Assembly: GCA_937863565.1 (NCBI GenBank)
Contig: CALMGJ010000019.1
Coordinates: forward strand, 1 to 37,491
Reading direction: 5' to 3'
DNA from: an uncultured bacterium
GTDB lineage: Bacteria; AUK180
DNA length: 37,491 bases
How positions within the stretch are numbered: position 1 is the first letter of the stretch; every line of letters begins with the position of its first letter. Positions 1-37,491 of this stretch are shown piece by piece. The notes under the pieces are model-generated. The model was not told where the DNA came from and did not search any database. It saw only the letters and a program-made list of their open reading frames with translations. A program made the translations under genes and the position numbers.

Positions 1-481
<481 letters not shown>

Positions 482-530
482 AAGGTTTTTTCGTCCCGAG
501 CCTTTCGCATTACATATTTTATTACCAAGG

Positions 531-604
531 GGGCCTCTAGCTCAGTTGGCAAGAGCGCGCGCCTGATAAGCGCGAGGTCAGTGGTTCAATTCCACTGAGG
601 CCCA
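531..604 (+). tRNA. tRNA-Ile (GAT)
   Basis: Acceptor GGGCCTC/GAGGCCC + discriminator A, anticodon GAT at 565-567, T-loop GGTTCAATTCC; CCA not encoded; usual ITS position. Confidence 0.98.
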
Positions 605-609
605 TTGTT

Positions 610-682
610 GGGGAATTAGCTCAGCTGGGAGAGCGACTGGTTTGCAACCAGTAGGTCACCGGTTCAAGTCCGGTATTCTCCA
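610..682 (+). tRNA. tRNA-Ala (TGC)
   Basis: Acceptor GGGGAAT/ATTCTCC with G3:U70 Ala identity pair, anticodon arm ACTGG-TTTGCAA-CCAGT (TGC 643-645), GGTTCAAGTCC; CCA not encoded. Confidence 0.98.
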
Positions 683-723
683 CTTGAACAATAATAGGAA
701 ATGATTTTTCATTTGGATATGAA

Positions 724-733
724 TGCTCTTTAA
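724..733 (+). promoter_or_regulatory. rRNA spacer antitermination boxA
   Basis: TGCTCTTTAA matches the boxA consensus TGCTCTTTAACA, just upstream of the 23S gene. Confidence 0.7.
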
Positions 734-746
734 TTATTAAATATAT

Positions 747-3713
<2,967 letters not shown>

Positions 3714-3743
3714 ATATTTTAATATATCGAAATATTTCGATTT

Positions 3744-3863
3744 ATCCCGGTGATCATGCAAAGGGGAAACACCTGTTCCCATTCCGAACACAGTAGTTAA
3801 GCCCTTTAGCGCTGATGGTACTGCCTGTCTCATCTGGGTGGGAGAGTAGGTCATCACCGGGAT
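3744..3863 (+). rRNA. rrf: 5S rRNA
   Basis: Terminal helix ATCCCGGTGAT/ATCACCGGGAT, CCCATTCCGAAC loop, GATGGTACTG and GGGAGAGTAGG motifs. Confidence 0.97.
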
Positions 3864-3909
3864 TTTTTTTTCATTTTTCACTTTTCACATAACTTTCCGT
3901 ATTATTCTC

Positions 3910-3938
3910 TTGACTAAAAATTAAAAATCGTATATAAG
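3910..3938 (+). promoter_or_regulatory. putative sigma70 promoter for the 3944 gene
   Basis: TTGACT (3910-3915), 17 nt, TATAAG (3933-3938); ATG 5 nt later. Confidence 0.55.
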
Positions 3939-3943
3939 AAATC

Positions 3944-4552
3944 ATGAAAAAATACTGGGTTTACATAATCGGCTTTGCCATATTCGTAGCCATCGTGATC
4001 ATCAGGATGGAATATGCGTTCATCTACGGTTTCTTCACTCTCATCGCCGTATCTTTCTTTCTTGAAAAGAAAAAGTTCTGGGCCTGGATACCCGCGCTTG
4101 CCGTTTCCTGGTTGTGGATCTACATCGCCACAGCAGTATGGAACGCGTATTACGGATATGACGATCTTAAATTCTATATCTTCGGAATAGCCGTATTCCC
4201 GATCGTGACCTGGCCTCTGGGCCTGATGGCGGGATACCTCATCGTAGTCCCTTTCATAAAGATCGAGAACCGCTTCAAGAAATGGATGATGATCTTTCTT
4301 ATCTATGCGGTGGGCTTGATACTTCTGGAATCCGTCGGGCACAATATCATCGGGCTTCATCTACACTATGGCAAACAGTTCCGCGGCTGGCCCGTCCTCA
4401 ACTGCTTCCATTCCCCCCCGTGGATGCAGATAGGATATTTCCTGAACGGATTTGTATTCTACGGTCTTACATCATTTTTAGAGAACACGAAGCTGACCGG
4501 GCCGTACGTGGTAGAGGCCGTAAAAGAACAAACGCCCGATATATCCGCGTAA
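3944..4552 (+). CDS. integral membrane protein of unknown function (about 6 TM)
   Basis: 202 aa, alternating hydrophobic segments; IFGIAVFPIVTW weakly recalls DUF422/lycopene-cyclase-type membrane domains. Confidence 0.75.
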   Translation: MKKYWVYIIGFAIFVAIVIIRMEYAFIYGFFTLIAVSFFLEKKKFWAWIPALAVSWLWIYIATAVWNAYYGYDDLKFYIFGIAVFPIVTWPLGLMAGYLIVVPFIKIENRFKKWMMIFLIYAVGLILLESVGHNIIGLHLHYGKQFRGWPVLNCFHSPPWMQIGYFLNGFVFYGLTSFLENTKLTGPYVVEAVKEQTPDISA

Positions 4553-4612
4553 ATCATATTGCATTCGCCAGTATTATTGATTTAAACCACGCATCTCCTC
4601 CCGCCTGATATA

Positions 4613-4630
4613 CGCGGGATATTTCCCGCG
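4613..4630. other. GC-rich hairpin (possible terminator or operator)
   Basis: CGCGGGA-TATT-TCCCGCG, 7-bp perfect stem between the membrane protein gene and the cyclase promoter; no U-tract. Confidence 0.4.
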
Positions 4631-4654
4631 AAATACAGCTATATTCCATTTCTG

Positions 4655-4683
4655 TTGATTTTTTTCAAAAAAAATAATATACT
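4655..4683 (+). promoter_or_regulatory. putative sigma70 promoter for the cyclase operon
   Basis: TTGATT (4655-4660), 17 nt, TATACT (4678-4683); ATG 6 nt later with no SD. Confidence 0.65.
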
Positions 4684-4689
4684 TCACAC

Positions 4690-7368
4690 ATGAAGAAATC
4701 AGAAACCCGAAAAATTATTGCTCTGGAAAGTTTTGTGCCCCGCAAACTCCTTGAACTCAAACCGGACATTCATTTCGATTCTTTCGCCGGCGCCTTCATG
4801 GTGACGGATATTTCCGGTTTTACGAGGATGAGCGAAGCCCTCACGAAGATCGGTCGCGAAGGTGCCGAGGAATTGACGAAGATGATCAATTTCTACTTCG
4901 TTTCCCTCATTGACAATATCTATGAGCACGGCGGCTATATTTACCGCTTCGGCGGCGATGCCATATATGCTGTATTCGAAGATAAAAAAGGCACTGCTAA
5001 ACAAGATGCGCTCAATTCGGCTGGCAGTATTCAAAAATTCATCAAGAAACATCCCACGATAAAAACGAGCCAGGGCATGGCTTTCGGCATCAGCGTTCAT
5101 ATATCCATCACGTACGGAAAACTCTTCTTCCAGGACCTTAACAATGACTTCTTCATCGGAGGAAAGGTCGGTTTCCATGCGATGAATATCCTTGAGCATG
5201 CCAAAGCCGGCGATATCGTGTGCGACAGCTCCTTCGGCAGCGTGAAATCCGCTGTTTTTGAGAAGATCAAACCCAATGCCTATTTATTGAAGAAGATAAA
5301 GATTGCCGAAAAAGCCTCCGGTGAGAAAATCCCAAAATCAAGCAGGGATCCCGAACCATACCTCCCGGAATGGCTCAGGGAAAGGATCGACCTTAAGCCG
5401 CTGTTCAATGAAAAGGACGGCGAACATAAAAAGGTCGCGATTGGGTTCATTCACATCAACGGGATCGATTTCGACAAAAACCTTCAGAAGGCAGGCGAAC
5501 GGCTCTTCTCTCTTCACGAATACATTCAAGGCATCCTCAAGGACTTCGGCGGCTGGATCAATAAAATAGATCTTTACAAGGACAGCATACGCTATGTGAT
5601 CCTGTTCGGATTCCCGTTCTCTCACGAGGACGATGAAGTGCGCTCGGTCATCGCGGCCTTGAAGATCCTGAAGAGCAATAAGCTCAAGAATGTGGGGGTC
5701 AAGATCGGCCTTAACACCGGTCTTGCTTTCGGTGTTCCCGTAGGCTCAGACAGAAGAAGGGAGTATACGGTCATGGGCGATACAGTGAACCTTGCGGCAA
5801 GGATAGCCGCGGCAGTCCCGTACAATTCCATGTGGGTCTCGAAGACCCTGAAAGAAAAGACCGAACGCGTGATCGAATACGGCAAAAAAGCGGAAAAATC
5901 ATTCAAGGGGAAAAAGGACAAGCACATTATATTCGAAGCCGTGTCCCAGCAAGCCGAGGGCAGCAGGGAATCGCTGATCTCCGAATGGGTCTCGCAGAGC
6001 GATAAGCTTGTAGGCAGGGACAAGGAGATAAAGACATTCCTGAAATCACGGGACATGGCCAAGGACGGAAAAACAAGGATCTTCGGTGTAATGGGTGAAG
6101 CCGGAGTTGGTAAATCGAGATTCTCTGAAGAAATATTCAAGCTCACCAAGGAGGATTTCAGCACATATCTGGGCAGCTGTATTTCCTACGGCACCTCCCT
6201 CTCGTATTACCCGTTCATCGAGATCATCAATAAGATCGCGGATATCCAGCGCGAAGATACTCAGGATAAAAAGAAAGAGAAAATATCGGCGCTGATGAAG
6301 AAAGTGAATAAAAAATATACTGACTTTCTACCCATCCTCGGCGAAGTGCTTGGTCTCGATTTCAAGGAGACGGAGATCTCCAAATATCTTGATTCTAAGA
6401 TGAAGAAGGAGAATTTCTTCATGATGGTCGGGGATATGATGAAGTATATCGCCTCGAAAAAACCCACTATGATCGTATTCGAGGACATACACTGGATCGA
6501 TTCGCTTTCGCTTGAGCTTCTTCAGTATCTGACAAGGAACATCAAGGATAAAAAACTTCTCTTCCTTATCCTGTTCCGCCCGATAGAGAAAAAATACGAA
6601 TTCATGGAATACGATAATTTCGTACTGATACATCTCAAAGAACTATCCAAAGAGGATACCATCGAGCTCGTTTACAATCTCCTCAGCGTGAAAAAGATGT
6701 CGGACGAGATAAAGAACCTCATCGTCACAAAGTCGCAGGGTAACCCGTTCTATGTTGAAGAGATCATTAAATCCATGGTTGAACAGAAGATCATCCTCAA
6801 GGAAGGTAAGCACTACACGTTCAACGAGAAGATCAAAAAGATCAATATCCCCGATAATGTCGAAGGCGTTATCGTGGGCAGAATAGACCGCCTTGACCTG
6901 AAGGAACGCGATGTTCTGCAGACGGCATCGGTGCTGGGAAGGGAATTCGATGAAGACATCCTGAGGGGTATCTATAAGAATAACGATATACTGGACAACT
7001 CGCTTTCCGTCCTGTACAAGCTCGATCTCATCCGTCTTGATGAATCATCTAAAAGGCCGAAGTACTTCTTCAAGCACATCCTCACGAAAGAGGTCGCCTA
7101 CGATACGATGTCGTTCCAGAAGAAAAGAGAACTTCACGAGATGGCCGGTTCTTTCATAGAGAAGAAATACAAGGCCGGCATCGAGGAATTCTTCGGCATC
7201 CTTTCCTATCACTACTATGAAGCGAAAAAGTACGAGAAAGCAATGGTCTTCTCCGTGAAAGCGGGTGAAAAGGCGAAGAATGTCTACGCGAACTATGAAG
7301 CAATAGATTTCTTCACAAGAGCGATAGAATCGTATAAGGAACTGGAAAGGATATCGAAGAAAAAATAG
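4690..7368 (+). CDS. class III adenylate cyclase (tandem C1/C2, soluble-AC-like) fused to STAND/AAA_16 NTPase
   Basis: C1 metal Asp motifs TDISGFT and RFGGDA; C2 NKID and EYTVMGDTVNLAARI; LVGRDKE, Walker A GEAGVGKS, Walker B IVFEDIHWID, GNPFY, RIDRL, FFKH winged helix; only the first TPR-like helices before the stop. Confidence 0.93.
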   Translation: MKKSETRKIIALESFVPRKLLELKPDIHFDSFAGAFMVTDISGFTRMSEALTKIGREGAEELTKMINFYFVSLIDNIYEHGGYIYRFGGDAIYAVFEDKKGTAKQDALNSAGSIQKFIKKHPTIKTSQGMAFGISVHISITYGKLFFQDLNNDFFIGGKVGFHAMNILEHAKAGDIVCDSSFGSVKSAVFEKIKPNAYLLKKIKIAEKASGEKIPKSSRDPEPYLPEWLRERIDLKPLFNEKDGEHKKVAIGFIHINGIDFDKNLQKAGERLFSLHEYIQGILKDFGGWINKIDLYKDSIRYVILFGFPFSHEDDEVRSVIAALKILKSNKLKNVGVKIGLNTGLAFGVPVGSDRRREYTVMGDTVNLAARIAAAVPYNSMWVSKTLKEKTERVIEYGKKAEKSFKGKKDKHIIFEAVSQQAEGSRESLISEWVSQSDKLVGRDKEIKTFLKSRDMAKDGKTRIFGVMGEAGVGKSRFSEEIFKLTKEDFSTYLGSCISYGTSLSYYPFIEIINKIADIQREDTQDKKKEKISALMKKVNKKYTDFLPILGEVLGLDFKETEISKYLDSKMKKENFFMMVGDMMKYIASKKPTMIVFEDIHWIDSLSLELLQYLTRNIKDKKLLFLILFRPIEKKYEFMEYDNFVLIHLKELSKEDTIELVYNLLSVKKMSDEIKNLIVTKSQGNPFYVEEIIKSMVEQKIILKEGKHYTFNEKIKKINIPDNVEGVIVGRIDRLDLKERDVLQTASVLGREFDEDILRGIYKNNDILDNSLSVLYKLDLIRLDESSKRPKYFFKHILTKEVAYDTMSFQKKRELHEMAGSFIEKKYKAGIEEFFGILSYHYYEAKKYEKAMVFSVKAGEKAKNVYANYEAIDFFTRAIESYKELERISKKK

Positions 7369-7493
7369 TCCCTCCCGTCCGCCGGAAAGGACCGTCCGCC
7401 GCGGACCTCAATTATAAGGCGCTCTATGACCGCGCGCTTCTTTATCTTCTTATAGGGAAAAGCGGTCCGGCGCTTGCCGACGCCCGGAACTTC

Positions 7494-8993
7494 ATGACGT
7501 ACGCGCAAAGGAAAAGTTCGCCATCGCGTATCGCTCGCGCCCACTATCTTAATGCCCAGATATTCACAACCCTCTCCCGTTTTTCGGAGGCGCTCGACCA
7601 TATTTCCCTGGCTTACGGGCACTATAAAGGAACCGGCGCACGCAATCAGATGAGCAATTGCCTTATATTGAAAGGCACCGTATTCATGAGAAGCGGTCAT
7701 CACGATGACGCATACCGGGAGTTCATGAAAGCGCTCTCGATGTTCCGCAGCATACGCGATCTCCACAATATAGCCGCGACATATTCGAATATCTCCGTTT
7801 ACTTCCACGAGAAGTGGCAAAATGAAAAAGCCGTGAAGCTCACCGAAAAGGCCCTTGCCTATTTCCGTAAAGTGAATAATAAAAAGGAGATCCAGACTTC
7901 CCTTAACAATCTGGGCACATACTTCCAATATCTGGGAAAGTTCGAAGAATCGCTGGCGCATTTTGAAAAAGCCCTTGCTATTTCCACGGAGATAATGGAC
8001 CTAAATGCGGAGCATAGCATCCACTGCAATCTGGGGAGCCTGCTGCTTAACCGCGCTCTTTACGGTAAAGCGGAACAGCAATTCAGGATCGCGCTTGAAC
8101 TCTCTAAAAGAACGGACAACGCCAATTCCGAGGCGATTGCATGCCAAAATATCGGCAATGTGCGTTTCTATCTTTCCGATTATACGGGCGCCTCCGGCTT
8201 CTTCACCCGCGCTGCGCGAATATTCGAGACACTGGGAAATATGAGCGAACTGGTCTCTGTATACTCGAATCTCGGCGCCGTAAAATTGATGATCGGAGAT
8301 ATGGCCGGAGCGGCGAAGTACCTGGAAAGATCTCTTGAACTCGCCCTGAAAAGCGGTCTGAAGAATTATGCCGCAAGTACGCTGAACAATCTTTCCTTTT
8401 GCGTATTCTATACAGGCGATATCAAAAAAAGCATTGATTGTCAAAAAAGAGCTGTAAAGATCAATGAAAGCATCGGGGACAGGGAATCTCTCGCCTTTAA
8501 TTATAATGCTTTATCCCAGTTCCTTCTTGATTCGGGATTTTGCGAAAAAGCCATCGGTTTCTCCGACCGGGCGCTGAGGATAGCAACGGAGCTCGGACTT
8601 CAGCATAATCTTATGAAGATCTATGTTCAGAGGGCGAGATATCATCTTGCAACGGGGAATATCCCAAAAGCAGAACAGGATGCCGGGACGGCTCTGGAGA
8701 TGGCCTCTAAATTGAATTCGGCCAAGGACAGAGGTATCGTTAACTGCGTTCTCGGTGAGATCCTCCTCTCGAAAGGGCGGCTGCAGGCGGCCATAAAGAG
8801 GTTAAAAGCATCTCTATCTTCCTTGAAAAAGGTGGGGGATAAATATCACCTGGCCAGAGCCTGCTATTTTATGTCCGCGGCGCTTGCGAAGGCCGGGAAC
8901 GGGACAGAGAGCTCCGGTTTCAGAAGAATGAGCAAAAACTTTTTCGGGGCCATAGGCGGCATGTTCTGGTTTAAAAAACTCAATGGACGATAA
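7494..8993 (+). CDS. TPR repeat protein 1 (reading frame open and coding-like from 7338; first ATG 7494)
   Basis: Repeated NLG..Y...G.Y..A...F.KAL motifs (SLNNLGTYFQYLGKFEESLAHFEKAL, YSNLGAVKLMIGDMAGAAKYLERSL). True start uncertain. Confidence 0.88.
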   Translation: MTYAQRKSSPSRIARAHYLNAQIFTTLSRFSEALDHISLAYGHYKGTGARNQMSNCLILKGTVFMRSGHHDDAYREFMKALSMFRSIRDLHNIAATYSNISVYFHEKWQNEKAVKLTEKALAYFRKVNNKKEIQTSLNNLGTYFQYLGKFEESLAHFEKALAISTEIMDLNAEHSIHCNLGSLLLNRALYGKAEQQFRIALELSKRTDNANSEAIACQNIGNVRFYLSDYTGASGFFTRAARIFETLGNMSELVSVYSNLGAVKLMIGDMAGAAKYLERSLELALKSGLKNYAASTLNNLSFCVFYTGDIKKSIDCQKRAVKINESIGDRESLAFNYNALSQFLLDSGFCEKAIGFSDRALRIATELGLQHNLMKIYVQRARYHLATGNIPKAEQDAGTALEMASKLNSAKDRGIVNCVLGEILLSKGRLQAAIKRLKASLSSLKKVGDKYHLARACYFMSAALAKAGNGTESSGFRRMSKNFFGAIGGMFWFKKLNGR

Positions 8994-10374
8994 GATCTTC
9001 AAATTGTTCATTGCCGCTCTCAAGAACAGGGCTGCCGTTTACGAATTTACCGGAAACTACAAGGCATGTGTTGCGGATATACGGACAGGGATAACCGCTT
9101 TAGAACGAAGGAAAAGGCTGGATCCGGACGCCGTGATGGGCCTGAAGACGGACCTTGCGGACATGGCTCTTCATATGGAAGGGAACGTAAAGAAAGCGGC
9201 ATCTATATTGAATGAGGCGGAAAAAACGGTCCCGGGGATCTCCGGAGAAGCGGCCGCGTACAAGGACAATATTCTGGGCATCATCAGATGGCAAGAGGGG
9301 AGATTCGATGAAGCGCTGGCCTGTCTGGGCCGGACGCTTTCCTTCTATAAGCGGCGGGGCGAGAAGTCCGGGATATCAAATACTCTAAATAATATGGCGA
9401 TGGTGAGCGAGAACAAAGGCGACATTAAAATGGCCGTGAAATATCTGCGCGCTGCCCTTGATATACAGAAAAAAGTCAAGAACAAAAGAGGGATCTGCGT
9501 GATGTCCGTCAATCTCGGCAACAACCTTGTCTCTCTCAACCGTTATGAAGAAGCGGAAGCATATTTCAACGAAGTGATAAGGATCAGCGGACGTATCGGA
9601 TTTAAAAGAGCCGAAGGCCTCGCATCAAATGCATTGGGAGGGATGTATTCCAATAAGGGCGACCTGAAGCGAGCTCTCTTTTATTATGAGAAAAGCCTTA
9701 AAGTGGCGGAGGAAACGGGCAGTGCCCAGCGTACGGGTATAGCATATAACAATATCGCCATCGTTCACACACAAACGGGGAGATATGAAAAAGCGCTCGA
9801 ATACTATAAGAAGAATCTCGAGATATCGGAGAAGCTCGAATCGGACAATATGAGATCGTATTCCTATATCAATCTGGCTTCGGCCTGTCTCGATATGAAC
9901 ATGACGAAGGAAGGCGCTTTCTATCTCGGTAAAGCGGCCGGCATCGTCAATGCAAGCGGTAATAAGGCTCAACTTGTCGATGTGCATACGACATATTCAG
10001 ATCTCCACATCCGCCGCCGCGAATTCGGAAAAGCGCTGAAGCGCGCCGTTATGGCCTTGGAACTCACCAATGAGATCGGGCTAGAGGAGAGACGGCCCTT
10101 CGTTCTTCGGAACCTCGGGCTCTGTCAACTCCGTTTCGATAGAATGAAGGCGGAGGAATGTTTCATCCGGTCGCTGAACGTCGCGCTGAAGGCGGGGATG
10201 CTCCTTGACTCGGCCTATGCCGGTTACGAACTGGGAAAAATGTATTCGTTAGACAAAAGAAAGAAAAGGCAGGCCGCGAAATATCTTCAAGATGCCCAAA
10301 GCATTTTTGAAAAGAATGGAATAAAAATACATTCAAAAGAGATAAAGGGCATCCTGAAAAAACTTAAGCGCTGA
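8983..10374 (+). CDS. TPR repeat protein 2
   Basis: TPR motifs (SNALGGMYSNKGDLKRALFYYEKSL, YNNIAIVHTQTGRYEKALEYYKKNL); 11-nt overlap with the upstream gene. Confidence 0.92.
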   Translation: MDDKIFKLFIAALKNRAAVYEFTGNYKACVADIRTGITALERRKRLDPDAVMGLKTDLADMALHMEGNVKKAASILNEAEKTVPGISGEAAAYKDNILGIIRWQEGRFDEALACLGRTLSFYKRRGEKSGISNTLNNMAMVSENKGDIKMAVKYLRAALDIQKKVKNKRGICVMSVNLGNNLVSLNRYEEAEAYFNEVIRISGRIGFKRAEGLASNALGGMYSNKGDLKRALFYYEKSLKVAEETGSAQRTGIAYNNIAIVHTQTGRYEKALEYYKKNLEISEKLESDNMRSYSYINLASACLDMNMTKEGAFYLGKAAGIVNASGNKAQLVDVHTTYSDLHIRRREFGKALKRAVMALELTNEIGLEERRPFVLRNLGLCQLRFDRMKAEECFIRSLNVALKAGMLLDSAYAGYELGKMYSLDKRKKRQAAKYLQDAQSIFEKNGIKIHSKEIKGILKKLKR

Positions 10375-10435
10375 TGCCCGCACCAGCCCACCGGACACAT
10401 TTATTGCAAAGGGCGGATCACGAAAATCATCCGTA

Positions 10436-10464
10436 TTGACTTTTGAAAACCGGAGTGCTATAAT
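10436..10464 (+). promoter_or_regulatory. near-consensus sigma70 promoter with extended -10
   Basis: TTGACT (10436-10441), 17 nt, TATAAT (10459-10464) preceded by TGC. Confidence 0.75.
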
Positions 10465-10471
10465 AACGCAA

Positions 10472-10618
10472 ATGAAGGAAGGGCTCTTCTCAAACACCGA
10501 ATTGAAAATGTTAGACATTGGCATAATTATTGCCAATCAATCAATGTCTTTCTTTTATAAGAAATATCTTCCTGTATTTATTGCTTTCCAAGAACAAATA
10601 CGCGAAAGTATTATATGA
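10472..10618 (+). CDS. possible leaderless small ORF, 48 aa
   Basis: ATG 7 nt after TATAAT; MKEGLFSNTELK...RESII; no recognisable family, may be untranslated leader. Confidence 0.25.
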   Translation: MKEGLFSNTELKMLDIGIIIANQSMSFFYKKYLPVFIAFQEQIRESII

Positions 10619-10662
10619 CGGCCCGGTTTAGCGGAACTCCTTTTGAAATGCTTTCACTCAGG

Positions 10663-10698
10663 GAAAGCCGTTCTTTCAAAGAAAGCTGTTCTTTCAAA
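10663..10698 (+). repeat. 18-bp tandem repeat, two copies
   Basis: GAAAGCCGTTCTTTCAAA then GAAAGCTGTTCTTTCAAA (17/18 identical), about 30 nt upstream of the 10728 start. Confidence 0.85.
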
Positions 10699-10727
10699 GA
10701 TCGCTCAAAAAACAAAAGGAGGTTAAA

Positions 10728-11444
10728 ATGAAAAGATATTTCAGATCGTTTGCTTTAGTTTTATGTGCTATGTTCATTGTCTTCTCGGGCTGCTCCGAAC
10801 AAGCTGAGATGCCGACAGTACCCGCAGAGGGAAAGATGACCATCATTTCGCCTGCATCAGAAGATCGTGAATGCTCGACTTGGACGGAAGAAGAATTGAA
10901 TGAATATGCAGAGAGCATCCTGTCGGGTAGGAAGGAAGATTGTGTGCAGATTAAAAAGCTGATACAAGAAGATAAATGTTTCCGCAAATGGTTCAATACA
11001 AAGGTTCATAATGCATTAGAAACAGGAGAGATTATCCCGACATATCACAAAGAATGGATAAGGACGAAAATAAGTAATTATCTTCCGGAGAAAAGCAATA
11101 AAGACGGTAATGAACATTGCTTCAATGGAGATCAAGAAAAACTTACTGATTGGGTAATCACAATTCTCAGACGCGGAAATGCAGATGAAATTATTAATAA
11201 GGCTGAAAATAATCCCTGCTTTATAAAATGGCTTTCAATGATATCGGACATTCCGTTAAATCCGTATTTTGGGGGCGGGATCACTAAAGTTACTCTTGAC
11301 GAAATCCCCCTAAATTGGTTGAAATGTCCCCTTGTATGCCCCGAAGGAACATATTGCGTTGCATATATTCTTATAGTATATTATGAAAACAGGGATCCCA
11401 TAAGAACAGAACCCTGGTATGCATGCGACCCGATTTATATTTAA
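10728..11444 (+). CDS. Cys-rich lipoprotein of unknown function
   Basis: SD AAGGAGG; signal peptide ending FSGC; nine further Cys; internal duplication. Confidence 0.8.
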   Translation: MKRYFRSFALVLCAMFIVFSGCSEQAEMPTVPAEGKMTIISPASEDRECSTWTEEELNEYAESILSGRKEDCVQIKKLIQEDKCFRKWFNTKVHNALETGEIIPTYHKEWIRTKISNYLPEKSNKDGNEHCFNGDQEKLTDWVITILRRGNADEIINKAENNPCFIKWLSMISDIPLNPYFGGGITKVTLDEIPLNWLKCPLVCPEGTYCVAYILIVYYENRDPIRTEPWYACDPIYI

Positions 11445-11460
11445 CCGGGAGGTCATCATT

Positions 11461-12351
11461 ATGAAAAGATGGATAATATTGCTGGCAATACTATGCCTAT
11501 CATTCCCGATTGTAGCAGAAAAAATTACAATAGATGAGAATAAAGCCGAGATTGTTATCACCGACAATGTAATTCCTATTGTATATCGGGGCAGTACCTG
11601 CAGCGCGAAATTCTTTCCGGACACGATCCTGGAAATAACGAAGATATTTAAAAGAATAATCGAATATTATCCGGATGCAGATTTCAAGAAGATAAGCCAC
11701 CTCATTAACGAAGAAAACCCCATCATCATAGCTGAGATCGCGCCTGCTCCGGTCAGAGGGAAATATGGTTTAATTAAAGAATATAAAGGCGAACCGCTTA
11801 TGATGACCTCTATTATTTTCTATCATGTCAAAGGGATATTGGATATGAGTACCAGTTGGATGAATACAGATATTATTTTGTCGCACCTCATTTTATTCAA
11901 CGGGGATCTTGCATTATTCGAAAAGATGATATATGAATTCATCTCTTTTAACATTGCGTTGACCGAGGTTAAGGGGGCGCCATATAACCAGTATTACACC
12001 CTGTCGGAGTATTTCGATATGATCGAATTGCACAAGAAAGACATCCGATTTATAAGTGAAACGGACAAAAACGCAAGCGGCATCCTTGTAAATACCTATA
12101 TTCGCGGCAGTATCTTACCTGTTGTGCTCTATTTGCAGAAGGTTGGCAGTAAAGGATCTGATGAAATAATTGAAGTGCTGTTAAACGAATATCAAAGGCT
12201 AAATGCAAAAAAGAAAGTAAGGCAAAAAGATATCAGAGCTAGCCTTAACAGGATATTCGGGATTGACATTTGGCCAATAATGTTGGATTTTGAAAAATTC
12301 TGGGATGATAATAAAAACATACTTTGGGAACACATTTTAGAAGAATTATAA
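11461..12351 (+). CDS. exported protein, possibly a degenerate gluzincin/M1-like fold
   Basis: SD GGGAGG (11447-11452) favours ATG 11461 over 11419; signal peptide MKRWIILLAILCLSFPIVA. Confidence 0.75.
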   Translation: MKRWIILLAILCLSFPIVAEKITIDENKAEIVITDNVIPIVYRGSTCSAKFFPDTILEITKIFKRIIEYYPDADFKKISHLINEENPIIIAEIAPAPVRGKYGLIKEYKGEPLMMTSIIFYHVKGILDMSTSWMNTDIILSHLILFNGDLALFEKMIYEFISFNIALTEVKGAPYNQYYTLSEYFDMIELHKKDIRFISETDKNASGILVNTYIRGSILPVVLYLQKVGSKGSDEIIEVLLNEYQRLNAKKKVRQKDIRASLNRIFGIDIWPIMLDFEKFWDDNKNILWEHILEEL

Positions 12352-12501
12352 AAGAATAAGTACGATAATTAGCAAAATTTACCGGAGAGGGGAAGTATCT
12401 AAAAGTGTGCTGCGGGACACTGCGAAGATCCGGGCTCGGGAGCTCTTGAAAGCCGCGAAGGAAAAAGCCCGGGCAAAAGTCTGAAAAATCAGGGAAATTA
12501 T

Positions 12502-12530
12502 TTGTATTAACGGGCAAAATATGCTAAAAT
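12502..12530 (+). promoter_or_regulatory. putative sigma70 promoter of the oxidative-stress operon
   Basis: TTGTAT (12502-12507), 17 nt, TAAAAT (12525-12530) preceded by TGC; SD AAGGAG at 12543-12548. Confidence 0.6.
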
Positions 12531-12553
12531 TACATACAACCTAAGGAGTTGTG

Positions 12554-13723
12554 TTGAAGGCCGTCAAGATCAAGGACAATGTTTACTGGGTCGGAGCCGT
12601 CGACTGGACACTTCGGAATTTCCACGGCTATGTAACGGAAAGCGGGTCCACCTATAATGCATATCTCATAACCGGTGAAAAGAATATCCTTATCGATACC
12701 GTAAAAGCGCATCTGTTCGAGGAAATGTCGGCCCGCATCAAAACGGTGATCCCTCTTGAAAAGCTAGATCTTCTCATTTCGAATCATGTGGAGATGGACC
12801 ATTCGGGAGGCATCCCGGAGCTTTTGAAGGCAGTCCCCGGGCTTAAGGTACTGACCTCTCCGCAGGGTGTGGCAGGTCTGAAACTCCACTACGGGGAAGA
12901 GCTGAACTGCGAACCGGCGCCTCCCGGCTACAAGCTCGATGCAGGCAGATACCGGTTCTCCTTTCTTCCGACGCCGATGGTACACTGGCCCGACAATATG
13001 CTTACATATCTCGAAGAGGAGAAGATACTATTTTCAAACGATGCTTTCGGACAACACTATGCCTCATCCGGACGCTTCGATGATGAAGTATGCCTCCACA
13101 AAGCGCTTGCCGAAGCTAAGAAATATTATGCGAACATCGTCCTTCCTTACGGCAAACAAGTGCGCGACGCGCTTGCGGCCGCATCGAAACTCGATATCAA
13201 GACCATCGCCCCGAGTCACGGCATCATCTGGCGCGGACAAATACCGGAAATACTAAAACGGTACGGGAAGTGGTCCGCCTATGAGAACGACGGGTCGGCC
13301 TGCATCGTTTACGATTCGATGTGGCATTCCACCGAGAAAATGGCCCGTGCGGCATATGCGGGTTTCGTAAGGGCCGGTATAAAAACGCGGATATTCGATC
13401 TGAAATGTGATCATATATCCAATATTATGACCGATGTCATGACGGCGAAATATCTGGCCGTGGGTTCGCCCACCCTCAACAATAATATGCTCCCGACTGC
13501 CGCGGCTTTTTTAACATATATGAAAGGGCTCGCCCCTCAGGGAAAAACGGTCTTTGCTTTCGGAAGCTACGGGTGGGGCGGACAGAGCGTCGCGCAGGTT
13601 GAAGAGATTTTCAAAGAGCTTAAATTTGAAACGCTACTGCCTGGGGTCCGCATCAAGTACATTCCGGGAGAAGAAGAACTAAAAAAGATAGAGAACGCCA
13701 TTTACGAAAAAATAAAAAAATAG
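12554..13723 (+). CDS. fprA: flavodiiron protein (A-type flavoprotein, O2/NO reductase)
   Basis: GSTYNAYLI, NHVEMDHSG, HWPD, FSNDAFGQH, APSHG, flavodoxin YDSMWHSTE and FGSYGWGG; TTG 12554 is better spaced from the SD than GTG 12551. Confidence 0.96.
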   Translation: MKAVKIKDNVYWVGAVDWTLRNFHGYVTESGSTYNAYLITGEKNILIDTVKAHLFEEMSARIKTVIPLEKLDLLISNHVEMDHSGGIPELLKAVPGLKVLTSPQGVAGLKLHYGEELNCEPAPPGYKLDAGRYRFSFLPTPMVHWPDNMLTYLEEEKILFSNDAFGQHYASSGRFDDEVCLHKALAEAKKYYANIVLPYGKQVRDALAAASKLDIKTIAPSHGIIWRGQIPEILKRYGKWSAYENDGSACIVYDSMWHSTEKMARAAYAGFVRAGIKTRIFDLKCDHISNIMTDVMTAKYLAVGSPTLNNNMLPTAAAFLTYMKGLAPQGKTVFAFGSYGWGGQSVAQVEEIFKELKFETLLPGVRIKYIPGEEELKKIENAIYEKIKK

Positions 13724-13731
13724 GAGGATAT

Positions 13732-14226
13732 ATGATCTCAAAAGAGATGGAAAAAACGATCAATGAACAGATCAAATTCGAGTTTTATTCGGGCTATGTG
13801 TATCTTGCCATGGCCGCATATTTCGATGCCAATGATCTGCCGGGTTTTGCCGCGTGGTTCAAAGCACAATCGCAGGAAGAGTACAAACATGCGATGCGTT
13901 TCTATGATTATGTCTATGAACGGGGCGGTAAAGTCGCACTTGAGGCCATCGATAAGCCGAAAAGCGATTATAAATCGCTCAAGGACATCATCGAGATGGC
14001 GCTCCATCACGAGGAAGCGGTCACCCGGCTCATATACAAGATGGTTGAACTTGCCCGCGAAATGAAGGATTATATGACGGAGAATATGCTTGCCTGGTTC
14101 GTTGCGGAACAGGTGGAGGAAGAAGCGAATATGCAGACCCTCTTGAACAGACTGGAAAGAGTGAAGGATTCCGGGAACGGACTTATCATGCTGGATAAAG
14201 AGCTCGGAAAAAGAAAGGAAGGTTAG
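13732..14226 (+). CDS. ftnA: non-heme ferritin
   Basis: NEQIKFEFYS..YLAMA, EEYKHAMRF, WFVAEQVEEE, LDKELG; SD AGGAGG. Confidence 0.95.
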   Translation: MISKEMEKTINEQIKFEFYSGYVYLAMAAYFDANDLPGFAAWFKAQSQEEYKHAMRFYDYVYERGGKVALEAIDKPKSDYKSLKDIIEMALHHEEAVTRLIYKMVELAREMKDYMTENMLAWFVAEQVEEEANMQTLLNRLERVKDSGNGLIMLDKELGKRKEG

Positions 14227-14237
14227 GGAGGCATGCT

Positions 14238-14621
14238 ATGGCGAAATTAAGAGAACTGTTCAAATGTAATGTGTGCGGCCATATCGTTTTGATCGTCAAT
14301 GAAGGTGCCGGGACGCTCGTATGCTGCGGACAGAACATGGAACACCTTGCCGAAAAGACGGAAGACCAGGGAAATGAAAAACATGTGCCCATTATCGAAA
14401 AGGCGGATGCCGGCATCATCGTTAAGGTTGGAAGCGTGCCCCATCCGATGGAGGAAAAACATTTCATCAATTTCATAGAAGTGATCACGACCTGCGGGAA
14501 AAGCTCGATCGCGCATCTCAAACCCGGCGATAAGCCCGAGGTGAAATTCTGCGTTCCCTACGATAAAGTGGCCTTTGTAAGGGAATACTGCAATCTTCAC
14601 GGCCTCTGGAAGAGCAGATAG
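14238..14621 (+). CDS. dfx: desulfoferrodoxin (2Fe superoxide reductase)
   Basis: CNVCG...LVCCG desulforedoxin domain; EKHVP, HPMEEKHFI, CNLHGLW active-site motifs. Confidence 0.96.
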   Translation: MAKLRELFKCNVCGHIVLIVNEGAGTLVCCGQNMEHLAEKTEDQGNEKHVPIIEKADAGIIVKVGSVPHPMEEKHFINFIEVITTCGKSSIAHLKPGDKPEVKFCVPYDKVAFVREYCNLHGLWKSR

Positions 14622-15158
14622 ATGGATAAGTCCGCTCTGTACAAGATTGGCTACGGCATCTATATCGTTTCCTCGGAAAAGGAAGGCAAATACAATGCTC
14701 AGACGGCGAACACGGTATTCCAGATCACGTCCGATCCGCCGAGAGTGGCTGTTTCCATAAATAAAAGCAATCTTACGTGGGAATACATCAAGGCTTCCGG
14801 TAGATTCGGAGTATCCGTCGTGGCACAGGATGCTCCGCTTAAAATGATCGGACGTTTCGGCTTCAGAAGCGGAAGGGAACTTGATAAATTTGAGGGTATT
14901 TCTCATAAATTGAGCGAAACGATGAAGTTGCCCGTCATTATGGAAAATACGGTTGGGTATTTCGAGGCGGAAGTAGAAGGGGAGTACGATGCGGGAACCC
15001 ATACCGTATTCTTCGGCATCGTAAAGGATTCTTTTGCTATCTCGGATGCGGAACCGATAAGCTACGCTTATTATCACAAAGTGAAAAAGGGGAATGAGCC
15101 GAAGACCGCCCCCACTTTCAGGGCAGAAGAAAAAAATAAAGGAGTGAACAATGGATAA
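14622..15158 (+). CDS. flavin reductase family protein (like the N-terminal domain of Hrb)
   Basis: [51 protein letters not shown]. Confidence 0.92.
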
Positions 15159-15315
15159 ATACGTGTGCGAAGTATGCGGGTATACTTATGATCCCGCGGA
15201 CGGTGACGAGGACGGGAAGATCGCGCCGGGAACGGCTTTCGAAGACCTTCCGGACGATTGGGTCTGCCCGGTCTGCGGCGTTGGCAAAGACCAGTTCAAG
15301 AAGATGGAAGAGTAA
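15151..15315 (+). CDS. rubredoxin, 54 aa (absent from the ORF track)
   Basis: Hand translation: [54 protein letters not shown]; two CxxCG motifs; SD AAGGAG at 15139-15144. Confidence 0.97.
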
Positions 15316-15320
15316 AAAAA

Positions 15321-15800
15321 ATGACGGACCTTTGCGAAATAGTGCTTGATGCCATAAGAGCGGAAATAGAATCAATGAAATTCTACGAAAAGCTTGCGGC
15401 GGCAACGAAGAACTTTCTTCTGAGAGATAAACTCGCGTTTCTTGCCAGCGAGGAGAACTCGCATAAAAGAACGCTCCACAAATTGCTCCGTGACATCGCT
15501 CCGGAAAAAACGGAGGGATACGAGAACAGGATCGCGGGAATACTTGCGGAAGAATTTAAAGAACCTTTCGAAGGGACGGTCTCGGACCTTCTTTTCAAAG
15601 CCGCCGATTTTGAAAAGCGTTCTTCGGATTTCTACAGGGAGAAGGCTAAGCTTTTTGAGAAAGAAGGTCAGAAGATGATCTTTTTCTACTTAAGCGTATT
15701 AGAGGACGAGCACTATGCGATCCTGATGAAGCAGTACGGATTCTATAAAGAGAACGAGAAATTCGAGGATTACAATGAATTTATACATCTCGGACCATAA
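15321..15800 (+). CDS. rubrerythrin-like ferritin-superfamily diiron protein (no rubredoxin domain)
   Basis: AIRAEIESMKFY, EENSH, FEKRSSDFY, EDEH; ATG 15321 follows the rubredoxin stop. Confidence 0.88.
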   Translation: MTDLCEIVLDAIRAEIESMKFYEKLAAATKNFLLRDKLAFLASEENSHKRTLHKLLRDIAPEKTEGYENRIAGILAEEFKEPFEGTVSDLLFKAADFEKRSSDFYREKAKLFEKEGQKMIFFYLSVLEDEHYAILMKQYGFYKENEKFEDYNEFIHLGP

Positions 15801-15816
15801 AAGAGGGGGGTAGAAA

Positions 15817-16194
15817 ATGGAAGAAAAGAAAAAAATACTCATCATCGATGATGAAAAGGACGTCGTTGATCTCTGCAAGGACATCCTTGAAGGGGAGGGT
15901 TTCGAGGTCGATTACGCTCTGACGGGCAAGGAAGGGATAAAGAAAACGCTTCAGCATGATTATGAGCTGATACTTCTTGATATCATGCTCCCGGAGATGG
16001 ACGGCTGGGAGATCATCGAAGTGCTGCGGCTGAACGAGAAAACCAAAATGATCCCGATCGCCATGTTCACGGCAAAAACGGAGTTCAAGAACAAGATACT
16101 CGGCATTCAACAGGGCGCAATCGATTATATCACCAAACCTTTCAGCCCCGAAGAGATCATCTACAGGGTTAAACGCATCCTGAACGAGGCATGA
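15817..16194 (+). CDS. single-domain response regulator (receiver)
   Basis: ILIIDDE, LLDIMLPEMDG, FTAK, DYITKPFS; no output domain. Confidence 0.95.
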   Translation: MEEKKKILIIDDEKDVVDLCKDILEGEGFEVDYALTGKEGIKKTLQHDYELILLDIMLPEMDGWEIIEVLRLNEKTKMIPIAMFTAKTEFKNKILGIQQGAIDYITKPFSPEEIIYRVKRILNEA

Positions 16195-16434
16195 GAGCCC
16201 CGCCCTTTTTCAGAACACCGCGAATGTTCGCCGAGGAACATATAAAAATATACAGGGGATTTGGAATTTTAAGGACAAAAAGCGCCCATCATCGTCCGCA
16301 GCGCCCGTTATACTCCTTAAATGCTCTATTCTTGGGCTGTAAAAATGGGTTTTAAACTGGCATATTAAATGCAGAAATAAAGGCATGAAAACGGAATATT
16401 TTCACAAGAACTTAATAAAACCTGGAGGGTTGTT

Positions 16435-17256
16435 ATGAAAAAACTACTCGTGATCCTGGCCGTAATAATAGCAGCGGCCAGCACATTTGCCATTGATGAC
16501 CAGATCAAGGCTGCCGTAGAAGAGCAGATCGGCTCAGGCAGGATCGACTGGGAGAATGGCATCGTTATTGCGACCGGCTACGGCGCCTACAATCTTGAAG
16601 ACAAGAACATAGGCCGGGGCCGGCTTATGGCGCTCCGCGCTGCCGAACTCGATGCGAAAAGGAATCTCCTCGAAACGCTCGAAGGCGTGAGGATCTCATC
16701 CGAGACCATCGTGAAGAACTTCCAAACGGAAAATGACGTGATCTATTCCAGAATGGACGGCTTCATCAAGGGCGCAAGGAGATACGGGGAAGAAAGATAC
16801 AATTCCGACGGCACTGTTGAAGTTGACATCGCTGTTCCCCTCTTCGGCGAAAAAGGCCTTTTCGGACTGATCTCGCCTTCGTTCCAGTTCGGCGATATCG
16901 CCGTTCCCGATATCAGGGACGTAGCTTACACAGGGCTGGTGGTCATCGTTAAAGACGAGAACGCCAAGCCTATGATGGCACCCAAGATCGTGAACGAGAA
17001 CGGTGATGTGATCTATGCCGCCGAATTCGTCAATAAGGATTATGCCATAAAAATGGGCATTGTCGGGTATGCCACAGATATCGAAAAAGCGAAGAAAAAC
17101 GACAGGGTCACCGACAAACCCCTCGTTTTAAACGCGGTCAAGGTCACCGGGGACAATGTGGTGATCTCCAATGCCGATGCCGACAAGCTCGGCAAACTCA
17201 AAGATAAACTCACGTTCATCCAGCAGTGCAGGGTGATGTTCGTGCTTTCCTATTAA
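16435..17256 (+). CDS. exported LPP20/FlgP-like domain protein
   Basis: SD GGAGG; SPI signal peptide; ATGYG...RLMALRAAELDAKRNLLETLEGVRISSETIV...GFIKGA pattern of LPP20/FlgP-type domains. Confidence 0.75.
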   Translation: MKKLLVILAVIIAAASTFAIDDQIKAAVEEQIGSGRIDWENGIVIATGYGAYNLEDKNIGRGRLMALRAAELDAKRNLLETLEGVRISSETIVKNFQTENDVIYSRMDGFIKGARRYGEERYNSDGTVEVDIAVPLFGEKGLFGLISPSFQFGDIAVPDIRDVAYTGLVVIVKDENAKPMMAPKIVNENGDVIYAAEFVNKDYAIKMGIVGYATDIEKAKKNDRVTDKPLVLNAVKVTGDNVVISNADADKLGKLKDKLTFIQQCRVMFVLSY

Positions 17257-17266
17257 GGAGTGAAAT

Positions 17267-18412
17267 ATGAAAAGGAATACAATACTCGTTATCATCGCGG
17301 CCCTGTTCCTCGTTTTTACGGCGTGCAAGAAACAGGTGATCAAACCGGAATCGATACTTGATACTCCGGAGAACCATTACAGGATGGGCGTCAGGCTCCT
17401 TGACAAGGACGCGCTCGAGGATGCCAATTCCGAATTTGACAGATGCATCGGCATGGACAAGAAATCCGAGTGGGGATATCTCGGAAAGGCCCTGTATTTC
17501 GGCAAGAAGGGCGATTTTAAAATGGCCGGAAAAAACATAGAAAAAGCGGTAAAACTCAGCAAGAAAGCCACGCCGGTCCAGATCGTGAAAGCTCGTCTCA
17601 TCGTAATGGCGAAAGGAGATAAATGGCTGGAGAACGCCGAGAAGATCTTTGCGGAGATCCTGAAAAAGGAAGCCGGCAATGCCGAAGCGCATTTCTATCT
17701 CGCCATGGCCTACAGAGAGGCATTCGAATTCGGCAAAGCGGCCGATTCCTTTAAAAAGGTCATCGAAATACCCAATAATGAATATATCGAGGAAGCGGAC
17801 AGGGAATGGAAACTGATGAGCGATATTCAAAGGGCGATGCCCGGAACGAAATTCGGCAAACAGATCGCTCTGCGCCCGAAGATCGACAGGTCAGATTTCG
17901 CCGTGCTTCTTTCCGAAGAGTTCAAACTTGCCGAAGTCATCAAGAAAAGAAGACCCAAGATATATGATAATTCTTTCAAAACCCCCGAACAGCTCACGAA
18001 GCAGGGGACCGAGAAAGGCAAGATCCCTCCCGATGCCGAAAAACACTGGGCAAAGAACTGGATCGTTGAAGTGATGCAGCTTGATCTTCGCGGCCTTAAA
18101 ATATTCCCGGACGGGAATTTCAATCCCGATATGTTCATGACAAGGGCCAATTTTGCACAGACCGTTGAAGACCTCATCGTGCTCATCGATAATGATACCT
18201 CGGTCACGAAAAAATACATAGGGGAAAATTCCCATTTTCCGGATGTGAGAAGCGATTATTTCGCCTACAATTCGATAGCGCTGTGCGTGGACAGAGGCAT
18301 TCTTGCGGTAAAAGACCTCCGCGGAGAATTCGGCCCGGAAGATACCATATCCGGCGCGGAAGCACTGCTTGCCATAAGGGCGCTTCAGAATTCACTCAGA
18401 CTCACATTCTGA
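17267..18412 (+). CDS. TPR + S-layer homology (SLH) domain lipoprotein
   Basis: Lipobox FTAC; N-terminal TPRs; SLH repeats PPDAEKHWA...FPDGNFNPDMFMTRANFA and FPDVRSDYFAY...GEFGPEDTISGAEA. Confidence 0.85.
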   Translation: MKRNTILVIIAALFLVFTACKKQVIKPESILDTPENHYRMGVRLLDKDALEDANSEFDRCIGMDKKSEWGYLGKALYFGKKGDFKMAGKNIEKAVKLSKKATPVQIVKARLIVMAKGDKWLENAEKIFAEILKKEAGNAEAHFYLAMAYREAFEFGKAADSFKKVIEIPNNEYIEEADREWKLMSDIQRAMPGTKFGKQIALRPKIDRSDFAVLLSEEFKLAEVIKKRRPKIYDNSFKTPEQLTKQGTEKGKIPPDAEKHWAKNWIVEVMQLDLRGLKIFPDGNFNPDMFMTRANFAQTVEDLIVLIDNDTSVTKKYIGENSHFPDVRSDYFAYNSIALCVDRGILAVKDLRGEFGPEDTISGAEALLAIRALQNSLRLTF

Positions 18413-18424
18413 TAGAGGGGTACT

Positions 18425-19576
18425 ATGAAAAGATTTGCGGCAATTCTCATTCTCATTCTCGGAATTGCCTTGGCGGCTGAGCCCTCGTTATCCGGCGACA
18501 TCGAAGAGATAACCACCGAAGGATACGGGAACATCTTTCAGGGCGAAAAACTGATCGCGCGCGACGTGGCTATCAAAGACGCTCTGCGCGTGGCGGTGGA
18601 ACAGGTCGTGGGAACGCTGATAACCTCTCAGAGCAAAACGGAGAACTATCAGCTGATAAGCGACGAGATCTATTCTAAGGCTCAGGGTTATGTGGAAAAA
18701 TACGAGATCGTCTCCGAATCCGCTCAGGGCGATACTTATAAGGTAACCGTCAAAGCGCTCGTTTCGAAAGCGGGCATAAAGGATAAATTATCCGCCCTCA
18801 GGCTGCTTCTCGTTCAGGAGAATATGCCCAGGGTCGTAGTTTTCCTGAAGCAGAACCTCTACGGCGACGGATGGAACATGTATTACGATAATTCGTCCAT
18901 TGCAGAGGAGCTCATTCAGAAACAACTTCTTTCCAAAGGGTTCTTCATCATCGATAAGACCCAGCGGGCGGCGAATCTCGACCGCGCAGCCGTTCAATCG
19001 GCCATTGAAGGCGATGCCGCATCCGCCCAGAAGATCGCGATGTTCTACAATGCCGATCTGATCATTACGGGCACTGTTGTGGGGAACACGCAGGAGCAGA
19101 ACCTCTACGGCGGCTTTCTTTCGGCTTCCGTCGATATGGCTATTAAGGTGATAAAAAGCGATACGGCAGAGATCATCGCCGTTCAGTCAAAGAACCATAA
19201 GCTCGCTCCCGTCTCCGATAAGGTCACCGGGATCAATAAGGCGATGGAACTTCTCGTTCCCAAGATCATTGATGCCCTGACCGAAGATGTTATGGCTAAA
19301 TGGTCAAGCGGTTCGAGAATGGTCCACATCACTCTCAAAGGCATCACATACACCAATTACAATAAATTCGCCGGTTTCATCTCCGAGCGGATCCGCATGG
19401 TGGATAAAGTGTATAAAAGAGGGTTCACGAGCGGGGTTGCGGAGATGGACCTTGAAACGAGGAAAAACGCCGAGGAGATCGCTGAGGAATTGAGCCTAAG
19501 AGAGAAAGATATGCCTTTTGCTGTCGAGATAATGGACGTGACGAGGGATTCGATCACGCTGAAAAAGGTACAATGA
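18425..19576 (+). CDS. exported FlgT N-terminal-domain protein with CsgG/TolB_N-like middle domain
   Basis: ARDVAIKDALRVAVEQVVGTLITSQS...KAQGYVEKYEIVSE...YKVTVKALV (FlgT_N-like); PRVVV...LLSKGF.IID...ADLIITG...IKSDTAEIIA. Confidence 0.75.
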   Translation: MKRFAAILILILGIALAAEPSLSGDIEEITTEGYGNIFQGEKLIARDVAIKDALRVAVEQVVGTLITSQSKTENYQLISDEIYSKAQGYVEKYEIVSESAQGDTYKVTVKALVSKAGIKDKLSALRLLLVQENMPRVVVFLKQNLYGDGWNMYYDNSSIAEELIQKQLLSKGFFIIDKTQRAANLDRAAVQSAIEGDAASAQKIAMFYNADLIITGTVVGNTQEQNLYGGFLSASVDMAIKVIKSDTAEIIAVQSKNHKLAPVSDKVTGINKAMELLVPKIIDALTEDVMAKWSSGSRMVHITLKGITYTNYNKFAGFISERIRMVDKVYKRGFTSGVAEMDLETRKNAEEIAEELSLREKDMPFAVEIMDVTRDSITLKKVQ

Positions 19577-19577
19577 A

Positions 19578-20354
19578 ATGACCCGGCGTATTGCTGTCAT
19601 CGTTCTTCTCATTTGCTGTTTTCTGGTCAAGGGCCAGGATGGCGCCCCCGCCGATCAGCCGTTCGGGAAAGTCAATTTCATAACGGGAAAAGCCTATCTC
19701 TCGTTCCCAAAGAGCCTTGAGAAAAAGGAACTTGTTGCCGGCATGGATATACCTATGAACGCAACGGTGGAGACGAAGGACGCGGCCCGTCTTGAGATCA
19801 AGACGAATGATAACCATTTCGTACGCCTGTGGGAAAAGACGATCATAAGCTGCTTCTCCGTGAACGTATCGAATATAAAGGATCCCGATAAAGCGAAGAT
19901 AGTGATCAGTGTAAAGGTCGGTAAGATCTGGAACAATATGCTAAAGGACGCCACAGCTTCCCGCTATGAGGTTTCAACACCGCAGGGAGTATGCGGAGTA
20001 AGAGGCACCATTTATAATTCCGGCGTGGACGGCGAAGGTAATACCGAGGTTATGGTCTTTGAAGGCGAGGTGGCCGTCAATCCCGTCACCGAAGAGATAA
20101 AAACGTCCTTCCAGAAGACCTTCGGGCAGTCTTACAGGATAGAAAAACCGTTCCAGAGGATCAAAAAACCATATCAGCAGGTTACGAAGGAACAGTGGGA
20201 AATGGTCGTGAAGTCGATGCAGAGGATATACATTTCGGCATCCGGAGAAAGGACCCAGAATGAATTCTCGCTGGAAGAATACGCGGAAGACGCCTTTACC
20301 AAGTGGAACCGCGAACTTGACTCTAAAGTAGAACGGACACCGGAAAAAGAATAA
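19578..20354 (+). CDS. exported FecR-domain protein
   Basis: Signal peptide; VET..AARLEI...VRLWEKT, GKIW, VSTPQGVCGVRGT, VMVFEGEVAV. Confidence 0.85.
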   Translation: MTRRIAVIVLLICCFLVKGQDGAPADQPFGKVNFITGKAYLSFPKSLEKKELVAGMDIPMNATVETKDAARLEIKTNDNHFVRLWEKTIISCFSVNVSNIKDPDKAKIVISVKVGKIWNNMLKDATASRYEVSTPQGVCGVRGTIYNSGVDGEGNTEVMVFEGEVAVNPVTEEIKTSFQKTFGQSYRIEKPFQRIKKPYQQVTKEQWEMVVKSMQRIYISASGERTQNEFSLEEYAEDAFTKWNRELDSKVERTPEKE

Positions 20355-20361
20355 GCTTTTG

Positions 20362-23052
20362 ATGAAGAAAGTTCTCACTTTCATAATAATGACAGCGTCA
20401 GCAATTGTGCTGGCGCTGTTCGTTTTAGTCATGCTTTTAAATCAAAAAGCCTTTCAACGCTCGATCGCAGGAAAAATTCCGGGCTATAAGATAGACTTCG
20501 ATACGATACGCATAAATCCCCTCAAGAACATCACTGTGAAAAATTTATACATCAAAGGATCGGGATTTTGCGCAGAGGGCGTTAATGTTGATGCGAAATA
20601 CCGTCCTGCAAGGCTTCTGAAGAAAAATATCGAACTTTTCCGTATAAATGCTTCCCGCATCTCGCTCTCTCCCGGTGAAGAAAAAAAGGAAAAGAAGAAG
20701 AAGGGATTTGAACTTCCATCCATACAGGAAGAGGCGATAACCGTTTCGGATATGAGCATTTCATTGGGCGCATTTGAGATCGAGGGAGTCGCTTCCGTTA
20801 AGGATATTTTATTTTCCGGTTCGATTGACGCATCGGTGATCGATTCGCATTTTTCGGTGGTTAAAGCCGAGATCACAACAGTCCCCGACCTGCCCGTGAA
20901 AGCCGAGATCTCCGGGAATATTAAGGGGAATATTTTCAATGATCTTGCCGTATCTCTCTCGGGGAGCGTCACGGCGGGTACATATACGCTCATTATGAAG
21001 AAGAATGATGCACTAATCGATGCCCGGGAATATTCCGTAAGCCTGACCTCGTCAGGGGAGATAAAAAAATACGCCACATATTCCATATCCGGATTATCCG
21101 TGAAAGCGGAGAAGGAGAAGATCGGATTTAAGCTCAAGCGCGCCGAAATAAATGCAGGGAACATAAAGCTCAGAGGATTCTCTCTCAAAGAATTGAAGGG
21201 CGCTATAAACGGCCTTGACGCGCAGTATTCGGCGGATAACATACTCTTTTTCAAGCTGCTGCAGGCGGACATTACGCTGAAAGCAGGATACACGGGAGCG
21301 GGTTTCTCGGCGGAGCTGAATTCCGAGACGCATGCAAAAGCCAAAAACAATGATCTTACCGTTGATTCCGTGAACAAGGCCAAAGGCAAATTCGGAGAAT
21401 TCCCGTTTGATATCGTACAAAAACTGAAGGGGAGCATCAGGTCCGTCGGCCTAAAAAACATCTTTGACCTTAAACCCGAATACAGGGCCGAGATCGCGCA
21501 CAGCATTATAAGGGGCGAAGGAGCCATCAAAGGCACGCCCAAGAAGTTCAGTGTGAACATCGGTTCAAAGGCTTCCGTAAAAGAGGACATCTACGGGCAG
21601 AACATGGACCTTGTCCTTGATGTTTTAACGGAGAATTACGTAGAGGACCTTGCCGTAAAGGGTAATACAAAGGTCCACATGAACCTTGCTTCGTATAAAA
21701 GCAGCGTTATGAACCTTCTTAGGAAGGAACTCTCCGCCGGGATCGAATACGGTTTCGAAAAGGGCATTCTCGATCTTAAAGCCTCGATCGATTATGATAC
21801 TTCCGTCAAGGCCGATATAATGCTCAATATCGATACGGAGAACAAAACCTATTCCGCTTCCGCCCCCATGCTGTATGTCGATATGGGGCGTATTCCGCTC
21901 AGAAGTTTCTATATCGACAAGATGGAGATACTTAAAGGCGAGGTTTTCGGGAATGTGTCCGAGATCGAACTCACGGGATTCACAAAATGGAGCGCAAAGG
22001 GGACTTTCACACTTAAAGATCTCAAACCGAGAGGGAACAATACAAGTAAGATCCCGGCCATACTCCTTAAAGAGAACAGCATCGTTCTTTCCGCTTCGGG
22101 GGATATTGCATCCTCATTCATAGAAGGGAAAGCCGTTCTGAACGACCGGGGAAAATATATTTACGGAGATATCGATTTCTCATACACGGATAGTATCCAG
22201 ACGGCAAAGGGAACGCTTGCCCTTACATCCCCGAAATTTTTCATCCCCGTCTTTGACGATTTTCTCTTCAAGGGTGCCCTGGAAATGCCTGTTGATATTA
22301 CACACCGCGGCCGCGACATCATTGTCTCCGGGACGGTAAAAGCGGATAAGGTCTACCTTTCCTCCAGCATGATCAAAATAAACGGCCTGTCCGGGAATAT
22401 CCCGCTATCTTACGATCTTGAAAAAGCCGCCGCTGCTAAACTCCCCGAACCTCTCTATGACCCGATATACAATCTATCCTCATCTCAAAAGAGGAATTTC
22501 AATCTGACCGTCTCCAGAATATATGCCGGGGAGTACACGCTTGAAGATGTGAAAGCGAATATCTATATCAACGATTTCATAGACATTAGAAGGTTCGAGG
22601 TGAGATTCCTCGGAGGCTACGGGAACGGGTCGCTTCTCGCAAATCAGGGTATGAACTTCTGGGCTAAGATCGATTTCACCGACGGATACGCTTATAATCT
22701 ACTCAAGGACGCGACAAAGGAGTTCTCAAAGGAGGATACCAGGATAAACCTTCACGGCAATCTGTACGGTAACCTCAATGAGATCAACGGTTTCGTGAAG
22801 ATGCCCGCGCTCGGAAGGATGGTGCTTCTATCTCTTCTGTATACGCTCGACGACGGCAAGAACAGGCAGATTGAGGAACTTAAGAACAAAGTGAAATTCC
22901 TCGGGTACTACCCGGAAACTATCGAGGCTAATTTTGACGGCTCGACAATGTCGCTTTATGTGCCCTTGAGAAAAAAGGGATTGAATCTGATCAATCTTCC
23001 TTTCGCAATACAGAATGTCCCGATCCAGAAACTGATCAAACTCTACAGATAA
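20362..23052 (+). CDS. large AsmA/TamB/YdbH-like membrane-anchored beta-rich protein
   Basis: Single N-terminal TM anchor then about 860 aa of amphipathic beta strands (INGLSGNIPL, FLGGYGNGS); start ATG 20362 or TTG 20359. Confidence 0.65.
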   Translation: MKKVLTFIIMTASAIVLALFVLVMLLNQKAFQRSIAGKIPGYKIDFDTIRINPLKNITVKNLYIKGSGFCAEGVNVDAKYRPARLLKKNIELFRINASRISLSPGEEKKEKKKKGFELPSIQEEAITVSDMSISLGAFEIEGVASVKDILFSGSIDASVIDSHFSVVKAEITTVPDLPVKAEISGNIKGNIFNDLAVSLSGSVTAGTYTLIMKKNDALIDAREYSVSLTSSGEIKKYATYSISGLSVKAEKEKIGFKLKRAEINAGNIKLRGFSLKELKGAINGLDAQYSADNILFFKLLQADITLKAGYTGAGFSAELNSETHAKAKNNDLTVDSVNKAKGKFGEFPFDIVQKLKGSIRSVGLKNIFDLKPEYRAEIAHSIIRGEGAIKGTPKKFSVNIGSKASVKEDIYGQNMDLVLDVLTENYVEDLAVKGNTKVHMNLASYKSSVMNLLRKELSAGIEYGFEKGILDLKASIDYDTSVKADIMLNIDTENKTYSASAPMLYVDMGRIPLRSFYIDKMEILKGEVFGNVSEIELTGFTKWSAKGTFTLKDLKPRGNNTSKIPAILLKENSIVLSASGDIASSFIEGKAVLNDRGKYIYGDIDFSYTDSIQTAKGTLALTSPKFFIPVFDDFLFKGALEMPVDITHRGRDIIVSGTVKADKVYLSSSMIKINGLSGNIPLSYDLEKAAAAKLPEPLYDPIYNLSSSQKRNFNLTVSRIYAGEYTLEDVKANIYINDFIDIRRFEVRFLGGYGNGSLLANQGMNFWAKIDFTDGYAYNLLKDATKEFSKEDTRINLHGNLYGNLNEINGFVKMPALGRMVLLSLLYTLDDGKNRQIEELKNKVKFLGYYPETIEANFDGSTMSLYVPLRKKGLNLINLPFAIQNVPIQKLIKLYR

Positions 23053-23053
23053 A

Positions 23054-23376
23054 GGCGAAACGCAGTGAAAAGTGAATAGTGAGAAGAGACGAAAGAGGTT
23101 AGAGGTTAGGGGCGAGGCGCAGTGAAGAGAGTTGAGAGTTGAGAGTTGAAAGTTGAAAGTTAGAATAATAAAAAATACAAAATAAACTCGTTAACTCGCA
23201 GGCAAGCTTCTTGCAAACACGTTAATTGAATAATAAAGCGGAGCGATCAAATAGAGGCTAGAGGATAGTGGCGAAACGAAGTGAACAGTGAAGAGTGAAA
23301 ACGGTAAATGGCATATTAGATCATTATACAGTTAACGGGTTAAAAAGAAGTGAATAGTGAACAGTGAACAGTGAAT
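23054..23376 (+). repeat. purine-rich heptamer repeat region with recurrent GGCGARRCGMAGTGAA units
   Basis: AGTGAAN runs (23064-23077, 23349-23376), GARAGTT x5 (23127-23161), GAGGTTA x2; 16-mer at 23054, 23111 and 23270. Confidence 0.85.
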
Positions 23377-23429
23377 AATTATATGGAATATATTCCTTCT
23401 CTCACTCCACACTTCGTATGCAAATGGAA

Positions 23430-24359
23430 TTACTTGGTCCCGGTCTCCGGTTTAGGGTCGATCTCCAGAAGTTCGACCTGGAAGATCAGAACGGAATTGG
23501 GTTCGATATTAGGCATCCTTCCCTGCTCGCCGTAGGCAAGGTCGGACGGAATATAAAGTTCCCATACATCGCCTTCCCTCATCATCGGGATAGCCTCTTT
23601 CCAGCCGCCAATTAAACCGTTAAGAGAAGGAAATACCATCGGCTTTCCTCTTTTGTAGGATGAATCGAATTCCTTGCCGCTTAATAGTTTTCCGGAGTAA
23701 TGTATCTTGAGCGAACTTTCCAAAGATGCCTTTTTCTTACCGGTGCCTTTTTTCAAGATTTTATACTGCAGGCCGCTGGCTGTCGCTTTCACGCCTTCCT
23801 TCTTCCCGTTCTCTTCGAGAAATTTTGCTCCTTCCAGTTTGTTCTTGTCGCCCATGGCTTTGAGCCTCGCTGTCTGTTCCATCGTTATCTTGTTCTGAAG
23901 CGTAGAGATAATCTCTTTAATGCGGTCGTCGGGAAGAGAGACCTTTTTCCTCTCTTCGTCCACCATACCCTTCGCCACGAACGTGCTGTCAAGGTCAATA
24001 CCGTTTCCGGAGAGGTTCTTTATGATATCAAGGCCGATGGCATAGCCGACCTTCATGAAAAAGTCCTCCTCGATCTCTGGTTTCTGTGCCTGCGGGTTGT
24101 TCTTTGACTGCATGAACAGGTTAAAGCGCAGCATGAGGTCCTCGATCTCCTCGGGCGTGAATTTTGGGGTTTCGAGATCAGCCTCGAGAATGCCCGTTCG
24201 GATATCTGCGGCCTTAACGGGGATCTGCTGCCTTTCGAGATTGCGCATTATATCAACGCCGAGAGCGTAACTTGATTCCTCTTTGAAATCCTTGAATTTC
24301 TCGCTGCAGCCCGCAAGGCATGCTAAAAGACACAGAACGATCAGGGTCCGTATTCTCAT
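23430..24359 (-). CDS. FKBP-type peptidyl-prolyl isomerase (Mip/FkpA family) lipoprotein with two FKBP_N domains
   Basis: SD AGGAG before ATG 24359; lipobox LAGC; SYALG and GYAIG repeats; TASGLQYK, HYSGKL, FDSSYKRG, YIPSDLAYG, IFQVEL. Confidence 0.95.
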   Translation of the reverse strand: MRIRTLIVLCLLACLAGCSEKFKDFKEESSYALGVDIMRNLERQQIPVKAADIRTGILEADLETPKFTPEEIEDLMLRFNLFMQSKNNPQAQKPEIEEDFFMKVGYAIGLDIIKNLSGNGIDLDSTFVAKGMVDEERKKVSLPDDRIKEIISTLQNKITMEQTARLKAMGDKNKLEGAKFLEENGKKEGVKATASGLQYKILKKGTGKKKASLESSLKIHYSGKLLSGKEFDSSYKRGKPMVFPSLNGLIGGWKEAIPMMREGDVWELYIPSDLAYGEQGRMPNIEPNSVLIFQVELLEIDPKPETGTK

Positions 24360-24379
24360 ATAAGCTCCTATGAAAGTCA

Positions 24380-24408
24380 ATATTACTACAAAACCCGAAA
24401 TAAATCAA
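24380..24408 (-). promoter_or_regulatory. putative sigma70 promoter for the FKBP gene
   Basis: Minus strand TTGATT, 17 nt, TAATAT. Confidence 0.55.
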
Positions 24409-24430
24409 GGAAGGGCAAAATAAAAAATAC

Positions 24431-24459
24431 TTGAAAAAAAGAGGAAATTCGGGTTTAAT
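24431..24459 (+). promoter_or_regulatory. putative promoter for the deoB operon
   Basis: TTGAAA (24431-24436), 17 nt, TTTAAT (24454-24459); ATG at 24467 without SD. Confidence 0.45.
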
Positions 24460-24466
24460 ATACATT

Positions 24467-26164
24467 ATGGAAATAAAACGGGTCATAATCATAATCCTGG
24501 ACAGCGTCGGCGTAGGGGAGACGGCCGATTCATATATGTACAATGACAAAGGGGTGAACACCCTTCTCCATATCTCTGAAAGGTATCCCGGCGCATTTCC
24601 GAACATGGAACTTCTCGGTTTCGGGAATCTCCTTCCCCCGGGATCCGGCATGAGAAAGGAAAAATTCCCCCTGGCCTCTTTCGGCCGCGCCAAGGAACAA
24701 TCCGCCGGCAAGGATTCCACGAGCGGGCACTGGGAAGTGGCCGGACTTATTAAAAAAGACCCTTTCCCCGTTTATCCGGCGGGTTTTCCCGAAAGGATAC
24801 TCAAGGATTTTAAAACCCAGATCAAAACAGATATACTGGGCAATTACCCCGCCTCGGGAACGGAGATACTCGATGCTCTCGGAGAGGAACACATGAAAAC
24901 GGGATATCCCATAGTGTATACATCGGGGGATTCCGTTTTCCAGATCGCCGCTCATGAGGATGTTGTACCTCTTAAGACCCTGTATCACTGGTGCGAGATA
25001 GCACGAAGGATACTCAGAGGTAAAGATCTTATGGGCAGGGTGATAGCAAGGCCCTTCATCGGGGAGAAAAAAGGGGAGTTCAAAAGAACCTCCAACAGAA
25101 GGGATTTCTCCGCCGTCCCGCCTGAGAACACGGTTTTGGACAATGCCAAGATCAAGGGCATGCAGGTTCTGGGCATTGGGAAAACGGAAGACCTTTTTGC
25201 CGGCAAGGGGCTGACCTCGGCGCTTCACGGAGCCTCCAATAAAGAGAATATCATGCTGACCGTGAACGCGATAAAAAAGAACCTGAAGGGAACGGAGAAT
25301 GTCGAGCAAGGCATCATTTTTACCAATCTTGTTGATTTCGATACAAAATACGGACACCGAAGGGATGTGGCGGGTTATTACTCCGCGCTCAGGGAATTCG
25401 ACGAACACATTCCTCTTCTCATCGGCTCGATGAAAAAAGACGATGTGCTGATCCTAACTGCAGATCACGGCAATGATCCCACATATACGGGGAGCGACCA
25501 CACGAGGGAATTCGTTCCCGTTGTAGTGTACGGCTCTATGCTGAGAAGAGGAGTGGATCTTGGAGAACTGGGATCTTTTGCCGATATAGGCCGCACGGCA
25601 TCCGAAATGCTTTCGCTCAATCCCACGAAGAACGGAAAGGGCTTTTTAAAGAACATCATGCCCGAAGCTGTAAAGGGGGATATCTCAGTGAGCGGCGTGG
25701 ATATCGATATTTTCCTTTTCGATCCCGGCATTTACAGGCAGGATATCTATTCGATGTGCCGCAGGCTCGCGGATGCGGGCAACAGAGTGGATTACCTCCT
25801 GTCCGATTTTCTCATGGGCTGCAGTTTCGATACGGGGGAATGCCTCTTGAGCACCGTACCCGCGAACAGGAAGGATAAATACGGGATGATCGTGGTCCCT
25901 CTTACCGAGGACCATATTCCGGGACTTCTCGACGGGTTCGATTCCGAAGATACTCTCGCGCGCGAGCTCGAGAGGGAGACCGGTAAAGGGAAAATACCGC
26001 TTTGCGTGTATCCTTCGGAGTACCTTGAAGGAACAAGGTCCTATGAAGTGCTTAGAAAAAGACGCTGGATGCTGGCAAGGCTTATGGAAAAGGGATACAA
26101 AGTGATGAGCATATCCTCTTTTGCGAATGAATTCAACAGGACGATCAAAAGGAGCGGCACATGA
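24467..26164 (+). CDS. deoB: phosphopentomutase with extra C-terminal domain
   Basis: ILDSVGVG, GKDSTSGHWE, YTSGDSVFQIAAHE, GRVIARPF, NLVDFDTKYGHRRD, TADHGNDP, DHTREFVP; about 165 aa extension after GKGFL. Confidence 0.94.
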   Translation: MEIKRVIIIILDSVGVGETADSYMYNDKGVNTLLHISERYPGAFPNMELLGFGNLLPPGSGMRKEKFPLASFGRAKEQSAGKDSTSGHWEVAGLIKKDPFPVYPAGFPERILKDFKTQIKTDILGNYPASGTEILDALGEEHMKTGYPIVYTSGDSVFQIAAHEDVVPLKTLYHWCEIARRILRGKDLMGRVIARPFIGEKKGEFKRTSNRRDFSAVPPENTVLDNAKIKGMQVLGIGKTEDLFAGKGLTSALHGASNKENIMLTVNAIKKNLKGTENVEQGIIFTNLVDFDTKYGHRRDVAGYYSALREFDEHIPLLIGSMKKDDVLILTADHGNDPTYTGSDHTREFVPVVVYGSMLRRGVDLGELGSFADIGRTASEMLSLNPTKNGKGFLKNIMPEAVKGDISVSGVDIDIFLFDPGIYRQDIYSMCRRLADAGNRVDYLLSDFLMGCSFDTGECLLSTVPANRKDKYGMIVVPLTEDHIPGLLDGFDSEDTLARELERETGKGKIPLCVYPSEYLEGTRSYEVLRKRRWMLARLMEKGYKVMSISSFANEFNRTIKRSGT

Positions 26165-27882
26165 GTCTGGATGCGATGATCGACACCGCAATGGGCAAGA
26201 TCAAGGCCGATATCGTCATTAAGCACGTGAACGTGCTCAATTTCTTCACCGGGCAGATCGATAAAGACGTCGATATTGCCATATTCAAGGATACAATAGC
26301 GGGCATAGGGAAGGATTATCACGGAAAGAAGGAGATCAACGGCAAAGGGAAATACGCCACTGCCGGATTCATAGATGCTCATGTTCATATCGAATCCTCC
26401 ATGGTGCACGTATCCGAATACGCCAAAGCGGTCGTCCGCCACGGCACGACAAGCGTGATCGCGGATCCTCATGAGATAGCCAATATCCTCGGCCTCGACG
26501 GCATCAGGTTCATGCTCTACTCCGCGAAATACTGTCCCATCAATGTATTTCTCATGGCGCCTTCATGCGTTCCCGCTACTCATTTCGAAACATCAGGCTC
26601 CGTGATGAGGGCTTTCGACATCAATCCTTTGTTCTCTGAGAAATGGGTGCTCGGACTCGGAGAGATGATGAATTTCCCCGGCGTTCTCAATAAAGACCCG
26701 ATGGTGCTTGACAAGATCAGCATAGCCACCGGAAAGATCATAGACGGACATGCTCCCGGCCTCACCGGCAAGGAATTGAACGCATATATCGCCGCAGGCA
26801 TATATTCCGATCATGAAACGACAACGAAGGAAGAGGCATTGGAAAAACTCGGCAAGGGCATGCACATCATGATACGCGAAGGCACAGCGACGAAAGACCT
26901 TGATGCCCTTCTTCCCATCATTAACGAATTCAATCATATGCGGATCATGTTCTGCACGGATGACAGGCATCCGCATGACCTTATCAATCAAGGGCATATA
27001 AACTACATGATAAAAAGGAGCATTCAGTCCGGCGTACCCCCTATCCTGGCCTATAAGATCGCCTCCTATCCCGCCTCGCGCTATTTCGGGCTGAAGGATA
27101 TCGGCGCTATAGCGCCGGGATACAAAGCGGATATCGTGCTTCTTGACGACCTTGAGAACGTCGGTATTACATCCGTTGTCAAAAGCGGCCGCGTAATAAT
27201 AGACAAATCCGAACTCGTTTACGAGCAGCCCGTGAAGATACCTTACGAGCTGAGAGGTACTGTCAATATAAAATGGCTCACCGAGGACGATTTCAAGATC
27301 AAGGCCGAACCCGGTAGATCGGTGCGGATCATCAAGGCCATTCCGCATCAGATCATCACCGGCGAGATCATCGACAGACCGAAGGAGGAGAACGGGGTCA
27401 TCGTACCCGATCTTGAACGCGACTATCTTATGCTCGCAGTCGTGGAAAGGCATAGGGCGAGCGACAATATAGGCCTGGCGCTCATTCACGGCTTCGGACT
27501 GAAAAAAGGCGCCATAGCGTCCTCTGTTGCCCACGACTCTCACAATATCATCACCGTCGGCACGAATTTCGCCGATATGCTGAGAGCGGTCATCAGGATA
27601 CGGAGCCGGCAGGGCGGTTTTGCCGCTGCCGTAGGGGGAGAGATCAAGGCGAACCTGCCCCTTCCTATCGCGGGACTCATGACCGAGATGCCTGTAGAGG
27701 AAGTGGACAAAAAGATGCAGGAACTTCTTGCGGTGACGAAAGAGATGGGATCGGTGCTGGATGATCCGTTCATGCAGCTCGGGTTCATGGCGCTTCCCGT
27801 GATACCTAAACTGAAACTCACCGACAAAGGGCTTTTCGACGTGGAAAAATTCGATTTTGTGGATATATTCGTGAAGGAATGA
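26161..27882 (+). CDS. ade: adenine deaminase
   Basis: GFIDAHVHIESSM, DPHEIANI, GLGEMMNFPG, DGHAPG, SDHE, CTDDRHP, SSVAHDSHN, LPIAGLM; ATGA overlap with deoB. Confidence 0.96.
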   Translation: MSLDAMIDTAMGKIKADIVIKHVNVLNFFTGQIDKDVDIAIFKDTIAGIGKDYHGKKEINGKGKYATAGFIDAHVHIESSMVHVSEYAKAVVRHGTTSVIADPHEIANILGLDGIRFMLYSAKYCPINVFLMAPSCVPATHFETSGSVMRAFDINPLFSEKWVLGLGEMMNFPGVLNKDPMVLDKISIATGKIIDGHAPGLTGKELNAYIAAGIYSDHETTTKEEALEKLGKGMHIMIREGTATKDLDALLPIINEFNHMRIMFCTDDRHPHDLINQGHINYMIKRSIQSGVPPILAYKIASYPASRYFGLKDIGAIAPGYKADIVLLDDLENVGITSVVKSGRVIIDKSELVYEQPVKIPYELRGTVNIKWLTEDDFKIKAEPGRSVRIIKAIPHQIITGEIIDRPKEENGVIVPDLERDYLMLAVVERHRASDNIGLALIHGFGLKKGAIASSVAHDSHNIITVGTNFADMLRAVIRIRSRQGGFAAAVGGEIKANLPLPIAGLMTEMPVEEVDKKMQELLAVTKEMGSVLDDPFMQLGFMALPVIPKLKLTDKGLFDVEKFDFVDIFVKE

Positions 27883-27885
27883 ACG

Positions 27886-28833
27886 ATGGACAGAAAAGAC
27901 AATAAGTGGGTATTTATATTTTTAGGCCCCGCTGTCCTATTCCTTCTTACTTTCAAGATATTCCCGATGCTCTATGCTTTCGTTATGAGCCTTGAAAGAT
28001 ATGAATTGAAAAGCCTCGGGTTCATCGGATTTAAAAATTATGCCGCGGTACTCAAGGACCCGAGTTTCTGGCAATCGCTCGGGAACACCGTCTGGTATGT
28101 GGCCATCTCGGTGCCGTGCACGATAGCCTTCTCCCTCTTCCTGGCTGAACTTCTCAACAACAAGATCAAAGGACAGGATTTCTTCAGGGTCACATACTTC
28201 CTTCCCTACATCACTTCTCTCGTTGCCGTTGCAGCCATCTGGAAGATATTCTACAATCCGGGCGATACGGGTCTTTTCAATTACATCATCAGGTCTTTCG
28301 GCGGAACCAATGCCAAGTGGCTTGAGGAGCCGAGAGGCATCTTTCAGCTTCTTCTCGATCCGAAGGGCAGAGTGCTGAGGGGCTTCTTCGGAGGGCCCTC
28401 ACTTGCACTGTTCTCCATAATGCTTATGACCTCATGGAAGATCGCGGGCTACCAAGTGGTCATTCTTCTTGCGGGCTTGAAGAACATCCCCGCCGAACTT
28501 TACGAAGCGGCAAGGATCGACGGCGCGCCCAGGATAAAGCAGTTTTTCAATATAACGATGCCGCTTCTCTCCCCGTCGCTTTATTTTTTAGTTACGACAT
28601 CGATCATATTTTCATTTCAACTCTTCGGCCCGATATACATCATGACGGGTTATGAATCCGGCGGCGCACCGGCGGGTACTACGCTCGTTACGGCGTACTA
28701 TATGTATAAAAAAGCGTTCAGGGACATGGAACTCGGTTATGCGGCCGCTATGGCCTTTGTGATGTTTTTGATCATTCTCGTGATAACGGTTGTGCAAAGG
28801 AAATACTCCGAAAAGAAGGTGGTGTACCAATGA
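27886..28833 (+). CDS. carbohydrate (CUT1) ABC transporter permease 1
   Basis: GFKNY, FLPYITS, EAA loop LAGLKNIPAELYEAARIDGA, GYAAAMA. Confidence 0.94.
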   Translation: MDRKDNKWVFIFLGPAVLFLLTFKIFPMLYAFVMSLERYELKSLGFIGFKNYAAVLKDPSFWQSLGNTVWYVAISVPCTIAFSLFLAELLNNKIKGQDFFRVTYFLPYITSLVAVAAIWKIFYNPGDTGLFNYIIRSFGGTNAKWLEEPRGIFQLLLDPKGRVLRGFFGGPSLALFSIMLMTSWKIAGYQVVILLAGLKNIPAELYEAARIDGAPRIKQFFNITMPLLSPSLYFLVTTSIIFSFQLFGPIYIMTGYESGGAPAGTTLVTAYYMYKKAFRDMELGYAAAMAFVMFLIILVITVVQRKYSEKKVVYQ

Positions 28834-29966
28834 GCGGACGGTCATACTTTTCACCTGAGAAATGGATCCTTTATATCGTCCTTATTTTCTTCGCGCTTGT
28901 TTTTCTTTATCCGTTCATCTGGATGCTTTACACTTCCGTAAAATCGGATACGGAGATACTCGACCCCAATCCTCTTGCTCTGCCCAAGGTGAAATACTTC
29001 GCGCAGCTGCCGTCTAAAGAGGGGCAAAAAAAACCGCAATACATTGAAGTGATACCTTATTTCAAGGTGAAAATGCTCTCCGGGACACAGAGCGGGAGCG
29101 AGATACTGGAAGTGAAGAAAAGCGATCTCACTAGAAAGAAAGGCAAACTCCTTCTTCCCGACGGCCACCCGGTCGAACTCCTCAAATTCGGAAAGAACGA
29201 TATGGTCAAGACTGAGGTCGCCGTGAAAAGAGTTTCCGAAATTTCCGAGAAAATACGGGAATACAGGTACGGGGAACTGAAGAAGCGCCGTTTCCTTTTC
29301 GAGAACTTCCCTATAACGTTCAAAAAAGATAAGAACTTCATTCTGTATCTCAGGAACAGCCTGATGTATTCGATTACCGCGGCGCTCTTACAGCTCATAT
29401 TGGCGACCTGCGCAGCGTTCGCATTTGCGCGCTTTGAATTCAAAGGGAAAGAGGTGATATTCACTCTCTTTCTGAGCACGATGATGATCCCCTCGCAGAT
29501 GCTCCTTATCCCCAATTATCTCATCATCTCCAAACTTGGATTATACAATTCTATGCCCGGCGTCATACTGCCGTATTTGGCGAATATTACGAATATCTTC
29601 CTATTGAGGCAGTTCTTTAAGGCCATTCCTCATGACCTTTTCGATTCCGTGAAGATCGACGGCGGTTCCGTCCTGCACCAGTTCATCCACATCGCTCTGC
29701 CGCTTTCGCAGCCGATCCTGGTCACAACGGCGCTGTTCTCGTTCATCACCGAATGGAACTCGTTCATCTGGATACTGATCATAACGAACGACCCGACGAA
29801 ACAGACCCTGCAGGTGGGACTTTCGAACTTTTCTCAATCGTTCGGGACTGACTGGAATCTTTTAATGTCGGCCTCGACCATAGTGATAATGCCGCTTGTT
29901 GTACTCTATTTCTTCGTTCAAAAGAGGATAATAGAGAGCCTGGCACGCACAGGCATAAAAGGATGA
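28830..29966 (+). CDS. carbohydrate (CUT1) ABC transporter permease 2 with large extracytoplasmic insertion
   Basis: YPFIWM, AAFAFAR, TMMIPSQM, FLLRQFFKAIP..L.DSVKIDG, WNSFIW, FFVQKRI. Confidence 0.93.
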   Translation: MSGRSYFSPEKWILYIVLIFFALVFLYPFIWMLYTSVKSDTEILDPNPLALPKVKYFAQLPSKEGQKKPQYIEVIPYFKVKMLSGTQSGSEILEVKKSDLTRKKGKLLLPDGHPVELLKFGKNDMVKTEVAVKRVSEISEKIREYRYGELKKRRFLFENFPITFKKDKNFILYLRNSLMYSITAALLQLILATCAAFAFARFEFKGKEVIFTLFLSTMMIPSQMLLIPNYLIISKLGLYNSMPGVILPYLANITNIFLLRQFFKAIPHDLFDSVKIDGGSVLHQFIHIALPLSQPILVTTALFSFITEWNSFIWILIITNDPTKQTLQVGLSNFSQSFGTDWNLLMSASTIVIMPLVVLYFFVQKRIIESLARTGIKG

Positions 29967-29970
29967 CACG

Positions 29971-31248
29971 ATGAAAATGAAAGTAATTAATATCTTGATC
30001 GTTTTTCTGCTCCTTCTTACCGGCTGTCTCGGCGGCGGCCCGAAGAAATATTCTAATAAGGACGAACTTGTGTTCTGGCATTCGATGTCGGGCCAGATGG
30101 GTGATGTGCTCAAACAGCTCGTTGAAGAATACAATTCCACACAGGATCCCGCGATGAAAGTGCGCCCCATTTATAAGGGTAACTATTCTTCCCTGATCCA
30201 GTCGCTTCTTGCCGGCATACCGGCGAAAAACCTTCCGGATATAACTCAGGCCTATGAATCCTGGACATCGAAATTCATCGATAATGATATCATAGTCCCG
30301 CTCGAGGATTATTTCAGGGCGCTCCCCAAAAGCGAGCAGGATGATTTCTACAAGGTGCTCATCGATAATAATACTTTCAACGGCAAACTCTGGTCCATCC
30401 CGTTCAATAAAAGCGTTCCCGTGATGTACTACAACAAGGACATGTTCGAGAAATACGGGATAAATCCCCCTCAGAAATGGAGCCTTGACCCGGAGGAAAG
30501 CGAATTCGACAGAGTGTGCTCCATACTCACCAAGGATGACGATAACGACGGCATTCCGAATCAATGGGGTTATGCCTTCAATGTGAGCGTATGGATCTGG
30601 GAATGTTTGCTATTACAGGCCGGTGGACGCCTGGTGGATGAAACGGGGAAAAAGGTGCTCTTTAATGAAGCTCCCGGCAGGGATTCGCTCGAGTGGTGGA
30701 AAAAACTTCTCGACAGGAAATATTCGTTCAAAACGGCAGGTTTCGATTTCCAGAATAATTTCGCCGCCGGCAATGTGGGGATGATAATAACATCATCTGT
30801 GTCAAAGAGTTTCCTTTCGAACAAGATGACCTTTAACATGGCCATCACCGAAGTGCCGTACTATTTGAAAAGAGCGGTAGTGGTAAGCGGCACCAATGTT
30901 GTGGTGCTCAAGACAGAAAAAGCAAGGCAGGATGCCGCTTGGAAATTCCTGGCATGGCTCATTTCTCCCGAGATCACGGCCAAGTGGGCCGTTAAAACGA
31001 ATTACCTTCCGCTCCGGAGATCCGCACTCGAAACGGAGATCTTCCGGGAGGCCAAGAAGAACGATCCCTATATCGAAGTGCCGCTTTCCGAACTTGCATA
31101 CGCGTATTTCGAACCGGCTTCATCCGGATGGTATAATTCCAGGAACATCATCTCTGACGCGGTGGAGATCATAATGCTCGGCATCAAGGACAATGAAACG
31201 GCGCTGACCGATGCAGCCAAAAAAGTTGAAGCTGAATTGAATAAATAA
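29971..31248 (+). CDS. ABC transporter substrate-binding lipoprotein (UgpB-like)
   Basis: Lipobox [41 protein letters not shown]. Confidence 0.92.
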
Positions 31249-31262
31249 AACGAGGTTCTAAT

Positions 31263-32966
31263 ATGAAGAAAGAGACCGAAAAGAAAAAGGAAGGGTTCAA
31301 GAAAAGGATAACCCTGAGCATAATCTTCGCTCTGGCTGCGTTCATCGCGATATGTATCTTCATTCTGAGCGTATTCTTCTTCTCCAGTAAAAAGTACGCC
31401 GAATCCGAACTGGAGAGCGTCGGCACGGTGCTCGTGAAAAACATGGTCTATTCACTTGACCTCGGCATCATAACCGAGGATCCCGAATTCCTGAAAAAAC
31501 CTTTCATGTCGCTCCTTAAAGTAAAGAACATGAACTGGGTCGGGGCATACAACAAAGAAGGACAGCTTATCTCCGGGGAAGGCGAATACCCCGAAAAAGC
31601 GGAAGACCGGGAATTCCTTCCTCCCGAGACGATAACGGAACTTGAGGCAAAGGATATCATCCATGTGAAAAGCGGAACGGAGCTGAGCTTCTATTCTTCC
31701 GTCTTTACCGAAGAGGACGGTGTAAGAACGAAGATCGGGTATATCAAGATCGTGATGAGCAGAAAGGCGGTCTTGAAAAGCCTGAGAACGATCTCCCATA
31801 TCTCCATACTCCTTCTGTTCTTGATCATCGCCGTTACTTTCGGGGCTTACCAGTTCGTTTTGAAGAACCTCTTTGACGGCTACGGCAAAATCAAAGCTGC
31901 CATCTTCGAATTGGCGCAGGGGAAGGGCGACCTTACATACCGCATCGAATACACGGTAAAAGATGAGCTCGGGGAGATAACGCAGTACCTCAATCAGTTC
32001 CTCGATATGCTGGAAAAACTCGTTTCGAAGATCTTCCAGATATCCGGGAACATACTCGATTACTCGGAGAACCTCTCGTCCGCCGCGGAAGAGATGTCGG
32101 CTTCCACGCAAGAAATATCCTCCACGATAGAAGAGCTCTCCGACGGTATGATGCATCAGAGCGAGAAGGTCGAGAACGTGAAGAACTTCATCAAGAAAGT
32201 GGCCGATTTCGCAATGTCCATCCGCGACGGCTCGCAGAAAACGCTTGACAGTTTCGATGAACTCGTCAACCTTGCCAACGATTCGAAGAACGAGGTTAAA
32301 AAATCCCTCTCCAGCCTCTCCGAAGTCAGGGAACTTTTTGTGAATATTGAACAGTTGATCAATGAACTCACGAATCTATCCAATCAGGTGGGCGAATTCG
32401 TAAGTTCGATAAAGAACATAGCAAATCAAACCAATCTGCTCGCATTGAACGCTGCTATCGAAGCTGCTCGTGCGGGTGAGGCGGGCAAGGGTTTCACCGT
32501 CGTTGCCGAGCAGGTCAAGAAACTTTCCGAGCAGAGTTCGCTGGAATCCGAGAAAGTTGAAGTGACAATTTCCAAGGTGCAGAAGCAGGTACAGACCCTG
32601 GCCAATACCATCACGAACGGCAGGGAGGTCATAAAGGGTCTTTCAAGCCTTTCCGCGAACACGGAGGATTCGTTCCTGAAGATATCCGGAGGCATCAATT
32701 CGGCAAATGAGAACCTCAATGAGATCAACGGCATGATCCAGCAGCAGGTGGATGAAACGAACCAGATCAGTGAAGCAATGCTGGAGATCGCAGCTATTTC
32801 GGAAGAGGGCGCCGCGTCAACGGAACAGGCCTCGTCCTCAACGGAAGAACAGGCCGCATCGATGGAAGAACTGTCGGCCGCCGCTATCGAACTTGCTAAT
32901 ATTGCGAAGAACCTTAAAAAACAGGTGGATCAGTTCAAGGTCAACCTCGGAAATGCGGAGAATTAG
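31263..32966 (+). CDS. methyl-accepting chemotaxis protein
   Basis: Two TM segments, HAMP (GDLT...DELG), hairpin tip [36 protein letters not shown]. Confidence 0.96.
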
Positions 32967-33720
32967 GATACTGCGGACCGGAACGAACACGGGTCCCTAC
33001 AATATGGCCCTTGATGAAGCCCTTTTCCGCCATTACGGGAAAGACCGGGATCCGGTGCTCAGATTTTATGCCTGGGATATTCCCACGGTCTCCCTGGGTT
33101 ATTTCCAGCGCTCGGACATATTCGGCGCATATTTCGGTTCTCCGCACACGGGCCTCGTTCGCAGAATGACCGGAGGCCGTGCCGTCATCCATCATCTCGA
33201 ACTCACTTACAGTATTACTGCAGGTTATGATGATGTATTTGCGGGAAGCAAACTCACCGGATCTTACCATATCATAGCAAAGATGTTCAAGAAGGCTTTC
33301 GCCCGTCTGGGCATAAACATCGAGGTGGCGGAAAGCGCGGGAAGATCCAATTCGCCCAACTGCTTTGATGCCGCTTCCCTTTACGAGATCACCCTTGACG
33401 GGACAAAGATCATAGGAAGCGCCCAGTACCGGGACGCGGACAAATTCATCCAGCACGGCTCCATTGTTCTCGATATCGATTATCCTATCTGGAGCGAGGT
33501 GTATGGCGCCGGAGAAGACTCATTGAAGAACCGGTTCCGCGGCATCAACGCCATTTCCGGCCTTACGCTTAAAGCGGCCGATGTTGCCGCGAGCATTGTG
33601 AAGGCTTTCAGCGATGAGTGGGATGCTTATGATGATGCCCCTACGGAGGATGAGAAGAAAAAAGCAGAAGAATTGGATCGAGATAAATATTCCTCGAAGG
33701 AGTGGACACTGAGAAAATGA
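32953..33720 (+). CDS. lipoate-protein ligase / LipM-like octanoyltransferase
   Basis: [51 protein letters not shown]; start reassigned to ATG 32953. Confidence 0.9.
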
Positions 33721-34772
33721 GCGAATATCTCTACGAGAACACGGATGCCGCGGCGTCCTTGTCGCCTCTATATATCCTTGACGGCGACGAGAATTATTTT
33801 AAAAGGAAAGCCGTTGATTCGATAGTCCGGAAAGTCCTCGGTGGAACGAAAAGCCCGTTCAATTTCCAGGAGATACTTCCGGGCAATTATGAAGGTCCTC
33901 AAACGCTCGAGACCCATCTGTGCCAGGCCGGCCTTTTCTCCAAAAGAGTGGTCCTGATCAATTATTTCGACGATTTTTCCGATAAGGAAAAGAAAGAGAT
34001 CGTTGAAGTGCTCTCCCGCGGACGGTTCGTCACACCTTCCACAGATACGGTCGTTGTTCTTCAAACGGAAAAGAAGCTCGTCACATTCGGAAAAGGAGCC
34101 TGGACCAGGGATTTCACGAAACTGACATCCAAACCTTTCACCGCATATTATATCGCCTATCCTCCTCTGCCGGATAAACTTCTCGAGTGGACGGTCTCTT
34201 ACCTGAAAAAGAACGGACGGAGCATCGCGAAGGATGCCGCGCAGTATATACTGAAGTCCACGGATGCCACGCTCACGGCCGTGAAGGGTGAACTTGACAA
34301 GATCATCCTCTATACTCACGGCAAGGATCATATAGACCTTTCCGACATCGACGATGGCGTTGGGGATTACAAAGCGGTTACGGTTTTCGATTTCTGCGAT
34401 CATGCCCTTTTTTCAAAAAAGAAGGAGGCTCTTCTATGCCTCCGGAAGATCGCCGAGGAGTCCTCCGGCGGCTGGGACCTTTATATGCTTCAGATGCTCT
34501 GGCGTACTTATAAAAGGAATGTGGAGATTAAGACACAGATGGACCGGCTGAAAATGGACGATGCCGCAGTAAAAAAGTCATTAAATGTTCCTTTTTTCAG
34601 AAAGGACGAAGTGCTGAAAGGAATAAAAAAGCTTACGCTTCAAAATCTTAAAGACCAGATGAACGGCCTTTTTGAACTCGAATGCACGATAAAAGGCGAG
34701 GCCTCGAGCCAGTTCTTAAAACGCTACGCCTTTGAAAAATTCATTTTTGAATTGCCGGTAATTATGAATTGA
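33717..34772 (+). CDS. holA: DNA polymerase III subunit delta
   Basis: PLYILDGDENYF, GLFSKRVVLI, GELDKIILY, TVFDFCD; conserved holA-rpsT adjacency; ATGA overlap. Confidence 0.88.
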   Translation: MSEYLYENTDAAASLSPLYILDGDENYFKRKAVDSIVRKVLGGTKSPFNFQEILPGNYEGPQTLETHLCQAGLFSKRVVLINYFDDFSDKEKKEIVEVLSRGRFVTPSTDTVVVLQTEKKLVTFGKGAWTRDFTKLTSKPFTAYYIAYPPLPDKLLEWTVSYLKKNGRSIAKDAAQYILKSTDATLTAVKGELDKIILYTHGKDHIDLSDIDDGVGDYKAVTVFDFCDHALFSKKKEALLCLRKIAEESSGGWDLYMLQMLWRTYKRNVEIKTQMDRLKMDDAAVKKSLNVPFFRKDEVLKGIKKLTLQNLKDQMNGLFELECTIKGEASSQFLKRYAFEKFIFELPVIMN

Positions 34773-34901
34773 TCTGAGCCTTATATATCGCAAGGCAGAT
34801 AAACGGAAATTACAATCAGCGGATCCTTAATTGAAGAATAGATATTACCTTTACCGCTTCGGATACGGACCGTGTTGTTGATCCGGATCACGCCGTAACG
34901 G

Positions 34902-35204
34902 TTATTTAACCGGTTCCTTCTGCGAAGAATTGAAAATTTTCGTCAGTTCGGAAACTTTTCGTGCTGCTTTATTCCTGTGAATGATCCCTTTATCCGCGAC
35001 GGAATCGTAAAGAGAAACAAGCCCCTTGTAAAGTTTCGCGATCTCCTCTTTGGTTTTCTTTTCGTCTATGGCCTTCAGGAATTTCTTCTCTTCGGTTTTA
35101 ATCGACGATATAAAGTAATGATTTCTCGCGTGCCTTTTGGCGCTCTGCTTGATCCTCTTAATAGCGCCTTTGTGTCTTCTGACACTGGTATTCTGCTCAG
35201 CCAT
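34902..35204 (-). CDS. rpsT: 30S ribosomal protein S20
   Basis: HKGAIKRIKQSAKRHARN, KGIIHRNKAARKVSEL; SD GGAGG before ATG 35204. Confidence 0.95.
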   Translation of the reverse strand: MAEQNTSVRRHKGAIKRIKQSAKRHARNHYFISSIKTEEKKFLKAIDEKKTKEEIAKLYKGLVSLYDSVADKGIIHRNKAARKVSELTKIFNSSQKEPVK

Positions 35205-35228
35205 ATCAATAGCCTCCAATAAATTATT

Positions 35229-35257
35229 ATTATACATGAAAAATGCCTTCAAGTCAA
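35229..35257 (-). promoter_or_regulatory. sigma70 promoter for rpsT
   Basis: Minus strand TTGACT, 17 nt, TATAAT. Confidence 0.75.
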
Positions 35258-35305
35258 GTTTCTGCCCGTAATATCAGGGATCCGGAGCGGAAAATCCCCC
35301 GAAAC

Positions 35306-35334
35306 TTGCTTTTCTTGCGAAAAATCAATAAAAT
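35306..35334 (+). promoter_or_regulatory. putative sigma70 promoter for the protease gene
   Basis: TTGCTT (35306-35311), 17 nt, TAAAAT (35329-35334); SD GAGGT at 35343-35347. Confidence 0.55.
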
Positions 35335-35351
35335 TATCAAAAGAGGTAGAA

Positions 35352-37097
35352 ATGGGAAGGAAAACAGTATTTTTCATTATTATGACCATGATCGCCGCAC
35401 TGACTTTCACGGAAGAGGGTTTCTTATACAGGCCGTTCACAGAAGAGGATATCTCTTTGATGAAAGATTCGGCAGGTGTCCGGGGCACAGAAAAGAACTA
35501 CAATGTGATAATAAAAGGATTCGGAACGGGTTTTGCGCCGCCGTCCGCCGGATGGTATGAAAATATAGCGGGCCGGGGCCGTATCCTTGCTGGAACGGCA
35601 GGCATGAAAGCACCCGCTTCATACGACAATTCGGTCAAGATATGGTTCCCCCCTATCGGGAATCAGATGTACGAGGGTTCCTGCAGCTGCTGGGCCGCGG
35701 TATATTATATGAGGACTTTTCTCGAGGCGAAAGAAAGGGGTTGGGATTTCAGCACGGCCTCCTGGGATGTTCCCAATAATCAGCCGTCGCCCGCCGAATT
35801 CAGGCTGAAGACCTTTACACCGGATTTTGTTTATCATCAGATAAACGGCGGCGGCGATAACGGTTCATGGACAGGCGACGCAGCGGAACTGATGAGCCAG
35901 ATCGGCGCTTGCCTTTGGGACCATATGCCCTATGATGACGACAATCATACCGCTTGGCCGTCCGAAGCCGCTTGGCGCAATGCCCCGCCGTACAGAACGG
36001 GGGGGGATACGTGGATCTATTTAAATGATTCAGGCATCGTATCGATGAAGGACGTCCTGAGCACCGAAAAACTCATCGCCATCGCCATAGACGCATACGA
36101 ATACGATAAATTCGGTCCGGATGACCTCCTTACTGCGGATTCATATACGTCTGCTGTTACGAATCATGCAAATACCGTAGTCGGCTATGACGATAATTAC
36201 GGACCTTATATGGAAGGAGGCATTTCAAAGACAGGAGCGTTCAAAGTAGCAAATTCCTGGGGAACGGGAAGCTGGGAGAACGTGTCCGACGGGTTCTGGT
36301 GGATATCCTATGCCGCGATCAAGAAACTCGCGTATACCTGGGCTCATTACTACGAGGATAGAACGGCCTATGAACCGCAGCTTCTTGCCGTTCTCAACAT
36401 ATCGCACGCCGCCCGCGGCGATCTGATAAGAAAATTTCAAAGGATCGGAGGCGCAACGAAAAGTTTTGACGAGATATATTACAGGGGAGGAGCCAATCCC
36501 TACCCCTCTAACGATATCGTACTCGACATAACAGATATAACGGGAACGGGACCGCAAGATGTATACAGATTGAGCCTCAAGGACCTTTCCTCGGGAGAAC
36601 CTTATCCGGATAATGCGGGAACGGACAATGACGGCGATGTAGGCACATCAACGACGGGCTCGATCCAGAAATTCTGCATCGAGGATTATTCTGCCGCCGG
36701 CAGTGATTATTCAACACAGACGCCGGGCGCTAACTGGTGCTCTATCCAAATCCCGAAGAATACGGCCAACGGGGGAACGATCACCGTGGATGTGAGCGCT
36801 TTTGAAGATACTACGCCGGTAACGGTGGACATTTCCGATTCGCGGATATATCCCAATCCGCTCATATCCTCAAAGAACAGTTCCGTAACGATCACGGACA
36901 TACCGCTTGACGGCGAAGTGACCGTTTATACGCTTGCGGGCCAAGAGGTCTACTGCTACAAGAACAAAACCGCGGCAGGTTCGCATATCTGGGGCGGCGT
37001 CAATTCAGACGGTGATGCGCTTGCCTCGGGCATTTATATCTGCGTAGTGAAGGACGGCGATAGAAGCAAAGTAATGAAACTGGTAATTGTGAAATGA
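35352..37097 (+). CDS. secreted papain-family (C1) cysteine peptidase with T9SS-CTD/FlgD-Ig-like C-terminus
   Basis: Signal peptide; NQMYEGSC (Gln, catalytic Cys), NHANTVVGYDD (His), VANSWG (Asn); C-terminal IYPNP...VYTLAGQEV...WGG.NSDG..LASGIY...KLVIVK. Confidence 0.9.
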   Translation: MGRKTVFFIIMTMIAALTFTEEGFLYRPFTEEDISLMKDSAGVRGTEKNYNVIIKGFGTGFAPPSAGWYENIAGRGRILAGTAGMKAPASYDNSVKIWFPPIGNQMYEGSCSCWAAVYYMRTFLEAKERGWDFSTASWDVPNNQPSPAEFRLKTFTPDFVYHQINGGGDNGSWTGDAAELMSQIGACLWDHMPYDDDNHTAWPSEAAWRNAPPYRTGGDTWIYLNDSGIVSMKDVLSTEKLIAIAIDAYEYDKFGPDDLLTADSYTSAVTNHANTVVGYDDNYGPYMEGGISKTGAFKVANSWGTGSWENVSDGFWWISYAAIKKLAYTWAHYYEDRTAYEPQLLAVLNISHAARGDLIRKFQRIGGATKSFDEIYYRGGANPYPSNDIVLDITDITGTGPQDVYRLSLKDLSSGEPYPDNAGTDNDGDVGTSTTGSIQKFCIEDYSAAGSDYSTQTPGANWCSIQIPKNTANGGTITVDVSAFEDTTPVTVDISDSRIYPNPLISSKNSSVTITDIPLDGEVTVYTLAGQEVYCYKNKTAAGSHIWGGVNSDGDALASGIYICVVKDGDRSKVMKLVIVK

Positions 37098-37216
37098 TAA
37101 GCGAGAAATAAAATATGAATTAAACAGTTAGTTTATTACGGATGGACATGGAGATGTCTTCGGATTAGCAAGAAACTTGCCCGCGGTTGAAATAAGGAAT
37201 AAATATTTTTATATCT

Positions 37217-37265
37217 CGTTAACTCAATAATGAAGCGAGGCGATCAAATAGAGGTTAGAGGATAG
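37217..37265 (+). repeat. second copy of dispersed intergenic element (matches 23220-23268)
   Basis: 43/49 identity by hand alignment. Confidence 0.85.
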
Positions 37266-37307
37266 AGAAAAGAGAAGGGGAATAAGCGGCGGACAGGGAA
37301 ATAGATA

Positions 37308-37336
37308 CTGCATCACGGAGCAAGAAATTGTATAAT
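37308..37336 (+). promoter_or_regulatory. putative promoter for the last ORF
   Basis: CTGCAT, 17 nt, TATAAT (37331-37336). Confidence 0.45.
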
Positions 37337-37427
37337 TAAATAATATCGCACTTGGAGGCGGGAGATAAAGGAAGACCCCGTTGGTTATACATTTACGTTC
37401 AATTCAATAATAAAAAGGAGTACCGAT

Positions 37428-37491
37428 ATGAAAAAGGGAAGAATTGCCGTTTCGCTCATTGCCGTTCTGATATGCTTTGTGTGCCTTTCGT
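37428..37491 (+). CDS. start of an exported protein (truncated by window)
   Basis: SD AAGGAG (37415-37420); MKKGRIAVSLIAVLICFVCLS is signal-peptide-like. Confidence 0.7.
   Translation, partial: MKKGRIAVSLIAVLICFVCLS

What the first reader, a model, noticed from the sequence alone, without database searches (positions are those of the whole stretch)
7335..7500. Candidate -1 frameshift joining the cyclase-STAND protein to TPR module 1
Seen: the cyclase ends AAG AAA AAA TAG (A6 at 7360-7365). The -1 frame is open from 7338 through the whole TPR1 gene and has no ATG until 7494. That upstream stretch reads ...NYKALYDRALLYLLIGKSGPALADARNF and aligns with the N-terminus of TPR2 (FIAALKNRAAVYEFTGNYKACVADIRTG), so it looks like real coding sequence. 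An SD-like GGAAAGG (7344-7350) lies 9 nt before the A run. GC-rich pairing follows it (GTCCGC 7377-7382 with GCGGAC 7401-7406; CCGTCCGCCG repeated at 7375 and 7392). Known: upstream SD + A-rich slippery site + downstream stem is the dnaX-type -1 frameshift layout. Inference: two products, an 892-aa sensor-less cyclase and a 1434-aa cyclase-STAND-TPR fusion. Alternatives are a homopolymer assembly error or a coupled non-AUG start at ATA 7365; G_AAA_AAA is also an imperfect slippery heptamer.
Basis: partly seen in the sequence, partly recalled or inferred. Interest (0 to 1): 0.8.

Follow-up and report, generated by a model that had tools for sequence, protein, structure and literature searches.

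The report
Start-less TPR gene after split cyclase
The place flagged as a programmed frameshift is the usual boundary between two separate genes of a split signalling enzyme, but in this genome the second gene has lost its normal start codon, so how its protein gets made is an open question.

Summary
The cyclase-STAND gene (4690-7368) ends AAG AAA AAA TAG. The -1 frame is open from 7338 through TPR1 and has no ATG, GTG or TTG before 7494. The stretch upstream of that ATG encodes the conserved N-terminal motif of the TPR partner family (E 2.4e-5). A complex model puts the interface on that stretch (0.75 against a best control of 0.18).

The dnaX-type reading is not supported. I examined 161 related loci. 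Of these, 44 end the cyclase gene at this same spot and 5 are fused. In 33 of the 44 a TPR gene with the motif follows, in frame 0, -1 or +1 (12, 11 and 10 loci). In 32 of the 33 it has its own start codon, sometimes as an ATGA overlap. Only the window lacks one.

The predicted hairpin is no better than shuffled sequence (z -1.5). Rfam finds nothing at the junction.

Best reading: a family-typical split operon whose TPR1 start was lost. TPR1 would then be made at low level by ribosomes finishing the cyclase gene, either restarting at AUA 7365 or slipping -1 on the A run. A lineage-specific frameshift is not excluded (about 0.2). No reads could be obtained to test A6 against A7.

The parts
4690..7368 (+). 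Cyclase-STAND core gene (892 aa, P0001): class III cyclase domain plus an AAA_16 P-loop NTPase. It ends in two conserved helices (VYANxEAIxFFTRAIESY) and a Lys-rich tail.
   Evidence: Guanylate_cyc E 6e-10, AAA_16 E 1.9e-18; about 900-aa homologues without TPR.
7344..7350 (+). SD-like GGAAAGG inside the codons for L-E-R. It lies 9 nt before the A run and 14 nt before ATA 7365.
   Evidence: The genome does use SD (51-53% of starts against 14% of random coding positions) with a preferred spacer of 5-8 nt, so this spacing is poor for de novo initiation at 7365.
7360..7368 (+). A6 run (7360-7365) followed directly by the TAG stop (7366-7368). This is the only place where a -1 slip could join the two frames.
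   Evidence: The same AAA AAA TAG end occurs in L050 and L054, where the TPR gene is in frame 0 with its own ATG.
7365..7367 (+). ATA codon of the TPR1 frame overlapping the stop (ATAG). It has the same geometry as the ATGA start/stop overlaps of L061/L124, L065 and L099.
   Evidence: ATGA overlaps occur in 221 of 1422 adjacent same-strand gene pairs in this genome.
7375..7401 (+). 10-nt direct repeat CCGTCCGCCG (7375-7384 and 7392-7401; 17-nt period) in a GC-rich linker that resembles no relative's linker.
7377..7406 (+). Predicted hairpin, not significant.
   Evidence: -14.9 kcal/mol, z -1.52, 15 of 200 shuffles as good.
7338..8993 (+). TPR1 open frame (-1 relative to the cyclase gene). The first canonical start is ATG 7494. 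The conserved N-terminal docking motif is encoded at 7407-7484.
   Evidence: TPR_12 E 1.6e-44; interface residues 19-39 of P0002, which is nt 7392-7454.
8983..10374 (+). TPR2, a second TPR partner gene with its own ATG and the same N-terminal motif. Its start overlaps the end of TPR1 by 11 nt.
   Evidence: (motif i-E 6.4e-8).

Best explanation
Position 7366 is the normal end of a stand-alone cyclase-STAND core gene. TPR1 is the first of two separately encoded TPR sensor subunits. Each is expected to dock, through its N-terminal helix, onto the last two helices of the core, replacing the covalent link seen in fused relatives. In this clade the TPR gene normally has its own start within a few to about 150 nt of the core gene's stop, and it can lie in any frame. 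In this genome the linker has been remodelled: it is GC-rich, carries a 17-nt-period repeat, and is 41 nt long against 42 nt in the nearest split relatives. No canonical start is left. The docking helix lies upstream of the first ATG, so full-length TPR1 can only come from ribosomes that reach the AAAAAA-UAG end of the core gene. I favour termination-coupled restart at AUA 7365 (AUAG, the geometry of AUGA overlaps), giving a separate protein at low yield. Some unprogrammed -1 slippage on the A run next to the slowly decoded stop would add a little 1434-aa fusion. Shown here: the gene boundary, the family pattern and the coding status of 7407-7484. Modelled: the interface. Inferred: which event initiates TPR1, and its yield.
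For: Family pattern: of 161 loci examined, 44 are split at this spot and 5 are fused. Of the 44 split loci, 33 have a downstream TPR ORF with the N-terminal motif, in frames 0/-1/+1 = 12/11/10, and 32 of the 33 have ATG, GTG or TTG at or before the motif. Starts overlap the stop as ATGA in L061/L124, L065 and L099. L052, L075 and L079 have almost identical cyclases but frames +1, 0 and -1. In the protein database, 53 of the 56 closest homologues (39-46% identity) are 865-966 aa and carry no TPR family. L050 and L054 share TC[GA] GAG AAA AAA TAG and have 42 nt between the stop and the AAT TAT of the motif; the window has 41 nt. The N-terminal motif is encoded upstream of ATG 7494 (E 2.4e-5). 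Complex model of P0001 residues 700-892 with TPR1 residues 16-300: score 0.75, best of 3 controls 0.18. This mark was reached by 58 of 80 solved complexes and 2 of 110 mismatched pairs. The three runs agree in at least 98% of contacts, and the partner pLDDT is at least 90. The interface is core residues 848-885 against TPR1 residues 19-39, plus 220-223 and 258-261. These are halves of a gene that is fused elsewhere and my own alignments were used, so the pass may only reflect likeness to intramolecular TPR stacking. The genome couples genes heavily: 221 ATGA, 35 GTGA and 22 TTGA overlaps among 1422 adjacent pairs. The assembly looks sound: ORFs of 100 aa or more cover 93% of it, with a mean of 379 aa. 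Only 14 junctions have a start-less open leader of 60 nt or more, and only this one has an A run. AUA initiates at 1-2% of AUG in E. coli (0.02-3% across constructs; passages of bioRxiv 10.1101/063800).
Against: AUA is a very weak start, and the SD-like motif is 14 nt away, whereas this genome prefers 5-8 nt. No case of AUA restart was shown here. The ATA codon follows automatically from AAA + TAG, so its position is not independent evidence. The nearest clade in the quick tree contains fused forms (L068, L090), so the ancestor could have been fused and the present state could be a 1-nt deletion. TPR2 has no obvious SD and overlaps the end of TPR1, which would fit better if TPR1 were well translated. 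The window sits on a long branch (1.36), so its placement is unsure. The profile used was built from 20 of the loci it then scored, and several loci are close kin, so the 33 are not independent.
Confidence: 0.45

Rival explanations
1. A selected, lineage-specific programmed -1 frameshift at G_AAA_AAA_UAG (a shifty stop, perhaps helped by the upstream SD-like GGAAAGG). It would give a set ratio of the 892-aa core to a 1434-aa core-TPR1 fusion.
For: No canonical start precedes the conserved docking helix. The A6 run sits directly before a stop codon, and the -1 frame is open across it. The SD-like motif is 9 nt upstream. In a reporter, a 7-A run A_AAA_AAA gave 10% frameshifting, and G_AAA_AAA is among the consensus heptamers of predicted frameshift clusters (passages of PMC3711429). 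Slow-to-decode A-site codons favour slippage (passages of PMC5009743). Fused relatives exist, so the fusion product would be functional.
Against: No conservation: 0 of the 32 other TPR-bearing split loci need a shift, and the frames are 12/11/10. L050 and L054 have the same A6-TAG end without any frame change. The hairpin is not significant and begins 11 nt downstream. There is no Rfam frameshift element. There are only six A's, with G in front. In E. coli A_AAA_AAA is much less shift-prone than A_AAA_AAG (PMC5009743). The SD-like motif is coding sequence of a conserved tail, and its spacing differs in L042 and L045.
Confidence: 0.17
2. TPR1 is no longer made in full. Either it starts at ATG 7494 without its docking helix, or it is a fresh pseudogene after loss of its start, and TPR2 is the working partner of the core.
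For: Of the 44 split loci, 11 have no motif-bearing TPR gene directly downstream (2 of them because the contig ends), so the partner is often lost or encoded elsewhere. In L045/G003 the TPR frame has an in-frame TAG where L042 has CAA. TPR2 has an intact ATG and the motif. A weak GGAA lies 4 nt before ATG 7494.
Against: The 551-codon frame is fully open. The motif upstream of 7494 still matches the family (E 2.4e-5) although this lineage sits on a long branch, so any loss would have to be recent. The complex model puts the main interface (residues 19-39) in the part that a Met53 start would drop.
Confidence: 0.2
3. A 1-nt indel error or minority strain variant in the assembly. The true sequence would have A7 (one fused 1434-aa gene, like the 5 fused relatives) or differ in the repeat-bearing linker.
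For: Homopolymers and short repeats are the commonest sites of consensus indels. Fused forms occur in the nearest clade. This is a metagenome-assembled genome of 38 contigs.
Against: Genome-wide ORF integrity is high, and no other junction of this type has an A run. The zero-frame TAG directly after the A run, and the tail TCG AAG AAA AAA TAG, match L050 and L054, where this is the true stop. Under A7 that match would be a coincidence. It could not be tested directly: no sequencing run was listed and no other contig holds the junction.
Confidence: 0.1

Closest known systems
E. coli dnaX -1 programmed ribosomal frameshift (A_AAA_AAG with an upstream SD and a downstream stem-loop)
   Same: A Lys-codon A run, an SD-like motif about 10 nt upstream, a GC-rich pairing downstream, and a -1 frame open across the site.
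   Different: The site is G_AAA_AAA, not A_AAA_AAG. Here the zero frame stops at once and the -1 frame is the long one, the reverse of dnaX. The hairpin is not better than shuffles and is placed 11 nt away. There is no conservation among orthologues and no Rfam match.
Translationally coupled overlapping gene pairs (ATGA/TGATG; termination-reinitiation, PMC6728339)
   Same: A same-strand pair encoding subunits of one complex, with stop and putative restart codon sharing bases (AUAG against AUGA). The genome and several orthologous loci use ATGA overlaps.
   Different: The overlapping codon is AUA, not AUG, GUG or UUG, and the SD-like motif is too far upstream.
Fused class III cyclase-STAND(AAA_16)-TPR proteins (1300-1480 aa; MalT-like TPR sensor region)
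   Same: The same domains in the same order. The C-terminal helices of the core and the N-terminal helix of TPR1 correspond to adjacent helices of the fused proteins.
   Different: Here, and in 44 of 49 members of this clade, the TPR part is a separate gene. Often there are two or more such genes in tandem (15 of the 46 motif-bearing loci, out of 97 scanned).
Frame transitions at adjacent genes whose homologues are fused elsewhere (a false-positive class in the GeneTack survey, PMC3711429)
   Same: An apparent frameshift between two ORFs that are one gene in other genomes.
   Different: The downstream ORF here lacks the start codon that normally marks such pairs.

Membership tests
dnaX-type programmed -1 ribosomal frameshift | Slippery heptamer X_XXY_YYZ in the zero frame (A_AAA_AAG in dnaX) | tested here: inconclusive
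   The sequence is G_AAA_AAA (7359-7365) followed by TAG. Only the A-site or last P-site Lys codon can re-pair perfectly. G_AAA_AAA is listed among consensus heptamers in PMC3711429, but no efficiency is given for it.
dnaX-type programmed -1 ribosomal frameshift | Upstream internal SD at a stimulatory distance | tested here: inconclusive
   GGAAAGG lies 9 nt before the A run and the organism uses SD. However, the motif encodes the conserved L-E-G/R tail, and in L042 and L045 it abuts the A run.
dnaX-type programmed -1 ribosomal frameshift | Stable downstream stem-loop or pseudoknot about 5-9 nt after the shift site | tested here: not met
   The hairpin 7377-7406 starts 11 nt after the run. It folds at -14.9 kcal/mol, z -1.52, and 15 of 200 shuffles are as good. 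There is no comparable structure in L042 or L055. The 5-9 nt spacing is recalled knowledge.
dnaX-type programmed -1 ribosomal frameshift | Shift site and frame relation conserved among orthologues (criterion of PMC3711429) | tested here: not met
   Frames are 12/11/10, and 32 of 33 TPR genes have their own start. Near-identical cyclases have +1, 0 and -1 partners.
Known RNA frameshift elements (Rfam) | Match to a curated covariance model | tested here: not met
   Region 7250-7550 gave 0 matches at E up to 10.
Termination-reinitiation coupled gene pair | [quoted passage not shown] | tested here: inconclusive
   The geometry is met (AUAG), but the codon is AUA. No ATG, GTG or TTG occurs before 7494.
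STAND NTPase with TPR sensor (AAA_16 / MalT-like) | P-loop NTPase domain plus a C-terminal TPR superhelix | tested here: met
   AAA_16 E 1.9e-18 in P0001. TPR_12 E 1.6e-44 and TPR_MalT E 5.7e-19 in TPR1. The two parts are on separate genes.
Class III nucleotidyl cyclase | Cyclase homology domain | tested here: met
   Guanylate_cyc E 6e-10 at residues 246-410. Catalytic competence was not tested.

The most novel reading that the evidence does not exclude
In this one lineage a 'shifty-stop' -1 slip at G_AAA_AAA_UAG has replaced the lost start codon of the TPR1 sensor gene. The cell would then make both a free cyclase-STAND core, available to the separately translated TPR2 sensor, and a core covalently tied to TPR1. 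The slip rate would set how the core is shared between the two alternative sensors. More widely, the A-rich linkers of this family would be the place where fused and split forms interconvert.
Probability: 0.2. Interest if true: 0.7.

Novelty: new variant of a known kind. Interest (0 to 1): 0.38.

Why it matters
A real frameshift here would be a rare chromosomal, non-mobile case in which recoding sets the ratio between a free signalling core and a sensor-fused one. What the data do show is more modest. A whole clade of uncultured bacteria (records titled WOR-3, Cloacimonadota, TA06, Stahlbacteria) has split the cyclase-STAND-TPR protein into a core plus one or more detachable TPR sensor subunits. 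The subunits share a conserved docking helix, and fusion and fission have recurred. That makes exchangeable sensors for a STAND switch a testable idea. It also warns that apparent frameshifts at such boundaries are usually plain gene boundaries. The window is the one locus in which the sensor gene has no start, so it is a natural test case for how much expression coupling alone can give.

Tried and rejected
- Raw reads: the look-up of sequencing runs listed no run for 6900-7900, so A6 against A7 could not be tested and read laying was not used.
- Independent assembly: an exact-pattern scan of metagenome contigs across the junction, allowing A5-A8, found 0 stretches.
- Close relatives: none exist in the databases searched. 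The best homologue of the core is 46% identical. DNA similarity in kin is limited to two short patches. No dN/dS test or junction comparison at short distance was therefore possible.
- TPR1 against 1.84 billion representatives: only generic TPR proteins at 34% identity or less, mostly long multi-repeat proteins. This says nothing about fused or separate ancestry.
- Composition profile: no GC break at the junction, so there is no sign of a foreign TPR cassette.
- Rfam at a permissive threshold: nothing.
- Earlier notes of this scan: none near the locus. The 8 notes on other pieces of the genome do not bear on it.
- TAG read as sense: rejected, because the zero frame after 7368 gives no TPR-like sequence and stops again near 7453.
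- The 17-nt repeat as the cause of the frame change: removing one unit would put TPR1 in frame 0 but still behind the TAG and without a start. This is suggestive of linker remodelling only.
- The careful tree search did not finish. The tree cited is the quick IQ-TREE one, with SH-aLRT support only.
- Supplementary tables of PMC3711429, which list heptamers and efficiencies, were not available.
- One row of alignment A2 (L145) starts 10 codons upstream of its ATG because I slipped on a coordinate. This does not affect the first sequence, which is the one that was folded.


Full report
**1. What is in the sequence**

The ORF 4690-7368 encodes an 892-aa protein with a class III cyclase domain (Guanylate_cyc, E 6e-10) and an AAA_16 STAND NTPase domain (E 1.9e-18). 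It ends AAG AAA AAA TAG, with the A6 run at 7360-7365 and the stop at 7366-7368.

The -1 frame is open from 7338 (after TAA at 7335-7337) to 8993. It encodes a TPR protein (TPR_12 E 1.6e-44, TPR_MalT E 5.7e-19). Its first ATG, GTG or TTG is at 7494. A second TPR gene, TPR2 (8983-10374), has its own ATG, which overlaps the end of TPR1 by 11 nt.

**2. The stretch upstream of ATG 7494 is coding**

I built a profile from the first 50 residues of 20 homologous TPR genes that have their own start codons. It hits the 52-residue piece 7338-7493 with E 2.4e-5, at residues 24-49 (nt 7407-7484). Among all six-frame pieces of the window, only the complete TPR2 and TPR1 frames score better.

The family consensus is roughly LLIxALxGRAEVYxLIGKxxxALxD, and the window reads LNYKALYDRALLYLLIGKSGPALAD. 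BLASTP aligns TPR1 from residue 28 with TPR2 from residue 12 (23% identity, E 8e-14).

In the homologues the start codon lies 0-24 nt before the motif. In the window that region (about 7383-7404) holds no start codon.

**3. What the family does at this junction**

The closest database homologues of the core (39-46% identity; source names include candidate division WOR-3) are 53 of 56 proteins of 865-966 aa without any TPR family. Three are fused (1230-1459 aa). The 51 listed relatives at 33% identity or less (P0072 onward) all carry TPR families and are 1311-1485 aa long.

In the 9 genomes of the phylum, the orthologues have open frames of 880-968 aa where they are complete, while paralogues at 26-33% identity are mostly fused.

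I then fetched 80 loci from species-representative genomes and 80 from metagenomes and scored every junction with one script. The 161 loci (these 160 plus the window) break down as follows:

| Class | Loci |
|---|---|
| No strict C-terminal motif (paralogues and others) | 108 |
| Duplicates | 3 |
| Runs off its contig | 1 |
| Fused | 5 |
| Split (stop within 30 residues after the FFTRAI motif, as in the window) | 44 |

Among the 44 split loci:

- 33 have a downstream ORF carrying the N-terminal motif, in relative frame 0 (12 loci), -1 (11) or +1 (10).
- 11 have none, 2 of them because the contig ends.
- In 32 of the 33 an ATG, GTG or TTG lies at or before the motif. The window is the only exception.

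Examples of the start arrangements are TAG-ATG (L058), TGA-cct-ATG (L064, which is also the G001/G004 form) and ATGA overlaps (L061/L124, L065, L099).

Three loci with almost identical cyclases (L052, L075, L079; terminal branches 0.07 or less) have their TPR gene in frames +1, 0 and -1.

Caveats:

- The profile was built from 20 of the loci that it then scored.
- Several loci are close kin.
- The strict pattern dropped L057, which had an ATG 5 nt before the stop.

The even spread over frames, together with own start codons, means the TPR gene is translated independently of the core's frame. A conserved frameshift site does not exist in this family.

**4. The other A-run loci**

L042 (G005) and L045 (G003) end GGG/GGC AAA AAA TAA with the TPR frame at -1.

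- L042 has TTG 14 nt after the first base of the stop. So does L055, where a -1-frame TAA just upstream rules out any slip.
- In L045 the TPR frame carries an in-frame TAG and the contig ends 112 nt later.

L050 and L054 lie in the clade nearest to the window in the quick tree. They end TC[GA] GAG AAA AAA TAG, which is 14 of 15 nt identical to the window's TCG AAG AAA AAA TAG. Their TPR gene is in frame 0 with an ATG 12 nt after the first base of the stop. The distance from the stop to the AAT TAT of the motif is 42 nt in both and 41 nt in the window.

So the A6-TAG end is an ordinary stop in this subclade, and the window differs by a 1-nt shorter, unrelated, GC-rich linker that has no start. 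That linker contains the 10-nt direct repeat with a 17-nt period. Such repeats occur at 0.11 per kb in the genome (252 in 2.27 Mb), so one located here points to local remodelling. This is inference.

**5. Frameshift signals**

- The best fold of 7366-7415 is a hairpin at 7377-7406 (-14.9 kcal/mol). It has z -1.52 and 15 of 200 shuffles fold as well. Longer stretches are even less distinctive (z -0.64 and -0.17).
- The hairpin starts 11 nt after the run.
- Rfam has no match at the junction at E up to 10.
- The organism does use SD: core 4-mers occur before 51-53% of starts against 14% of random coding positions, with a preferred spacer of 5-8 nt. The 16S tail ends ...GGATCACCTCCTTA.
- GGAAAGG could therefore pair with the ribosome. 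But it is simply the coding sequence of the conserved L-E-G/R tail, and its spacing to the A run is not kept in L042 or L045.

From papers, of which I saw only passages:

- A 7-A run A_AAA_AAA gave 10% in a reporter. G_AAA_AAA appears among consensus heptamers. A programmed-frameshift cluster is defined by a conserved site. Adjacent genes that are fused elsewhere are a known source of false calls (PMC3711429).

**6. Assembly quality**

No reads could be obtained, and no other contig holds the junction.

Indirectly, the assembly looks sound. ORFs of 100 aa or more cover 93% of the genome, with a mean of 379 aa. Among 1422 adjacent same-strand pairs, only 14 have a downstream frame that is open across the upstream stop with its first start 60 nt or more away. 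Only this one has an A run. Systematic homopolymer errors are therefore unlikely, although a single error cannot be excluded.

**7. Why the missing start matters**

I folded the last 193 residues of the core with TPR1 residues 16-300, using alignments of 53 and 22 rows. The result is as follows:

- The score was 0.75 against a best control of 0.18.
- This mark was reached by 58 of 80 solved complexes and by 2 of 110 mismatched pairs.
- The runs agreed in at least 98% of contacts, and the partner pLDDT was at least 90.
- The confident interface is core residues 848-885 (the conserved helices ...KAGEKAKNVYANYEAIDFFTRAIESY) against TPR1 residues 19-39, plus 220-223 and 258-261.

Residues 19-39 are encoded at 7392-7454, entirely upstream of Met53.

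These are halves of a protein that is fused in relatives, so the pass may only reflect likeness to intramolecular TPR stacking. It supports binding but does not show it. It does agree with the sequence conservation: a TPR1 that starts at 7494 would lack its docking helix.

**8. How it most likely works**

The core and its TPR sensors form a split STAND switch. The TPR subunit supplies the repeat that is adjacent to the core's last helices in fused relatives. In 15 of the 46 loci with the motif (97 loci scanned), two or more TPR genes carrying the motif lie at the locus, nearly always in tandem downstream of the core gene. This suggests alternative sensors for one core (inference).

In the window, TPR1 has no start of its own, so ribosomes must arrive from the core gene. 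The genome uses 4-nt stop/start overlaps in 278 of 1422 pairs (221 ATGA, 35 GTGA, 22 TTGA). The window's AUAG has the same geometry, with AUA in place of AUG. AUA supports 1-2% of AUG initiation in E. coli (0.02-3% across constructs; passages of bioRxiv 10.1101/063800).

Alternatively, peptidyl-tRNA-Lys on AAA 7363-7365, facing the UAG, could re-pair with AAA 7362-7364 and continue with AUA GUC..., giving the 1434-aa fusion. Both routes would give low yields.

My estimates are:

| Reading | Probability |
|---|---|
| Split-gene boundary with a lost start and non-programmed, termination-linked expression | 0.45 |
| Truncated or freshly dead TPR1, with TPR2 as the partner | 0.20 |
| Selected lineage-specific frameshift | 0.17 |
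| Indel error or strain variant | 0.10 |
| Unassigned | 0.08 |

**9. Comparison with what is known, and novelty**

The site resembles dnaX only in having an A run, an SD-like motif and a GC-rich pairing. It fails the tests for structure and conservation (see the membership rows).

It is closest to a translationally coupled pair of subunit genes produced by gene fission (PMC6728339; I saw the abstract and passages), but with a non-canonical overlapping codon.

The cyclase-STAND-TPR family is known as fused proteins. One literature search on cyclase, STAND, TPR and AAA_16 (search listing only) turned up no description of the split form with docking TPR subunits. That single search is weak grounds for saying the split form is not in print.

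I file the finding as a new variant of a known kind, of moderate interest. The frameshift itself remains an untested possibility specific to this genome.

Noticed in passing
window 1-3862: The window opens with an rRNA operon: the 16S 3' part (1-481, cut by the contig end), tRNA-Ile(GAT) 531-604, tRNA-Ala(TGC) 610-683, 23S 747-3715 and 5S 3746-3862. The cyclase operon starts about 830 nt after the 5S gene.
   Followed up: partly
window 4690-5409 (P0001 residues 1-240): The N-terminal 240 residues have no Pfam family above threshold, only a weak GGDEF hit (E 0.019). They do carry invariant D40, G43-F44-T45 and G89-D90 across 53 homologues. From memory, these resemble the metal-binding motifs of class III cyclases. 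This may be a second, divergent cyclase-fold domain forming a pseudo-heterodimer with residues 246-410. I did not test this.
   Followed up: partly
L038-L099 and L118-L152 (97 loci): In 15 of the 46 loci that have the N-terminal docking motif, two or more TPR genes carry it. In 13 of them the extra gene follows the first downstream of the core gene; in L054 and L064 it lies upstream of the core gene. The window's TPR1+TPR2 pair is this recurring three-gene layout, which may mean alternative sensors for one core.
   Followed up: partly
L068, L069, L090, L118, L128 versus their split neighbours: Fused and split forms are interleaved in the quick tree. L069 (fused) and L065 (split, ATGA overlap) come from the same MAG and are sister genes. 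Fission and fusion seem to have recurred, and the linkers are Lys/A-rich.
   Followed up: partly
L011/L045 (G003:C106), about 90 nt after the core gene's stop: The TPR frame has an in-frame TAG where the sister locus L042 has CAA, and the contig ends 112 nt after the stop. This is either a decaying TPR gene or a poor contig end.
   Followed up: no
L010/L040 (G002:C3): Here the core gene is followed not by a TPR gene but by a small ORF with an ArsR-like HTH signature (by eye) and then a fused 1271-aa cyclase-STAND-TPR paralogue.
   Followed up: no
window 12551-14226: A flavodiiron-type protein (ODP metallo-beta-lactamase fold plus flavodoxin, 390 aa) is followed by a ferritin-like protein (164 aa). 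The ORFs at 10728-11444 and 11419-12351 have no Pfam family.
   Followed up: no
window 10670-10700: A 13-nt exact direct repeat GTTCTTTCAAAGA at 18-nt spacing lies in the AT-rich gap after TPR2.
   Followed up: no
window 7384-7391: A second copy of GGAAAGGA (the first is at 7344-7351) lies 6-9 nt before codons GCC 7398 and GCG 7401. This is where homologues have their start codon. It may be the remnant of a lost SD plus start (GTG to GCG would be one change). This is pure inference.
   Followed up: no

What the first reader, a model, noticed from the sequence alone, without database searches (positions are those of the whole stretch)
4690..10374. NLR-like soluble adenylyl cyclase with two detached, alternative TPR sensor modules
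Seen: tandem cyclase + STAND NTPase stopping just after the first TPR helices, followed by two paralogous all-TPR genes of about 460-540 aa that begin at the same structural register and are divergent from each other. Known: cyclase-STAND-TPR proteins normally carry effector, NTPase and repeat sensor in one chain, and STAND proteins oligomerise when the repeats bind ligand. Inference: one cAMP-producing core with interchangeable TPR sensors, supplied in cis by frameshift or in trans, for sensing phage, partner or stress ligands. The ligand cannot be read from sequence.
Basis: partly seen in the sequence, partly recalled or inferred. Interest (0 to 1): 0.75.

Follow-up and report, generated by a model that had tools for sequence, protein, structure and literature searches.

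The report
Split cyclase receptor with plug-in sensors
An uncultured WOR-3 bacterium encodes a cAMP-making enzyme of the NLR-like (STAND) receptor type whose repeat "sensor" part has been split off into separate genes, and its genome carries about 28 such detachable sensor proteins that all begin with the same docking motif, suggesting one signalling core served by many plug-in sensors.

Summary
ORF1 (4690-7368, 892 aa) is a tandem cyclase most like human soluble adenylyl cyclase, joined to a STAND NTPase that ends after two TPR-like hairpins. Two all-TPR frames follow.

The break is not a local accident. Of 36 short orthologues, 24 have a TPR-only gene starting within 150 nt downstream, and 13 have two or more beside them. 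Only 6 of 42 orthologues are fused, and these nest inside the split clade.

The TPR-only proteins share an N-terminal motif. A complex model docks that motif of ORF3 onto the invariant last helices of the core (0.71, best control 0.00). As these are halves of a split gene, the pass may reflect likeness to solved structures.

New here: this genome has one such core but 27 motif-bearing TPR-only ORFs on 13 contigs, plus ORF2. Strong motif matches occurred only in genomes with a short core.

Unresolved: ORF2 is the only case without a canonical start before the motif. It lies in the -1 frame at an A6 run, where one extra base would fuse it to ORF1. A frameshift mutation, an assembly error, recoding and non-canonical initiation cannot be told apart.

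No evidence for phage defence. New variant of a known kind; all evidence is computational.

The parts
4690..7368 (+). Core gene (892 aa): sAC-like tandem cyclase (C1 residues 29-203 = nt 4774-5298; C2 245-420 = nt 5422-5949), STAND NTPase NBD-HD-WHD (444-805 = nt 6019-7104) and a two-hairpin arm (809-891 = nt 7114-7362) that ends the protein
   Evidence: Catalytic and P-loop residues D40, D90, N367, R371, K475, S476 and D599 are present in 37 of 37 aligned orthologues.
7234..7362 (+). Proposed 'socket': the last two helices of the core (residues 849-891), which form the predicted docking surface for the TPR modules
   Evidence: Interface residues 849-889. S855, V856, G859, A862, N868, A871 and Y882 are invariant in 37 of 37. 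In the own genome, the arm HMM finds this motif at a C-terminus only here.
7357..7368 (+). ORF1/ORF2 junction: AAG AAA AAA TAG. It holds an A6 run (7360-7365) and the TAG stop. ATA (7365-7367) in ORF2's frame overlaps the stop as ATAG.
   Evidence: By frame arithmetic, one extra base between 7338 and 7365 would join ORF1 and ORF2 in frame (ORF1 frame = 1 mod 3, ORF2 frame = 0 mod 3).
7338..8993 (+). TPR module a (ORF2): the frame is open for 551 codons. The first helix starts at about nt 7398 and the N-terminal motif lies at 7404-7514. The first canonical start is ATG 7494, which falls inside helix 2.
   Evidence: motif HMM E 2.4e-5; pLDDT 91.5; helices from residue 21; residue 53 lies within helix 42-58.
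8983..10374 (+). TPR module b (ORF3, 463 aa): ATG start overlapping the end of ORF2 by 11 nt, with the N-terminal docking motif at 8983-9102
   Evidence: E 4.6e-13; residues 1-23 form the predicted interface. The best relative is the TPR-only gene upstream of the core in G001 (29% identity over the full length).

Best explanation
The locus encodes a naturally split STAND-type adenylyl cyclase.

The core (ORF1) carries a C1-C2 cyclase like mammalian soluble adenylyl cyclase, a STAND NTPase module and a short arm, but no repeat sensor. The sensor is supplied by separate all-TPR proteins. Their conserved N-terminal hairpin (consensus LLxxALxGRAEVYxLIGxxxxAxxD) stacks on the invariant last two helices of the core. 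This rebuilds non-covalently the arm-sensor junction that fused relatives have in one chain.

By analogy with MalT, PH0952 and Apaf-1, I infer that a docked TPR keeps the NTPase closed until it binds its ligand. The core then opens, multimerises and makes cAMP, which the genome's cNMP-binding proteins can read.

The genome has one socket and about 28 plug-type TPR proteins, two of them beside the core. I therefore infer that different TPR modules compete for the same core, so that one cyclase integrates many inputs.

Shown by computation: the domain make-up, the conserved break point, the variable TPR arrays, the shared motif, the phyletic co-occurrence and the predicted interface. Inferred: binding in cells, regulation, cAMP as the product, and exchangeability of modules.
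For: 1. Core identity.
- Best PDB sequence match is human ADCY10, E 6.4e-24, over both cyclase domains.
- Foldseek top hit is 4clp, E 8.8e-26, TM 0.76 normalised to the target. Apaf-1, CED-4 and the PH0952 STAND-TPR structure (6mfv) match the C-terminal half.
- The catalytic Asp pair, Asn/Arg and Walker A/B residues are invariant in 37 of 37 orthologues.

2. Conserved split.
- Orthologues in 7 relatives have open frames of 880-969 aa ending at the same query position. Paralogues have frames of 1100-1450 aa.
- In the protein database, 53 of the 56 listed clusters with E at or below 1e-210 are 865-966 aa long. Three are fused.
- I examined 48 loci; 42 belong to the main group. Of these, 36 are short and 6 fused.
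- Of the 36 short ones: 24 have a TPR-only gene starting within 150 nt downstream on the same strand; 2 have another cyclase-STAND paralogue next; 6 have none; 4 have too little flank.
- Junction types include ATGA overlaps, an in-frame stop followed by ATG, and gaps of 40-140 nt. This is the pattern of coupled separate genes.
- 13 loci have two or more adjacent TPR-only genes.

3. Re-fusion. In the tree of 51 rows, the 5 fused orthologues nest inside the short clade (SH-aLRT 99). Four of them are sister (100) to short forms, two of which (L038, L042) have an in-frame stop junction.

4. Motif.
- 35 of the 36 TPR-only ORFs in which my regex found the motif have a canonical start just upstream of it (43 examined, 7 without a regex match).
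- The motif window is the most conserved part of the family, at 2.39 bits against a mean of 1.89 (31 of the 43 sequences).

5. Docking. Core 640-892 with ORF3 scored 0.71, 0.71 and 0.69; the best of 3 controls scored 0.00. The mark was reached by 58 of 80 solved complexes and 2 of 110 mismatched pairs. The runs agree in at least 85% of contacts, and the partner's pLDDT is at least 86. The interface is core 849-889 with ORF3 residues 1-23, which are the invariant socket and the motif.

6. One socket, many plugs.
- Of 2611 ORFs of 150 aa or more in the own genome, 27 (264-634 aa) carry the motif within their first 60 residues. They lie on 13 contigs, and 24 of them are more than 6 kb from any STAND gene.
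- Only the core has the arm motif at its C-terminus (126 bits; the next best is 49 bits and internal).
- Only the core, among 7 family STANDs, has fewer than 100 residues after the WHD.

7. Co-occurrence.
- Strong matches to the whole motif occur in all 7 genomes of the window's family and in 5 of 5 genomes with a short core and a TPR array.
- They occur in 0 of 4 genomes known only to have a fused orthologue, apart from the motif inside the fused protein itself.
- The 32 genomes of other phyla gave only weak partial matches.

8. Possible receivers. The own genome has 6 cNMP-binding domains over the Pfam cut-off.
Against: - No experiment and no expression data exist. No sequencing run was listed.
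- The complex model joins halves of a split gene, and TPR-on-TPR stacking resembles solved STAND-TPR structures such as 6mfv. The pass may reflect likeness rather than binding in trans.
- Only ORF3 was tested.
- 6 of 36 short loci have no adjacent TPR. Two of the 5 such genomes searched gave no TPR-only motif match (G051, G052).
- A sister clade of about 960 aa has no TPR neighbour at all. The core may therefore work alone.
- 24 of 27 plug-type ORFs lie far from the core. One cluster sits in an operon with a Clp-like double AAA+ ATPase, so these proteins may serve other partners.
- The co-occurrence is confounded by shared ancestry.
- The motif is itself a TPR hairpin, and weaker matches occur inside some fused paralogues.
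- K292 and T360 are Ala in 11 and 10 of 37 orthologues, so the product may differ in part of the clade.
Confidence: 0.55

Rival explanations
1. In this window ORF1 and ORF2 are, or recently were, one fused gene of about 1,437 aa. It was broken by loss of one base in an A run, either as a real recent mutation or as an assembly error. ORF2 is then no longer made, or is made only by rare slippage. Only ORF3 is a true trans module. This is compatible with the best explanation for the family as a whole.
For: - ORF2 is the only one of the 36 regex-motif ORFs with no ATG, GTG or TTG before the motif.
- Its frame is -1 to ORF1 and overlaps ORF1's end at an A6 run. One extra base there would fuse the two.
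- Fused orthologues have a Lys-rich, and so A-rich, linker at exactly this place.
- The window is placed, weakly (SH-aLRT 80), as sister to the 8-row clade that holds 4 fused forms.
- The region before the ATG is homologous to the family's N-terminus and is modelled as ordered helix.
Against: - The stop of ORF1 falls where most orthologues end, at SYEKLEGK[KI]*.
- G005 has the same A6-TAA junction with the TPR in the -1 frame, which would be a coincidence for two independent errors. G005 does, however, have a TTG start before the motif.
- ORF2 is still open for 551 codons.
- No reads could be examined.
Confidence: 0.35
2. Programmed recoding: a -1 ribosomal frameshift, or transcriptional slippage, at the A run before the TAG makes both a short core and a long core-TPR fusion. 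This would parallel dnaX tau/gamma or the long and short sAC isoforms.
For: - tRNA-Lys can re-pair perfectly from AAA (7363-7365) to AAA (7362-7364) while a stop codon sits in the A site. This rests on sequence and on general knowledge of slippage, which is recalled.
- ORF2 has no canonical start.
- G005 shares the A6-TAR junction with a TPR in the -1 frame.
Against: - The region downstream of the run does not fold better than shuffles (z 0.32; 126 of 200 shuffles fold at least as well).
- G AAA AAA is not a perfect X XXY YYZ heptamer.
- The site is not conserved. Of the 36 regex-motif TPR-only ORFs, 35 have canonical starts before the motif, and the junction types differ among loci.
- An A6 run is short for efficient transcriptional slippage (recalled).
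Confidence: 0.1
3. The TPR-only genes are ordinary scaffold or chaperone-type TPR proteins with no functional tie to the cyclase. The short core is a complete, self-sufficient enzyme.
For: - 6 of 36 short loci, and the whole sister clade of about 960 aa, lack a TPR neighbour.
- G051 and G052 gave no TPR-only motif match.
- Most plug-type ORFs are dispersed, and one cluster lies with a Clp-like ATPase.
Against: - Same-strand adjacency in 24 of 36 short loci, with ATGA and other overlaps.
- Nested re-fusions.
- The motif matches the arm-sensor junction of the fused orthologues.
- The socket is invariant.
- The complex model has clean controls.
- Phyletic co-occurrence.
Confidence: 0.15
4. An antiphage system: an Avs-like STAND that senses phage proteins through diversified TPR modules and signals with a cyclic nucleotide.
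For: - A STAND NTPase with a fast-diverging repeat repertoire: TPR modules average 26% pairwise identity, against 39-46% identity of the cores to the window's protein.
- Weak PADLOC matches of the cyclase to PycC models (best E 2.1e-10).
Against: - There is no match to Avs or other STAND defence models. The TPR matches are generic.
- The neighbours are an rRNA operon and oxidative-stress genes.
- No effector gene is adjacent.
- The gene is inherited through a whole family of WOR-3 genomes.
- The cyclase carries the Lys/Thr pair that human sAC has at the same aligned positions. That this pair sets the substrate is recalled.
Confidence: 0.08

Closest known systems
[quoted passage not shown]
   Same: - C1-C2 tandem catalytic core. 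It is the best PDB match by sequence (E 6.4e-24) and by fold (4clp, E 8.8e-26).
- The aligned DISGFT, GDA, INK, EYTV and VNLAAR motifs are identical.
- sACfl is predicted to carry a STAND domain with a P-loop, and a shorter isoform lacks the C-terminal regulatory part (PMC12802110, passages read).
   Different: - In sAC the short form arises by exon skipping and lacks the whole NTPase.
- Here the cut falls after the arm and the NTPase is kept, and the missing repeats are encoded as separate genes.
- No plug-in modules are known for sAC.
STAND NTPases with a TPR sensor: E. coli MalT and Pyrococcus PH0952 (PDB 6mfv)
   Same: - Order of parts: NBD-HD-WHD, then a TPR-like arm, then a TPR sensor.
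- Arm and sensor helices pack together, and both arm and sensor contact the NBD to autoinhibit it (PMC6468293, passages read).
- Foldseek matches 6mfv.
- Both TPR modules match Pfam TPR_MalT.
   Different: - In MalT and PH0952, arm and sensor are one chain. Here the chain ends after two arm hairpins and the sensor is a separate protein.
- The effector is a cyclase, not a DNA-binding domain.
Fused bacterial cyclase-AAA_16-TPR proteins (1100-1450 aa; Chloroflexota, Herpetosiphon, and paralogues in this genome); NCBIfam TIGR03903-like
   Same: Same domain order and 27-31% identity. TIGR03903 matches at 212 bits.
   Different: - These are single chains.
- The TIGR03903 score is far below its cut-off of 705.75.
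- The own-genome fused paralogues score 8 bits or less for the N-terminal motif and 49 bits or less for the arm motif.
Mycobacterium tuberculosis STAND cyclases (Rv0386, Rv1358, Rv2488c) and the split pair Rv0891c/Rv0890c
   Same: A cyclase joined to a STAND ATPase, with one natural split into two genes. I did not check it here.
   Different: That split is said to fall between cyclase and ATPase, not between arm and sensor. Those proteins end in an HTH domain, and no array of alternative modules is described.
Plant sensor-helper NLR networks such as the NRC network (recalled, conceptual only)
   Same: Many diversified sensors feed into one or a few signalling hubs.
   Different: In plants, sensors and helpers are each complete NLRs. 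Here the sensors are bare repeat domains proposed to complete a single NTPase. There is no homology beyond the STAND fold.

Membership tests
Class III nucleotidyl cyclase, sAC-like C1-C2 pseudo-heterodimer | Two cyclase homology domains in one chain | tested here: met
   Both domains align to human ADCY10 (query 29-104 and 219-377). The model has two such folds. Foldseek aligns 468 columns to 4clp.
Class III nucleotidyl cyclase, sAC-like C1-C2 pseudo-heterodimer | Metal-binding Asp pair in C1 and transition-state Asn/Arg in C2 (residue roles recalled) | tested here: met
   D40, D90, N367 and R371 are present in 37 of 37 orthologues and align with identical residues of sAC.
Class III nucleotidyl cyclase, sAC-like C1-C2 pseudo-heterodimer | Substrate-specifying Lys and Thr/Asp for ATP (residue roles recalled) | tested here: met
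   K292 and T360 are present in the window's protein and align to INK and EYTV of sAC. In the orthogroup, K occurs in 24 and A in 11; T in 27 and A in 10, of 37.
Class III nucleotidyl cyclase, sAC-like C1-C2 pseudo-heterodimer | cAMP synthesis | not testable with these tools
   This needs an enzyme assay or cya complementation.
STAND NTPase with TPR sensor (MalT / PH0952 type) | P-loop NBD followed by HD and WHD | tested here: met
   AAA_16 at E 1.9e-18 and weak NB-ARC. Walker A G469-R477 and D599 are invariant. Foldseek matches Apaf-1, CED-4 and 6mfv.
STAND NTPase with TPR sensor (MalT / PH0952 type) | TPR-like arm after the WHD | tested here: met
   Four helices at 809-891 form two hairpins. 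PH0952 has three hairpins (PMC6468293).
STAND NTPase with TPR sensor (MalT / PH0952 type) | Repeat sensor in the same polypeptide | tested here: not met
   The protein ends 87 residues after the WHD. The sensor-like TPRs are in separate frames.
Programmed -1 ribosomal frameshift site | Slippery X XXY YYZ heptamer | tested here: inconclusive
   G AAA AAA followed by TAG. The heptamer is imperfect, though P-site slippage on AAA AAA is possible.
Programmed -1 ribosomal frameshift site | Stimulatory downstream RNA structure | tested here: not met
   Region 7350-7470 folds no better than shuffles (z 0.32).
Programmed -1 ribosomal frameshift site | Conservation of the site and frame relation in orthologues | tested here: not met
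   Only G005 shares both the A6-TAR junction and a TPR in the -1 frame. G003 has the run but no TPR in the 112 nt downstream that its contig holds. The other loci have canonical starts and varied junctions.
Known antiphage STAND / cyclase systems (Avs, Pycsar) in PADLOC | Match to a defence-system model, with a cognate effector gene nearby | tested here: not met
   Only weak PycC-like matches (best E 2.1e-10) and generic TPR models. The adjacent genes have no Pfam family or are oxidative-stress genes.
NCBIfam TIGR03903 TOMM system kinase/cyclase fusion protein | Score over the curated cut-off | tested here: not met
   212.3 bits against a cut-off of 705.75.

The most novel reading that the evidence does not exclude
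A trans-assembled, modular NLR-like receptor. A single sAC-like STAND cyclase hub with a conserved socket is completed by any one of a genome-encoded repertoire of about 28 divergent plug-in TPR sensor proteins. These are expressed from many loci. One second-messenger output would then integrate many ligands, and sensors could be gained, lost or re-fused without touching the hub.
Probability: 0.35. Interest if true: 0.85.

Novelty: new variant of a known kind. Interest (0 to 1): 0.7.

Why it matters
STAND/NLR receptors are understood as single chains in which the repeat sensor holds the NTPase shut until a ligand binds.

A lineage in which the sensor is a separate protein docking through a short conserved motif would give a natural system for three tests. 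These are how arm-sensor contacts control the NTPase switch, whether sensors can be exchanged on one hub, and what regulates the unexplained STAND region of sAC-type cyclases. For mammalian sACfl, no regulator acting through that region has been found (PMC12802110, passages read).

The system also suggests a simple design for modular biosensors: one cAMP output with swappable TPR inputs.

My searches of the paper library found no description of this arrangement.

Tried and rejected
- Sequencing runs for 6400-8400, to check A6 against A7 and expression: none was listed and no RNA holder was listed.
- RNA structure downstream of the A run: not better than shuffles.
- Promoter and terminator scan of 4300-10800: counts were near the shuffle expectation. 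There was no + strand terminator between the three frames, and a good promoter-like site appears only after ORF3, at 10436-10464. This is weak evidence and was used only as context.
- Motif-profile search of the 5.8-billion protein set: only 20 matches, because candidates are chosen by shared words. It is not informative on the family's range.
- Earlier notes of this scan near this place: none. Notes elsewhere in the genome concern unrelated loci.
- Pfam and NCBIfam on the flanking ORFs 3195-4552 and 10728-12351: no family. ORFs 3195-3881 and 3914-4360 lie on or beside the 23S/5S rRNA genes and are probably not genes.
- Reading ORF2 from ATG 7494 as a complete protein: rejected as the whole story, because that start falls inside the second helix of a regular solenoid.
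- Sequencing error as the explanation of the split in general: rejected, because the short form is the rule in independent assemblies.
- Complex prediction for ORF2 or for the orphan modules: not done, because only one job is allowed.

Full report
**What is in the window**

The window is contig C19 of a 2.27-Mb, 95.5%-complete assembly. Names attached to its closest protein and contig matches place it in candidate division WOR-3.

- ORF1 (4690-7368, +, 892 aa) matches Pfam Guanylate_cyc at residues 246-410 and AAA_16 at 439-625.
- ORF2 runs from its first ATG at 7494 to 8993 (499 aa). Its frame is open from 7338, giving 551 codons.
- ORF3 is 8983-10374 (463 aa) and starts with an ATG that overlaps the end of ORF2 by 11 nt.
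- Both downstream frames are wall-to-wall TPR (TPR_12, TPR_MalT). They are 22.6% identical and collinear from residue 28 of the ORF2 frame to residue 12 of ORF3.

**The core**

The best match among solved structures is human soluble adenylyl cyclase. This holds by sequence (ADCY10, E 6.4e-24, two stretches covering C1 and C2). It also holds by fold (4clp, E 8.8e-26, TM 0.76 normalised to the target, 468 columns).

The motifs DISGFT, GDA, INK, EYTV and VNLAAR align with identical residues of sAC. D40, D90, N367 and R371 are present in 37 of 37 aligned orthologues. The roles of these residues (metal binding, transition state, adenine choice) are recalled from the cyclase literature.

The AF2 model (pLDDT 86.9, pTM 0.79) shows:
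- C1 at 29-203 and C2 at 245-420;
- a disordered linker;
- an NBD-HD-WHD module to about residue 805, which Foldseek matches to Apaf-1, CED-4 and the PH0952 STAND-TPR protein 6mfv;
- only four helices after that (809-891), then the end of the protein.

In PH0952 the WHD is followed by a three-hairpin TPR-like arm and then the TPR sensor. Arm and sensor helices pack together, and both contact the NBD (PMC6468293, passages read). ORF1 therefore stops within or just after the arm.

**The break is conserved**

- In 7 relatives the orthologue (38-46% identity) has an open frame of 880-969 aa ending at the same query position. Paralogues (27-31% identity) have frames of 1100-1450 aa.
- In the 5.8-billion protein set, 53 of the 56 listed clusters with E at or below 1e-210 are 865-966 aa long. 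Three are fused (1459, 1244 and 1230 aa).
- The fused ones read straight through a Lys-rich linker into the TPR motif, for example ...FFTRAVESYEKLEKDKKQKRIELFISVLKARGEIYNLIG.

I fetched 80 loci from species-representative genomes and examined 48: the window, L026-L072 without L070, and L078. Forty-two belong to the main group: the 40-row clade of the tree, plus L063 and L078 judged by identity. Six of these are fused and 36 are short.

Of the 36 short loci:
- 24 have a TPR-only gene starting within 150 nt downstream on the same strand;
- 2 have another cyclase-STAND paralogue next;
- 6 have no adjacent TPR (L034, L035, L037, L044, L047, L051);
- 4 have too little flank (L033, L048, L055, L058).

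Thirteen loci have two or more adjacent TPR-only genes. There are up to three full ones plus fragments in L031 and L036, and three in L041. L042 and L052 have one upstream and one downstream, and L058 has two upstream.

The junctions look like those of coupled separate genes: ATGA overlaps (L049, L053), other short overlaps, an in-frame stop followed within a few codons by ATG or TTG (L038, L042, L046, L052, L071), or gaps of 40-140 nt.

A more distant clade (35-38% identity, about 960 aa) has a C-terminal extension and no TPR neighbour.

**Direction of change**

I built a quick maximum-likelihood tree of 51 rows: 45 cores and 6 fused outgroups. L063, L069 and L078 were dropped by my length filter. 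The tree puts the 5 fused orthologues inside the short clade (SH-aLRT 99).
- Four form a group that is sister (100) to short forms. Two of these short forms (L038, L042) have an in-frame stop junction.
- L057 is sister (100) to the short L053 from the same assembly.

With fused outgroups, one fission and two re-fusions is the most parsimonious history. This is an inference. The tree is a quick search, and several long branches were flagged. Re-fusion implies that the downstream TPR is the cognate sensor.

**A shared docking motif**

The TPR-only proteins begin with M, then 5-12 residues, then LLxxALxGRAEVYxLIGxxxxAxxD.
- Of 43 TPR-only ORFs examined, my regex found the motif in 36. Of these, 35 have ATG, GTG or TTG just upstream.
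- In an alignment of 31 of the 43, the motif window is the most conserved stretch (2.39 bits against a mean of 1.89). The proteins as a whole average 26% pairwise identity, against 39-46% identity of the cores to the window's protein.

On the other side, the last helices of the core are among the most conserved parts of the whole protein. S855, V856, G859, A862, N868, A871 and Y882 are invariant in 37 of 37.

**Predicted docking**

A complex prediction of core 640-892 with ORF3, each given with its alignment, scored 0.71, 0.71 and 0.69. The best of 3 controls scored 0.00.
- The mark was reached by 58 of 80 solved complexes and by 2 of 110 mismatched pairs.
- The runs agree in at least 85% of contacts, and the partner's pLDDT is at least 86.
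- The interface is core residues 849-889 against ORF3 residues 1-23 (plus 168 and 204-206). These are the invariant helices and the motif.

These are halves of a split gene, and the packing resembles the arm-sensor junction of solved STAND-TPR proteins. The pass may therefore come from likeness. It supports binding in trans but does not show it. ORF2 and other modules could not be tested because only one job was allowed.

**One socket, many plugs**

I built an HMM of the motif and scanned 2611 ORFs of 150 aa or more in the whole genome.
- 27 ORFs of 264-634 aa, all TPR-only, carry the motif within their first 60 residues (i-E below 0.01). They lie on 13 contigs.
- With the region of ORF2 before its ATG, this makes 28. 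All 28 align on the motif.
- Within this genome the motif window is more alike than the rest of the proteins (27.9% against 20.4% pairwise identity).
- 24 of the 27 lie more than 6 kb from any STAND gene.
- The genome's six fused paralogues score 8 bits or less for the motif.

Conversely, the arm HMM finds its motif at a C-terminus only in ORF1 (126 bits; the next best is 49 bits and internal). Of the 7 STAND NTPases of this family in the genome, only ORF1 has fewer than 100 residues after the WHD: 87, against 495 or more.

**Co-occurrence across genomes**

- With a 46-position motif profile, matches at E of 0.01 or less numbered 35 in this genome and 5-18 in the six other genomes of its family.
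- The 32 genomes of other phyla gave 0-6, all weak and partial (best E 1.2e-6, starting at model position 12 or later).
- At E of 1e-4 or less, five genomes with a short core and a TPR array gave 3-11 matches each, including TPR-only genes on other contigs.
- Four genomes known to me only through a fused orthologue gave none, apart from the motif inside the fused protein itself. I did not search these four for an additional short core.
- Of five genomes whose short core has no adjacent TPR, G053 and G054 each have a strong TPR-only match elsewhere, G055 has a match in a 956-residue open frame, and two have none.

This pattern fits a functional tie. However, related genomes are not independent, and I chose the groups by the architecture of the core.

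**The ORF1/ORF2 junction in this window is odd and unresolved**

- ORF2 is the only regex-motif ORF with no canonical start before the motif.
- Its motif (7404-7514; E 2.4e-5) lies upstream of ATG 7494.
- In a confident model of the open frame (pLDDT 91.5), helices begin at residue 21, and residue 53 (the ATG) sits inside helix 42-58. Translation from 7494 would therefore begin in the middle of a repeat.
- ORF2's frame is -1 to ORF1 and overlaps it at AAG AAA AAA TAG. By frame arithmetic, one extra base between 7338 and 7365 would give a fused protein of about 1,437 aa.

Four readings remain:
1. A once-fused (perhaps re-fused) gene broken by a one-base deletion or an assembly error. This fits the weak placement of the window next to the clade with fused forms.
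2. Initiation or re-initiation at a non-canonical codon, such as ATA 7365, which overlaps the stop as ATAG. The geometry matches the ATGA overlaps seen in L049 and L053.
3. Programmed -1 slippage.
4. A truncated product from 7494.

G005 has the same A6-TAA junction with its TPR in the -1 frame, but it has a TTG ten codons before the motif. The RNA downstream does not fold better than shuffles (z 0.32). No sequencing run was listed.

**Function and context**

Upstream lies an rRNA operon: the 3' end of 16S, two tRNAs, 23S at 747-3715 and 5S at 3746-3862. Downstream, after two ORFs without any family, lies an oxidative-stress cluster: flavodiiron protein, ferritin, desulfoferrodoxin, flavin reductase and rubrerythrin.

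PADLOC gives only weak PycC-like and generic TPR matches. The genome has six cNMP-binding domains over the Pfam cut-off. One lies 84 nt downstream of the end of the fused paralogue ORF on C38.

I therefore read this as housekeeping cAMP signalling and not as defence. The ligands cannot be read from sequence.

A caveat to the hub idea: in one cluster on C28, plug-type TPR genes follow a Clp-like double AAA+ ATPase in one operon. Some of these proteins may therefore have other partners.

**Comparison and novelty**

The parts are known kinds: an sAC-like class III cyclase, a MalT/PH0952-type STAND and TPR sensors. Full-length mammalian sAC is itself predicted to carry a STAND domain with a P-loop, and it has a truncated isoform (PMC12802110, passages read).

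What differs is a conserved fission at the arm-sensor boundary, a dedicated plug-and-socket pair of motifs, variable arrays of TPR-only genes, and in this genome a repertoire of about 28.

I found no description of this in five searches of the paper library. The Nature 2026 survey of bacterial STANDs mentions split proteins only in its methods. Supplements were closed, and subscription journals are not held.

I did not check it; by recall, that split falls between cyclase and ATPase.

**Verdict**

This is a new variant of a known kind, of real interest to people who work on STAND/NLR and cAMP signalling. It rests wholly on computation.

Noticed in passing
window 1-3862: An rRNA operon lies directly upstream: the 3' end of 16S (1-481), two tRNAs (531-604, 610-682), 23S (747-3715) and 5S (3746-3862). 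The ORFs listed at 3195-3881 and 3008-3307 lie on these RNA genes and are probably not genes.
   Followed up: partly
window 12551-16194: An oxidative-stress cluster: flavodiiron-type protein (ODP lactamase + flavodoxin), ferritin, desulfoferrodoxin, flavin reductase and a rubrerythrin-like protein, all on the + strand.
   Followed up: partly
window 10728-12351: Two overlapping ORFs (238 and 310 aa) with no Pfam or NCBIfam family, in the stretch of lowest G+C in the window (0.378 at 11001-12000). A strong promoter-like site (11 of 12, with TG) lies at 10436-10464.
   Followed up: no
L106 (G000:C28:56000-75999), about 7804-12871, minus strand: A 713-aa Clp-like double AAA+ ATPase (AAA, AAA_lid_9, AAA_2) is followed in one overlapping operon by two TPR-only genes (468 and 516 aa). 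The second carries the N-terminal motif. More motif-bearing TPR genes lie nearby. This is a possible alternative partner for this TPR family.
   Followed up: partly
G000:C38:77402-77650 (own genome): A cNMP-binding domain in a 225-aa frame lies 84 nt downstream of the end of the fused cyclase-STAND-TPR paralogue ORF (C38:73938-77318). It is a likely local cAMP receiver.
   Followed up: no
alignment A1, columns of residues 292 and 360 of ORF1: About a third of the orthologues have Ala at both base-specifying positions (K292: K 24, A 11; T360: T 27, A 10, of 37), while all other catalytic residues are invariant. The nucleotide made may differ within the clade.
   Followed up: no
L053 and L057 (two contigs of one assembly): The same genome holds a short core with two TPR-only genes and a closely related fused form (1233 aa). 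The two are sisters in the tree (SH-aLRT 100).
   Followed up: partly
L063:6935-9730: This orthologue (48% identity) is broken into three frames (136, 290 and 553 aa) but is still followed by an intact TPR-only gene. It is either a pseudogene or a poor assembly.
   Followed up: no
L023 (G002:C3) 162-7961: Here the short core is followed by a full fused paralogue (1271 aa), and only then by a motif-bearing TPR-only gene. A short ORF between the core and the paralogue looks to me like a winged-helix regulator; I ran no search on it.
   Followed up: no
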